A DNA stretch of 64,000 bases from an uncultured Planctomycetota bacterium (GTDB taxonomy: Bacteria; Planctomycetota; Planctomycetia; Isosphaerales; Isosphaeraceae). Both the position numbers and the translations under genes were made by a program. The stretch spans positions 64,001 to 128,000 of the forward strand of contig CAWJTV010000006.1 of assembly GCA_963845755.1 (NCBI GenBank). The letters run 5' to 3'. Below are positions 1 to 64,000 of the stretch, piece by piece (the first letter of the stretch is position 1; every line of letters starts with the position of its first letter). The notes below the pieces were generated by a model that was given only the letters and a program-made list of their open reading frames with translations, searched no databases and was not told the origin of the DNA.

Positions 1-237
1 CGGCCCTATCGGAGCGACGACGAGAGCCGGAATAACGCGGTGTTCGGAGTCCTGGCGATGGGCGAGGGGTGGCACAACACCCACCACGCCTTCCCGACCT
101 CGGCGCGTCACGGGCTGCGGTGGTGGCAGATCGACGTGAGTTACTGGGTGATCTGGGCGCTTGCCCGCCTGGGGCTCGCCTGGGACGTGAAACTCCCGAC
201 CATGCAGGCCCAACGTCAGCGGCAACGGACCGCTTGA
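1..237 (+). CDS. Acyl-CoA (fatty acid) desaturase, C-terminal part (5' end outside window)
   Basis: SRNN...GEGWHNTHHAFPTSARHGLRWWQID, third His box of delta-9-type desaturases. Confidence 0.9.
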   Translation, partial: RPYRSDDESRNNAVFGVLAMGEGWHNTHHAFPTSARHGLRWWQIDVSYWVIWALARLGLAWDVKLPTMQAQRQRQRTA

Positions 238-300
238 GCGGCGGGGGTCGAGGACAGCTCCCATCGTAAGGGGGAAAGGAAACGGGTCGCTCCGTCTCAA

Positions 301-340
301 TCCTCCCCCTGACGAAGGGGGGATCCAGGAGGGTGAATTC
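301..340. repeat. REP-like hairpin, uninterrupted copy of the family targeted at 12.1-14.0 kb
   Basis: TCCTCCCCCTGACGAAGGGGGGATCCAGGAGGGTGAATTC resembles the reconstructed TCCCCCCCCTTGCGAAGGGGGGGTTCCGGGGGGTGAACTC. Confidence 0.6.
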
Positions 341-461
341 GCAGCGACCCAAGGGCCTGCGCAAAGCAATCGTTACGCGCTCTCGGCGGGTGACTCCGCG
401 GAAAAACCTGGCCGATCGCAACGCGGCTTTTCCATCGGGCAGCCGGCGGCCCCATTACTGA

Positions 462-521
462 CTATTTCAAAACGGGGACTGGCTCCGGGTCTCCGAGGTG
501 CCAGTCCCCGTTTTGAAATAG
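462..521. repeat. Palindromic repeat (REP/MITE-like), probable bidirectional terminator
   Basis: Perfect 22-bp inverted repeat CTATTTCAAAACGGGGACTGGC / GCCAGTCCCCGTTTTGAAATAG between convergent genes; core also at 2871 and about 41400. Confidence 0.8.
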
Positions 522-546
522 CCTCTTAACCAGAGTCGCGGCGAGT

Positions 547-1053
547 TCAGGAAGCCGATTGGTCGATGCGATCCCAGGCATCGCGAGTGGCGACCTTGGC
601 CTTGTCCCAGGTGAGTCTTGAACGAGACTTGCCCGACTCCCAGTCCCTTCGAAGCTGGGGCTCCGCTTCATCGAACGACAAGTCCGCATACTTGGCCCGG
701 GATTCCCAACCGTGCTGGTAGGCCGGCCGGTATTCCTCGTAGGAAGCCGCCTTGTCGTAGTAGGGACGATGCGGATAGTTTTCTCGCCAGTAGGTGTCCT
801 CGACGGTCGGATCGATCGACTCAGCGACGCCCTTGCCGGCCAGTCCGCCCGCCACCCCACCGATCACCGCGCCCGCGACGGCACCCACGGGTCCGGCCAT
901 CGCGCCCCCCGCGGCCCCGGCCGCCGCGCCGGCTGCCGCCGCGCCCAGTCCGGCTCCCACCGGATGCGCACCCGGCTGGCCCGTGATGGGATCGGGATTG
1001 CTGTCAGTGCCCCGCGCACCCGAGTCGTCCCCGTTCTTTCTCTCTCGCGCCAT
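547..1053 (-). CDS. Glycine-zipper general-stress-type protein
   Basis: Start MARERK with [30 protein letters not shown] zipper followed by [13 protein letters not shown]. Confidence 0.8.
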
Positions 1054-1103
1054 CGTAATCTCCTTGTTGAGAAAGTGTGAACATTTTCCAGGGAGGAGAG
1101 TTG

Positions 1104-1118
1104 GCAAACGCTGTGCCA
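1104..1118 (-). promoter_or_regulatory. Sigma54-type -24/-12 promoter
   Basis: TGGCAC-AGCGT-TTGC about 50 bp upstream of ATG 1053. Confidence 0.7.
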
Positions 1119-1129
1119 GGTCGTGGAAC

Positions 1130-1380
1130 CACCTCGAGATCATCGGGATCGACGACCACACGAGAAACGGGCGCCCTTCGGCGATGGTCTCCTCCAGGAC
1201 CACTTTCGCGTATCCCAGGTCATCAGCCGCGATGCTGCCGGAGACGTTCGAGGTCATCCTGCACGTCGCCCCGCGGCCGAGGGCCTTCTCGGCGAATGGG
1301 CAGGCCCGGTTGCCGAAGACACTCTTCTCCTCGTCCGCCTCGATGATGGAGAAGTCGCCTTGGATGCGACGTTTCGGGTG
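1130..1380 (-). pseudogene. Fragment of a methanogen-output-domain (V4R-like) protein
   Basis: IQGDFSIIE...[11 protein letters not shown]...[27 protein letters not shown]; no convincing start of its own. Confidence 0.55.
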
Positions 1381-1428
1381 ACGGGCGGAAATGAGCCGAT
1401 GTGAGAGGTTGGCTACGGCTCGCGCACT

Positions 1429-1443
1429 CGGCATGCCATATGC
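1429..1443 (+). promoter_or_regulatory. Sigma54-type promoter
   Basis: CGGCAT-GCCAT-ATGC upstream of ORF 1504. Confidence 0.45.
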
Positions 1444-1503
1444 GTCGCTTGTTCGAAGGTTTCCCATTCACAAGGATCGAACCGCGAACCGAGCGGCTAG
1501 GGG

Positions 1504-2919
1504 ATGACGATGTTGGGGAAAAGATTCCATACAGGATCGATCGTGGTCGTGATCGCGTGCCTTGCGATCGCGACGGAGAGGTCGGGGACCGCCCTCGGCC
1601 AGCAGGGGACAGCCACGAAGCGGGCGCGAACGAAACGGGCCCCTACGAGGAAGTCGGTCACCAAGTCTAAATCGCGACCGAAGACGGGAACCGAGGAGAA
1701 GTCCGTCGCCGACCGCATCGTGCTTCGCGACCGCAAGGAACTGTTCGGGCAGGTCGATGATTCCTCCACCGACACGGTCCTGACGGTCCTTGCCCGGCGG
1801 GAAATGGTCCGGAAGACGCTCCCCGACTGGTCGAAGAAGTGGGAGGACGCCGAGAGAGGGATGATCGTTGCCGCCCTGCGTCAACGTCGAGATCGGCTGG
1901 CGATCTGGAGACGAGAACGTCCCCCGCAGCCGGCGCCGGACGATCGAATTACCGCCTGGCTCGATCGCGAGCTGTCCGAGACCCCCGGATCAGTCGCCCC
2001 ATCGCCGCTCATCGCAATTCGGCTCGGCCGGAGCGACGTGTCGGCTGTGGAGCGTCGGAGCCAGTCGGCGGCTCAGGCCTTGAAGTCGGCCTGGCTGCTC
2101 GGGCTTGCCGAACCGGAATTGATGCCATCTGCTCGGCTGAAAGACTTGATAGCGGATCGTGGCTTCAGCCGCGAGGGTGACGAATCGATCGCGCTGGATC
2201 GCATGCTGCCGCCGACCTTGGAGCCCGAGGACCGTTGGCTCCTGCGTCGTGCCGCGACCGAGGTTCTCCACGATGAAAACCTCCGATATATCCGATTCGG
2301 CAGTTCTGTCCTGCCCGAACCGGTGCCGGGACAGCCCATCGATCCAGCGACGGCCGCCACGCTCGTTGAAGGTACGATCCGGGACGTGCTCGGAGTGGGG
2401 GCTGGTGATGCGTTGCCATTGCGGTTCCGCGCCGCCGCCGCTCGCGATCGAGTTGGCTTGGTGGTCACGAGCATCGAAATCGCGCCCGACCTCGGAAGCG
2501 CGGCTGCCGAATCGATTCTCTACTACCGCAGGGGAAGCGACTGGGGTCGGAGCATCTGGAGATCCCAAAGGCTCGAGGTCGGCGCCGTCCCGCCTGTGGT
2601 TGTCTCCCTCGTCGCCCATGATCCACAAGTCAAAGCCGTGATGAACCTGATCGATGCGATCGGAGCGGGGTTTGTGTCGCCCCAGATGAAGGAACGGGGC
2701 TTGATCGTGGGTGCGACGGTGGGCGGGGCTGTGGTGTTGGCCCGAACCGCCCTCGTTCGATCTCTGATGGGGCTTGCGTTCAATGTCGAAAGCAAGTCGC
2801 CCTGTCCTTGTACCTCAGCTTGGGCGCCCGAGCATAAAATGAATCATCGTCCCGTTAGAGCCCCTAAAAGAACGGGGACTAGCTCCGAGTCTTCGAGGTG
2901 CCCGTCCTGCTTTTCTTAG
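1504..2919 (+). CDS. Hypothetical secreted protein
   Basis: 471-aa ORF with signal-like N-terminus; the C-terminal tail runs into a repeat and may be read-through. Confidence 0.7.
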   Translation: MTMLGKRFHTGSIVVVIACLAIATERSGTALGQQGTATKRARTKRAPTRKSVTKSKSRPKTGTEEKSVADRIVLRDRKELFGQVDDSSTDTVLTVLARREMVRKTLPDWSKKWEDAERGMIVAALRQRRDRLAIWRRERPPQPAPDDRITAWLDRELSETPGSVAPSPLIAIRLGRSDVSAVERRSQSAAQALKSAWLLGLAEPELMPSARLKDLIADRGFSREGDESIALDRMLPPTLEPEDRWLLRRAATEVLHDENLRYIRFGSSVLPEPVPGQPIDPATAATLVEGTIRDVLGVGAGDALPLRFRAAAARDRVGLVVTSIEIAPDLGSAAAESILYYRRGSDWGRSIWRSQRLEVGAVPPVVVSLVAHDPQVKAVMNLIDAIGAGFVSPQMKERGLIVGATVGGAVVLARTALVRSLMGLAFNVESKSPCPCTSAWAPEHKMNHRPVRAPKRTGTSSESSRCPSCFS

Positions 2920-2920
2920 G
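2862..2920. repeat. Second copy of the 462-521 palindromic repeat
   Basis: AACGGGGACTAGCTCCGAGTCTTCGAGGTGCCCGTCC core, between convergent genes. Confidence 0.7.
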
Positions 2921-3017
2921 CGCCCCCCCATGAGGGCCGGCGATTGAGAACGGGAGTCCCTGGACTGATTCGGCGCGTTCGCATCTGCGGGCCCGACGCT
3001 TTCCAATTGCCTCCGGC

Positions 3018-3548
3018 TCAGCGGGCCGCCGCAGATGCCTTCGGAGCGGCCTTGCTCGCATCAGCCCCCCGTGCATGCTGCTCGACCACCCGGTTGAGTC
3101 CTTGCTGGAGGGCATCCCGGTGCGCCTGCTCCTCCAACAGGACGGCCGATAGGTCCTCGACACTCTCGGTGTCGCCCAAGGCCCCGAAGGCGTGGACCCA
3201 GGCGGCGTGCCAATGAACCGACTGGTCCTTGGCCGTCAGGTCCTGCCTCAATTGGTCCAGGGCATCGGAGCCCAGCTCCACAAGCTTATCCTTGAACTGG
3301 CCAAACGCCCGGCCGATCCCGCCGACCGCGGACGGCACCGGGGTATGGCCATACCGGGTGGCAATCGTCTCGATGATGGTCGCGTGGCGTTCGTCGGCTG
3401 CGGCGATCTCGTGGTAGAGCACGCTGAGCGCGGCATCCGGTGGGGAATCGGCCCTGGCCTCGGCACCAGCCGCCAGCGATCGCTCCGTGTCGATGCCCTT
3501 CACCAGTTCTGAGGCGATCCAGGCACGGTCGCTTGTGGCTTGAGCCAT
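3018..3548 (-). CDS. Ferritin-like four-helix protein (hypothetical)
   Basis: DERHATIIETI and EEQAH, ExxH-type motifs. Confidence 0.65.
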   Translation of the reverse strand: MAQATSDRAWIASELVKGIDTERSLAAGAEARADSPPDAALSVLYHEIAAADERHATIIETIATRYGHTPVPSAVGGIGRAFGQFKDKLVELGSDALDQLRQDLTAKDQSVHWHAAWVHAFGALGDTESVEDLSAVLLEEQAHRDALQQGLNRVVEQHARGADASKAAPKASAAAR

Positions 3549-3625
3549 TGCTATCATACACTCCCCGGGATAGACAGACGCCGACTGCTCCGAGAACCCC
3601 TTGATCACCCAGTGAGGGTTAGCTC

Positions 3626-3640
3626 GCAAAAGGGATACCA
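3626..3640 (-). promoter_or_regulatory. Sigma54-type promoter
   Basis: TGGTAT-CCCTT-TTGC upstream of ATG 3548. Confidence 0.65.
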
Positions 3641-3893
3641 TTTCCCGGTCGCCACCAGGTTTCTCGACGGAGTGTTCCGCAGCGGACACCCAGGCTTCAC
3701 CCTGGCGATCGAACTCAACCTCCGGGTGCGCGGACCCGTTCCCGGTCTCGGCTCTCGTCCCCGCCGCGCGCGACGTGATGGCGAACATCCAGGGGAGGAC
3801 CGATCCGGTTCCCGTACGATTCGTTCAGTCGCCCGGTCGCCCTCCGAAGGTTCCTGCGTCAAGTGATTGAGATTGACATGGCATGCAGCGTCC

Positions 3894-3908
3894 CGGCATG
3901 GGACTTGC
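3894..3908 (+). promoter_or_regulatory. Sigma54-type promoter
   Basis: CGGCAT-GGGAC-TTGC upstream of ATG 3975. Confidence 0.65.
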
Positions 3909-3974
3909 CTCGTAGCAAAGCCCGGAGGATCCTCTACCCGATCCGCGCCGAGTCCTGACCCGGAGCCTTCATCG

Positions 3975-4412
3975 ATGGACAACTCGAATCGAACGACCCT
4001 GACGGCCGTCGATGTGATGACGGCCAACCCGCGCACCTGCTCCGCCTACAGTACGATCCTGGAGGCCAGCGTACTTTTCCAGGACGCCGACTGCGGCGCC
4101 GTGCCCGTCGTCGACGGAGGTCGGCCGATCGGAATGCTGACCGACCGTGACGTGGCCTTGGCCGTGGCCAACAACCCGGACCTGGCCAATCGGCCCGTGG
4201 CCGACTTCATGAGCAAGGATGTCATCTCGGTCGAGCCGGACGCCTCGATCGAGGAGGTCGCAACGATCTTTGGTCAGCACGGGGTCCACCGCCTGCTGGT
4301 CATCGACGCTGCCGGTCAGCTCCAGGGCATCGTTGCCTGGGGCGACTTGGCCCCCCACATGTCCCAGGCGAGACTCGGCCGCCTCGTGGATGAGGTGAGC
4401 GAAGGGACGTGA
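3975..4412 (+). CDS. CBS-domain pair protein
   Basis: DVMT..P, DCGAVPVVD, GMLTDRDV, VHRLLVID, GIV..GDL. Confidence 0.9.
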   Translation: MDNSNRTTLTAVDVMTANPRTCSAYSTILEASVLFQDADCGAVPVVDGGRPIGMLTDRDVALAVANNPDLANRPVADFMSKDVISVEPDASIEEVATIFGQHGVHRLLVIDAAGQLQGIVAWGDLAPHMSQARLGRLVDEVSEGT

Positions 4413-4485
4413 ACTCCGGCGATGTCAGGGACGATTCCTCGGCGCCGCCCGGGCGGCGACACGCCCGGGATGTCTGGCCCCTATC

Positions 4486-6324
4486 TTATGCGGGCAGGGC
4501 CTGCGCCACGGCATCCTTTTTCTGATCCGAAAGCACCGCGCTCAGGATGCGGGCCTGCGCGTCGGCCAGCGTGAAGACGACGCGCGAAGCCCCGATACTC
4601 ACCAGCTGCTCGGCGGCGCTGGCGGCGCCGTCGTCCTGACCCCACCGGCCCACAACGATCGGCAGTTCGGCGAACTGGGCTCGCAGTCGCCGGACCAGAT
4701 AACGGGCCAAGGTCAATCCCTCCGGCGGGAGGTGGGAGATGACGACGAGCGTGGGAGCCTGCTCGACCACCCACTCGATGACCTGCAAGGACGAGTCGGT
4801 GTCCGCGATCAGCTCCATGCTGCAACCCGCGGGGGCCAGGAGCTGCCCCAGCATCCGCAGCACCAGCGCGTCGGACGTGTCGTCCGCCACCAGGCCCACG
4901 ATCGGCATCGGCACGGCGGCCGGTTCCCGATCATCCGATCCGGTCCCCCCATCGGCCGAAAGGGCCAGGGACGCCAGGCTGAAATCGGGTGTCCCTTCCA
5001 GTCCGTCCAGGATCTCGCCAACCACTCCCCAAACGAACGCCTGCATCGTCTCATCCAGCTCGTCGCGTTCCGCTCGGGATAAGGCCGGCACCAGCACGTC
5101 ATCGAAGACCTCGACGCGCGGTCGCTTCTTGAGCTGCGCCTCGACCACTTCGATGGCTCCCTCCCGGTCCAGCGCCACGAGCCGTTGGTAGAATCGCACG
5201 TTCGGCTCGAGCTCGGCATCCTCGCGGAGCAGGATCCCGAAGAACCACATGGCGGGTACATATTTTCCCAACACGGCCAGACAGACCGTCAAGGGGGTCG
5301 ACAGGAGCAGACCCAAGGTCCCCCACAGCCAGGTCCAGAACATGGCGGCGACGAGCAGGCCCAGGGCCGAGATCCCGGTCGTCTTGCCGTAGATGACCGG
5401 CTCCAGGAAGCTGGTGAGTACCGCCTCGACCACCCCGAAGAGGGCGACGACTTCCAGCGGCTTCGCCCAGCCCGGGAATTGTGCGAAGGAAAAGACCAGC
5501 GGCAAGATGAACGCCACCGCCGGCCCAACGTAGGGGATGAACCGCAACATCGCTGCCAGACAACCCCAGAGCACTGCAAAGGGCACGCCGATCAGCCCCA
5601 GCCCCGCCCCAATGACTAGCCCGAAGCCCGAATTGACCAACGCGAAGGTCGCCAGATAGCGGCTGATCCGCTGGCCGATCTCCTGCATCGTCCGGGTCGT
5701 CAGGCTGACCTGGCGGTGCCCGAAAAGCCCGACGATCCGGTCGCTGAGCTCCTCGCGGCCCATGAGCAGGAACAAGACCAGGATGAGCACGAAGCTGCCG
5801 ACCCCGAGGAATTCCAGATAGGGACCCGTGGCCCCCCGGAGCTGCTCCTGGATGGACGGCCGGTCGATCACCTCAACTTTCTGAATCGGCGTCTCCCCCC
5901 CCGGCTGGGGAGCGGGCGGCTTCTCCATCTTGGCCGTCACACGATCGGCCAGATCCTTCAGCCGGTTGGCCGCCGTCTGCTCCCCCGGTTTGATCACCCG
6001 GTTGAGCTTGACCTCGATGTTCTCCTGGTAATCGGGCAGGCGGATGGCCAATGAGGTCAATTGTTGCGCGACGACGTAGCCGATACCGCCCAGGAGACCC
6101 AGGCTGAGGACGACCGTCAGGACGACCGCTGCAACCCGGGGCAAGCCGAATCGCTCCCCGAGGCGAGCCGCCGGTGCCAGGGCGAAGCTCAGGAGCACCG
6201 AAAGCGCCAGCGGTTTGAGGACCTCGCCCGTGAAGTACAGGAAGGCGATGGTGGCGAAGATCAGCAGCGTCATCTGGAACGGGTCAGTCCGCAGGGAATT
6301 TGAAGTCTTGGAGGGCGCGGTCAC
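4486..6324 (-). CDS. AI-2E family transporter with C-terminal extension
   Basis: VLKPLALSVLLSFALAP, RFIPYVG, EPVIYGKTTG, WTWLWG..GLLLSTPLTVCL; GTG start with GAGG RBS. Confidence 0.9.
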   Translation of the reverse strand: MTAPSKTSNSLRTDPFQMTLLIFATIAFLYFTGEVLKPLALSVLLSFALAPAARLGERFGLPRVAAVVLTVVLSLGLLGGIGYVVAQQLTSLAIRLPDYQENIEVKLNRVIKPGEQTAANRLKDLADRVTAKMEKPPAPQPGGETPIQKVEVIDRPSIQEQLRGATGPYLEFLGVGSFVLILVLFLLMGREELSDRIVGLFGHRQVSLTTRTMQEIGQRISRYLATFALVNSGFGLVIGAGLGLIGVPFAVLWGCLAAMLRFIPYVGPAVAFILPLVFSFAQFPGWAKPLEVVALFGVVEAVLTSFLEPVIYGKTTGISALGLLVAAMFWTWLWGTLGLLLSTPLTVCLAVLGKYVPAMWFFGILLREDAELEPNVRFYQRLVALDREGAIEVVEAQLKKRPRVEVFDDVLVPALSRAERDELDETMQAFVWGVVGEILDGLEGTPDFSLASLALSADGGTGSDDREPAAVPMPIVGLVADDTSDALVLRMLGQLLAPAGCSMELIADTDSSLQVIEWVVEQAPTLVVISHLPPEGLTLARYLVRRLRAQFAELPIVVGRWGQDDGAASAAEQLVSIGASRVVFTLADAQARILSAVLSDQKKDAVAQALPA

Positions 6325-6646
6325 AGCAGTGTACCTCGTGGTCGCTCGGGCGGCTGGAGAGAGACGGATCGATGCAGGGCGAGCCAAATGCACGTCGATC
6401 AGGACAAGCGATCCCCGTGCCGTTGCCTGATCGGGGGCGCACTTTCCCGGCGGCCGAGGGCCGCATGGGGATGCCGCAGGCCGAGCCGGCGAGATAATAC
6501 GAACCCGAGACCATCCACGACGATCCAAACTCCGGACTTCCCCGCGGATGGCGAGCGAGTGGTCAAGGGTGACGTCGTGTGCTCGAAGTCGGCCGGGGAC
6601 AGGTAGACCGGGGCCGAGTGTTGTCGCTCGCTGATCGTCGATGGGT

Positions 6647-7072
6647 TCACCGAGCGGCGACACCCTTTTTGCTGAGACGCTCTCCCGTGAAGGCGAAGCT
6701 CCCCGAGGTCCACGTGTAAGTCCAGTGAACATCCCCGCGGATCGTGTCGCCTTCGGGTTTTCCCTTGTACGTGAGCTTGTATCCGGAACCGGCGAATGTC
6801 CCGTCAACCGCGACGCTCAAGATCCCGCGGTCGAACACGACGCTCCTGGCCGCCCGCGTCACGCCGTCGGTCTTGTAGGTCGCTCTCAGGGCCTGACCTT
6901 CCCGGATCACGTTAACAACGCAGTCGCGCGATTTCCCGTCCGGGCACACGCACGTCACTTTCCATCGGCCGACCGCGTCTTCCGGGGGTGCGGCTTCGCA
7001 GGCCGGAACGAAAGAACAGGCCGCCATCAAGACGACGGCGCAGCCGCCGGTGTTACGCGTCAAATCCAGCAT
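6647..7072 (-). CDS. Hypothetical secreted beta-rich protein
   Basis: Signal-like N-terminus; AVGRWKVT...GDTIRG. Confidence 0.7.
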   Translation of the reverse strand: MLDLTRNTGGCAVVLMAACSFVPACEAAPPEDAVGRWKVTCVCPDGKSRDCVVNVIREGQALRATYKTDGVTRAARSVVFDRGILSVAVDGTFAGSGYKLTYKGKPEGDTIRGDVHWTYTWTSGSFAFTGERLSKKGVAAR

Positions 7073-7168
7073 CGCTGGTGCTCCTCATCTCTTAAGGGCG
7101 GTTGCCCTTCGCTGTTCCTGCGTGTCGCCGTGGCAACTCCTCAGCCGCGGTCGCCGCATCGGTAGAGA

Positions 7169-7183
7169 GCAAGTGCCGTACCG
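7169..7183 (-). promoter_or_regulatory. Sigma54-type promoter
   Basis: CGGTAC-GGCAC-TTGC upstream of ATG 7072. Confidence 0.6.
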
Positions 7184-7272
7184 GAGGAGGACGAAGAGTG
7201 CCCCGCCACTCTCCGGTGGCGGAGCAACTCTACCTCCAAGCTCGCGCGAGCTTGGTCAAGGCCGCGCGTTCG

Positions 7273-7542
7273 TCAGTCCGATCCGTGCTGCTTGACGAGT
7301 TTGTTGTAGAGGCCAAGGAGCAAGATCGTCGGCACCCAGTGGCCGACGAACTGGGCACCTTTGTCGTTGCCCGTGAATTTCAGGGCGGCCGAGAGCCCGA
7401 TGGCGCCGATCGCCAGGCCCAGGTAAGTCCCGGAAGGGACCGCGCTCGTATATTCCTCGATGGCCTTCGTGATCGTGCCTTCCCTGTGCTCATGCGGGGC
7501 GACGCCCCGGTCCGGGCGATCGATCTTGGCTGTCTGCGTCAT
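7273..7542 (-). CDS. Small hypothetical membrane protein
   Basis: EGTITKAIEEYT..VPS..YLGLAIG...FVGHWVPTILLLGLYNKLVK; AGGAG RBS. Confidence 0.8.
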   Translation of the reverse strand: MTQTAKIDRPDRGVAPHEHREGTITKAIEEYTSAVPSGTYLGLAIGAIGLSAALKFTGNDKGAQFVGHWVPTILLLGLYNKLVKQHGSD

Positions 7543-7650
7543 GTCGGTACTCCTGGGTATCCCCTGATAGGTGTGCAAGACCGCGAGCAGGCGGAAACGC
7601 AATCCGATTCCGCTCACGGCTCGGTTGAAACGATGGAACCATGATTTCTG

Positions 7651-7665
7651 GCAAACTCCGTACCG
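7651..7665 (-). promoter_or_regulatory. Sigma54-type promoter with AT-rich upstream tract
   Basis: CGGTAC-GGAGT-TTGC; AT-rich stretch at 7685-7740. Confidence 0.65.
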
Positions 7666-7819
7666 CCACCATCGAAATTGCTTGAGTGTTTTATATAATA
7701 TGAAATATATGAACTTTTAGATTATGCGTTTTTTCAATCGCAAATGCCGTCGGCGTAACGGCATGAGCCGAGGATGGAGCCACGAGGATGTCAGTGTCAC
7801 CGGGGGAAAGGGCGACGGA

Positions 7820-7988
7820 TCCTCCCCTTCTCCCCGCCGGGGAGAAGGTGTCCGAAGGGCGGATGAGGGGGTCGCCCGATCGGTATCGACCGCCTGCGCA
7901 ACCCGGGTGTTTGCCGCTCTAGCCATGGAGGTTGGCGCCTATAGAGCACCCTACGGACCGTGTGCAACTCGACCGTGAAGCGCCCTAG
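7820..7988. repeat. REP-like hairpin plus two 28-bp MITE-like termini
   Basis: CCTTCTCCCCGCCGGGGAGAAGG hairpin; termini at 7895-7922 and 7961-7988 ending in CTAG. Confidence 0.6.
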
Positions 7989-8047
7989 AAGGCCGACGGC
8001 GTAATGCGACGAATATGTTTTATATATTTTGATATAAATATATTAAC

Positions 8048-10768
8048 TCAATCCCTTGTAGGACTTCGTGGCAGCTCCACTCGGTCCCAATAATCGGCGG
8101 GCGGAGGCCTGGTCGGCATGGGGATCGACCGCCGACGCCCAGGGCGGAGGCGGTTTATCAGCAAGTGACCGCAAGGGACCAGCAGGGGGCGGACGAGTAG
8201 AGCGTCGATCGTGATTCCGACGACCAGCGCGAAGCCGAGTTGGCGAAGCGACGCGAGCGGGCTGAACAAGAACGACGCGAAACTACACGCGGTGATCGCC
8301 GCGGCCGAGGTGATCAGCCCGCCGGTCTGGCCGACCGCGCGGGTGAGCCTCGCATGGAGGTCCCGCAGGTGCGACTCCTCGCGGACGCGGGCCATCAGGA
8401 ACACGTTGTAATCCACGCCGACCGCCACCAGGAGGACGAACGTGAAGTAGGGCACTTTCCAGTCGATCCCGGCGGCGCCCAAGATCGAGACGAACAGGAG
8501 ATGCGTCGCCCCCAGGGCGAAGGCGTAAGTCAGGACCATCGTGGCGACCAGATTGAGGCAAGCCAGGGGATCGCGAAGGGTCAGGATGAGGACGAAGAAG
8601 ACACCGATCGGCACCACATACCAGCTCTGGACCTGGTCCGCGTGGATCAGGCCCCGGATGTCGGCCGACTCGGAGTTCTCTCCGGTAAGCCGGGCCGTCA
8701 CGCGCAGGCCCTCGACGTCGCCGAGGAACTCGTTGGTGCGGCGCCGGATGGTCTCCACTTGATCCATGGCGGCGGCCGAGTAGATCCGGTCGGCCTGGAT
8801 CAGGTCAATCCGCGAGCGTAGGCCGTCGGGTGTGATGTAGGCGGCGAAGCTTCGGCACAGCTCGGGATGCTCGCGAACGGTTTCCGGGGTGATCAGGAGC
8901 CGGTCCAGGGCCCGGCGACCGACAGGATCCCCGAGGATCGAGGAGACCTCGTGGCGTGCGTGTGCGGCCCCCGCGGCGAGTTGCCCTGCGCCGGCGGCGG
9001 CGCGGGTCAATTCGAGGAGCATGACGGCGCGCGGGTCGTTCGCTCGGTCCCGGCCCTCCGATTGGGCCGCCTGCGGGCCCGCCGGTCTGGCCGACACGCC
9101 AGGCGGGGCCAGCAGGGGCACCTCCGCCTGCTTCGGATTCGCCGGGAGAACCTCGCGTCTCGCGACAGACCCGCCAGTCAGCAGCCCCCGGATCCGTGCC
9201 TCAATCCAGAGCACCGCGCGGAGTTTGGCCGCCCCCTCGTTCAACCCGTCCTGGAGTTGGCGCGAACCGGACTCCATCCGTGCATAGCCCGCGTTCACCG
9301 CGCGGAGCCGCTCCGAGAGTCTCGCGGGATCCAGGGCCCTGGTGGTCCCGAGCGGCTGCGTCGCCGACCGTACTTCCCGGAGCCGGGGCTGTCGGGCCAA
9401 GAACCGGCTGACGTCATCGATGAGCGCCAGGCCCTCCGAGCTTCTCAGGTCGGAGTCCGAATCCAGCACCAGGGTTAGCGGTGATAGCGCCCCCACATCG
9501 AAAAGGGTGGCGAGCCAACGGAGATTCCTTACCGAACTCGTACTTCCCGGCATCTCCGTCATCACATCCTGGACGAAGCCCGATTTGAAACCCAGGACCG
9601 CCAAGGGTGTCATCACCAGGACGGTGGCCAGCCAGGTCGCGATCGGACGCCTTAGCGATGCGCGGGCGACGCGCTCCCACACCCCCAACGAGGGGGCTGT
9701 CAGGCCCGCGAAGGCAGCGGGACGGTGTCGAGCCAGGATGATCAGCAGCGCGGGCGTCATCGTCAGGGACGCCGCGAGGGTGACCGCCAGTCCCAGCGCG
9801 ACGCTCGGGCCGGTGCTCGAGAATAGCTTGAACTGCGTCGTCCCCATCAGCGACAGCCCGACGATCACCGTCCCGGCGCTGGTCAAGAGCGCAGGCGACG
9901 AACGTTCGAGGGCAACCCGCATCGCGCGGGCGGGGTCTCTGGCGTCCCAATGCTCGCCGAAACGCCACGAGACGAACAGACAGAAATCCGTCCCGCTGCC
10001 GAACAGGAGTGCCACCAGGAATAGCTCGACGAGCGGCGAGAGTTCCCACCCGGCCAGGTTCATCCAGGCCAGGATGCTCCGAGAAATTACCAGGCTGGTA
10101 CCGATCGTCGCCAGAGGGATGAGAGCGAGCCAGGCGGAGCGGTAGACGGCGAGCAGGACGCCGAGGAGCAGCACGACGGTCGCCACTGCGGCGCGGTTGA
10201 GCGAGGCCTGGACGCCGGCCATGTAATCGCGCCCGATCATGGCGTCGCCCGTCCAGCGCACTTCCAGCCCCTCCGGCAGCACGAGCCGGTCTGCTCGGGC
10301 CTGTGCCTGGAGCCAGGCGACCGCTTCGTGGGTCACCGGAGCGACGATCGACGTGGACAGCTCCACCACGACGAGCGCGGCCGCCCCGTCCTTGCTGAGA
10401 AGCCGCCCGGCGACGTCCGGTGGCGAGTCCGGCCCGAGTACGCGTAGTACGGCCTTCGGACGACCTTGCACCTCGATCCGCTCCATCAGGCGTCTCGCAT
10501 AGCTGATGTCGGTCTCCACCAGACCGCCCGTCCGATGAAGGGCGGCGACCGCGAGCGACTCATAGGCCTGGTCGGGCCACGCCAGGCGCAATGCCTCGCC
10601 GGCGCGGAGGCTCTCGGCGTCCCTCCCCAGAAGATTCCCCTGACCCTCGGCCGCGAGCCTCGTCAGGTCGGGGGCGCAAAGGCCCACCCCGACGGCGGAC
10701 GCGACCCAGAGCGCGACGACCCAGCCGGGTCGGCTTGTCACCAGAAACCGCAGGAACACCAACGGCAT
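8048..10768 (-). CDS. MMPL family (RND) transporter
   Basis: LFGSGTDFCLF and LVAVGVDYNVFLMARVREE; duplicated TM modules. Confidence 0.92.
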   Translation of the reverse strand: MPLVFLRFLVTSRPGWVVALWVASAVGVGLCAPDLTRLAAEGQGNLLGRDAESLRAGEALRLAWPDQAYESLAVAALHRTGGLVETDISYARRLMERIEVQGRPKAVLRVLGPDSPPDVAGRLLSKDGAAALVVVELSTSIVAPVTHEAVAWLQAQARADRLVLPEGLEVRWTGDAMIGRDYMAGVQASLNRAAVATVVLLLGVLLAVYRSAWLALIPLATIGTSLVISRSILAWMNLAGWELSPLVELFLVALLFGSGTDFCLFVSWRFGEHWDARDPARAMRVALERSSPALLTSAGTVIVGLSLMGTTQFKLFSSTGPSVALGLAVTLAASLTMTPALLIILARHRPAAFAGLTAPSLGVWERVARASLRRPIATWLATVLVMTPLAVLGFKSGFVQDVMTEMPGSTSSVRNLRWLATLFDVGALSPLTLVLDSDSDLRSSEGLALIDDVSRFLARQPRLREVRSATQPLGTTRALDPARLSERLRAVNAGYARMESGSRQLQDGLNEGAAKLRAVLWIEARIRGLLTGGSVARREVLPANPKQAEVPLLAPPGVSARPAGPQAAQSEGRDRANDPRAVMLLELTRAAAGAGQLAAGAAHARHEVSSILGDPVGRRALDRLLITPETVREHPELCRSFAAYITPDGLRSRIDLIQADRIYSAAAMDQVETIRRRTNEFLGDVEGLRVTARLTGENSESADIRGLIHADQVQSWYVVPIGVFFVLILTLRDPLACLNLVATMVLTYAFALGATHLLFVSILGAAGIDWKVPYFTFVLLVAVGVDYNVFLMARVREESHLRDLHARLTRAVGQTGGLITSAAAITACSFASFLFSPLASLRQLGFALVVGITIDALLVRPLLVPCGHLLINRLRPGRRRSIPMPTRPPPADYWDRVELPRSPTRD

Positions 10769-11090
10769 GAACGGGAACTCCACCGACCGGGAGTCGCCAC
10801 CCGATCGCGTCGGATCGGAGAGGGAGTAGAGGGTCAGGCCGACAGGCGGTCGAGATGTCCCGGAGTCGCGGCTGCTCGAGAACGTCGGTCGGGCTCGTAT
10901 TCTCTCGCATTTAATAAACAAACAATCACATTAATAATAAGTTTTATTTATTATAATTTGTATAATACAGAAGATTCTTTGGAACCGGATTTCCTTCCCG
11001 TTTCGGCCGGGATCTTGTCGTGATAGCCCGATGTTCTCCGGGGGCAGGGCCTGAGGCTCGCACCTCCCGGAGTCCATCGGGTCCCGAGCT

Positions 11091-11903
11091 TCAATCACGC
11101 GCGATGGGAACCCTACGGACCCCCAGGATCGGCACGGGCTGGAGCAACTCACCCGATCCAACGAGCGACCCGAAGATCGCCGTCGCCATCGAGATGACCA
11201 CACCGATCAGCGTCCACCAGGACGCTTCCCGCACCCTCTCGGCGGCCTGGGCGGCGGCTCGTTGGACCTCCGGCTGGCTGGCGACGTCGCGCGTCATTTC
11301 GGGCAACGATGAGGGATCGGCCCAGACGCGGTCGATCCGGCCCTTGATCTCGACTTCCGCCTTGCGGGCCTGCTCCTCGCTGAAACCCGCCTTCTTCAGA
11401 TCCGCGACGAATCGATCCCCACCCAACTCGTTGGAATACCTTTGATGAAGGGCCTGTGCCAGGCCCGGCGAGGGCGATGATTCGTTGGCATCGGGGCGGA
11501 ATGCGGCATCCGTTGCCGAGGCCATCCCGATCATGGCACCGAACCCGGTCCGGATGCCGGCGCCTAGCAACCAGACCATCCCGATGAACAGTGTCCCCCA
11601 GAGGATCATCCCGTAGAGGACGGCTTCGAGCTTGCTCTCGCCGACGGCCAGCCGGCTGGTCGTCCAGCCGCCGAAGAACATCGCCAGCAGGAGCGTCAGG
11701 ATCGAATAGATCGCAGCCCCGGCGCCGAAGTGCTCGGATGCACCTCGTACGGCCGCCTCGATCCCGAGGGCCACGCCGAGCATCGACAGGACAACGTAAA
11801 CCGACAGGGCAATCATCGCGCCGGCGGCGATGGCCCCCCAACTGATCCGACTTCGTACCGACAACAGGTCGGCGGCCTTTGGTGAATCCATCGTCTTCGT
11901 CAT
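11091..11903 (-). CDS. Hypothetical membrane protein
   Basis: SRISWGAIAAG N-terminal motif; about 4 TM segments; GAGG RBS. Confidence 0.8.
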   Translation of the reverse strand: MTKTMDSPKAADLLSVRSRISWGAIAAGAMIALSVYVVLSMLGVALGIEAAVRGASEHFGAGAAIYSILTLLLAMFFGGWTTSRLAVGESKLEAVLYGMILWGTLFIGMVWLLGAGIRTGFGAMIGMASATDAAFRPDANESSPSPGLAQALHQRYSNELGGDRFVADLKKAGFSEEQARKAEVEIKGRIDRVWADPSSLPEMTRDVASQPEVQRAAAQAAERVREASWWTLIGVVISMATAIFGSLVGSGELLQPVPILGVRRVPIARD

Positions 11904-12001
11904 CTGCAAAACCTCGCTCTCCAGTGGGGCCACACCCGCGCCCGTCCCACCTCGGGACGCGACCGCCAGGCGACGTCCGTACCGACGGGTTAATTATGAG
12001 G

Positions 12002-12016
12002 GCAAATTATGCGCCG
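12002..12016 (-). promoter_or_regulatory. Sigma54-type promoter
   Basis: CGGCGC-ATAAT-TTGC upstream of ATG 11903. Confidence 0.55.
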
Positions 12017-12154
12017 AAAGATGATAATGCGTGTTTTTCCCTGTGTCAGATAGGGCGTCGGGGTTCCGACCGAGGCTAGAGCGCCTCACAGTTGGGTTGC
12101 ACACGCTCGAAGCCTGCTCTCGAAGAACCCCCCGGAACCCCCCCCTTCGCAAGG

Positions 12155-12388
12155 CAGTGAGTTCAGGGTCTTCGTAGGTGCAGTGCCACTGTTAAGGTGG
12201 CGACGAGCGGGTGGTTTGGGTAAGGCCATTTTTTACCCAATACACCCAGATTGACAACCGAATTCAATTTGTGAGCAGAGTAATGGTATGTTCGATTTCA
12301 TGAAATTCCCATATTATAAATTGATAATCGCCAGATTCGATTTGAGGCGAAAGAGTTTACGGCAATTCCGAAGACCCTGAACTCACTG
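12155..12388. mobile_element. 234-bp MITE sharing ends with the adjacent IS4 element
   Basis: Perfect 20-bp TIR CAGTGAGTTCAGGGTCTTCG; 11-bp TSD CCTTCGCAAGG (12144-12154 / 12389-12399); AT-rich non-coding interior. Confidence 0.92.
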
Positions 12389-12450
12389 CCTTCGCAAGGG
12401 GGGGATATTGATCGGGAAAAGCCCGTTTCCTGTCCCCCCCCTTGCGAAGG

Positions 12451-14036
12451 CAGTGAGTTCAGGGTTTTCCTCTGGCTCTAGGGGGCCCCGTCTTTTGCTC
12501 ATGTGTTTGCTGGAGAACCCGGTAGGTCAACGTATGGTTGCCGAGCACACGCTTCTTGACTTTCTGATGACCGCCACGGCCGGAGCTCGGCGCTTTCCAC
12601 CAACGGTCGCTCCAGGCGCCGCGCAACCGCTCCCGCAAGTACGTGCGCACCTCACTCGCCGTCGGCACGGCGCCCAGCAACGACAGCAACGTCTTGACCT
12701 CAACCAACTCGCTGACCGACACCATTTGCCGCTCCACGTCACCGAAGAGCTTCTCGTTGGAGATCGCCTTCGCCTCGCACTCTTGATGCGAGGCCAGGTG
12801 CGTACGCACGACTTGCAGGGCGTTGTACAGGAGCAGGCAGAACGACAACTGGAACAGGACCGCCTTCGGCTGCGTGCCGATGAGGTGCTTCAGCGCGAAC
12901 ACGTCGGTGATCTGCTGGAAGACCGTCTCCAAACCCCAGCGACTGTGATACGTCGCGAGCATCGCCGCTGCGGGATACATCGTCTCGTCCCACAGGTCCG
13001 TGATCACGCCGAGCTCCTTGCCGTCGGCCAGATGCTTGGTGATCCGGCGCACGTACACGCGGTCCTCCCTCGGGACCTTGCCCAGCCAGCCCCACTCCTG
13101 CACGATCCGTCGCCCGTCGGCGTCGCGGAGCTCCTGCGCCGGCCGGGACGCATCGGCAACGAACGTCGTATTGCTGCAGTAGCGGATCAGGAAATGGCCG
13201 CCGGCCTTCAACACCTCCCGGGGAAAACTCAGGTTGCAGTAGAGGCGGTCCAGGACGACCAACCACGGCTTCTCCAGGCCGCCGGCCAGCGCCGCGAGCT
13301 TCGGCAGCAGGCCCTCGGTGAGAGCCGCTTCACCGGCTTCGCCGTCGAGGTGGCCCACCATCGCGACGGCCAGGCCCGTCCGCAGGTCCAAGCCCACCGA
13401 CGCCCGCGCACCGAGGATCCCCGCCTGCAAGCCGCGCAACGGCTTGAGGAGCCGGCGAACGTGCTTGATCGCCTTGCCGTCGGCCCCGAAGACTTCGAAC
13501 CCGGCCCAACACGCCGGCAACGGCTCCACGGCCAGGGTCTCAGGCAGGACCGCGTTGAGCCGCTGGGTGCCTTCGGCGAGCAGGGCCTCGCTGAGGGGCC
13601 GGGGCAGGTTCCCCAACTTGTCATAGGACGAGGTGATCGAGACCGGCAGCGTGCCCTGTTCCTGGGCCCGCGTGAAGGCCTGGTAGCCACTCCCCTCGTG
13701 CTCGATCAAGGCATCGGTGATCAGAGGGGCCAGCGTGCGGAACTTCAACTGCTTCTCGAAGCAGGGCCCGCGATGTCGCGCCGAGAGATCATCCAGCCAC
13801 GAATCCGCCATCGCGTAGTGCAGCAACCGCCACACCGAGTCGGCCAGAGGAAGCCGACTGAGCACCTCGGCGGCAAACGGGGTGTCGTTGAGAACCGAAG
13901 GACTCCGGACAGCTGCGGAAAAGACGGCGACCTCCATAACCGAAGGACTCCTGAGAGGACCGAAGGTGCAATCCGATGGGTATTTATGATACGGACCTCG
14001 GATCCGCGGTGGAACGCCAAGACCCTGAACTCACTG
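12451..14036 (-). mobile_element. IS4-family insertion sequence (1586 bp)
   Basis: TIR CAGTGAGTTCAGGGT(T/C)TT; 11-bp TSD CCTTGCGAAGG (12440-12450 / 14037-14047). Confidence 0.92.
12459..13937 (-). CDS. IS4-family DDE transposase
   Basis: ADGK, LDRLY, Y..RWGLE.VF (YREK-like) motifs. Confidence 0.9.
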   Translation of the reverse strand: MEVAVFSAAVRSPSVLNDTPFAAEVLSRLPLADSVWRLLHYAMADSWLDDLSARHRGPCFEKQLKFRTLAPLITDALIEHEGSGYQAFTRAQEQGTLPVSITSSYDKLGNLPRPLSEALLAEGTQRLNAVLPETLAVEPLPACWAGFEVFGADGKAIKHVRRLLKPLRGLQAGILGARASVGLDLRTGLAVAMVGHLDGEAGEAALTEGLLPKLAALAGGLEKPWLVVLDRLYCNLSFPREVLKAGGHFLIRYCSNTTFVADASRPAQELRDADGRRIVQEWGWLGKVPREDRVYVRRITKHLADGKELGVITDLWDETMYPAAAMLATYHSRWGLETVFQQITDVFALKHLIGTQPKAVLFQLSFCLLLYNALQVVRTHLASHQECEAKAISNEKLFGDVERQMVSVSELVEVKTLLSLLGAVPTASEVRTYLRERLRGAWSDRWWKAPSSGRGGHQKVKKRVLGNHTLTYRVLQQTHEQKTGPPRARGKP

Positions 14037-14371
14037 CCTTGCGAAGGGGGGGTTCCGGGGGGTGAACTCGCGGGGCCATAGGGCGTGCGCCATGCAAAAG
14101 TTAAGCGCTCCAGAACCCAGGCTCTCGACAGGCCGCTCAAACCTGGCGGCCGTGGACCCAGGAGAAATGGGCGGGTCCGGCGCGACCCAGGCTAGGGGGG
14201 CCGACCCGTGCCACGGTCGTTACGCTCAAGGATTTGCCGGAGTGGAAGTCGTGGCTCGACGGCTTTTTTCACTCGATTGCCGACTGGGGCTGTCCGATAC
14301 GATCGAGCAGTCGCTGTTCCGTTACGCCAATGAACGGGGTTACCGGGAGCCGCCCAAACGCTGAGGTTATA

Positions 14372-14635
14372 TCATCCTGTCGGCCTTGGTTCGGCGTGGA
14401 AGGCAAGGATGGTCGGCTCGTCGCACGGGTCGGCGAGGATCGCCTCCCAGATCGCAATCTTGTGACGGACATACCCGACCAGATCGCCACCGTCGGCCAC
14501 CATGATATCCAGGAGACTGCGATCATGACGGTGCGATGCCAGGACAAGGGCGGTCATTTCTTCATCGCATTCAAGGGCCTCGCACGCTTTGCGAATACGA
14601 CGGATCTCCCCTGCAGTTGCTCTATTGGAGGTCAT
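14372..14635 (-). CDS. Small hypothetical protein
   Basis: ATGA overlap with the upstream ORF stop. Confidence 0.55.
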   Translation of the reverse strand: MTSNRATAGEIRRIRKACEALECDEEMTALVLASHRHDRSLLDIMVADGGDLVGYVRHKIAIWEAILADPCDEPTILAFHAEPRPTG

Positions 14636-14883
14636 CGCAAAGCCCCACATCGTTCGTCCGCATTTTCAAGGACCGACAGGGAGAAAGTCGGCCCTCGATC
14701 GGTCGGCGGCAAATCGGAGTGACCTGGAACGGCCGCCGGTGCCTCGGGCGAGGAACAAGGCGGCAGGACTGCGGGGCGCCTGCGGCAAGCCCACCAGTAG
14801 GTCAACGAGCCCATGACGCCGGTCAGGAGCATGCCGGCCCGGAAGAGGAACAAGCGAGGACCGACGGCGACGTAGAAAGCCAT
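14632..14883 (-). CDS. Small hypothetical membrane protein
   Basis: TAATG overlap with the upstream stop; hydrophobic N-terminus MAFYVAVG.. Confidence 0.45.
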   Translation of the reverse strand: MAFYVAVGPRLFLFRAGMLLTGVMGSLTYWWACRRRPAVLPPCSSPEAPAAVPGHSDLPPTDRGPTFSLSVLENADERCGALR

Positions 14884-16430
14884 TAATGGGGACCTCCGGG
14901 ATCGAGAAGGACGACGTCGGATAGGACGAGCCGCGGTCCGGCTTCGGCGATGACCGGGGGGCAGTTCCGACCGCCGCAGATACTGCTCCGGCCGGCAAAC
15001 CGATCGGCGATCTCCTCGACCAGGCGCAGGCCGAATAGGGGGATCGTCGTCCGCGTGGCTCCACACTGGTTGGCGAAGACGACGGGCACGTCGAGGTCGC
15101 GCGCGACCTTGGCCGGGATTTCGGCCGAGAGGGGGCCAAGGCCGCCGAAGAGCCAATGTCCACGGCTGCCGGGCCCGGAGGCGAAATCCGGCCAGGCGGC
15201 GGCGATCACCGCCAGGTCGATCCGGCCGCGATAGTCGTCCCACACCGGGCGCCGAATCATGTCGGCGCAAACCGCCAGGCCAATCCCTCCCCAGGGCGTC
15301 GGGACGACCAGCGGCGAACATCCGCGTCGGAATCGGAACGGTTCCCAGAAGACCAGATGCCGCTTGCGATAGACGTGAACCGAGCCATCGGGCAGGCAGA
15401 GGGCCAGCGCGTCATAGAGGTGACGGCCATCGCGCTCGGCGAAACCGCCTGCGATCCCCATCCGCCACTGACAGCTACGTCGGGACAGGTGCCGCAACGT
15501 CGGCCCGTCGAACCCCTCGGAATACGGGGCGAAGTCGGGAATCAGGCCATATCCCGTATTGAACAGCTCGGGCAAGACCGCCAGGGCCGCATGCGACAGG
15601 TGGGCTTCGGCGAGCAGGAGGTCGGCCTGCTCGACGTTGGCGGCGACTTGTCGGGACTCTGACTGCATCTGCACCGCGGCGATCGTGATCTTCAAGGGAC
15701 CCTCGCTCCGACGGATAGTCCGGATCCTTGGGCGGGGCCCGGGCAAAGAACGAGACCGACGGGTCTGCGAGGGCGGGCGTTCGACGGCAGGCCGGGCCAC
15801 CCCCTCGGTCAACAGGAAGGGCGCGAGGCCGTGATGGACTTCCTGGGAGGTGCCGACGAATCCGCCACGGGCGAACAGCTCGCGGACCCGGCGTGCCGAA
15901 GCGTGTAAGACGTCACCTTCTACCCCCGCGACACAGACATCGTAAATGAGCCATCCCCATGGACTATCGCGACTCCCGTCGACCAGGATCAACCGCCCGC
16001 CGGGCTTCAGGACGCGATGCATCTCCTCGATCGCACGTTGTTGATGCGGATAGTGATGGAAGCTATTGGCGCACGTGACCACGTCGAAGGCACCGTCGGG
16101 GAAAGGCAGCCGCTCGCTATCACCCTGGACCGGCGCGACCTGCCCCCGATGGGCCCGCCAGCGCGCGCGTCCTTTGGACAGCATCGCCGCGACCAGATCG
16201 ACACCCCAGACTTTCGCATGGGGCAAGGCTTCCCGGATACGCGACGCGAAGACCCCGGTGCCGCACCCGACGTCGAGGATCATCGATGGCCGATCGCCGA
16301 TCCCGTCCCGGATCCGAGTGATGATGGCCCGATGCGCGGGGCGGAACAACAACCACTGGAGGATACTCCGATCATAGTTCTCACTCCAGCGCCCAAACTC
16401 TCGGGTCGCCTGATCCTTGTCGTAGGACAT
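14883..16430 (-). CDS. Class I SAM methyltransferase in frame with a carbon-nitrogen hydrolase (nitrilase family)
   Basis: ILDVGCGTG, ERLPFPDGAFDVV, RVLKPGG; then IAAVQM, LPELFNTGY, YRKRHL, AVCAD (E-K-C triad). Confidence 0.85.
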   Translation of the reverse strand: MSYDKDQATREFGRWSENYDRSILQWLLFRPAHRAIITRIRDGIGDRPSMILDVGCGTGVFASRIREALPHAKVWGVDLVAAMLSKGRARWRAHRGQVAPVQGDSERLPFPDGAFDVVTCANSFHHYPHQQRAIEEMHRVLKPGGRLILVDGSRDSPWGWLIYDVCVAGVEGDVLHASARRVRELFARGGFVGTSQEVHHGLAPFLLTEGVARPAVERPPSQTRRSRSLPGPRPRIRTIRRSEGPLKITIAAVQMQSESRQVAANVEQADLLLAEAHLSHAALAVLPELFNTGYGLIPDFAPYSEGFDGPTLRHLSRRSCQWRMGIAGGFAERDGRHLYDALALCLPDGSVHVYRKRHLVFWEPFRFRRGCSPLVVPTPWGGIGLAVCADMIRRPVWDDYRGRIDLAVIAAAWPDFASGPGSRGHWLFGGLGPLSAEIPAKVARDLDVPVVFANQCGATRTTIPLFGLRLVEEIADRFAGRSSICGGRNCPPVIAEAGPRLVLSDVVLLDPGGPH

Positions 16431-16486
16431 CGCAACTCCCTTCGCCCGGCCGGGGCCGGAGTGAGCTCTCAGGGAATCATTGTAGA

Positions 16487-16501
16487 GCAAATTGCATGCC
16501 G
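16487..16501 (-). promoter_or_regulatory. Sigma54-type promoter with AT-rich upstream tract
   Basis: CGGCAT-GCAAT-TTGC upstream of ATG 16430. Confidence 0.7.
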
Positions 16502-16799
16502 ATATTTACGAATTGTTGATTGAGCAAAAATATATTTGGATAGGCTCTTCAATGTCGAGAATGGGTCCCGCACCTTCGAAACTCGACACGGCATGTCAAT
16601 CCTGGTCGGACTGTTTGGCATGGAGGGATTCGGCCGTTATTCCATCGACCCCCAGGTGATCAGCCGGTGAGTAGGAGCGATCCTCCCACCACGGCATCCT
16701 GTCCCATCGCCTTCGGCTTGAGAAGCCGGGTTCGTGTCGCCCGTTGTTGGGATCTGGCTCAAGAGCCCAGCCGGAATCGCCGGAGACGATGAAGCTACC

Positions 16800-17160
16800 C
16801 GAGGGTTCCTCGTCGCCATCATCGTCCCGCTTCTCGGCGTGGTGGCCGCCCCGTTCATCGTCTGAGGCTGGGGATTCCGCTGGACCGATCTGGGCCTCCT
16901 TTAGAGCCTGTAAGTCTTGACCGCCCTGGGGATCACGGTCGGCTACCACTCGCTGTTCGTCCACCGCTCCATTGAGACGAACATCGTGGTGAAGTTCGTC
17001 TTCGCCGTCCTCGGCTCGATGGCCGTCCAGGGGCCGCACTTGATGTGGGTCGCCAAGCACCGCCGACACCACCAGCACGCCGACACGGCGGGCGACCCGC
17101 ATTCGCCCCATGGCCACGGCGCAGGCGTGCTCGGCGTCCTGCGAGGTGTCTGGCAACCTC
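16800..17160 (+). pseudogene. Truncated fatty acid desaturase (N-terminal half)
   Basis: LGITVGYH.LFVHRS, LGSMAVQG, KHRRHHQHADTAGDPHSP; internal stops; ends at the repeat cluster. Confidence 0.85.
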
Positions 17161-17166
17161 GAGCAC

Positions 17167-17403
17167 CTAGAGCGCGTAACATTCGGGTTGCGCACACAAG
17201 GACGGCCGATTTCCGGCGGCCTGAAGGGCCGCAGAAACCTAGCCCCGGGTGAAACCCGGGGTCCTCGGCACCCACCCAACTCCGGCGGCCTGAAGGGCCG
17301 CAGGACGACCCTCCGGCACCCTTTCAGGGTGCATGAGGAGGGCGCGTGCACCCGATTCCCGGGGTTTCACCCCGGGCTGGGTTGCTGCGGCCCTGCGGGC
17401 CGC
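17167..17403. repeat. REP-like palindromic cluster preceded by a 28-bp MITE-like terminus
   Basis: CCGGCGGCCTGAAGGGCCGCAG twice; CCCGGGTGAAACCCGGGG with inverted CCCCGGGGTTTCACCCGGG. Confidence 0.75.
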
Positions 17404-17409
17404 TTCCGT

Positions 17410-17793
17410 GGGGAACCTGCCGTTGAACGCGTCCGACACAGCCGAGTTGAATCCGGTGCTGCCGAACGGGAAGTTCTGGAGCGCCGAGGCCAGGCTGGTC
17501 GAGCCGAGCCCGGAGCCGAAGAGGATCGGTCGGAGCCGCGAGGACGCCTGGGACGCCCCGGGGAGGATCGACAGCCCGTTGCCGAGCCGGAACGCCGCGG
17601 TCTGCTGGGCGTTCCTGGCCTGCAAGTTGAACGCACTCAGGGCGTCCTGCGACGCGGCGATCGGCAGGCCGTTCCCATCGGTCGTACCGTTCGGGAAGAC
17701 GGCGGAAGTGGACACGATCGGGAAGTTTTGCGCGAACAAACCGAGCAGATTGCCGACCTGGCTGAGAAGCTGGTTGCCCATGAACTGCCGCAA
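17410..17793 (-). pseudogene. Fragment of a G/S/N/F-rich hypothetical protein, truncated by the repeat
   Basis: Coding-like ORF whose 3' end runs into the REP cluster. Confidence 0.4.
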
Positions 17794-18142
17794 CAGAGGG
17801 CCTCTTCATGGGATCCCGGGATGTCGTTCATCAACGTCGGGAGGCGGACCGTGTCTGTGCGGGATCCTTCTCGCAATCGATCCTACGGCACCAGGCGTGC
17901 CACCAGGCAGGCATCGAAACGATAATGTCTCAAATTAACAATTTGCTCGCGGACATGGTGTTTGTGGCTTCCAATCCCTACAGAGGTACGAGGCCCCCTG
18001 CGCCCAATCTGCGACGGGAGGATGACCGGCGGACCTGACCAGGCGGGGGCTGAGCGCGGAGACCGACGAAAAAAGGGGATGCCGAAGCACCCCCGTTTGA
18101 TCGATTGGCCGTTAATGTCTGTTCGAGCCCGGCTCGACCGAA

Positions 18143-18667
18143 TCAGGTCGCAACCACGGCCGCTTCCCGGGTGCTCATGTCATAGCCGCCGCACCGTCGC
18201 AGGATGGCGGTCCCCTCGTCCGAGCGGCTGCCGGCATTGACGGTGACGATGGCCCGCCCGGCCTCGAATTCGCCGTGATAATACTTGGCTTCATGCTCGG
18301 GAATCCCGGCACCGACCAGGGCACCGACGAGTCCGGCGATCCCGGCTCCGGCGGCGGCGTTGGAGAGGATGACCCCCAAGGTCCCGGCCGCGATGGCGGG
18401 GCCGACGACGGGGATCACGCCCGCCAGGACTCCGAGGCCCGCCAGGGCACCCAATCCCAGGCCGGTCAAGGCCCCGGCCACGGCGCCCGATCCGGCATGC
18501 GAATTGTAGTCGGTGGCCGTGAGATCCCCTTCACCTTCGGCATGGCGCATCGCGACGCCGATTTGGCTCTGATCGAACCCGGCTTGGTGAAGCTCGGTGA
18601 TGGCTTGGTTGGCGTGGAGTCGGTCCTCGAACACGCCGACGACGGTAGAAGCTTTTGGAGTTTTCAT
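18143..18667 (-). CDS. General stress protein (YflT/17M-like, glycine zipper)
   Basis: TVVGVFEDR..A..AI.EL..AGF, IPVVGPAIAAG, GIPEHEAKYY. Confidence 0.85.
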   Translation of the reverse strand: MKTPKASTVVGVFEDRLHANQAITELHQAGFDQSQIGVAMRHAEGEGDLTATDYNSHAGSGAVAGALTGLGLGALAGLGVLAGVIPVVGPAIAAGTLGVILSNAAAGAGIAGLVGALVGAGIPEHEAKYYHGEFEAGRAIVTVNAGSRSDEGTAILRRCGGYDMSTREAAVVAT

Positions 18668-18854
18668 GACCGATTTAAGGAGCAAATCTCGGGCCGCCGA
18701 ATCGAGAAACGGCCATTAAATCTCGGTATTAGGTTGATTTTTTGATATCCACAAGCGGAATTCACGAAGTGATCGAGCTACGGCGGATCAGATATTAACC
18801 GGAAGCCGTCCAGGTTGCTGGACGGCCACCGGGCCGATGCTTTAGATTGGAGGA

Positions 18855-19196
18855 ATGGATACCAACGCCGAGTTCCCTGAACCGCTCCGGCATCAAGAGC
18901 GGTTCGCCGCGCGGCTCCGCCGCGCCACGGAAGGACTGGAAGAAGCCCGGCGCGAGCGGATCCGGGCCATTGTCGAAGCCTATCAGTCGGGGTTGTCCGT
19001 CGGTCAGATTGCGGCCGCCACCGGTCTCAGCTCGAGCCGGGCCCACCAGCTCCTCGGCTCGGCCGAGGCCCGCGAGATCCTCCGCCACCGCCAACGGTTG
19101 AAGGAGCCGGAGCCGCCGTCGAAGCGGCCGAGCAAGCGTGAAGAACGAGCGGCGGCGCGGGCCTTGCGGGATCTTCCGCCGTCGGAGCGGGACTGA
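18855..19196 (+). CDS. Small HTH protein, possibly a mobile-element remnant
   Basis: GLSVGQIAAATGLSSSRAHQLL helix-turn-helix. Confidence 0.55.
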   Translation: MDTNAEFPEPLRHQERFAARLRRATEGLEEARRERIRAIVEAYQSGLSVGQIAAATGLSSSRAHQLLGSAEAREILRHRQRLKEPEPPSKRPSKREERAAARALRDLPPSERD

Positions 19197-19491
19197 ACGA
19201 GCGCGGTTCCTGCTCCGTCTTGTCGCGAGTGAATCGATGCCTTCGCTTAAATTCTCAATCACCCTAACGCGGCGGAGCCGCAACCAAAGAGGGAAGCGGA
19301 TCACGCGCAGATCAGATCCGGATCAGAATGGACCACGGATCACACGGAACTGAAAATCCATCGCGACATCGCTCACATCGCTAGGGTCCGTCGCAACCGG
19401 GGTCCATTCGCCGCAACCAAGAAGAATGGGAAGAACGGCGTTCTCCCGTCAGAATGGGATTGGAAACGGCCCTATCCCGAAGGAGAACGCC

Positions 19492-21039
19492 ATGAAGACG
19501 CTGTCGCGCTTCGTCACCAAGTTTACCAGCTTGATCGTCGCCGTGCTCTCGTGTTTTGATCGCGTCCTCTTCAAGGGCTATCTGCCCTTCACCAACGGGC
19601 CGGCCCTCGAAGGCTTCGTCAACCACGTCCTCAAGATCAAGCGTTGCGACTTCATGGCCTTCGCCGAGAAGCAGTCCGAGGCCCTGGTCAACTTCGCCAA
19701 GCGGATGGCCCAGGAGGCCGGCGCCGAATACCGCTATCTTCAGGGCTTCCACCGCAAGGACAAACTGGTCGATGACATCCTCCGACAACGACCGATCTTC
19801 GAAGGCTTGGTCTGCGTCTTCTGTTGCATGGAATGCTGCACCAGCTTTCGGTTGGTTCACGGCAAGGATCGCCCCCGCCTGGTCAATGCACGCCGGCAAC
19901 AGCGCGTCTTGTACTTCTACTTCCTCGATCCGGACTTGGGCCTGATCTACATCCGGCTGACGACCTGGTTCCCGTTCACTGCCCAGGTCTACGTCAACGG
20001 CCACTCCTGGCTGGAAAAGCAGCTACTCCAACAGCGGCTGGGATTCGATCTGAAAGACAATGCCTTCACGGCCCTGGACGATCCCACGGCCGCCCAGGAG
20101 TTGGCCGATTCGTTCGCCCAGTTGAACTGGGCCAAGATCCTCAACCGCCTGGTGCGCCAGGTCAATCCTTTGATGAACGAGCGGTGGTTTCGCAGCTACA
20201 GCTATTATGGGGTCGTCAACCAAGCCGAGTATGCCACCGACTTGATCTTCACCGGCCGCGAGGCGTTGGCTGGTCTTTATCCGCGGCTGCTGGACCACGC
20301 CGCGGTCAACTTCTCGGCGAAAGAGATCTTGAGTTTCCTGGGGCGGAGATTCCATCCGCGGTTCGAGGGGGAGGTGCTGACGGATTGCCAGAAGGGTCGT
20401 TGGCCCGGGGCGCGAATCAAGCACCGGATGAAGAACAATTGGCTGAAGATGTACGACAAATTCGGCTGGGTGCTGCGGATCGAGACGGTGATCAATAACC
20501 CGTCCGAGTTTCGGGTGCGGCGGCTACGGCCCCGTCAAGGGCGCCGGGAGATGGTCTGGTGCCCGATGAACAAAGGGGTGATCAACCTGTATCGCTACCG
20601 CGAGGTGGCATTGGCGTCGAACCGCCGCTACCTGGACGCGTTGGCGGTGGTGGACGATCCGGCGCCGGCTTATCGACAGGTCGAGGAGCTGACCGAACCG
20701 GTGGTGGTCTCCGGGCGAAGTCATGCCGGGTTCAACCCGGCCAGCGCCGGAGACGTGAAGTGGTTCCAGGCGGTGCTCCGGGGCGAGAACTTGCTGCGTG
20801 GCTTCCGCAACGCCGACATCCGAGAGGCGGTGTACGGCTCGACCGAGGATGCCGGGGAGCGGCGTCGCCAAAGCCACGCGGTAGGTCGCCTGCTGAAGCG
20901 ATTGCACGTGCGCGGGTTGATTGTGAAGGTGCCTCACAGCCATCGGTGGCACGTCAGCCCGAAGGGGCATCAGATGCTCGGTGCCATCGTGCGGTTGTAC
21001 CATGATGGAGTCCCGGCAGCGGTCGGTCGAGCGGCGTAA
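19492..21039 (+). CDS. Putative transposase/replicase A (Rep_trans-like core + wHTH)
   Basis: SCFDRVLFKG, YFYFLDPDLG, VNGHSW, QAEYATD, LKMYDK...LRIETVIN, LKRLHVRGLI; AAGGAG RBS. Confidence 0.8.
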   Translation: MKTLSRFVTKFTSLIVAVLSCFDRVLFKGYLPFTNGPALEGFVNHVLKIKRCDFMAFAEKQSEALVNFAKRMAQEAGAEYRYLQGFHRKDKLVDDILRQRPIFEGLVCVFCCMECCTSFRLVHGKDRPRLVNARRQQRVLYFYFLDPDLGLIYIRLTTWFPFTAQVYVNGHSWLEKQLLQQRLGFDLKDNAFTALDDPTAAQELADSFAQLNWAKILNRLVRQVNPLMNERWFRSYSYYGVVNQAEYATDLIFTGREALAGLYPRLLDHAAVNFSAKEILSFLGRRFHPRFEGEVLTDCQKGRWPGARIKHRMKNNWLKMYDKFGWVLRIETVINNPSEFRVRRLRPRQGRREMVWCPMNKGVINLYRYREVALASNRRYLDALAVVDDPAPAYRQVEELTEPVVVSGRSHAGFNPASAGDVKWFQAVLRGENLLRGFRNADIREAVYGSTEDAGERRRQSHAVGRLLKRLHVRGLIVKVPHSHRWHVSPKGHQMLGAIVRLYHDGVPAAVGRAA

Positions 21040-21183
21040 ACCGCCGAAACATGCGCGCACGGCGCAGAGATCCTACGGAGGTAGACTCTACGCTTTTTCG
21101 GGACTGCGCCGAAAAAGTGGCCCCTGCGGGGCAGTTGTCCGGCTATCATGACGCGCTGCACCTTGTGACGCAGGAGCCCTCCG

Positions 21184-22971
21184 ATGATCCTTCCTCCGCC
21201 GGGGCACCAATCGGTTCCCAAGCCCAAACCCAGGCGTCTTCCTCCACAGGGACCCAAGCGACCCAACCCCAAGTCCCATCGTCGGCGTCGGCCCAAGCCG
21301 GACCCGACTCTCTTCGGTCCCGATCCCTTGAGTCGGCATTATGCCTCCCGGCTCGAAGGCGTCTACGATTGCATCGATCGGCTGACCATCAACGCCTACT
21401 TCCCGATCGCGCAGACTCCGGGAGGTTTTCGCACCTGGTGGCGCGACCTGTTCGACTCGGACGACCATCTCGACAATACCCACCTGATGCGCCTGGCAGG
21501 CCGGTTCAGCCGCCGCATGCGGGGCTGGGCCAAGAAGCACGGGATTCCGGTGATCGACTGTCGCGCCGGCGAACGGAAGCATGAGATCGGCGAACAGTAC
21601 CTGCCCACCGATCCCACGCGCACGGGGATCTTCTGTGTCTTGGTCAACCGCGCCCCGGCCCCCATCTGGGACGTGCAACGCTACGGCAACGACGGGATCA
21701 ACCTCCGCCGCAAGGAGCCGTTCCCTTACGTCAATCACTACTTCTTTCATATCTGGGATGCCGACTGGGGACATCTGACCGTCCGCATGTGCGGCCACCC
21801 TCCCTTCGGCGCCCTGGTCATCCTCAACGGCCATGAATACGTGGCCAACCAGGCGACGCGGCAAGGAATCCGCTTCACCAAGGAAGGTAACTGCTTCACC
21901 GATTGGGACAATGCCGCAGACCTGAACCAGCTCGCAGATACCTTGCGCCAAGCTGGCGCGATAGGGCGGCTGGAACAGGTCCTGCGGTATTGGCTGTCTC
22001 AGTGCCTCTGTCTGGCCTTGGATGTGGCCGAACAGAAGAAGATGCACTGCCAGTACGCGTTCTCGATCTATCAGGTCGAGTACAGCCGCAACCTGCTGTT
22101 CCGGGGTGGTCGGGATCTGGAAACGGCCTTTCAGGGCCTGATCGATCGCACCCGAGCCCAGTTGGATCTCAAGAGGGTGATCACGATCTTCGGTTACAAG
22201 CACCGCCCCAACACCCGGGAACGGACCAAGCGCGACCCTCGTTTGCAAGTCGTGACCGAGAGACCTACGTATGATCTGACGGTGTTCAAGATCCACTGCG
22301 GGAGCTTGACCCTGAAGATGTATACCAAAGGCGGCCGCGTCTGGCGGACGGAGGTGATCGTGCACAACCTTCGAGATCAACAGCATTGGCATCGCTCGCT
22401 GTGGGCGTTGCCGGAGATCGCGGGGCACTTGAGGGACATCCTGGAGCGGTTCCTGGCGGTGGTCCGGTGCGTGGACGCCGCCACGCTGGATGATGGGACG
22501 TTGGAAGCGTTGCTCTTGCCCTCGCAGGTGGGTCGCAGCCGCGTGGCGGGGATCGATGTGAATCGCCCGCGGATGGTGGCCGTGTTGCAGGCGGTGGTGA
22601 TGTTGTCGAGTCGTCCCGGTGGCCTGGTCAGCCGAGAGCTGGCGGCCCAAGTTCGGGATCTGACGGGTCAGAGCGAGGCGGAGTACGGTCCACGACAGGC
22701 GTCGTACGACCTGAAGAAGCTGCGGGCCAAGGGGTTGGTGGAGCGTGTGCAGAAGTCGCGGCGTTACGCGGCCACGGAGTCGGGTCTTCGGACGATGGCC
22801 GCGGTGGGAATCGTGCGTGAGCAGGTGCTCAAACCGATTCTGGCCAAGGCGTGTCAGCCCGAATCCGATCCCCCGCTCCCCCTCGAGAATCGCGGCCCGT
22901 TGGAGAATCATTATCAAGCCATCCAAGACGAAGTCCGCAAGCTGTTGCAGACCCTCAAAGTACCGGCGTAG
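21184..22971 (+). CDS. Putative transposase/replicase B (same family)
   Basis: DCIDRLTINA, YFFHIWDADWG, LNGHEY, QVEYSRN, LKMYTK...WRTEVIVH, YDLKKLRAKGLV. Confidence 0.8.
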   Translation: MILPPPGHQSVPKPKPRRLPPQGPKRPNPKSHRRRRPKPDPTLFGPDPLSRHYASRLEGVYDCIDRLTINAYFPIAQTPGGFRTWWRDLFDSDDHLDNTHLMRLAGRFSRRMRGWAKKHGIPVIDCRAGERKHEIGEQYLPTDPTRTGIFCVLVNRAPAPIWDVQRYGNDGINLRRKEPFPYVNHYFFHIWDADWGHLTVRMCGHPPFGALVILNGHEYVANQATRQGIRFTKEGNCFTDWDNAADLNQLADTLRQAGAIGRLEQVLRYWLSQCLCLALDVAEQKKMHCQYAFSIYQVEYSRNLLFRGGRDLETAFQGLIDRTRAQLDLKRVITIFGYKHRPNTRERTKRDPRLQVVTERPTYDLTVFKIHCGSLTLKMYTKGGRVWRTEVIVHNLRDQQHWHRSLWALPEIAGHLRDILERFLAVVRCVDAATLDDGTLEALLLPSQVGRSRVAGIDVNRPRMVAVLQAVVMLSSRPGGLVSRELAAQVRDLTGQSEAEYGPRQASYDLKKLRAKGLVERVQKSRRYAATESGLRTMAAVGIVREQVLKPILAKACQPESDPPLPLENRGPLENHYQAIQDEVRKLLQTLKVPA

Positions 22972-23208
22972 AAACATCGACAACAAATTGTCGATGCCCG
23001 GCCCATAAGGGCCTAGCGAGGCTTCGCCTCTAACCAACTGACGCATGAAGACCGGGCTCTGGGCAAAGGGCTCCGGGGAGTCGAAAACAGAGGCAATGCC
23101 CCCGTTCCTGAAACCGCTGAGCGGTTGGTGGTCCTTCGGACCCAACCCCCGGAGCCCGTTATGAGTTTACAACACGTCGCCTCCGACGTCACTGGCCGCA
23201 AGTCGGCC

Positions 23209-24817
23209 ATGAGCTGGCCGCGCACCATCGCCGAAGTCATCGACCACCACGTGACGCTCGAACTGGAATCCCTGGATCGGGTCTATCTCAACATTTACCA
23301 GCCTCAGCTCCAAACGCCTCGGGCCGTGTTCTACTTCCTCCGCGACCATTATGGGCAGGGTGCGATCTCATCCCATCAGATGAAGGAAATCACCGAGCGA
23401 TTCCTCGACGCGATCGACCAATTTGCGGAGGACGATCAGATCCCGATCATCAGCTTCGAGAAGGGTCGGCGCAAAGAAGACCTGGCGGCCGAGTACCTGG
23501 CTCAATTCTCCGAGACCGAGGGCGTGCTCTTCATCGGAAAGGCTCAGGAGAAGGCCAGGACCTTCCGCACCGAAGGTCGGCGCAATGCCCGTGGGGAGAC
23601 CTACCCTTGGATCGTCGAATCCACCGCGATGATCAATCAATATGACTTCTATGCCGTTGACGCCGACTTCGGGCTGTTCTTCCTCAAGTACAGCTCGTAC
23701 TTCCCCTACGGGGCCAAGCTGTGTTTCAACGGCCATGAATATCTCAAACGTCAACTCGCCAAGGAGGGGATCGGCTACGAGGAATTGGCCAACGGGATCT
23801 TGAGCTGCGCCAACCCCCAGCGGATGCAGGAGTTGGCCGACAGTTTGACGCCGGCGCGGATCCTCTTGTTCTTGAGCAAATGGCAGAACCATCTCCCCGG
23901 TCCGTTCACCGTGGACCAGCAGCGGGCCGGGTATCGTTATCAGGCCTCGATGAGTCAGGTGGAGTTTGCCCGCACTCAGGTCTTTGATCGACCGGTGCAT
24001 GGCCGGATCTTCTTCGAGGAGGTGCTCCGCGAGAACATCGACCTGGGGCGTCCCGACAACCTGCAGCTCATCTTCCAGCGGCGCGTGATCAAGACGACGC
24101 CGGGTCCGTTCCGCACCCGCGTGGTGCGCGAGGGGGTCATCCCGTCGCTGTACGTGGACTATAAGACGAGTCGTCTGAAACAGTATTTCAAAGAAGGCCG
24201 TGCGTTGCGGACGGAGCTGACCGTCAACGATGCCGGGGAGTTCGGCCTGGGTCGGAAGCTGGAGAATCTTCCCGCGTTGCGGGAGTTGGGCTTTCAAGCC
24301 ACACGACGGCTATTGGACGTCGAGAAGACCAGCCAAGACTTCGCCTTCTCCGAGGCGGTGTTCCGGGAAGTGACCGGTCCGTGCCGCGTGGGCGAACAAC
24401 GGGCGTCGGCCTTGCGGTTCAGTGACGAGCTGGTGCAGGCGTTGTTGAGCGTGTTGTTGGTGCTGCGGCTGTTGCCCCGGGGATTTCGCAGTGGTGATCT
24501 GCGGGAGCATCTGGCTTCACTGCTGGGGGTTGATCCCAGCCAATGGACCCAGGGCCGGCTGACGTACCAACTCCGCCGCTTGCGTCTGCACGGCCTGATT
24601 GAACGCGCCCCCGCATCCCATCGCTACACGGTGACCGCCAAGGGGCTCCGGGTGGCGATGTGGTTCACGCGGTGTCATGCGCGGTTGTTCCGGCCGGCAC
24701 TCGGGGAGATCTTCGCGGAAGAGTTCCCCGACGGCACTCCGCTGCGCCGCGCTGGACCGTTTCGATCGAGAGGTGAACCGACATATAGAGAAAGCAAAAG
24801 TTCCTGTGGCAGCTTGA
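23209..24817 (+). CDS. Putative transposase/replicase C (same family; frameshift near 24750)
   Basis: ESLDRVYLN, FYAVDADFG, FNGHEY, QVEFART, LKQYFK...LRTELTVN, YQLRRLRLHGLI; alternative frame ends ..LDRFDREVNRHIEKAKVPVAA*. Confidence 0.8.
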
Positions 24818-24857
24818 TCCAAAAACTTGACTCAAGTGCGCCAAATCTTCTCCTTAA

Positions 24858-25770
24858 GAGCAGCTCGGAAAAAATGAGTTCACTGGCCCAGGAGCCTCAA
24901 ACAGATCAAGGAACATGCTAACTTGAGGAACGCGTCTTGAATCTCGGTGAGCCGATCCAAACGGCGGCGCAGCCGGCCGAAGGAGTGCAGCCACGCGATG
25001 GTCCGCTCTACGTACCAGCGGGACTTGCCCAAACCGCTGCCGTGCTCCGTATTGCGGGCCGCCAGCACCGGCGTGGTCCCCCGGCCGCGCAAACCCTGCC
25101 GCACCGGTTCCGAGTCGTAGCCCCGATCCCCCTGCAAGCGGTCGGGCTTCTGCCGCTTCGGCCCCGGCTTGCCGCCCACCGGCGGCATGTCGTCGAGCGT
25201 CGTGAAGACCTGGGTGATCTCGGGGACGTTGGCGGCGGTCACCGTCGCCGCCAGCGGCACGCCTTGGGCGTCGGTCATCACGTGGTGCTTGCTGCCGGAT
25301 TTGCTCCGGTCCGTCGGATTCGGGCCGGTATCCTCGCCCCCTTCCGGGGCCTTGGCGAAGGAGGCGTCGATCAGCGCCCGCTCCCAGTCGATCGCGTCAG
25401 CGCCGCCGTCGAGCTCGGCCAGCAAGACGGCGTGCAACTGGCGCCAGACACCGGCCTGCTGCCACGCCTGCAGGTAGGACCGGCAGGTCTTGCCGCAGCC
25501 GCAGCCGAGGTCGGCGGGCAAGTCGTCCCAGGCGATGCCGGTCTTGAGCACGAACAAGATGCCGGTGAGGATCTTGCGGTAGTCCAGGGGTTTGCGTCCC
25601 GGGAAGCGGAAGCGGCGCGGAGGCGGGGGTGGCAGCAAGGGCTCCAGGCGCTTCCACAGCGCATCGGAGACAAGGGGTTTCATGGTGGTCCTCCTTCGGT
25701 TCGGGAGATCACTCTCCGAAGGACTCAAGAGCAGACAGCGTGCCAGTGGATTCATTTTTTCCGAGCGCCT
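24858..25770 (-). mobile_element. IS5-family insertion sequence
   Basis: Imperfect TIR containing GCTCGGAAAAAATGA..CACTGGC; TAA duplication at 24855-24857 / 25771-25773. Confidence 0.85.
24880..25683 (-). CDS. IS5-family transposase
   Basis: ILFVLKTGIAW.DLP, IDAS, GPNPTDR, GDRGYD, RWYVERTIAWL. Confidence 0.92.
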   Translation of the reverse strand: MKPLVSDALWKRLEPLLPPPPPRRFRFPGRKPLDYRKILTGILFVLKTGIAWDDLPADLGCGCGKTCRSYLQAWQQAGVWRQLHAVLLAELDGGADAIDWERALIDASFAKAPEGGEDTGPNPTDRSKSGSKHHVMTDAQGVPLAATVTAANVPEITQVFTTLDDMPPVGGKPGPKRQKPDRLQGDRGYDSEPVRQGLRGRGTTPVLAARNTEHGSGLGKSRWYVERTIAWLHSFGRLRRRLDRLTEIQDAFLKLACSLICLRLLGQ

Positions 25771-26085
25771 TAAAGGGGTCTAAGTGGCTTCGGTCGATCA
25801 GACCGAGGCAGTTCCGCATCCTGCATTTGACGTGCATTGGGCTAGGGGCTCCCGGAACCGGACTGGTGCGTTGTTTCTCGAGGTGCTTTCCCTTAGAATC
25901 GGCGTGGCGAGGGCCGTGGATACGCAAGGATCCGGCCTCGACCGCCAGGATGCGGCGCCCGAGCCCCCGTTTCGCCCTTTACGCCGATTCAGGCTGTCGT
26001 CGTCAACGCGGACGAGCTGGGCCTGGCCGAAGGCACACTGTTGTGCGTCGGCAGCAGACCGGCTCCGACGACTGGAGATCCTTTC

Positions 26086-29000
26086 ATGCGGTTGGCTTCC
26101 CGCTCTCGCCCCGGGGCGTCCCGTCGCAACAACCCGCCGGCACGGTGGCGCAAGTCACCTTCCTGCAAGCCCGACCGGGTGCATTTCCCGCGGTGGGAAC
26201 GGCTGGAGGACCGGTTGTGCCCGTCCACCAACTATGTCGTGGTGGCCCAGACGGGAGACACGCCGGTTCCGGCCGACGGCTCGGGACCCGGCGAACCCCT
26301 GACGCAAGTATCCTCGGCGTCGGTCAATGATTCAGCAGCCGTTGCCTTCCTCGGGGTTTCCGACTCCGGCTTCGGACTGGTGGACGAAGCGACGTCCGGC
26401 GCGGATGGGTCGGTCGACCTCTCGGCCCTGAGCTACGGCAATCGGGATTCCGGCTCTCCCCAGATCGACGACAGCGGCGACGTCATCGCGACGGACTCGG
26501 TCACCACGGAGAGTGTTTCCCAGCCATTCCTGCTCGACTCGTACATTCGGACGTGGCGGCCGGACGGCACCGATGGCTCGGGGCCTCTCGCCCACGGTTC
26601 CGCCGATTCGGTCACGCTTTCCGCGGGCAGCGACGTCGTCCTCCAGCCGACCATCTCGCCCGACGGTACGCAGTTTGCGTATGAGGACGTGACCTGGAAT
26701 GAATTGGATCTGTACATCGATGGCCACCAGGTTCCGGGGTTTTCCGCACTGTCCGGTGGCGCGGCGCTCACCGTGAGCACGCCGGGGCTCCCGGCCGTGA
26801 TCGCCAACGATGGTGCCGTCGTCGTCAACTATCAAAACGCGATCGAAGTCTTCCAGCTCGGCCAATCCCCCGTCACGATCGCCGGCGCGTACATGGGATT
26901 TTCCGGCCTGAATACCAGCCCGGGGATCAGTGCCGACGGCCAGATCGTCGTGTTTTCCGGAGACCTGACCGCCGCCGGGGCCGCCGCACTGAACGCGGCG
27001 CAACCCGGGTTTGCGCCGCTCGAGCCAGGGCCCGGTGTGTTCGCCAGCATCGCAAATCCGTCGGGCGGACGGATCCTCGTCCAGGTCGCCGACGTGGCGG
27101 ACTCCGGGAATGATATCGCCAGCTTTAGCGCGTATGATCAGGTCGGTGTCAGTCCCGTCCCCACGGGGACCTCCGATGGGGAATCGTCGGTCCCGGTGAC
27201 CTACGTCGCCTCCAACGCCTCGGGCGACAAGGAACTCTATGCCAGTCCCCTCGAATTCCAGCTCACGAATGGTTCGGTCGACCTGACGGATCCGACCACC
27301 CTCAAGGTCTCACCGCCTGAACTGCTCCTCGCCGAGGGCGACATGATCGACGGCGTCTCCGGTACGGTCGATGCGCGCTCTTCGTCACGGATTCTCCGAA
27401 CGGAAATGACCAGATCGCCGCCTCGGTGGAAACCGGCTCCGGAGCCCAGGCGGTCCTGCGCGTTTCGCTGCCGGACGTCACGATCGACTCGGTGAAGACC
27501 ACGGACTCGCGAGAAGCCATCGTCGATTACGACATCAACAACCCGGACCTGACGCAGCCCTTCTACATCCAGATTTACCGCTCCGACCAACCCACGTTCG
27601 AGAGCGACGATCCCAACAACGTGGCGGTGGGGCAGCCGTACGCGGTCACCAACTTGCAACCAGGGCACCCTCAGACGCCTCCTTCCATCGACCTGAGTCA
27701 ACAGAATAGTAACTGGGGGGCACAAGGAACCAGTCAACCGGGACAAGACAACCTGATCCTGCCCTTGGCCCCGGACCCGAGCCTTCCCTACGTCCTTGCC
27801 GTGGTGGTGGATGCTCAGGGGAAGGTACCGGCCAACTTAACGACCTACGACAGTCGAGCTCATTTCAAGATCTGGGTCATCGCCGACGTAACCTATGGAT
27901 TCCAGATCACGAGCACGCCGCCGGATTGGCCCCAGCAGATGGCCGCCGCGCTCCAGGGCTTCTTGCCCGCGGGCGCGGACTACGCTTCGGCGGCATCGCC
28001 TTCAACTGGAACAGCAGCCTGTTGTCGGGGACGGGCCAAGCGGTCATCGGCGGGCACCGGCTCTACCAGCAGATCCTGGGACAAGCCGACGCGCTCAACG
28101 CCCAGCTCGGGACCAACGACGTCATCGACGTCCACCTCATCGGCCACAGCCGGGGATCGGCAGTGATCGGCCAGGCGATGCAAGACCTGGTGAACCAGCG
28201 CTCTCCCGAGGAGCCGGCCCTCCAGGAGGGATACTATAAGCTGACCTTTCTGGATCCCCACCCGGCGAATATCCATACGTCCGTTGACGTCAGCATGGCC
28301 GCTCCGCCGCCCTTCGCCCTGGCCGCGCTCCTCATCTATTCGATTCGCAGCACCGCCTATAATGACCCGTCCGTGACTGTTCCCAGCCGGGTCAACCAGG
28401 TGGAGGACTTATACCAGCAGAACTCCAACCTCGAGATCTTGACGACTTGCCCGTCCTGCCTCGTGCCCGATGGGGATTGGAAAGAGGCGTTCTTCAATCT
28501 CCAGGGAGATCCAACACAGATCCAGATCCAAGACCCGACGAAGACCGTCAACGCGCAATACAACCTGAGCCCCCTGGGCCTTGGGCACAGCAACGTCTGG
28601 GAATGGTATCGGGATCACGTCATACAGACCCTCGGCACCGGGGCGGCGCCACCGTTTCCCGCCTCGTCGGGAGGCTCGGCTCCCCCGCCCGGTAACCTGA
28701 ACTTGCAGCAACTCCTCTATCCCCAGTACATCGACGCTCAGGACGAAGCGACCGCGCTGGCCGGTGACCTGACGATGGCCAGCACCGACCTGGACCAGGG
28801 TAACTACTCGCAATCGATCGGCGTCTTGCAGACGTTCGTCGGTGCCGTCGGGGCGGCGCCGGCGGCGGACTTCACCCAGAATTCCGCCGGTGTCCTTGTC
28901 TCGATCGTCCAGGGACTCATCGGCGACCTCGGTTCCACGGACATCGCCAACGTCAACAGTTCCACGGCCCAGGGCCCGAATGCCACGGCGACCGTGGCGG

Positions 29001-32000
29001 CCGACGATCCGGCCGATCATCAACAAATGTCGGGGACCTTGACGACCGACAGTTCCTTCACCGGCACGGCCCAGTTCTCTTTAGAGAATTACACGAAGGA
29101 CCCCGATGCCGACCCGGTCGGTCAGGTGTCCCGGGGGAGCTTCGACGTGCAGGCCATGGGGATCGACGCCGGCACCGGGGCCAGCGCCAGGTCACGTTCA
29201 ACGCCCAGGTCCCCACGCCGCAGCTCAAACAGGCGACGCTGTCCTATTTCGGCGATGACGGGCAATGGCACACGGCCGCCGAATACAACGGCTCGGCGTG
29301 GGTGCAGGTCGGGCCTTCCGGCGACACGCCCATGAACGAACAGGATGCGCCGGCCGGTCCCGGCCTCAATACCATCAGCCTGCCCCTCCAGTTCGATGAC
29401 TCCTCCGCGCCGGCGGTGGATGACCTGTCTGGTACGGTGTTCGTGCTCACGGTGCCGGCGCCGATTTCCCTCAACCCCGTGCCGGGCGGCACGGTCGACA
29501 CCCCTTACGCCGAGACGATTGCCGCGAGCGGCGGGACCGGGAGCATCACACTGGCGGTGAGCAACGTCACCGGCTCCATACCCGGCCTGTCGATCCCCAC
29601 CGGCGGGACCAACAGCCTGACCATCACGGGAACACCCACGGCGGCGGGGAACGGTCAGCTTCACCGTGGCGGCCACCGACAGCGTGGGCCTTGCCGAGTC
29701 GCAGAGCTACACCCTGGCGGTGACCCAGGCCGATCCCTCGCGGTCCACGATCTCCCTGGTCCCCGCCAGCGTCGAGCGCGGGTGGGACGGCGACGGTCAC
29801 GCTGACCGCCGTCAACGTCTCAGGCGTGGCGGAGACCAGCGGCGGTCTCTCGGTCGCGTTCGGCCTGGGGAGCGGCGGCGGCACCGGAACGTTCGGACCC
29901 GTCACCGACAACGGCGATGGGACCTACACCGCCGTGTTCACCGGCAACATTGCCGGGACCAACACGATCACCGCGACCGTCAACGGTCAGCCGGTGACAA
30001 CTTCGGCACCGGCCGTCACCGTCACCCCGGGGGCCGTCGATCTGGCCGAATCCACCGTGTCGGCGATGGCCCCGGCCCTGCCGGTCGGAGGCACTACAAC
30101 CGTAACCCTGACGACCCGGGATAGCTACGGGAACCAGGAAACCACCGGCGGCCTGCCGGTCGGCTTCGCGCTCGACACCGGGGTCGGATCGTTCAGCCCG
30201 GTCACGGACAACGGCGACGGGACCTATTCCGCCACGTTCACGGCCACGAGCCCGGGGACGGGCACGTTCGAGACGACGATCAACAATCAATCGCTCACGT
30301 CCCTGCCACCCGGCATCACGGTCGTGGCGCTGAGCCTCGAAGGATCGACCATCGCGGTGGCGCCGCCGTCGGTCCCGATCGCGAGCACGACCACGGTCAC
30401 CCTGAAGGCCATCGATGCCGACGGTACCCAGGAGACGACGGGCGGGTTCACGGTCGTTTTCGAATTGGGGACGGGGACGGGCGCCGGGACGTTCGGTCCG
30501 GTCACGGACAACGGCGACGGCACCTACACGGCGACGTTCTCGGCCACGGCCGTGGGCAGCAACGCGATCCTCGCCACGATCGACGGCTTCCCCATCGCCA
30601 CGGCCGCCGAGGTGACGATCACCGACGGCTTGACCGTCACCACCAATCCCACGAGCCAGACCGTCAGCGCCGGCAGCCCCGTGTCGTTCGTCGCGGCCGC
30701 GTCCGGCGTCCCGGCCCCCACCGTGCAGTGGCAGGTGAGCAGCGACGGCGGGACCACCTTCACCGATGTCCCCGGCGCCACCGCCGACACGCTGGCGTTC
30801 ACGCCCACCTCGGCCGAGAGCGGCGACCTGTACCGCGCCGTCTTCACCAATTCGGCCGGCAGCGCCACGACCACGGTGGCCACGTTGACCGTCAGCTCGA
30901 CACCCAGCAATCTGGTCATCGACGCGGGCGCAAACGCGTTTCCTAACTTCCGCCTCGAACTACCCCAGAACGGGTATTTCGGGTACGAGCCCACCGTGAC
31001 GCTCAGCAACGGCAACATCGTCGTCGTGGGGGGGGCCCTCAACCTGGGGCAGGCCGTGTTCCTTTATAACGGCGAGACGGCCGCGCTGATCAGTACCCTG
31101 ATCGGTGACAGTTCCGTCACCGCCCTGACGAACGGGAATTTCGTGGCCACCGGCAATGGCACGGCAACCTGGGTGAACGGGAGGACCGGGCTCAGTGGCA
31201 CGGTCTCCGCTGCAAACAGCCTCGTCGAGGACGCCAACAGCGGCAGCGACCAGGTCCCCATGGTGGTCCCTCTCACCAACGGGAACTACGTCGTCGTGTT
31301 CGCCGACTGGGACGGCGACACGGGGGCGGTGACGTGGGGGAACGGGACGACGGGGACCGTCGGCACCGTCTCCGCCGACAACAGCCTGGTCGGCAGCAAC
31401 CCCGGCGACGAGGTGGGGACGCTCGGCGGCTCCACGACAGGCGTCACGCCTCTGGCCAACGGCAATTATGTGGTGAGCAGCCCATACTGGAACAATCAGG
31501 AAGGCGCGGCGACGTGGGGGAACGGGACGACGGGCGTCACCGGCACCATCACGGCCGCCAACAGCCTCATCGGAGGCGGGGCCTACGGTGAGCTCACGGT
31601 GACCCCGCTCACCGATGGCAATTACCTCGTCTCCAACGATCAATGGAATAACGGCGCGGGCGCGGTGACCTGGGGAAGCGGAACGGCGGGCGTCGACGGC
31701 GTCATCTCCGCGTCCAACAGCCTGGTCGGCAGTACGGAGGGGGACGCGGTGGGCGAGCACATCATCGCCCTCGCCAACGGCAACTACGTGGTCGGCAGCC
31801 GGTCGTGGAATAGCAGTGCGGGGGCGGTGACGTGGGGCAACGGAGCGACGGGGATCAGCGGGATGATCTCCGCCATGAACAGCCTCGTCGGCAACCCCGG
31901 CGACGACGTGGGCGGGGGGACCGGCGGCGGCAGCGGTATCGGTGGCGTGACCGCGCTCGCCAATGGCAATTACGTCGTGGACAGCCCGACCTGGAATGGC

Positions 32001-34652
32001 TACCAGGGCGCGGTGACCTGGGCCGATGGCGAGACGGGATTGGCCGGCACCGTCTCCGCCGACAACAGCCTCGTCGGCGCGGTGGTCAGCGGTGTGAGCG
32101 ACCAGGTGGGCTCCGGCGGCGTCACGGCCCTGGCTTACGGCAACTACGTCGTGGCCAGCCCGGCATGGAGCAATAGCGAGGGGGCCGTGACGTGGGGCAA
32201 CGGGACGACCGGAACCGTCGGCACCGTCTCCGCCGACAACAGCCTCGTCGGAAGCATATCGAACTACAACCCAACCGGACTCGGCGATCAGGTCGGCAGC
32301 GGCGGCGTCACGTCCCTCACGAACGGCAACTACGTGGTCGTCAGCACGAGCTGGGATGGCCAGACGGGAGCAGTTACCTGGGGCAATGGGACGACGGGGA
32401 CCGTCGGGACCATCTCGGCTGCCAACAGCCTGGTCGGCAGCGCCAGCACGGACGATGTCGGAAACCGCGGCGTCACGGCCTTGTCCGATGGGAATTACGT
32501 GGTGGACTCTCCGACCTGGAACAATGGTGAAGGGGCCGTGACGTGGGGGAGCGGCACGAAGGGAGTCCGTGGCACCATCTCCGCCACCGACAGCCTGGTC
32601 GGAAGCCTCTCCGGAGATGGCGTGGGCGGCGGTGGCGAGAATCTGCCTTACGGGAATTTTGCGACGGTCGGCGGCGTGACCGCGCTCCCGAACGGCAATT
32701 ACGTCGTGGTCAGCCCCTTATGGAACCAGGGCGACGGGGCGGTGACGTGGGGCGACGGGACGACCGGAATCACCGGCACGCCCACCTCCGGCAATAGTCT
32801 GATCAACCTTCCCGGCCTGGGCGGGGGCTTCGGCGCGCAAGGCGTCAGTGTCTTTCCCGACGGGAATTACATCTTCTGGGACGACCCGGGCCAGGGAGAT
32901 TCCGGCACGCAGACCTGGGTCGACGGCAGCGCGGGGCGGACCCTTGACGGCCAGGATACGCCCGACGCCCAGAACAGCCTCGTCGGCGGGGGAACCCTGC
33001 CCGACACGCTACCGCTCCTGCCGGACGGCTCCTTCGTCATCGGCGGCTACTGCTACCTGAGCAGCCCCAACCAGCTCACCTTCGCGCCGGCCGGGGGGCA
33101 GACGATCACCGTATCGCCCGACTTCCTGACCCGGGTTCTCGACGCGGGCACGAACGTGACTGTGCAGGCCAGCAACGACATCGCGATCAACAGTCCGATC
33201 GATCTCGTTCCGAAGGGGAGCGCCGGCAGCCTGACCCTGGAGGCGGGGCGCAGCATCCTCCTGAATGCGGGCATCAACACGGCCGGCGGGGACCTGTCCT
33301 TGATCGCCAATGTCCCGTCGGCCGGCGGGGTCGTCAGCAGCCAGCGCGCCCCGGGCAACGCCGCCATCGCGATGGCGACCGGCGTCACGCTCGTCGCCGC
33401 CCCGGGCACCCTTTCGGTTGACCTCGAGCAGAGCACGGACAAGGCCAATAACGGCAGCGGCGCGGTGACCCTACTCGGCATCGCCGCCAGCACGACGACC
33501 CTCTCCAGCGCCAGCACGCTGGGCATCATCCTGAACGGGACCAGCCCGGGCGACGGCATCACGGCCGGCACCTACACGCAGGTCGACGCGACCGGTGCAA
33601 TCAACCTCGACGGCGCCACGCTCCAGGTGACCGACACCAGGTCCGCCCCCGCGGGGACGCGCCTGACCATCGTGCAGAGCAGCGGCGGGGTGCGCGGTAC
33701 GTTCAAAGGCTTGCCCGAGGGTGCCGTGGTCGTCGCCCCGTACGGGACGCAGTTCACGATCTCGTACCAGGGGAATGGAGGCAATTCCGTAATCCTGACC
33801 TCGCTCGGAAACGTGCCATTGACGGCCCAGCTCGCATTCGCCGTCCCCAGCCTGGCGGTCGATGAAAAAGCCGGCGTGGCGACGGTCGAGGTGGTGCGAA
33901 CCGGCGGATACCAGGGTCCAGTCTCTGTCGTCGCGACCACGTCCGGCGGCACGGCGGTCGCCGGGGTCAACTACACGCCGGTCGACCTGGACCTGAGCTT
34001 CGCCGCCGGCCAGGACAGCCAGACCCTGACCATCCCCATCAATGCGGCCGTCGCCTTGACGTCGGCGGTGACGGTGACCATCGTCCTGAGCAGCCCCGGC
34101 GGCGTCGCCGTCCTGGGCAGCCCGTCCACGATGACGCTGGTGATCCAGAATGGCAATCAACCCCCGCCGTCGTCGCCCGTCACGGTGGAGAGCGTGAGCC
34201 TGACCACGAACAAGCGGCACAAGGTGACCGGGATCCAGATCGGTTTCAGCGGCGGCCTGGAGGTCAGCGAGGCCCGGCGCACGGCGACCTACCGGCTGGC
34301 CACGGCCGGAAAGGGGGGCTCGTTCACGGCCAAGGGCGCCAGGGCGATCAAGCTGCGATCGGCCGTCTACAACGGGGCGAGCGACACCGTGACGCTGACG
34401 CCGGCATCACCGTTTTCCCTGTCGAAGCCGGTCCAGCTCCTGATCTATGGCACGGGCTCGAAGGCCTTGCAGGACGGATACGGCCGGCCGATCGACGGCA
34501 ACGGCGACGGGCAGGCCGGTAGCAATGCCGTGGCGATCCTCACGAGCGGGGGAGCGACCATCGATGCGGTCTCGTCCACGGTCCACGCAATCGATTTCCT
34601 CCTCGCCCGTGGGGCGCTCGATCGGTCGATACGCCCAGGTCGGCCGTATTGA
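26086..34652 (+). CDS. Giant multidomain surface protein (about 2850 aa) split by several frameshifts
   Basis: ERLEDRLCPS signal; GHSRG hydrolase motif; putative Ig; 3 invasin/Big_1-like PVTDNGDGTY repeats; Ig I-set; DUF5650-like repeats; Calx-beta; overlapping ORFs continue one another. Confidence 0.75.
31120..32980 (+). repeat. Intragenic DUF5650-like tandem repeats (about 9 full and 2 degenerate)
   Basis: Repeating L.NGNYVV.S..W....GAVTWG.G.TG..G.VSA.NSLVG. Confidence 0.85.
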
Positions 34653-34678
34653 CCACTGAGCCATGAGGACCCGAATCC

Positions 34679-37494
34679 ATGTTGTTTCCGCTCCTCTCCG
34701 CGCACCGCTTCAGCCGCCGGGCTGGATCCCGAGTCCGCACCCGGCGCCGGTTTCGGCCCGGGCTGTGGGATGGGTTGGAGGGCCGCGTCCTGCTCTCGGG
34801 CAGCCCGACGTACTACACGGTCAACCTGACGAGCGCCACCGGGGCCAGTTCGGGCACCGACGGCACGACGGGGACCCCGTCGGGCGATCTGCTCTGGGCG
34901 GTCACCCAGGCCAACGCCAACACCAACCCGGCCGGCAGCGTCATCGAATTCGACCCGACGGTCTTCAACACCGCCACGCCCCGGACGATCACACTGGGCG
35001 CCACGCTCACGATCGACCCGTCGCAGTCCGCCGGGCCCGTCGTGGTCGACGGACCGGGGGCCAGCATCGTGACGATCAAGGCGCCCGTCGTCCCTACCGA
35101 GTACACCGGATTTTATGGGGTCTATTTCGGGCTGATCCAGGTCAACGCCGGTGTGACGGCCACGGTCAGCGGGTTGACGATCTCGGCCGGGTTGACCACC
35201 AATCTGGCCGATGCCTATTTCGATGGTGGCGGCATCTCCAACTCGGGCACGCTCACGGTCAGCGGCTGCGTCCTCTCGCAGAACGCGCCTGGCGGCGGGG
35301 TCGTCGGCGAGGGACCGGACTACGGCGGGGGCATCTACAACGCCAGCACGGGCCTGTTGACGCTTGTCAGCTCGACCGTCACCGATAACAACGGCGATAT
35401 CAGCCCCGGGGGCGGCATTTACAACCTGGGCACGATGAAGATCTCGAACTCCACCGTCTCGGACAATCAAGACTCGGGCATCGAGAATCTGGGCACCATG
35501 ACGCTCGCCGACTCGACGATCGCGAACAACGCCGTGGGGATCGACACCGACGGTAGCCTGACGATCGCCAACTGTACAATCGCCGGCAATACCGGGAGCG
35601 GCGTGGACATCGAGGGTGGGACGGCCCTCATGGACAACACCATCGTGGCGCTCAATACGACCGACCAGAATCCCAACTCCGCACCGAGCGACATTATCGG
35701 GGCTGTCTCGCCGTCGAGCGCCTACAACCTGATCGGGTCGGGCGGCTCTGGGAGCCTGGAGGACCACATCAATGGGAACCAGGTCCTGGCCGCCGGGACC
35801 GATCCGTTACTGGGCAGCCTGGCCGAGAACGGCGGCCCGACCCAGACCATGCAACTCCTGCCCGGCAGCCCCGCGATCGGCACCGGCAGCATCGCCCTGG
35901 CCCTCGATCCCGCGACCAACGAACCGTTGACGACCGACCGCGCGGCGCCGGTTTTCCTCGGAGCGCCGGCGGGATCGTGGACATCGGGGCGTTCGAGCGG
36001 CCCAATGTGACGGGCCTGCCCACGGTTTACACCGTCAACCTCACCAGCGCCAGCGGCGCGGGCTCGGGTAATGCCGGCGATCTGGTCTTCGCCGTCGACC
36101 AGGCCAACGCCAATACCAACCCAGCCGGCAGCGTGATCGCGTTCGACCCGGCGGTCTTCAACGCTTCCTCGCCGCAGATGATCGTGCTCGGCAGCCCGCT
36201 CGGGATCTCGGGGACGACGGCGCCGATCGCGATCGACGGGCCCGGCGCGCGGGCGCTGACCGTCTTCGGAGGGTTCACGGTCGGCCCGAACGTGACGGCC
36301 AGCCTCGCCGGATTGACCGTCTCGTCGGGCTCCACCACCAGCGGCGTTGGCCACATTGATGGGATCGACAACAGCGGCTACCTGACCGTCACCGCGTCCG
36401 CCATCGCCGATAATGTCTGGGGCGCCGTCAGTAATCGCGGCCATCTGACCGTCGTTGACTCGGCCGTGACCAACAACGGCAGCTACGATTTCAACGACCC
36501 GGTCATCTCCAGCAACGGGGGCGTGATGACCTTGGTCAATACCACGATCGCCGATAACACGAACGAGGTGGACTCCACGATCAATATCCTGAGCAGCGCG
36601 GACTTCACGAACTGCACGATCGCCGACAATGTCGGCGGGGGGATTTGGGTTGATCTGGCCGAGGGGGGCACGGTCGTTCTGAACAATACGATCGTCGTGC
36701 TCAACACCGAGTGGACCACGGACGCGCAAGCAACCGGCCCGCCCGACGATATCCAGGTCCTGGCCGGAACAATCGCGGCGTCCAGCTCATGCAACCTGAT
36801 CGGGTCGGTCTTGATTTCACAGGGTGGCTCGAGCGGGCCCCAGAACGAGGTCAACGGCAATCGTGTGGGCGTTACCGACATGGGCCTGGCGCCGCTGGCC
36901 AACAACGGGGGCCCAACCCCGACGATCGCACTCTTACCGGGCAGCCCGGCGATCGACGCCGGCAGCGTGGCCCTGGCCGTCGATCCGGCCACCGGACTCC
37001 CCCTGGCCACCGACCAGCGCGGCGCCGGTTTTGCGCGGATCGTTAACGGCACCGTAGACATCGGCGCGTTCGAGGCTGGTGTGGGAGGCACGACTGGGCC
37101 GCCGACGATCATCGGAGAGCAGCTCCTGACCGCGGGCGGAAGGAAGAAGGCGCACCTCGCTGGCTTCGAGCTGGTGTTCAGCCAGCCGCTCGACGCATCC
37201 CGGGCTCGGAACGCCGCGAATTACGAGATCACGCAGACCGTCCGGCGCGGCCGCAAGCGGGTTACCCAGCGGGTCCCGATCAAGGCGGAGTACGTCGCCG
37301 CGATCGATGCGGTCCGCTTGATCCTGGCCGGCAAGCCGACGTTTTCGCTGGGAGGGACGATCACGGTCAACGCCTCGGCGCCGAACGGGATCACCAACGT
37401 GGCGGGGATCTACCTCGATGGCGACAACGCAGGCGTCCCCGGTGATGATGGCGTCTTCACGATCTTGCCGAAGGCGCGAGGCGTGATGCGCTGA
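34679..37494 (+). CDS. Secreted beta-helix / choice-of-anchor Q protein with duplicated module (frameshift near 35940)
   Basis: GLEGRVLLS signal; two copies of GDL..AV.QANANTNPAGSVI.FDP and LA.NGGPT.T..LLPGSPAI..G...DIGAFE. Confidence 0.85.
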
Positions 37495-39765
37495 TCGCCG
37501 TCGAGCGCCGATCCGTTGACTTGCACGCGCGAGCCGGACTCCCGATTCGTCGCACTGGTTGGCCTACGCCCGGGAGCTGAGGAACCGGGTCCGGTCGCTC
37601 GTCCGGGCAGCGGGATCCGCGCATGATGACGATGGATGGGGCTGGGACCCCACCGATTAACCAGAGCGATCCGGAAACAGCGCCTCTGGTTCGGTGAAAT
37701 CGGTCCGACGACACCGAAGCGTTCTCGAACTCTGCATGACCGGTTCGCGCACGCTACCTCGAAGGGGCCTACTTCGTGGAATCGCGCAGCCGCAACGGCT
37801 AGAGCCCGACCCCACTCGAGGTCTCAACTCGACCCGTTCCGCAGCGATCAGGGCACCGCTCCTCAGCGCTCGACGTATGAGCATCGGCTGGGAGTCGCAA
37901 TCTCTGCGGCTTCCGCGATCATCAGCGTAGGCACCACGCGAGGGCCCGTACACGGGCACCCACGATGGCCCCTCATCGGTCCGGTTGCATCGCGATGCCG
38001 GACGATCGATTTCTGTGACGACGGAGGCACTATGTCTGCTACTTCCAGCCGCCGCAAGGGCGGGTCCCTGGGGCCGCTCCCTACGGAGACCCGCCCGATC
38101 AGGTCTGCGGCGGGAGCGGCGACGGGACCCACCGGCGGCGACCAGTGGTCCGTCGGCCACGAACCCGGCACACGCCTTTCAGCCCGCGCTGCCGTGGAGA
38201 TGGATGGCGCCGGATGCCACCGAGGGGGACGACCATATCATCAATTCGGATGACATGGTGTTCCCTTGGAGGTGGAGAGCGCAGGATACCCGTGACGGGC
38301 GCAGGCGGGAGGGAGAAGGTAACCGTCAGCAGGGTCGCCCGAGGCCCGAAGGCGAAAGTGGCTGCCCGCCGTGTGCCGGCTACGAGGGCGTGCGACGGAT
38401 CGGGTCGTCTTATGGGGAACCTCAAGATCTCGATGTCCAGTGTCGAGCAGGACGACGAGAGACGGAGCGGCGACAGACGGAGCGGCGACAGACGAGGGGG
38501 CCGCCGCCAGCGGTCTCGAGGGGCACCACCGGCGGAAACACGATCTGGTGGTTTCCCGTGTCGGTGGCCGTTGCAGACCGCCCCGGGCGGCCCCGCCCGG
38601 CACGCCCCGAAACCCAGGCCAACAAGTCGAAGTTCTTCGCATGCGGAGTCGTGGCGGCGGGACGACCACACGGCCGAAACCCGTCGTCAATCCGAGGTGT
38701 GGACGCGGTGTGCATTGAACTCGAGGTCGCCGCGAGCGGGTCTTCCCAATGGCCGCGCCCCAAGGGACCACGAGCGACGGCTGGTCCCCGATCGCCGCGG
38801 CGAGGAAAGACCTCAAGGCGGCGGCCCGGTCCTGGGTTTAGGTAACGGCGATTCCTGGTGCGTCGCCGGCTCGAATGGTGTCGTTCGCTTGGGTCGATGA
38901 AGCGAGGTGAGCCGCGATCGGGACCTCCCGTCCTGCGGCCCTGACGACTGCCGCCCTGGCAAACATACCCAGGAGATCGTTGGGATGGTATTCGCGTCCG
39001 GCACCCTGCCAGGTCAAGTCGTCGTAGAGGCGATCCGGCAGAGGTGGGATTCTGCCGGCCCTTTGGAGGAGCCGCGACGGCTGGACCTGCCGCTCCACTC
39101 TGGCCGGCCCAGAAGATGACCATCGCAGGCATCGTAGGTCGCCGTACAAGTCGTCAAACGGGCTTCGACTTCAACGCGGCCGACAAGTGATCGGATCGGT
39201 CATAATCGCCGATGGCAAAACGATCGGTGCCGCCCTCCCGATGCGCCAGCCGGAACACCAGGACCGGAACCGACTAACGTTAGGCGGACGGAAGATCATA
39301 GCCGGTCCATGATCGAGGCGGTCAGTCCGTCGAATGCGGGCGATGCTCAGGCCCAGTGGACCCGTTATTTTCTTCCGTTCGCCTAACGTTAATCCGAATC
39401 GGTGCGGACTCACTGGCATCACCCGGCGCCGCTCGAGGATCTATCCGGTCCTCGAGAGGTCACGGCATGGGGTCACCGTCCGAGATCATCAAGCAAGCCG
39501 GCGGCAGGAAGCTTGAGATCGCCGCCACGGCCCGATCGGGCGGCACCACGGCCATGCCGGCCCACTTGTCGGCGATGTTGACGATCAGCCTCTCGACCGC
39601 GAGAGCCCGGGGGCAGGATTTGCGACTGCCCGGACCTCGACCACACGTTGTGCTCTCGTCGGTTTGTGTGCCCTTACGAGGTCGCTCAGTGGCCCGGCTC
39701 GCCGAGCCGATGCACTGAACTTTCCCGAAACCGCCGCGACGAGCCCGGACCGCTGGCGCGTCGGG

Positions 39766-40608
39766 TTAGACCGAGTTCCCCCGCAACTGGAACGGCGGTG
39801 GCTGACGTCCGTCGAGGTCCTGGAAGCCATACTCGAGTGCCAGGTCGCCGACGGTGAACACGCCGCCGGACTTCTGCATGATCTCGGGGTCTGAGGCCAG
39901 GGCCCTCACGGCCCGCCCCAGGTATTCCGGCGTCTCGGTCGCGCCCAGGTCAAAGGGGTGGGCGGCATGGGCCGCCATCACCCGCTCCGTCCGCATGAAG
40001 CCGGGGGCCAGCGCCAGGGCCGACACGCCGTGGGGCCGGAGGTCCTTCGCCATCCCGAGGATCATCCGAATGATGGCCGCCTTCGATACGTCATAGAAGA
40101 GGTTCCCCAGGTATTCGCCGTCGGCCCAGGCCACCGTGCTGACGACCAGCCCTCCCCGCCGGTGGAGCATCAGCGGGGCGGCGAATTGGCTGACCACCAG
40201 GTGCGCCCGCAGGCCGGCGACGAACATCCCCTGCCACTGGGACCGGGGCTGTTCCCAGTACGGGGCCATGGTGATCCCCGTCGGTTGGCCCTCATAGCCG
40301 CCCCAGGCGTTGTTCACGAGCAGATCGAGTCCCCCCTGTTCGGCCCGGACGCGCTCGAAGAGTGCTTCGACCTCGACATCGACGGTGTGATCGCAGCGGA
40401 CGGGCACCCCGATGCCGCCGCGTGCCACCACCTCGTCGGCGGTGTCCTCGATCGTGCCCGGCAGCCCGTCAGTCGTCGGGAGGCCGCGGACGCTCCGTCC
40501 GGTGACGTACACCGTCGCCCCGGCCTCGCCGAGTAACACCGCGATGGCCCGCCCGGCTCCGCGACTGGCCCCGGTGACAACGGCGATCCGATCGCTGAGA
40601 GTTTGCAA
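39766..40608 (-). CDS. SDR family oxidoreductase
   Basis: VVTGASRGAG, LLVNNA, YDVSK; TTG start with GGAGG RBS. Confidence 0.92.
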   Translation of the reverse strand: MQTLSDRIAVVTGASRGAGRAIAVLLGEAGATVYVTGRSVRGLPTTDGLPGTIEDTADEVVARGGIGVPVRCDHTVDVEVEALFERVRAEQGGLDLLVNNAWGGYEGQPTGITMAPYWEQPRSQWQGMFVAGLRAHLVVSQFAAPLMLHRRGGLVVSTVAWADGEYLGNLFYDVSKAAIIRMILGMAKDLRPHGVSALALAPGFMRTERVMAAHAAHPFDLGATETPEYLGRAVRALASDPEIMQKSGGVFTVGDLALEYGFQDLDGRQPPPFQLRGNSV

Positions 40609-41066
40609 CGCCTGACCTCCACGTCGCCTGATCGAAGAGCTCAGCGGCCCGGGCCGCCGAGTCGAGGCGTCAATTCTCCGAGGAGCCGACCCGGCTGACC
40701 GGGCCGCTACGGCGCGCCTCGTCAGGCCGAATTCCTCGGGGGCCTCGGGACCCAATACACCACGCCGACGACCGTACCGACCAGCCAGCCGATCGTACAG
40801 ACCGCAACGACCACGAACCAGTCCGGGTCCGACCACGGCTGGCCGAACAGGCCGCTCGCCAGGGCAATCAGCGGGACGATGAGGAGCACCGCGAGTACAT
40901 CCCCTCGGCGGGAGCAGGCCGCGACGTTCGCGGTCAGGACCAGGGACGAGTGCACCAGCCAGCCGAGGACCGAGATTCCGTTTGGGTGCTCGAAGGCATC
41001 AGCCCGGCGATATCGGCTCCATGTCGGGCGGAGGAAGGCTTCGGGATCGCCCCAGGCGACGGGGAG

Positions 41067-41170
41067 CAGGCCGGACCAGCCCGGACCGGGACGGCTGCGG
41101 GATGCCTGGAACTGGTTTCCGCGCGCCGAGGCCAATCGGCGGCTCCACGGCCGGGCGAATCGAGGCTTCG
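41067..41170 (+). repeat. 104-bp dispersed direct repeat, copy 1
   Basis: About 93 of 104 bases identical to 43673-43776, no gaps. Confidence 0.85.
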
Positions 41171-41375
41171 GCCGAGAGGCTCCCACTTGAGCTGGAGGAA
41201 TCCTGGAGCGCCGCCACGACTGGTCCCCTTAGGACAGTTCATCGGTCCCTGCGTGATGTCCATCCCAACCGAGCCTTGTCTGTGGTCGTGGTCAAGAGCA
41301 GCACTCTCCACCGAGACGTTCGCCTCGAAACCCGCACCGATCGCGGCAGGGTGATCCCGATTGACTTGACGTTAG

Positions 41376-41437
41376 GCTGTTTTCACGAAGGGTGTGGCGC
41401 CCCGAAGACTCGGAACCAGTCCCCTTCGTGAAACAGC
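41376..41437. repeat. Third (inverted) copy of the 462-521 palindromic repeat
   Basis: Reverse strand GGGGACTGGTTCCGAGTCTTCGGGGCGCC with GCTGTTTCACGAAGGG arms. Confidence 0.7.
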
Positions 41438-41647
41438 GCGTTGGAGGATTCAGCGTTTGCCAGGCCGCAGTCGCCCCGACCAACCTGCGAAGGCAGCCGG
41501 GGCTCTCGGCCGTCCGACGGCGGTCTCGCCGGCCCCTTCGAAAAGCCGGAGATATTGCCGGTCTCGATCGAGGATTCCCGAGGAGCCGGCGCCATCGGAT
41601 TCTGCCTCGATCTTGCGGGCGAATCACCGTCGTCCGAGGATCGTCGC

Positions 41648-41974
41648 TTAGCTCGGACGGAACTCCACGACGCGATCGAGCGGCACTGCGACAATCATGT
41701 CCTCGTCGGCCATCGCGAGGATCACCCCATCGATCACGACAGCAGACGGGCCAGGGCCTGCCAATGTCCGGACGATCTCCGCCATTCGGGCTCGGACGAG
41801 CCTCTCGCCCTCACGAAATTCCCGACGAAGCTCCTCGGCTAATCGCGGGGATTCCTCGGTCCGAAATTCGATCTCTTCCTCGAGCGCCGACAATGCTGCG
41901 ATCATGCGTCCGGATTCTCGGCACGCGGACTCGAGTGACCGAACCGTCTCCGGTGATAAATTCTCGATCATCAT
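41648..41974 (-). CDS. Hypothetical protein
   Basis: Coding-like 108-aa ORF MMIENLSPETVRSLE..; GAGG RBS. Confidence 0.55.
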   Translation of the reverse strand: MMIENLSPETVRSLESACRESGRMIAALSALEEEIEFRTEESPRLAEELRREFREGERLVRARMAEIVRTLAGPGPSAVVIDGVILAMADEDMIVAVPLDRVVEFRPS

Positions 41975-43672
41975 TCCCTCAGCGGTAATCTGGGGTCCCA
42001 AGCAAGTGGGTGGACGATCCGGCGAGTAACCCCACTCGCTCGCGTCCACGTCGCGACCGATGTTCATCGCTCTGCCGGCCTGCCTCAAGACCAATTTCGA
42101 AAATCGGCGTTCAGGACCAGCGAGCGGCGATTTCGGCAGGGTGGCGGGAGGTCGATTACCCTGAGCCTCTCAGTCGGCCGGCCCGCCGAGGAAGCTGGGT
42201 CGACCGATGGCCACAGTGGGTTTGCGAACCAGTTGACCCGAGGACGACCACTGCCATGGGATCGCCCGGTCCGGCCTTCCACAAATGGGCGGAGGTTCCG
42301 GCAGCGGCGGGCTTCTTGGACGGGGCCGGGGTCGGCCGGGACCACGAGCCTCGCGGTTGGCATGCCTGGCGATGGGGCCGCCCAAGGCGGTCGCGAGGTG
42401 GCTGCTCGCGGAGACCGGAATTCCTGGGTCTCGAGGCCAGCCGCGCGGAGACCGTTTCGGGCGGCCCCGCCGATGACGACCATGGGCCGCCAGGCCAAGG
42501 CACGCCTCGAGGCGGCCCCAGCCGAGTCGTGTCGACGATCCAGGCCACCCGGTCAAAGAGGGGGCCGCCCACGGCGGTCGCCGTCGTCGCTGTCGGAGGA
42601 GACCCGCAACGGATTGGGTCTACCAGGCCAGCGGCCGGGCGACCGTCCTGCGGCGGCCCCACCGTCTTCGACCGGCGATCCAGGCCATCCGGTCCTCTGG
42701 GCAGGGCCGCCCAAATTGGTCGCGCTCGTAGCGGCCGCGAGACCGCAACCCGGTCGGAATCTCTTCGCCAGCGTCCGGGCGACCGTCGCCGGCGGCCTCG
42801 ACCTGCAAGTCCGGGGCGGCGCGACCCGCAGGCCCCGGAGTCCGGGACAACCGATCGTGGCGCCGCGGCGCGAAAAGACCCCCAGGTGGCCCCTCCGGAT
42901 AACGGACCCTGGACCGGGTACCTACGCGGTTGCCAATGTTGCCATTCCTATTCCCGCCGAGCCGATCGTTCCCGGTATCGTCAACCGGCTCGATGCCGCC
43001 GGCTCCATCAAGGGGACAAGACGCGGGACGAGACTCGGGCACAGATGCGACGGCTGGGGAAATCAACACGATGGTCACCCCGAGCTCTTGCGGGATTTGC
43101 CGACCCCCGAGGCCGGCCACCAGGGAACGCGATGGCCCGGCTCGACCGATGGTGCTGCGAGGCTGAGCCGCCGATGAATGAACGGGCTAGGGGACGACAT
43201 GGCTCAGGGTGGCGACACAGGCGGGCCGCCCTAAACAGTCCTGAAGACGCTGCCGACGGAAACCAGAGCGGAAGGGGTTTCCGCAGCAGCGGCCATGCGA
43301 CTGCCCCGGGCGGCCCCCGGCACAGAACCCCCGGTGTCAAGGCTCCCGGTCTGTGAGGCGTCGCCAGCGACCCGCGGGCGGCAGGCCGATCCCATGGTCG
43401 ACGGCGGTCGGCGATCCAGGAGGCGGGTGACTGACGCGTCGAGTTCGGGACTACTGCGATGGGGCCCAGGAAGAGGATGTGTTGCACATCAGGACGCCGC
43501 CAATGGAGTCGTCAGGGGCTGTCTCCAGGGAGACGCTGAACGGATCGTGGTCTCTCTGCAGTGGCCGAGACGACTTCGGGGCGGCGGTCCCGGGACACTT
43601 GGGCGATGAGTCGGCACGGGCCGGCTGACGAGCACCCTCGCAACGCCCACGTGGATTGACGGGTCAGCGGGC

Positions 43673-43776
43673 CAGGCCGGACCAGCCCGGACCGGGACGC
43701 GTGCGGGACGCCTGGAACGGGTTCCCGCACGGTGTGGCCGATCGGCGGCTCCACGGCCCGGCGAATCGAGGCTTCG
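43673..43776 (+). repeat. 104-bp dispersed direct repeat, copy 2
   Basis: Matches 41067-41170. Confidence 0.85.
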
Positions 43777-44016
43777 ATCGGAGGGCCCGGCCACACGACC
43801 TGGAGGCACCTTGTCGCACTCGCCGCGCCTGGCCACGCCACGACAATCCGGTTGCCCCAGGATGGTGTTCATCCCGGTCGACCTGTCGCTGGTGAAATCG
43901 TCGGACCGGGTCTCGAGCCCGACGACCCGCCGACGCCAGGGTCGGATCGTCCCCTTTCGGTGGTTGGAAGTCCGATAGCTCGGCCCTCGACTCCACCCCC
44001 AGGACGACCCGGAGCG

Positions 44017-44111
44017 GTGCCGATTAGCGTTAATCGAGGTCGAGGCGGGCTGGCCTCCTGGGCTCTCGGTGCACGCGACCATGATTCCCGAGTGCCGATT
44101 AGCGTTAATCG
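44017..44111. promoter_or_regulatory. Two identical 20-bp near-palindromic boxes, 75 bp apart start to start
   Basis: GTGCCGATTAGCGTTAATCG at 44017-44036 and 44092-44111. Confidence 0.55.
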
Positions 44112-44200
44112 CCGTCGATGGGGGCCGGCCCGTCGCGGTGATGACAGACGAAATCGGACGACCAATCGCAACCGGCTCATCGTTCCGATTCGGCCCCTGA

Positions 44201-46189
44201 TCACCTCCCAACTGCAAGGCATCGCGCATCTCGGCCCTTACCGCACCCGAGTGAGATGGCGGGGCCACATTCCTGCACCAGGCCCAGGACGTCCAGGAAT
44301 GGTACGTCCGCCAGCGTGCCGAATCGCCCGTCCTTCGCGAGCTCGGTTCGGCTCGTGGCCGGCGACGTGAGACCGCAGAGGAACCGGGTGAGTTGTCGCG
44401 GGGCCGCCAGCGCCTCGTGCCCTTCGGACCGCAATGCGGCCACCAGGTCCCGTTCAGGACGGCCTAGATGCTGGACCGTCACCGTGGGCACGGGCCTCGG
44501 CGTCGCGCCGAGACAATGCCCGCAATGGCCGCAATTGTCATCCATGTCCTCGCCGAAGTGGGCCAGCAACCGACGCGTCAGGCAGCCCTCCGCCTGCGGC
44601 GTACTCCAACATGTTCCGCACGCGGGCGACCTCCCGCGCCTCCCGTTGCTGCAATCGCTCGGCCAGGAGCGAGCCCAGCCGGCGGAGGTCCGGCTCGGCT
44701 TGCAGGAGGCGATAGCCCTGTCGCATCCCACTCCTCTGGAGTACGAGCTCACCCTGGTCCTCCAGGGCGGCCAACGCCTCGACGATCCGTTGCCGCGGCT
44801 CTTGCAATGCCCGTACAGTCAGGGCCATCTCGAGCGACCACCAGGTGTGACCTCGGCGCGCCAAACCTAACAAGCGACGAAGGAATGCAGCCCGTCGGGC
44901 GTCGATTCGTCCCGTGATCGCTTCGATTGGCCTCTGTAGCTGGAATTTGTATTCGTTGCAGAATGATCCGGTCGCCACCAGGAGCTCTTCCAGCTCGAGG
45001 TAGGTCAGGAGTGTCTGCACGACCGATAGGCGGATGTCGTAGGTTTTCGACAGGTGGTATACGGAGACATCGAACTCGGAGCCCCGACCCAGCACCTCGG
45101 CCAGGAACCCCGCGACAGCCTCCGGCGTGGGCGTGTCGCCGTAGGCGAAGTTCTCCAGGGCTACGACGTCCTCGGCGCAGGCGAACAGCACGCAGCCGGC
45201 CGGCGCACCGTCCCGGCCGGCGCGGCCGATCTCCTGCGCGTAGCCCTCGGGACTCTTGGGGAGGTTGTAGTGGTAGACCGTGCGGATATCGGCCTTGTCG
45301 ATCCCCATCCCGAAGGCGATCGTCGCGACGATGATCTGGGATTCGGCTCCCATGAAGGCGTCCTGGATCCGGTGCCTCTGCTCGTCGCCCAGCCCGGCGT
45401 GATACGCGACGGCGTCGTAGCCGAGGCCGGCCAGCGCCTTGGCCACTTGCTCGGCCGTCTTCTGGAGCGTCACGTAGACGATCGCCGGGCCGGGAGGGCG
45501 GGATTCGAGGTGCTTCCGCAACAAGGGAAATCGGTCTCCAGCCCGACAGGGGATCGCGTGCAGCTCCAGGTTCGGTCGATGAAAGCCCGTGACGACGATG
45601 TTCCCTGCCTCGATCCGGAATGCCTGCGCGATGTCCCGGGCGACCCCAGGCGTGGCGGTCGCCGTCAACGCCAGCACACAGCCCACATCGAGCTGCTCGC
45701 GCCAGCCTGCGCCAGCTTGAGGTACTCGGGGCGGAAGTTGTGGCCCCACTCGCTGAGGCAGTGCGCCTCGTCGATCGCCAGCATCTTGATCGGATGCTGG
45801 GACAGGGTTTGCAAGATCCGCTCGCTGGCCAGGCGCTCGGGAGCGAGATAGAGCAGCTGGAGGCGGCCCGCGTCGAGATCGGCATAGATCTGGAGGGCCT
45901 CGGCGTCGTCGAGGCTGGAGTCGAGACGGGCGGCCCGGACGCCCCTCCTGACGAGCTGATCCACCTGGTCCTTCATCAGGGCGATCAGCGGCGAGACGAC
46001 CACGGTCAGGCCGTCGAGCAAGGCGGCCGGGAGCTGGTAGCAGAGGCTCTTGCCGCCGCCGGTGGGGAAGATCGCCAGCGTCGAAGCGCCGCCGAGCAGG
46101 CGGGTAATCACCATCTCCTGGCCGGGAAGAAAGCTGCGGTGGCCGAACACGACTTCGAGCGTGCGGCGAGCATCATCGAGGTTTGGCAC
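44201..46189 (-). CDS. recQ: RecQ-family ATP-dependent DNA helicase (frameshifts near 45705 and 44600)
   Basis: PTGGGKSLCYQLP, IDEAHC.SEWGHNFRPEY, LTATAT, ATIAFGMGIDK, QEIGRAGRDG, CGHCGHC. Confidence 0.9.
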
Positions 46190-46585
46190 GGACGATACAC
46201 CTTTCGGATCACGTGGGACGTAAGGGTTGTGGATCGCGGGCGATCACCCGGAGGCGATCCCCGCAAGATGGGCACTGAGCCCCTTGGATCGAGTTGCGCC
46301 GCCCGGCGATCTTCCACCTCTGGAGTTCATCGCCACCCAGGCCATGCGATCATCGTCGCGTCGGTGTCCAGGGCTCGTAGGGCGTCGAGTCGTTAAGCCG
46401 CGGCAGATCATCGACCAGCAGGCGCAGCGAGCTTCCAGGTCGATGTCGCCGCCCAGGCAGATGATAGGGCAGGCATCGCGTTTGCACCAAACGCACTCCA
46501 TCGACCCCAGCCCGCGTCGGTTCACGCTGCGGTGTATACGTCGCTGCGGATCTACACCAAGGTGCCCCGCGATGTCGCGCGGCGG

Positions 46586-47800
46586 TTATCCGTACAAGCA
46601 GCCGGCGCACCCACAGATCATGCAGCCCTTCCCCATGGGCGTCTTCCCCTTGCCCCGGCACTTCCAGCAGAGGACCCAGTTTTCGCAAGGGGGAGCCGTG
46701 ACCAGCCGGTAGATCAGGACTGCGATTGATCCGGCCCTCGCTTCCGCGCTCTCGAGGTGATGGCGAATCGTGAGATCGGCGTTCAGTAGCTCTTCCAGGG
46801 CCTCGATGTGCGGTTTGGCCTTTAGCTCGAGTCGCACCAGGGCATCGAAAATCGTGGGATCGGCGAGGTCGTCGCGAAGCGGGAGATCCTCCAGCGACGT
46901 CCCTTCGGTCGGCGGGGACGAGCCGGCAGGCCCGGGTTGCAGTCCACCGGTACCGTCCGACGCCGCGTGCTCTCCCGTGCCGTCGCGATCGTTAACGCCG
47001 CGCCGATTGGTCGGCACCGTCGAACTTCCCTTTGCGCTCACATGACCCGGATCCGACCCGCCACAGCGGCGGGTCGTGACCTCGGGCGATTCCTCGGCAT
47101 TCGCGACCCGCCCCGGTCGGGCATCGTCTCGCGATCTGGCGTCGTCGGGACGGCACGCCGTCTCTGGGTCCGACCGGGCCTCGGGCCCGGACGTCGCGGC
47201 CTTGCCCGGGGTGTCGGTAGACACGACCAGGTCGACGATGTCTCTGCCGGACCAGCCCTCGGTCGTCGGCTCGTCCACCGCGGCGGTCGTGGTGGGCTCA
47301 TTCGGTTGCGCCGTGGCCGACGCCGCCGCCGAAGCCGCCGGTGTGCGCCCTGAGACCCCCGACGTCGCGTCGCATCGACGCTCGGGTTTGCTCGTCGCGC
47401 CGTTCCCGTGATCGAGGGTGCGATCGCCCTCACGGCGGCAACCGGCGATCGACGCGTTCCCGGGTTTGGTCTCCCGGTCTTGACCGGTCGCCTTGTTCCC
47501 GGAAGGGAGCATCCGTCGCACGGCCTCGACCGTCAAATCCGCACGGCCGTGCGTTTCTCGCTTGATCAGCGCCTCGTGCGCCGCGAATCTCATGAACTCC
47601 TGCGTCGTTCGCTCCTTGAGGCCGCATCGCTTCAGGAACCCGATCCATTTACCGTGATTGCAGAAGCTCTTCGCCTCCTTAAGGCATTTACCCACGGCGA
47701 TCCGCGCGTCGATGGCAATACGGAACGCCTTACCGATCCTCCCGACATTTGACGCGATGCGCCTCTCGATCGACTTCAATTGTTGCGCCACCGGGAGCAT
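46586..47800 (-). CDS. DUF3102-like domain protein with low-complexity linker and C-terminal Cys cluster
   Basis: VGKCLKEAK...HGKWIGFL..CGLKERTTQEFMR; CWKCRGKG...GCMICGCAGC. Confidence 0.7.
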   Translation of the reverse strand: MLPVAQQLKSIERRIASNVGRIGKAFRIAIDARIAVGKCLKEAKSFCNHGKWIGFLKRCGLKERTTQEFMRFAAHEALIKRETHGRADLTVEAVRRMLPSGNKATGQDRETKPGNASIAGCRREGDRTLDHGNGATSKPERRCDATSGVSGRTPAASAAASATAQPNEPTTTAAVDEPTTEGWSGRDIVDLVVSTDTPGKAATSGPEARSDPETACRPDDARSRDDARPGRVANAEESPEVTTRRCGGSDPGHVSAKGSSTVPTNRRGVNDRDGTGEHAASDGTGGLQPGPAGSSPPTEGTSLEDLPLRDDLADPTIFDALVRLELKAKPHIEALEELLNADLTIRHHLESAEARAGSIAVLIYRLVTAPPCENWVLCWKCRGKGKTPMGKGCMICGCAGCLYG

Positions 47801-49328
47801 CGGCTCCGCGCCTTGAATGGGCCATTGTCGAATTTTGAGGGGGCTCAGCTTCGACGATCTCCCAGGGCTCGACGGCCGCGTCGCCGCCGCCGCAACTCGG
47901 GTCACGCGGGGTCAACTCCGGCGGTGCGCCGCATCCGTCAGCGGGAGGCGCAGCTCGTGACCGCTTACGCCGACGACCTATCGGGGCACATTTCGACCGG
48001 GCTTTCGCCATCCTGATCGATCTCCAGTCAGATGGTCGGGATTCGCGTCATTGTGTGACGACCTGATGCGCGGTACCCGGATTCCTCAGGACGTACCGCC
48101 TCCCCACGATCATCTCGAGATCCTCGAATTGGACCAACTCGGCAGCCTCGAGATCGACGTTCCGGGCGTTGCGCGAGGCGGCCTCTGGCCCAGCTCCAGC
48201 CGAGACGTCCTGGCCGTTTCCTCCGTCTTTCGCCGGGGCGGGCGTCCCAAGGCCGCCAACCCGGTCGCCGCCCCGTGGTGAGCCGGACGCCGCTCGAGCG
48301 ACGGGATGGTCTTGCTCGAACCGAGCCAGACGTTGATGTCCGCCCACGGCCGTCGCGCGGCCCGCCTGACCTCCTTTGATTGCCGGCTGTGGAATGGCGC
48401 AATGGTCACCCGATCGTCCAGATGGTCCGGTGTGGTGCCGGCGGAGTAAAGGACGAGGGTGCGGAGCATTCCCCGAAATCCAGCGGTCCATCTCGGTCTC
48501 GACAACTCGGAAGACGCGTCGGACATCATGCCCGGCGGCGCGTAGCCGCTCGATTAACGTGAGGCCGCCATTCCTGTCTCGAAGCGTCGGTGAAGAGGGA
48601 TCGGCCCACGCGGCCGGTGATCGTCCAGGAGCCTCCTGCCACCGCCAACCGATCTCAATCCGGCGTCCATCGTGGTAGGCATCGGTCGGAGAGGTTCGAG
48701 TCCTAATCTGATCTTCGTCCTGCCCGTCATCGTACCCGCCCGTGGTGTCTGGGCCGAAGATCGAGCGGTAGGTCTTTCCCGTGCACGCGCCGGCCACCGC
48801 CCGCGGCGCAGCGCCGAGCGGGCTACGCCGGGGCGAGGCCGAAGCGCCAGCGCGCCGAGAACCTGCCGACCCGATCGCCAGGCTCCAGCTCGGGCGAGGC
48901 AGCGATGTCGTCCCGACCAGGGTCGAGGCCGCGTCAATCGACGGGATCCGGCGTCGAATAGACCGCGAGTCCCTCGAGATCGAGCGGTGATGGATCGCCG
49001 ATCCTCCTGTTGACCCGGTCCAACCCATCGTCCGTCGCGGCGATCTCGATCAGGCGAGGCATTGAGCAGCGTCATCGACTCGACTACGACCGCCGTATCG
49101 ACCAAGGACGTGGCCGACCTGCCTTGGCCTGCCATTCGGCCTCGATTCGCGCCGGAAGCACCAGTGCGAGCCGAGGGATCGGCCCATCTTGCCCCGAATC
49201 CGGCACGAGATAGTCGATTGTCCGAAGGTGCGAGCGTGTGCATGATCTTGTCGGCGACGCTATCGTTGCTCGACGTCAGGGATTGCTGTTGATAGGGTTG
49301 CTTCAAGAAGAAAGAAAAGCCAATGACA

Positions 49329-49362
49329 GACAAACGGGGGGCCGTACTCGGCCCCGTTTGTC
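49329..49362. other. Strong stem-loop upstream of the Rep-like gene
   Basis: GACAAACGGGG(GG)CCG-TACT-CGGCCCCGTTTGTC in an AT-richer patch. Confidence 0.6.
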
Positions 49363-49485
49363 GATTGTTAGTTCTCTCTGAGCGCAGCGAAGAAGAGATG
49401 GTACTAAAGGAAGATTTAATACCAGTACGCGAGGATCGCCCATCGGCCTCGCTGGAACGCCTGAGGAGGGCCGGCGACTTCGCCG

Positions 49486-50508
49486 GTGACGCTACAGCGC
49501 ATGCGGTGCAATCCTGAACCTGATCCGGCGTGCGTGGCAGGCGACAGGTCCGGACGCTCCGGTCCCGGCGATATCGTTTTCAAGATCGCCCGGCCCCGTT
49601 TCTCGCTCCTCTCCAACGTCGGCATCGACGCCGTGCTCTATCCGCTGTTTGGCCGCGTTGGCAACCTCCAGCGGCGTCATCCCCAGGTCGTTCACCTGAT
49701 CGACCTCTGGCGGCGACGGGTCGCCGAGCTGGTCGAGGCCGGCTGGGAGCCCGGCGCCGACGACCGAGCCCTGGACCGGAGGGAGCGAAGGATCTCGCAG
49801 CTCCGCAATTGCAGCCCGCCGTTCGGCGCGGCGCGGCCGTCCAGCTCGTGCGGCCTCAGCTCGCTTTGCCCGTTCTGTTGGGGACGGGCCGCGATGACGA
49901 TCTGGAACCTCGCGGACAGGGTCTTCTTCCCGCCCGATCCGAGTACGAGCCGTCGCCCCGAGATGCCGGCGTGCAGCCTGGTCGAGACCAGTCGAACCCA
50001 TCGGATTCCAGGCCCGGATCCCGGGCTCCTCACCGCGTTCCTGGCCGACCGCGTCCGCAAGCCGCCGCGCGGCATCCCGTTCGGGCCGTTCTTTCGGCAG
50101 CACGAATTGCAGAAGTATTCGTCGCTCGGCGGGTACGAGACGATCGCCGTCTCGACAGACGCCCGCGGACGTGATCCGGGCGGCTGGGTCGTCGCGATCC
50201 GGCAGCTCCTGGCCGTGAATGCCGACCACCTCCACTTGTTCGTCGCGCCCCAATATCGGAACATTCGGGTCAGGGTCGGCAAGCACGGCCAGCCCGACCG
50301 CCGGGCCCTGGCCCGCGCCGTGGCGCGGCTCTGCCGATACCCGCCCTGGCTCCTACGCGGCAACCCCGAGCAGGTCATCAACTCGCTCACGGTGCGCGAG
50401 GGCTTGCGGCTCTGGGCGGCATTCGGCAACTTCCGCGGCGTCAGGCCCCGGGCCGACGAATCCATTCACGAAGAGCGAGCTCAATGCCCTTGCCAGACGA
50501 CGACGTGA
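49486..50508 (+). CDS. Divergent Rep_1-like (rolling-circle initiator-like) protein; start uncertain
   Basis: RISQLRNC, CGLSSLCPFCWGR, HLHLF, AVARLCRYP, GLRLWAAFGNFR in Rep_1 motif order. Confidence 0.5.
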   Translation: MTLQRMRCNPEPDPACVAGDRSGRSGPGDIVFKIARPRFSLLSNVGIDAVLYPLFGRVGNLQRRHPQVVHLIDLWRRRVAELVEAGWEPGADDRALDRRERRISQLRNCSPPFGAARPSSSCGLSSLCPFCWGRAAMTIWNLADRVFFPPDPSTSRRPEMPACSLVETSRTHRIPGPDPGLLTAFLADRVRKPPRGIPFGPFFRQHELQKYSSLGGYETIAVSTDARGRDPGGWVVAIRQLLAVNADHLHLFVAPQYRNIRVRVGKHGQPDRRALARAVARLCRYPPWLLRGNPEQVINSLTVREGLRLWAAFGNFRGVRPRADESIHEERAQCPCQTTT

Positions 50509-51377
50509 CGAACCGGCTCATGGCCCGCACGGCCTACCTCGGCATCTCGGGAATCACCCCGACCGTGGACCTGTTCCCGAAGAAGGTGCTTCCGTCCGGC
50601 CTGCACGACCCGGACTGCTACGACCTGACGAGGTTCCTGACGCACCTCGTGCGCCACACGTATGTAGGCTGCCGGAGGGCAGCCACCGAGGCCATCACGC
50701 GGCGACCCGATCACTATGGTGCTCATGAGCTCCGCCGATGGGACGGCGGCTACGACTGGAAGGGGCGGTACCACGCGCCGATCTGGGTCAAGGTCGCGAG
50801 GGCCATCCTGGACCGCGGCCTTGACTTCGAAGGGTACATCAATGCGGGATTCATACGCGTCGCCAACGCCGGATCTCCGTATCCCAACAAACTGCTCTCT
50901 CCCGCGGCCCTCGACCAATACCAGCAGGACGAGCAGGGAGAGGCCATCACACGGCGAAGAATCCATCGAGCTACGATGGGATCCCAATTCGCTCTCGAGT
51001 GCAGCCGGGCCAACCGTTTGTTCGGCGGGACATGGGCAAACGCGGTACTCAGCACACTCCGAGACCCGAGCAACGCCCTGCGTCCGTTCTTCCGTTACTG
51101 GGTCGCGGCGCAGTTCGACCGGGTGCAGCCAGAGTATCGCGAGGTCCTCATGGCGTATCGCCCCAAGGCTCTGCGTGAGTATGCGAGCTCCGTGCGAGCA
51201 TACGAGGTCGCCTACCGGGATCCTGATTCAACGGTGGTGTTGATGGAGTTCCGTCCGGTTGTCGAGAAGGCGCGGCAGGCCTTCGCCGAGCTTGTCGAGG
51301 GTGACCAGAGCCGATGGCTGCCGACCCCGGTCGGAGCATGGCCCGATGCTCGCCAGGCGGAAGCTGGTAGGCCTTAA
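50484..51377 (+). CDS. Hypothetical phage/plasmid-like protein
   Basis: 297-aa coding-like ORF overlapping the upstream gene; no motif recognised. Confidence 0.65.
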   Translation: MPLPDDDVTNRLMARTAYLGISGITPTVDLFPKKVLPSGLHDPDCYDLTRFLTHLVRHTYVGCRRAATEAITRRPDHYGAHELRRWDGGYDWKGRYHAPIWVKVARAILDRGLDFEGYINAGFIRVANAGSPYPNKLLSPAALDQYQQDEQGEAITRRRIHRATMGSQFALECSRANRLFGGTWANAVLSTLRDPSNALRPFFRYWVAAQFDRVQPEYREVLMAYRPKALREYASSVRAYEVAYRDPDSTVVLMEFRPVVEKARQAFAELVEGDQSRWLPTPVGAWPDARQAEAGRP

Positions 51378-52640
51378 GAATGAGGGGCGACCGATCCCCG
51401 GATGCGTCCGGGCGGGCTGCGGGATCGAGGATCAACCCCAAGCTCGGTACCCGTTAGTCCCCTTCCGGGACGATCGTCCGGTGGCATGGGCGACGGCCAC
51501 TCAAGGTCCGGTTCGAGATACGCCGCGACACCCGGGTAGCAGAGGAGGGCGGCGAAAAGCGGCCTGGATCTCTCCGGATTCGAGTTTCAGCGAGACCTTG
51601 CGTAGCGGAGGTCTCGGCGCCCTGCTCCGTCGATCGACTCAACCTGATGTGCCGGCGATACACATACGACGGTTGCGATCTGCACGCGTGCCGCGCCGGA
51701 GCCTTGCTTGTGTCCGCTGGCGTCGAAAACCGAGCGTGGGACGGCCGATATCGCTGGCGAATCCGGAGCGGCCGAATCGAGGATCACTCGACGCTCCTCC
51801 CCGACCTGCCCCACGCCCCGGTCGGGCGGCCTGCGTGCCCGCATTCCTGGCGGTTTCCGCTCGTCACATCCCCGGGCCATCGAATCTCCGGCCGTTTCGC
51901 CTAGTGATCGCACATTCCGTGGCCCCGTCGAATCACGTCGGTGCCCCTCCGCCGCCGCGTCGGTGCGCGTGCAGTTGGGTTACCGACGGGGCAACAGGCT
52001 GTGGTCGCGCCGAGTTGGCCGTTGATTTACCGCCACGGTGCTCGAGCGCTTCGCACGTCTCCATCATGACTCGTTAGATCGCGTGGGGGGGCCCCGCATA
52101 TTCGAGTAGGGCACCGTCCCGCGGCCAACCCGTCGTCAACGCTGCTTTGCGACGACCCGGCCATGCAGCCGAAGGATCGCTCCGGGAGAGAGGAATCCGG
52201 GATCGGGCTGCGACACCACGCACGTGGGCCGCTGCGCCGGCGGTTGGCCCTCGGCCGATCTGGAATCCGGGATTCCCCGGAATCGAGGTCGCGGCGGCAG
52301 GCCGGGTCCCTATGAAGGCCGGCCCTACGCCGACTTCGACGGATCGCATCGGGCGGCACCCTGACCGCAGAGCCGCCGTCAATCCGGCGAGTCCCGGATG
52401 GCGGCCGACGGCGTCGCCGCCGAACCGGTGGCCCGCAAGCCTCTCGCGACCCTGGCGGAGCCGTTCCGGGGATTTGCTCGCGCGGCGGGAGGATTTCAAC
52501 GGTTGGAACCCGTGAATCCTGCCCGCCGCGACCTGAAGTTCGTGCGACAGCATGCGATGACTACTGCGTCCGACTTCGACGAGGATGAGCGCGCTCAGCC
52601 GATGATGGGCTTAGGGCCGCGTCTCGAGAGGGGTGGCTAA

Positions 52641-53962
52641 GGAACCGCGAAAAAATAAGTTGAGCAATTTCGGGTTGCGGAATTATGCGGCTTCGACGAT
52701 CCTTGCCGCATGCAAGACACAACCACCATTGAGTGTATCCGGCAGAAGTACCTGGCGCTGTCTCCTGTGATGGACGAGCAGATACGCAGACTGTGGGTAG
52801 CTACTGAGGCTTCCGCCTTGGGTTGGGGCGGCGTCACGGCCGTCTCCCTGGCTACGGGTGTGGCTCGTAATACGATCGCGGCGGGGCTTCGTGAACTGGA
52901 AGATCGTCGTGCTCATCCGGAGCCGAGCCGCGCGTTGCGGATTCGTCGCCCTGGTGCCGGTCGCAAGCTCCTGACCGAGACCGACCCGGGATTGCAACAA
53001 GCTTTGGAGGTCTTGGTCGATCCGGCGACCCGAGGGCATCCGGAGTCGCCGCTGCGCTGGACCTGTAAGAGCACCAGTAAGTTGGCCGAGGAACTTCGGA
53101 ATCAGGGGCACGCCGTGTCGGACCGCGCGGTCGCTCACCTCCTGAAGAAGGCCGGCTATAGCCTGCAAGCCAATCGCAAGACGAGAGAAGGCTCCTCGCA
53201 GCCGGACCGCAACGCCCAGTTCGAGTACATCAACCGACAAGTGATCGCATACCAGAGGCGCAGTCAACCGGTCGTGTCCGTCAACACCAAGAAGAAGGAA
53301 TTGGTCGGCGAATTCAAGAACCCGGGTGAGGAATGGCAACCCAAAGGCGAGCCGGAGGAGGTCAAAGTCCATGACTTCCCGGACAAGAAGTTGGGTAAGG
53401 CGATCCCTTATGGGGTATACGACCTCGCTCATAACGAAGGCTGGGTCAGCGTGGGGATCGATCACGATACGGCGCGGTTCGCGGTGGCCAGCATCGGGCG
53501 CTGGTGGCGGGAGATGGGTTGCCGGCGCGTATCCGCGAGCTACGCAATTGATGATCACCGCGGACGGGGGCGGAAGCAATGGCAGCCGCAACCGACTGTG
53601 GAAGCTGGCATTGCAAGACCTGGCCAGTGACTTGGGTATGTCGCTGCGCGTGCTGTCACTTCCCACCGGGGACCAGTAAATGGAACAAAATCGAACATCG
53701 GCTCTTCTGCTTCATTACCAAGAACTGGCGGGGCCGGCCGCTGACGAGCTACCAGGTGATCGTGAACCTCATCGCGAATACGACGACGAAGACGGGCCTG
53801 ACGGTGCGTGCCCTCCTGGATACCGACGTATATGAGACCGGAATCGAGGTCAGTGACGAGCAACTTGCTAGCCTCAAGTTAACGCCGGCCAAGTTTCACG
53901 GAGAGTGGAACTACACAATCCGCCCCCAGAAATAATTGCTCAGGTTATTTTTTCGCTGTTCC
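52641..53962 (+). mobile_element. ISAzo13-family insertion sequence
   Basis: 29-bp TIR (26/29) GGAAC(C/A)GCGAAAAAATAA..TGAGCAATT; TAA duplication at 52638-52640 / 53963-53965. Confidence 0.9.
52710..53935 (+). pseudogene. ISAzo13 (Rhodopirellula-type DDE) transposase, frameshifted near 53520 and 53650
   Basis: TRGHPESPLRWTCKST, YSLQANRKT, KAIPYGVYD, ITADGGGSNG, PPGTSKWNKIEHRLF, FHGEWNYTI. Confidence 0.9.
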
Positions 53963-55346
53963 TAACGGCGGCCAGGAACGATCGTTGTCCAGGCCGCTCG
54001 ACCAGGGACTGCGGGCGTCGATCCCCACGAAGACGCCACCAGATTGAGTCTCCCAACGGAGCGACTCACGCACAACGCGGTGGCCACCGTCCGGCAACCC
54101 GGTCGCGCCCACGGATCGCGTCGCCTTCGGCGGCAGCGGTCAGACCGTGGACCCCGATCCGAACCGCCCGGCAGGACGACGAGACAGGTTCGCTTTCGCG
54201 GTGCCGATGTGGTCCCTCGTCGTGGACCGATACGAGCGGTGCCGCCGCCCTGGAGTCCTTCAAGGCCGCCGCCGAGGGGGATCCCCTGGCCGCCAACAGA
54301 CCCGGGGATCTCCGGCCGTCGCGGCAAGGGAGGACTCTGCGCCGGCGGCCCATCGGCGGGCTCGATCGAGATCCTGGACCTGATCGTCCGCGCGTCGCAG
54401 CCGGCCGCCGAAGGCCTGTGTTGAGGCTCGACGTTGACCGGGCGCCGGGATGTCTGCGGGCAAGGTTGCCGAGCCTGCCCGTCAGAACGCAATGGTCCGC
54501 GCTCGGCGAGTCCTGGGACCGCCACGAGCCGTGAAGCCGTAGGTCAGGATCTTCACGCGCTGGTTCGCCGGCGCCGTGAACTAGGCAACGGTCTTGGTCA
54601 CGCCGGCCGCCAGCGCCAGCGACGCGGCGGAGGCGAAGTCGATCTTCCCGAGCGATGCGGACATGAGCTCCCTGCTCCTCGGTACCGAGCGGAATTGCGG
54701 AGGCCGTCGCGGGCCCGTCCGTGGGTCGCGAGTCGCACGTAAGGCCCATCGTCACGGACAGCCACCACGGAGACGAAATCGACCGGGGGGCTAAAAAAGA
54801 GGCCACGACGTCCCGCGCCGCCCCGGAGGACGACGCGAGCCGCATGGCCCATTAGCTCGATTAACGTTAATCTCGCGACCCTACCGCCGCGGGAGCACCT
54901 CGTCGGGTCTCGCGTGTCCGTTGGCCTCGGCCGGCCACCTCGAGCACGCGGACGACGCCCGTCGCCGCCGGCGCGGCTCGCGTTCGTGCGCCGAGCAGTC
55001 GTCCGCCCTGTTCGCCCGCAGTTGCGCCAGCTGTCCGCCGCGAGCAGGGCCAGTCCCAGCTCCCTGAGGATCCGGGTCGAGACGCCGATCCGGGCCTTCC
55101 GGAGCGGCCGGCCGCTCCGCGAGATCGGCATGATCTCGATCTGCGTGCCGCAGTCGTCGAGCACGAAGCCGACGCAAGGTCGGCTGTCGCCATAAGTGCT
55201 CTGACCCTCGAGGACCCGCGTGAGCGTGTTACCCATAGGTGCTCCCTATCGGTGCGGATGGACGCGTCCTTCGCCGCGCCCGGGCGCTACGATAACGGCG
55301 TAATCAAGACGCCGTACACGGATCTATGACGGTTTCGAGTCGGATT

Positions 55347-55703
55347 TCAGCTATTGGCGGTCGAGCTCCGGCTAGCTGGCCCTTCCAGGAGCCGCGGTAG
55401 ATGCTCCAAGACTTCAGCGTCCCGCGTCTTGAAATACTTCTCGGCCCGCTTCTTGTGCCAGTCCTCCTGGAACAGCCCGACGAAGTCCGAGAGGTACTTG
55501 AGCGGATAGAGCCGCGCCTTGACGACCCGGCCGTCCTCGTAGGTGTGGTCATACGTGTCAAAGTCGTTCGGCTCGACCCCCTTCTCCTCGCGAAGCCATC
55601 GGCAGAAGACCTGACCCATCGAGATGTCCGGCACGCACTTCTCTGGAACGACGTAGCCGTTGATCTCCAGCGGCGCGATCAGCCAGCAGTTGATCTCCTG
55701 GAG
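55347..55703 (-). pseudogene. C-terminal half of a BstA-like / KilA-N-associated protein
   Basis: LQEINCWLIAPLE.NGY.VP...VPDISMG..F..WLR...Y.H.YEDGR.V.ARLYP; cut exactly at the RIT end. Confidence 0.7.
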
Positions 55704-55795
55704 CTATGTGGTAAAGATGCTTATGTTGCGCCGGTCCGAGTGACCGCCCGTTCCATCGAACAGGGCATGGATCGAATGCCACAGAAGAGATTTGG

Positions 55796-56242
55796 TCAAA
55801 GCGCCCACGGGACGTTCACCAGTCCCGAGTCCTCCCTCCGTGGCCTCCCGCCGACTTGGCCGTCAACCTCTCGATTGGCCAACGCCTTGGCTTTCATCTT
55901 CAGATCAACCTCCGCATATGCATTCGTCATCGCCGACGACGCCCGGCTGGCGAACCGCAGCCGCGGCAGACGGGTCGGGCGCATCATCGGCGGCCTGGAT
56001 CGCCGGTTGGTCCGGCGATTCGCCTCGGCCTCGATCTCGGCCCTGGTAACGAGTTCGTCGGGCGGGTCGGCTAGGCGGAAGGCTCTGGCGACCACGAGGG
56101 TGTAAATGGCGATGTCCCTCAGCGTCCGGGGCGACACCCGTTGCTCGGCGCAATGAATGAGGTAGCGGAGGCGCTCCTCGGCCAACGGGCCAGGGCGCTG
56201 TCCTGCCAGCGCATCTGGAGACTTGAAGAGTTGCTCGAACAT
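55796..56242 (-). pseudogene. Internally deleted RIT: RitA N-terminus fused to RitC C-terminus
   Basis: MFEQLF..GPLAEERLRYLIHCAEQ (RitA-like) joined to TNAYAEVDLKMKAKALA (RitC-like). Confidence 0.85.
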
Positions 56243-56424
56243 GTCGAAGCTCTTTCGAGAGATGGGACGGGAGGATGGTCCGACTCCAGCTTGGGCTTAC
56301 GTCATCCGTCTATCCCAGTTGAAGGAAATTCGAAGAATCCCGCATGGATTCCGGAAAAGTTCCAAGCGATCGGTCCATGCCTGCACATTACGGGTAGGAC
56401 GTCATCATCGGGAGGCTTGGGCAG

Positions 56425-58039
56425 ATGCCAAGAAGGGTGCACGGTTCGGTCTTGCGGTCGATCCAGACGCTGTTCAGCGTTGGGCCGGTTGGCGGGATGG
56501 TCGATGGCCAGCTCGTGGAGCAGTTCCTCTGCCGGCGGGACGAGGGGGCCGAGGCGGCGTTCACCGCCCTCGTTGGCATCCACGGCCCGATGGTCTGGGA
56601 TGTTTGTTGCGGCATCCTGTCCGACCGCCACGCGGCGGAGGACGCGTTTCAGGCCACCTTCCTAGTCCTGGCACGCCGGGCCGGTTCGATTCGTCGTCGC
56701 GACGCCGTCGGCCCGTGGCTACACGGGGTGGCTCGGCGGATCGCGATACGGGCCAGGTCCGCCGCGGGCCGTCGTCAGCCTCGCGAAGGGAAGGCTGTGG
56801 AGATGATGGCGACACCAAACCCGGACCCGATCCGTCGAGAGCAGGTCGAGGCGCTCCACGAGGAGGTCGATCGCCTGGCGGAGAAATACCGCGCGCCCCT
56901 CTTGCTCTGCTACTTCGAGGGCCGGACACACGTCGAAGCAGCTCGGCTGCTGAAATGCCCGGTCGGTACGGTCAGCTACCGCCTGTCCCGGGCCCGGGAG
57001 CTCTTGCGAGCTCGCCTGACCCGCCGGGGATTGGCCCTGCCCGCTGTCGGGGCGGGCGCGATGCTCCGACCGGAGACCGCGTCGGCAGCCATGCCCATCG
57101 GGCTGGCCGAGGCCACGATCAAGGCCGCGATGAATCTCGCAGCCAGCAAGGCGATGACGGCTGGGATGGTCCCGGCCTCGATAACCCAACTCGTCCAAGG
57201 AGAGATCCTTACCATGACCTTCACCAAGCTAGCGACGGTAGCAGCGGGCCTGGTGGCCACCGGGCTCGTCGCGACGGCCATCGGAGTGTTCGTGGTCGAC
57301 GGGCGGCGCTGCCCCGCTCGTGCAGGGGGCAGCCGCACCGGCGCCATCGGGGGGCGGACAGACGGCCCCGTCCAAGCCCGTGCAGACGACGACTGCGCCG
57401 GCGCGGTCCGATGGCAATGAGAAGGAGGCCCGGGGCAAGAGTAGCCGGAATCTCCTGAGCTTGGGTCTCCCCCTATCCAACTTCGCCCACGACCGGAACC
57501 GGTTCCCTGCTGCAGCGATCCGCGAGGACGGCAAGCCGCTGTTGAGCTGGCGGGTCGCCCTCCTGCCTTACCTGGACGAGCAGGCCCTCTACAAGAAGTT
57601 CCACCTCGACGAGCCCTGGGACAGCCCGCACAACAGGGCGTTGCTCGACCAGATGCCCGCCATCTACACCCCGGTCGCGGGCAAGGAGAAGGGGTCCAAG
57701 CGGTTGACTTACTATCAAGTGTTGGTCGGCCCCGGGGCACTGTTCGCTGGGGGCGATGGGCCGCGGCGCGAAGACATCAAGGATGGGGCGGACCTCACGA
57801 TCATGGTCGTCGAGGGGGCCAAGCCGGTCCCCTGGACCAAGCCCCAAGACATACCCTTCGACAAGGAAAAGCCGTTGCCGGATCTCGGTGGGCTGTTCGA
57901 GGACGGATTCCACGCCCTCATGGCCAGTGGCCGCGTCGTCTTCCTCGCCAAGAACAACAGGCCCGAAGACCTGCGTGCAATCATCACGCCCGATGGCGGC
58001 GAAGCCGTCAATTTGGAGCATCTAGAGTTGCAACCTTGA
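56425..58039 (+). CDS. ECF sigma factor with C-terminal extension/TM, probably fused to a DUF1559-like domain (frameshift near 57310)
   Basis: AEDAFQATFLVL, WLHGVARR, RAPLLLCYFEG, GTV..RLSRARELLR; then LLSWRVALLPYL...FHLDEPWDSPHN, VPWTKP.D. Confidence 0.8.
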
Positions 58040-58168
58040 GCGGCCGGTCCGGCCGGTGATGGTGCGCCGTGGGCTCCTCGGCACACCCCTCCGACACAGG
58101 CCACCCCGGCCTGCCGAGTCTGTCATCCCTGCCGTTCGCCGTCGATGACCCCGATTGGGAGGCTCCCG

Positions 58169-59167
58169 ATGCAAGATTTCCATTCGCCCCGGCACCACCG
58201 GGCCTTCACGCTGATCGAATTGCTCGTCGTTATCCTGATCATCGGCCTGATCACGGCGCTGCTCCTGCCCGCCGTTCAATCGGCCCGGGAAGCGGCGCGC
58301 CGGACCCAGTGCGCCAACAACCTCCGGCAGATCGGCATCGCGCTCCAGAACTACACCTCAGCCTTCAGCGTGTTTCCCCCGGGGTGGGACGCGGCCATCC
58401 CCGCTGGCGCCGAGGACGGCGACAATTTCTATGTCCCGCCGATTTCCTGGGGCTGGGGAGCCCGGCTGCTCGGGTTCCTTGAGCAGAACCCGCTCGCCGA
58501 GGACGTCCGCCGCCTCGGCGACTACTTCGTCTCGGCGTCGTCGTCGACGGTCGCGTCGACCAGGCTGGCGGTCTTCCTCTGCCCCAGCTCCCCGCGGGGC
58601 ACGCCCATCTCTTTTACGATCGAGGATCCGAGCGAGGAGGATGAGCCGTTCCACTTCGTCGTCGCGCCGAGCAATTTCGTCGGCTCCGCCGGCACCAAGG
58701 ACCCCAACTACTTCCCTCGGTCGTGCGGCGGAATCTTCTTCCGCAACAGTAACGTCGCGGAGGCCGGCATCAGCGACGGGATGTCCTCGACGATGATGGT
58801 CGGCGAACGATCGCGCGACCTCTCGGACGCGACCTGGCCCGGCGGGTATTTCGGGAGCAACAACTGCACCGGGCCCTCGTGGCCGGTGCAGTTGTGCGAT
58901 CCCGCCGGAACCTCGTGGATCGTCTCCCACACCGGCCCTGAGCCGGCCACCCCCTACTTGCCGGGTGTCCCGCCCGACCCACGAATCCAGGTCCCCAATG
59001 ATCGCCAGCCGGGCCCGAGCGGCTACCGAAGCCTACACCACGGCGGGTGCAACTTCCTCTTCTGCGACGGATCGGTCCGCTTCGTGAAAGAGACCGTCAG
59101 CCCCCCAACCTTCGCCGCCCTGGCAACCCGGGCCGGGGGCGAGGTGATCGGGGCCGACCAGTACTGA
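58169..59167 (+). CDS. DUF1559 prepilin-type N-methylation / H-X9-DG protein
   Basis: AFTLIELLVV, LLPAVQSAREAARR.QC.NNL.QIG.AL, H.GGCNFLFCDGSVRF. Confidence 0.95.
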   Translation: MQDFHSPRHHRAFTLIELLVVILIIGLITALLLPAVQSAREAARRTQCANNLRQIGIALQNYTSAFSVFPPGWDAAIPAGAEDGDNFYVPPISWGWGARLLGFLEQNPLAEDVRRLGDYFVSASSSTVASTRLAVFLCPSSPRGTPISFTIEDPSEEDEPFHFVVAPSNFVGSAGTKDPNYFPRSCGGIFFRNSNVAEAGISDGMSSTMMVGERSRDLSDATWPGGYFGSNNCTGPSWPVQLCDPAGTSWIVSHTGPEPATPYLPGVPPDPRIQVPNDRQPGPSGYRSLHHGGCNFLFCDGSVRFVKETVSPPTFAALATRAGGEVIGADQY

Positions 59168-59352
59168 CGAGGCTCGCGGGGACACGACGTGGTGGCCCGG
59201 CCGTGACACAGGCGCGCGGGGAGACGACCTGTGTCATCATCCGCCGGGCTGCTCGCCGGCCCTCGTGGCTCGATGGTTATCTGGCCCAACTCCGCCAAGG
59301 CCGGGCGTCATCAATGCGGCCCGTCAAGGGACTGGCGACTGGAGATCCGATC

Positions 59353-59712
59353 ATGGCTGGATCGCTCCCACGATGGGCGTCTATAATCCTCGCCGCCGCC
59401 GCCGTGCTCGTCGGGGTGACCTTCGGGCTCCTGGAGTGGTGGAAATCCCAGCGGCTGGCCGAGGACCACGCCTCTCGTGCCCAGAAGGCGTTGAATGAGA
59501 TGGGCAAGCATTACGCGACTATTCGTTTATGTAAAGAGCAGCTCAAGACGGCGAGGCTCCCCACCGAGAAGGCCCGCTATGAGTCGCTGATCAGGTCTTC
59601 CCGCAGCAGGCTGGTCAAGCTCGAAGAAGCGACCGTTCGCCATGAGCGGCTGGCGCGCTCCTACGGATATAAGGCGCCCTTCAAGCGTCCGGAGTCGGAC
59701 TCCAACCCGTGA
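59353..59712 (+). CDS. Hypothetical membrane-anchored helical protein
   Basis: GGAG RBS; N-terminal TM segment followed by a coiled region. Confidence 0.6.
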   Translation: MAGSLPRWASIILAAAAVLVGVTFGLLEWWKSQRLAEDHASRAQKALNEMGKHYATIRLCKEQLKTARLPTEKARYESLIRSSRSRLVKLEEATVRHERLARSYGYKAPFKRPESDSNP

Positions 59713-59932
59713 CCGAGCGCCGTCTCAAACCACCGGATCCCGCTGATGGGCTGCCTGGCAGCGAGCCTGTGGCGGTGGACGACGGCCCGCACGAGGAAGA
59801 TGGAGCCTGACCGGGCATCGCAGGAGACTTCGACTCGCTCGGCCCATGCCGCCAGATACGATGTGGCCTCCAGAATGGGACGGCGGCCACGATGAAGGAA
59901 GTAGCTGGTCCTATGCTACATAATCGGATGGC

Positions 59933-60944
59933 CTACAATGCCCGCAGGAACTCCATCAAGCCTTTGTCTTCTCGCCAGGGCTTCTGCGGTATTCCTTCTC
60001 CCTGCACCTCGCAACTGGCCAACGCCTTGGCCTTCATCTCCAGATCCACATCCGCGTAGACGTTCGTCGTCGCCAGTGACACGTGCCCCAGCCAGGCGCG
60101 GATGGTATTGATATCCACCCCCGCTCGCAGCAGGTGCGTCGCCGTCGTATAGCGTAGAGTGTGCGGGCTCACCCTCTTTGTGGTCATCGAAGGGACCTTC
60201 TCCGCCGCCCGGGCTGCGTACCGCTCGACCATCGCATGGACGCCGAATCGCGTCAGCGGCTCGCCACGGCGGTTCAGAAAGACGTGCTCCTTCTCGGCGC
60301 TCCCCTGCACCAGCGCCGTCAACTCGCTCACCGTTCGCGCCCACAGCGGGCAGCGCCTGAGCTTGCTCCCCTTACCGCGGATCAGCACCGCCGACGCGTC
60401 CCGCTCCGGCTTCAGCCCCAGTTGCAGGTCACCGATCAACACGTGGGCCGTTTCATCGGCTCGGACACCGCTGTTGTAGAGGAACAGCAGCAGGGCGTGA
60501 TCGCGACGGCCCTGAGCGGTCGTCAGGTCCGGCGCCGCCAGCAGGGCATCCATCTCCGCCTTCCAGGTAGGTGACCAGCGCCTTCGGGGCCTTCTTGAAC
60601 GGCACCGCTCGCACTTGCCCGCACCACTCGACCAGCTCTGGTGCGCGCAGGCCAATGAAGCCGGCCAGGGCGTGGATCGCGGCTAGCCGCTGGTTCCGCG
60701 TGGCGATCGCGCATCCTCGCTGCTCCTCCAGTTCCCCCAGGAACTGACGCACGCGTTCGGCCGACAGGTCGGTCACGGCCAAGCGATCTATCGGTTTGCC
60801 GGTCCGTTGGGCGACGTCCGGGAGCAACAGCCGCAATGCGTCGCGGTAACTCTGCTGGGTATTCCGGGCGAGGTTCCGCTCGCCGACCAGGTGCTCCATC
60901 AGGAACCGGCGAACCCACGGGCTGAGCAAAGGAGCGTCAGGCAT
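59933..60944 (-). CDS. RIT tyrosine recombinase C (frameshift near 60565)
   Basis: NTQQSYRD, TRNQRLAAIH, RDHALLLFLYNSG.R, SPHTLR, WLGH...TTNVY. Confidence 0.9.
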
Positions 60945-61884
60945 GGTCGTCCTCCACGCCGGCGTACCGCTTGAACCGCATCCCGGCTTGCTGCAGCAGG
61001 TCCGGCGTCATGGTGAGGTAGAGCTGTGTAAATCTGATGTGGGCGTGCCCCAAGTAGACCGAGAGGTGATGAAGGAGGCGTTGCACGTCCGCCCCTTGCT
61101 GATACCACCGGATCAGGCGATGAACGGCGAAGCTATGCCGCATGTCGTGCAGTCTTGGCTGGTAGCGGGCGCCATCAGACCGCCGTATCCCCGCAAGGTC
61201 CCTGAGCCGCTCGAACGTCCCGTCCATCGTCTGCACCTGAATCGCGGCCCCACGTTTGCCGAGGAAGAATCGACTCTCCGGGCCAATCCCGGGGTGAGAT
61301 GCCGCTCGCCGCCGAGCATATTCGGTCAGCACGCCAGCCAGTTCGGGCCCGATCGGGACCAGGCGGGACTTGAAGAACTTGATATCCCGGACGGTGACCA
61401 GGGCGTTCGGCAGGTCAACATCCGCTGCGGACAGAGCCAGCGCCTCACCGACGCGCAGGCCTGCCCCGTAGAGCAACAGCAGGATCGCCCGAAGGGTGTC
61501 CGGCTCAATCAGAGTGCGGTAGTCCTGCGATGACCGGATCGCATCCAGCAACCGCCGGATCTCGCCTCGGGTGTAGATATACGGCACGAATGGCAGCGGG
61601 GGCTTCGGGAGGATCTTAGGCATCGGGGCCTCAGTGAGATGCCCGCGGCTGACAGCGAAGCGGAAGAACCCATTGAGCGCTCGGTACTTGGGGAACCACC
61701 CGCTCGTGACTGGACTGCCGCTATCCAGGAATGCAGACACAAACTCGGCACCGATGTGGGCGGCGGGTGTCTGTGGCCCGACCGCCCGGCAGAACGAGCG
61801 GAGGATGCTCTCGTTTGTCTTGAACTTCTCACCGAGTGTCCGGCGGAAGGCGACGTAGTGGGTGACCAGTTCATCGACGTTCAA
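60937..61884 (-). CDS. RIT tyrosine recombinase B
   Basis: PYIYT, LLYGAGLRVGEAL, KFFKSRLVP, PRLHDMRHSFAV, LSVYLGH...Y. Confidence 0.92.
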   Translation of the reverse strand: MNVDELVTHYVAFRRTLGEKFKTNESILRSFCRAVGPQTPAAHIGAEFVSAFLDSGSPVTSGWFPKYRALNGFFRFAVSRGHLTEAPMPKILPKPPLPFVPYIYTRGEIRRLLDAIRSSQDYRTLIEPDTLRAILLLLYGAGLRVGEALALSAADVDLPNALVTVRDIKFFKSRLVPIGPELAGVLTEYARRRAASHPGIGPESRFFLGKRGAAIQVQTMDGTFERLRDLAGIRRSDGARYQPRLHDMRHSFAVHRLIRWYQQGADVQRLLHHLSVYLGHAHIRFTQLYLTMTPDLLQQAGMRFKRYAGVEDDHA

Positions 61885-63134
61885 AGCAAGCCCTCCAGAT
61901 AGAAATCCCCGACGGCTCGCAGTGCGGCCAGATCGACCTTGGCGTAGAGGCGGGTCGTTTCGGGGTCCATAGGCCCGAGATGATCGCCGATCTCCTTCAC
62001 GGACAGCCCCTGCTCCAGCAAATGGGTGGCGCAGGAGTGGCGAAGAGCATGCGGGCCATAGTGCGGCAACGTCACGCCCAAGGCGCGTAACCGCTGCCTG
62101 ACCACGTGGCCCAGGAGGCAGCAGCTCAAAGGCCCGAACGGCGCTCGCAGGTTGAGAAACACCTCCCGACGGGCTGACATGGGCGCACCTCCCGCAGGTA
62201 GCGCAGGACGGCGTCGCCGACCGCTCGGCACAAGGGGAAACTCTGCGGCCGTTGTCGTTTGCCGTGCGCGACGGTGAGCTCCTCTCGCTCCCAGTCGAAG
62301 TCCTCCAGACGCAGTTCGACGACCTCCCCGGCGCGGAGGCCGTAGACGGCCAGCAGCATCAGCACAGCGTGGGCGCGGATATCGGCGGGCCGGTCCCCTC
62401 GCGCTGCCACGAGCAGCCTCTTTACGGCCTCCCAGGAGGGGCCGACCGCGATCGACTCATGGCGGAATACCCGCGGAGCCACGAGGGCCGCCGCCAGCCC
62501 CGGGCGGCACCACGCACACGCTTCCGCGTACCGGAAGAAAGCGCGGAGCCGAGCGACATGGCCCCGGACAGTAATGCGCACGTAGCCTCTCTCGCGGATC
62601 TGCCGAGACAGGATGTCGTCAACCTGGGCGATCGTCAGCGTATCGAGGCGCCGACCGGACTCATCGACCCGAGCCAAGAACTCACAGACCGTACGGCAAC
62701 GGATCTCGATGGTCCGAGGTGATAAACCGCGTTCCTGACGCATGTAGTTGGCGAATCGCGTGATCTGCTCGGCGTATGGCTGAGGGGCTGTGATCATTGG
62801 CCGAAGCCGGCCGAGGAAGGAGAGCCATCGCGTGGCGTAACGGGTGAATCGGCGCCACGCGGAACTCACGGTCGTCAACGCGCGTTGAGGAGAACGGCGG
62901 CTCGCCCAGCGATCTGCTGCGGCCTTGATCTCTTCGCGTGTGATAAGTTCACCAGACCGCTCGGCCAGGCGCAGGGCGTTGGCGGCGGCAAGGGTGCAGT
63001 GGGCAATCTCCAGCAACGTCTTGTGTGCCATTCGCTGTTCGGCACAGTGAACGAGGTAGCACCGACGTTCCTCAGCCAGCGGGCCGTCCCGCTGTCGAGA
63101 AAGGGCGCGCGTCCGGGAACAATTGATCGAACAC
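61881..63134 (-). CDS. RIT tyrosine recombinase A (frameshifts near 63100 and 62175)
   Basis: GTG start MFDQLF; LLAVYGLRAGEV, GPHALRHSCATHLL, IGDHLG...YAKVDL. Confidence 0.88.
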
Positions 63135-63734
63135 AGTTGAACCTCCGGGCAAGTGGATTAGGCGCCCTGTTCAACTCTAGCCTGGATTCCCATGGAGGCA
63201 GATTGGGCTAACATTTGTTGCCGCATGATTGGAAAAAAGCCCGCGATACTCAGCTTTTCGCCTCGGAACTGGTTATGCTCCTCCAAGAGTTAAAGGTGGG
63301 TCTCCCACTAAGTTAACTTGATCACCATGGATGATATGTTCGTCGATCGAATCTCACTTCCTCCTGGAAAACAAGGGGTTCTTGCGACAAATCTATCGAA
63401 TTCACCACAGTGGATGCATTGAGATGACACCGTGGATGCTCTTTTTTCAGTTTACGGATCACCTAACATCGAGAGAGGCGTTTCGATGAGCCGTTTCAAG
63501 CCAGAACCACTTGAAATCCAGGGGAAAACCCACTTCGACGAATTTTGCTTCGTTTATGGATTGCGTCGTAGCCTACCCCGTTTTTGCCTCCATGGGAATC
63601 CAGGCTAGGTCGGAAATGATTATGGGGCGTTCATCTTGCCAACCGTGCGTGAATCCCAGTCAACCAACACTTCACGGCCGCATAACCGACTACGCCACAT
63701 AACACCCGTAATGTGGTAGACCACATTAAGGATG

Positions 63735-64000
63735 GATCGAGAAGTACCCCAACGGAACCTGGTCGAAATTCGCCAGATGCCGTCGCATGTGATACGGCAG
63801 CGCCGCCTGTCTCGCCGCGGCCGCGGCGCAGGATCCTGGCCGCCGCCGTCATCGCGAGACGGCACTGGCGGTAGATCTCGAAGATAGGGCGAAGCTTCCG
63901 GGCGGCGAAGAATTCGAAACACCGGATCGAGAGGTGGATCTCGTCCTTCGGCCGGCCGACCTGGGACCGCCTGGAGTTTTCCACATTCCTGTTGAAAATG
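63735..64000 (-). pseudogene. N-terminal part of the BstA-like gene (antirepressor-like segment; continues beyond window)
   Basis: ..GRPKDEIHLSIRCFEFFAARKLRPIFEIYRQ.. then, after a frameshift, AALPYHMRRHLANFDQVPLGYFSI, which continues as LQEI at 55703. Confidence 0.7.

Follow-up and report, generated by a model that had tools for sequence, protein, structure and literature searches.

An 8-kb block splitting a BstA-like gene: a probable composite mobile element with the outer ends of two RIT lineages and a cargo of sigma factor and DUF1559 genes

The split gene and the inserted block

The window considered here is the whole stretch of planctomycete DNA that was analysed, 64 kb in length, and near its right edge a BstA-like gene on the minus strand is interrupted by a block of 8031 bp (55704–63734). 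The C-terminal half of the gene, with a BstA-like C-terminal domain (55347–55703, minus strand; phrog_6287, E 1.2e-23), has 286 homologues, the full-length ones being about 250–280 aa long, while the N-terminal half (63735–64000, minus strand) runs about 254 nt past the window. The earlier note had proposed that removal of 55704–63734 joins the two halves in frame, and this is borne out by homologues: in tblastn, each of four homologues yields on the rejoined DNA a single HSP that begins 22 codons ahead of the join and extends through it. Of these four HSPs, three are ungapped across the join (P0004 matches at 68% identity over 128 aa), and the homologues read ...FSILQEI... there, with no residue lost. 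Hence, the two halves are one gene, and its exact split embraces the whole block. The block boundary is ambiguous by 1 nt, G being the base at 55703 as well as at 63734. The block has no target duplication around it.

The host gene is single-copy in the window's genome (G000). An empty allele was not found among 121 genomes of the family, only two of which have the gene, the second as a fragment. An apparent frameshift near 63830 amounts to a 1-nt difference that is absent from an otherwise identical short-read contig, so judged by that contig it seems to be an assembly error. The neighbourhood of the block is rich in transposase genes, with an ISAzo13-type gene at 52710–53630 and IS4-like and ISL3-like genes to the right.

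Two RIT elements of different lineages

RIT elements, with the order ritA-ritB-ritC and terminal inverted repeats, were reportedly described by Ricker and co-workers in 2013. In the part of the definition given by Van Houdt et al. 2012 (PMC3414803) that is used here, they consist of ritA-ritB-ritC, three tyrosine recombinase genes that adjoin on the same strand and overlap by 4–8 bp, and of terminal inverted repeats. In RITs, RitA contains two core-binding domains, and RitC carries an additional helix at its C-terminus (PMC8138268).

The right part of the block holds such a trio on the minus strand, RIT-1, with a good ritA-side end. Its ritC (59933–60944) is predicted by Pfam to encode Phage_integrase and SAM-like domains and lies in two ORF pieces, with an apparent 2-nt frameshift near 60561, where related contigs have an additional TC. 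The ritB gene (60937–61884) is intact and encodes 315 aa, and the protein is 83% identical to its counterpart in L016/L017, a pair of related insertions discussed below. The ritA gene (61881–63136), assigned by Pfam and translation, has apparent frameshifts near 62180 and 63104, where a related contig has an additional G and GC, and its product bears an N-terminal extension before the SAM-like domain. The genes overlap by 4 bp (ritA piece end 61881, ritB start 61884) and by 8 bp (ritB end 60937, ritC start 60944). Profile searches predict a Phage_integrase domain in both pieces of RitA, in RitB and in RitC; the XerC/D-like NCBIfam matches stay below the equivalog cut-offs. The trio shows 83% nucleotide identity to that of L016 over 3208 bp, which confirms the gene order.

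Intact reading frames are thus found for ritB only, with two apparent frameshifts in ritA and one in ritC. These may be assembly errors, since the apparent frameshift at 63830, the only one that a short-read contig of otherwise identical sequence covers, is missing there. Between ritA and the ritA-side end, a MITE of 432 bp with perfect 24-nt inverted ends is nested (63177–63608), of which the genome has 19 other copies at 93–99.8% identity. A related contig lacks the MITE and joins 63176 to 63605, with the 4 nt CTAG shared; once the MITE is removed, the right outer end of the block is contiguous with RIT-1. With apparent frameshifts in ritA and ritC and a MITE between ritA and its end, the element may now be dead, unless the frameshifts are assembly errors.

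At the left, the block starts with a 0.64-kb deletion remnant of a different RIT, designated RIT-2, which retains only its ritC-side end. The left outer end is contiguous with a remnant ORF of 148 aa (55796–56242, minus strand) that fuses the N-terminus of RitA′ to the C-terminus of RitC′, as seen by tblastn. The remnant DNA corresponds to the RIT of G008 minus positions 4070–6837 of L012 (2.77 kb deleted), with 75–77% identity over 597 nt. Upstream of ritA′ (56243–56345), the homology to the G008 RIT reaches 56318, and the ritA-side end is unrecognisable. RIT-2 and RIT-1 are 68–83% identical over only 274 nt.

Cargo between the two elements

About 3.4 kb of DNA with an ECF sigma gene, two DUF1559 genes and a small membrane gene, all on the plus strand, lie between RIT-2 and RIT-1. 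The sigma gene (56346–57420; Pfam Sigma70_r2/r4_2, NCBIfam sigma70-ECF) has a membrane-spanning tail and a conserved upstream region (56346–56424); it is 71% identical to a gene on contig G012:C39, and the homology starts at 56346. A DUF1559-like ORF (57320–58039; PF07596) follows. The sigma gene has an apparent frameshift: a related contig is 1 nt shorter at 57305, whereby the two frames would merge; the DUF1559-like ORF and the sigma gene probably form a single frame. The second DUF1559 gene (58145–59167; Pfam, NCBIfam) encodes a protein with a prepilin-type N-terminal methylation motif and an HX9DG motif, and is 73% identical to a gene on G009:C21. The last ORF (59047–59712), whose start codon is uncertain, encodes a small predicted membrane protein that matched no family in Pfam and NCBIfam profile searches.

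A look for the cargo at other loci, which the earlier note had suggested, reveals homologues of the sigma/DUF1559 pair in another genome in a non-RIT context (G012:C39, 71–75% identity, with no RIT gene in the 12-kb locus fetched). Judged by its homologues, which stand in non-mobile contexts, the cargo is ordinary chromosomal DNA with genes of ordinary families. No repeats, duplications or transposase genes bounding it were found at the locus.

Ends of the block and the end palindrome

The ends of the block are two 83-nt mirror structures with three 9-bp boxes each, and all six boxes lie where the earlier note had placed them. The left outer end (55704–55786) is the ritC-side end of RIT-2 and has two boxes 8 nt apart and, after a further 48 nt, an opposed box, with CTATGTGGT at 55704, TTATGTTGC at 55721 and GCCACAGAA ending at 55786; 61 of its 83 nt are shared with the G008 RIT's ritC-side end (z 17.8). 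The right outer end (63620–63702) is the ritA-side end of RIT-1, with TTATGGGGC at 63620, GCCGCATAA ending at 63685 and GCCACATAA ending at 63702, and 58 nt of it match the ritA-side end of G012:C18 (z 11.9). The outer ends are those of two distinct RIT lineages. The motif TTATGTGGC, allowing one mismatch, occurs 9 times in the 64 kb, where 4.94 ± 2.24 occurrences are expected, and 8 of 100 shuffled sequences attain that count; the box count by itself is not significant. The arrangement and its conservation are not chance: box, 8 nt, box, 46–57 nt, opposed box is present at 10 ends of 5 elements, and even the loose pattern of two boxes 8 nt apart is found at only 6 places in the 14.27-Mb genome, 3 of them being these RIT ends.

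Inverted ends of this three-box type flank the recombinase trios in the five elements, RIT-1's own ritC-side end (59841–59923) being degenerate: the inner box GCTACATAA is kept, the outer boxes have decayed, and the comparison with related RIT ends gives z ≤ 2.9, in accord with the degenerate internal end next to ritC noticed earlier at about 59844–59923. The inner, ritA-side end of RIT-2 resembles none of the RIT ends (z about 0). Therefore, the outer pair is the only good pair of ends in the block. The terminal 26 nt of the left and right outer ends agree at 17 positions; this mismatch alone proves little, because the two ends of a single RIT in the same genome (G000:C13) agree at only 16 of 26.

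Beyond the right outer end, the inserted DNA continues for 32 nt (63703–63734) with the spacer CACCCG, a 20-nt palindrome TAATGTGGTAGACCACATTA (63709–63728) and the spacer AGGATG. The earlier note had left this stretch unexplained. The same structure (6-nt spacer, 20-nt palindrome, 6-nt spacer) also flanks the RITs of L016, L017, G008 and G000:C13, and the strict palindrome pattern occurs at only 2 places in the genome. At the opposite side, the host 6-mer CTGGAG (55698–55703) directly outside the left outer box has the position taken by 6-mers next to the L016, L017 and G008 ends and is a probable exchange spacer; it codes for the L-Q of ...FSILQEI..., residues retained in homologues.

How these parts may behave in transposition is suggested by the relative with two copies, L016 and L017, whose RIT is 83% identical to RIT-1. 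The two inserts share 4260 bp at 99.93% identity, including a DUF72 passenger gene, and lie at the same point in two paralogous genes in opposite orientation, where they are circular permutations of one sequence. The intact paralogue L031 serves as an empty site: it has one CATCCC, no palindrome, and lacks the spacer–palindrome structure. In this relative, then, the palindrome arrives with the element, which is evidence that it travels as a part of it; evidence that the 6-nt spacers behave like exchange sequences comes from both the relative and the window locus. The outer junctions in the window share this spacer–palindrome architecture with L016/L017 and are typical of the family.

Movement of the block and alternative explanations

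The 8031-bp block is probably a composite mobile element that was inserted as one piece by RIT tyrosine recombinases. As expected of a composite element, element-derived ends lie at both extremes with unrelated genes between them; the flanking elements are not both complete, RIT-2 having the 2.77-kb internal deletion and no ritA-side end. The working ends would be a mismatched pair, namely, the ritA-side end of RIT-1 with its 20-nt palindrome and the ritC-side end of RIT-2, and the decayed end of RIT-1, the sigma/DUF1559 genes, the second DUF1559 gene, the membrane gene and the ritA′::ritC′ stump would travel together between them. Following the model suggested by the two-copy relative, recombinases bound to the 9-bp boxes would join both ends into a circle with the junction box, 6 nt, palindrome, 6 nt, box, which would then integrate, strands being exchanged within either of the 6-nt spacers. 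Such an integration would leave the host 6-mer CTGGAG at the left and the element 6-mer AGGATG at the right, with no target duplication. In a more general form, with about equal chances of being right or wrong, RIT recombinases could pair the ends of two lineages and so make any chromosomal DNA enclosed by two RIT insertions mobile as a circle with two alternative exchange sites.

The earlier note had claimed that the outer ends of two RITs moved the cargo as a unit. What stands of this is the different lineages of the ends and the exact split; one of the partners turned out to be only an end-bearing remnant, and the movement in a single step, the circle and the position of exchange are what we infer. 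The palindrome, the MITE, the remnant state of RIT-2, the loss of its ritA-side end and the apparent frameshifts in ritA, ritC, the sigma gene and the host gene had been missed.

Searches for further copies were made at several levels. Neither the genome of the window nor 41 relatives yielded a second copy or insertion site of the block, and in the genome the cargo and both RITs are single-copy. Metagenome contigs searched with the remnant protein yielded 26 loci, all of them distant ordinary RITs, and no second block. Among independent short-read contigs, an identical one spans 56236–56523 and others about 96% identical span 55806–56107 and 56106–56399; the deletion joint of RIT-2 and its joint with the cargo are bridged by contigs from two studies. 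No short-read contig covers either outer junction, and no joint among them fits excision or a circle.

A stepwise accretion would yield a picture similar to integration as one unit. A complete RIT-2 would have come first, and a circle of RIT-1 with the cargo, excised elsewhere via a distant or pseudo end, would later have docked by site-specific recombination at the ritA-side end or palindrome of RIT-2, after which deletions took the interior of RIT-2, its outer ritA-side box and the second palindrome; the cargo would still have been moved by a RIT, and the present block would never have moved whole. An end palindrome with two spacers is a ready docking site beside a resident RIT, and RIT-2 stops about where its outer ritA-side boxes are expected, the cargo homology starting from 56346. 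Complex combinations of RITs with missing or truncated genes, on some plasmids, are described in the published account to the extent considered here, and a relative has a passenger gene inside a single RIT. However, accretion requires two or more additional deletions, and a second palindrome should then lie where the cargo meets RIT-2. There is none (both places of the strict pattern in the genome lie elsewhere), and 56346–56424 is homologous to the upstream region of a non-RIT sigma gene. Since a working ritC-side end beyond the cargo would still be needed, which is the composite idea again, we regard this course of events as rather unlikely.

It is much less probable that the RITs had no part in moving the cargo, and that the sigma/DUF1559 genes entered tandem RITs residing in the gene by homologous recombination, gene conversion or another mobile element. 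Such an entry would suit the abundance of transposase genes nearby, and a MITE has already entered RIT-1, but the cargo has no bounding repeats, duplications or transposase genes, its genes are ordinary family members with homologues in non-mobile contexts, and the genome holds no second copy of the cargo or of a RIT to supply homology. A chimera assembled from reads of several loci or strains is least credible of all despite the indel errors in the assembly (1 nt at 63830, several apparent frameshifts) and the multi-copy MITE inside the block: a misjoin would not put complementary gene halves exactly and in frame on both sides, there is no repeat to misjoin at because both RITs are single-copy, and the joints of the RIT-2 deletion and of RIT-2 with the cargo are bridged in two studies.

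Relation to known systems

The composite element that we favour may be compared first with the composite transposons Tn10 and Tn5, in which two copies of an insertion sequence bracket unrelated genes and their outer ends cooperate, the inner ends being dispensable and free to decay. The block resembles them in its bracketed genes, in outer ends that would act together and in decayed inner ends; it differs in having tyrosine recombinases, not DDE transposases, no target duplication, and partners that are in direct orientation, of different lineages, one being an end-bearing stump. In tandem accretion of ICEs, IMEs and CIMEs, site-specific elements gather in direct order at one target and form one unit when internal sites are lost. 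The window likewise has two elements in direct order in one target with internal sites lost, but 3.4 kb of ordinary genes lie between them and there is no internal palindrome or attachment site.

Published RITs, as far as the descriptions considered go, are widespread, measure about 3.5 kb and contain three genes only with short inverted repeats, and the portion of a 2023 paper used here, in which RITs are likewise three recombinase genes with short inverted repeats, states that laboratory work has never reproduced RIT transposition. The window shares with RITs the three adjacent XerC/D-like recombinase genes, which lie on the same strand and overlap by 4 and 8 bp, the inverted ends, and relatives with identical copies in one genome. 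Compared with those descriptions, its unit is 8 kb in size, with ends of two RIT lineages, four non-recombinase genes, and ends made of 83-nt three-box structures plus spacer–palindrome–spacer. With Tn554-related elements, SEs and GInts, it has in common several tyrosine recombinases that would act together, a proposed circular form, and a 6-bp junction sequence that is carried or left and not duplicated, as outlined in the part of PMC10214605 drawn on here; its gene set is without a counterpart of TnpC, Srap or GinD, and three-box ends with an end palindrome are not described there for those elements.

Significance

The locus and the two-copy relative together define RIT ends precisely, as three 9-bp boxes with a spacer–palindrome–spacer, and the locus is a case of regulatory and envelope genes lying between the ends of two RITs inside an exactly split gene. 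By inactivating a BstA-like abortive-infection gene, the insertion also illustrates on a small scale how mobile DNA can disable a defence gene. RIT movement and cargo capture are now directly testable by a mini-element assay. If the proposed mechanism is true, two exchange sites would account for the occurrence of the palindrome at either end and of either orientation at the same target. The block suggests that RITs, which are little understood, can carry host genes like paired insertion sequences do; if so, it would provide the first concrete, testable model of RIT transposition and a route for spreading ordinary genes.

Structure of the block and of the gene it interrupts

The 8031-bp block (55704–63734) lies inside a BstA-like host gene that occupies 55347–55703 and 63735–64000, running on to C6:128254, and whose C-terminal domain matches PHROG 6287 (phrog_6287), named BstA abortive infection system. 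As the earlier note had proposed, the two flanks belong to one gene: when they were joined by script, all four homologues gave a single HSP crossing the join, each beginning 22 codons ahead of it and three of the four ungapped. Homologues of the left half (118 aa) number 286; those of full length have about 250–280 aa and align from around residue 150 onwards. The best full-length homologue of the split gene, P0004, reads ...VPFGYFSILQEITTKLIAPLE.... A 4-nt target duplication (TGGA) would give an in-frame join too, yet it was rejected, as it loses a Leu kept by all homologues. The gene is present in one copy in the source genome and is rare in the family (2 of 121 genomes, the other holding a fragment only). 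Many transposase genes surround it, and the GC content of the block is not distinguishable from that of its flanks.

Read on the minus strand, from right to left, the N-terminal half of the host gene is followed by AGGATG, a 20-nt palindrome (63709–63728), CACCCG, and the ritA-side end (63620–63702) of RIT-1, a nearly complete three-recombinase element. Between this end and ritA, a 432-bp MITE with 24-nt perfect inverted ends is nested (63177–63608); a related contig lacks it, and the 4 nt (CTAG) common at the joint represent the duplication. The MITE has 19 further copies at 93–99.8% identity across the genome and was thus recently active. The ritA, ritB, and ritC genes of RIT-1 follow with overlaps of 4 bp and 8 bp, then a degenerate ritC-side end (59841–59923), four cargo ORFs on the strand opposite to RIT-1, and a 0.64-kb remnant of a different element, RIT-2, in which the N-terminus of a RitA and the C-terminus of a RitC are fused in one 148-aa ORF. 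Finally, the intact ritC-side end of RIT-2 (55704–55786) is flush with the C-terminal half of the host gene. There are two apparent frameshifts in ritA and one in ritC, and the missing bases are present in related contigs. A short-read contig that is otherwise identical does not show the apparent frameshift of the host gene (63830), and so assembly errors may account for some or all of the apparent frameshifts.

Boxes and outer ends

The six 9-bp boxes were found where the earlier note had placed them, forming two 83-nt mirror-image ends at 55704–55786 and 63620–63702. The motif count is not significant by itself: the 64 kb hold nine matches with at most one mismatch where 4.94 ± 2.24 would be expected, and nine is reached in 8 of 100 shuffles. 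The arrangement, however, is not due to chance, as five related elements repeat box, 8 nt, box, 46–57 nt, and opposed box at ten ends in all. The loose pattern of two boxes 8 nt apart has just six occurrences in the 14.27-Mb genome, three of them RIT ends. When compared with the ends of relatives, the left outer end matches at 61 of 83 nt (z 17.8) and the right one at 58 nt (z 11.9). On the same scale, the ritC-side end of RIT-1 is degenerate, as had been claimed (z ≤ 2.9), and the ritA-side end of RIT-2 is undetectable (z ~0); therefore, the outer pair is the only good pair. The segment 56330–56408, despite its likeness to the right end, was rejected as the ritA-side end of RIT-2: it scores z ~0 against real ends, and from 56346 it is homologous to the region upstream of a sigma gene at a non-RIT locus in a relative (G012:C39).

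Two RIT lineages

The claim that the outer ends come from two different RITs was borne out, with the left end adjoining the RIT-2 remnant and the right end adjoining RIT-1. The remnant corresponds to the RIT of a relative (G008) minus 2.77 kb: 55721–55940 aligns with positions 3851–4070, and 55946–56318 with 6837–7212, of the G008 locus L012 at 75–77% identity. RIT-1 shares 83% identity over 3208 bp with another RIT, present twice in one MAG (loci L016 and L017), whereas the similarity of RIT-1 to RIT-2 extends over 274 nt only (68–83%). Of the terminal 26 nt, 17 are the same in the two outer ends, which is no proof of different origin because a second RIT of the source genome, on contig C13, has ends of its own that agree at only 16 of 26. 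The real evidence for two origins is the contiguity of the ends with two different gene remnants.

A nested arrangement, in which both outer ends would belong to RIT-2, with RIT-1 and the cargo as an insertion within it, is not preferred: once the MITE is taken out, the right end continues into RIT-1, and its boxes are separated by an 8-nt spacer of the L016 type. The argument from the 26-nt signature is weak here.

In the G008 RIT, some 650 bp of additional DNA (L012 7212–7860) lie between the start of ritA and the ritA-side end, in the same place as the MITE in RIT-1 and as the point where the RIT-2 homology breaks off.

Spacers, palindrome, and site of insertion

Past the last right box, 32 nt (63703–63734) consist of CACCCG, then TAATGTGGT-AG-ACCACATTA, then AGGATG. 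This form, in which a 20-nt palindrome of two box-like arms stands between two 6-nt spacers, is shared with four RIT copies, being found at the ritA-side ends of the G008 RIT, the C13 element, and the L017 copy, and at the ritC-side end of the L016 copy.

The two copies in the MAG (L016 4599–8884 and L017 4575–8858) have 4260 bp in common at 99.93% identity, among them a DUF72 gene that separates ritC from the ritC-side end; a passenger gene is thus carried by a RIT of this clade that multiplied recently. Their insertion point is identical in two large paralogous genes, and their orientations are opposite. A third paralogue, L031, is uninterrupted at this point (about 1480–1510, ...NRYFLNHPEMV...), with a single CATCCC and without the palindrome; therefore, the palindrome arrives with the element. 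That it is part of the target was rejected on this ground and because the 32 nt of the window would break the host frame. The L016 and L017 inserts are circular permutations of GGGATG-RIT-CACCCG-palindrome, such as a circle integrating through either 6-nt spacer beside the palindrome would produce.

The 6-mer is identical on both sides in the G008 RIT and L016 and differs in L017, the C13 element, and the window. In the window, the host 6-mer is kept as CTGGAG (Leu-Gln codons, also found in the homologues), and the other, AGGATG, is foreign, which fits a putative exchange within the 6-bp spacer with no target duplication. The target sites in two unrelated genes are alike around the 6-mer (TACTTC-TCGATC-CTCCAG-GAGAT in the window versus TACTTT-CTCAAC-CATCCC-GAAAT in L016, L017, and L031); this likeness, seen at two independent sites only, hints at a target preference.

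Cargo genes

The cargo comprises genes for an ECF sigma factor, a DUF1559-like ORF, a DUF1559/prepilin-type protein, and a small membrane protein. The sigma ORF has a membrane-spanning tail and overlaps the next, DUF1559-like, ORF by 101 nt in a different frame (56425–58039 for the two). A related metagenome contig is 1 nt shorter at 57305, which would merge the frames to encode a single sigma-TM-DUF1559 protein some 540 aa long. The sigma/DUF1559 pair is 71–75% identical to a locus on G012:C39, and a gene on G009:C21 matches the second DUF1559 gene at 73% identity, both in relatives; no close copy of the cargo was found elsewhere in the source genome.

Other RIT-like loci

The second RIT of the source genome (locus L029, C13:255000–268000, at 3099–10230) is bounded by three-box ends 7.1 kb apart and has the palindrome; its trio looks frameshifted. 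Between ritC and the end on that side lie 3.7 kb of additional DNA. A second composite was considered and rejected here: the extra DNA carries IS66-like and RNase H-like transposase ORFs and has no clear internal end, so it is probably a nested IS, not cargo.

Other sightings are more fragmentary. A distant RIT trio (33–37% protein identity) and solo ritC fragments, the latter 69–77% identical to the RitC of RIT-1, lie at C6:52750–55589 (just before the window), C40:71077–72060, and C12:159759–160382. Two identical sites (C19:6000 and C40:78022) show another pair of 9-bp boxes in direct orientation at a distance of 17 nt (GCAACATAA...ACAACATAA), after which comes a box-like inverted motif; they may be ends of a different recombinase element. 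In a relative, the contig G012:C59 starts (locus L003, 1–30) with ...CATAA-CGGTCC-TTATGTGGC, which looks like an abutted ritA-side box, 6-nt spacer, and ritC-side box and may represent a junction of tandem or circle type, or else only a contig broken at a repeat during assembly.

Comparison with known systems and history of the insertion

By gene order, overlaps, domains, and ends, the block is like known RIT elements and on these features counts as one. In its way of working, it may be likened to an IS composite transposon but differs from it by the tyrosine recombinases, the mismatched end pair, and the absent target duplication. PMC5737581 describes ritABC regions with raised coverage in a mobilome fraction, for which a circle could not be determined. 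Passenger genes or a composite formed from two RITs are not mentioned in the accessible parts of PMC3414803, PMC10214605, PMC5737581, and PMC8138268.

A search for the block or its cargo at other loci revealed no second site in the source genome or in 41 relatives. Metagenome contigs searched with the remnant protein gave 26 loci, all of them distant ordinary RITs (34–64% identity, partial matches). Among public-run contigs, which are short and of low depth (≤0.19 of words), none extends over 55301–55601 or the outer junctions and none holds an excision joint, which speaks neither for nor against.

The simplest reading, which we consider probable, has the outer ends working as a pair and the entire 8031 bp entering the gene at once. 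Misassembly is hardly credible, given the exact fit of the gene halves and the presence of each RIT in one copy only; in addition, short-read contigs from two studies run across the joint left by the deletion in RIT-2 and across that between RIT-2 and the cargo. It is very unlikely that the cargo was placed by other means, for the boundary features that would support such placement are absent. A stepwise history, in which RIT-2 arrived before a circle containing RIT-1 and the cargo docked at its end, is a better contender but still an unlikely one, since it requires extra deletions and the loss of a second palindrome. Be it by simultaneous entry, the preferred reading, or by such docking, the cargo would have been moved by RIT recombination.
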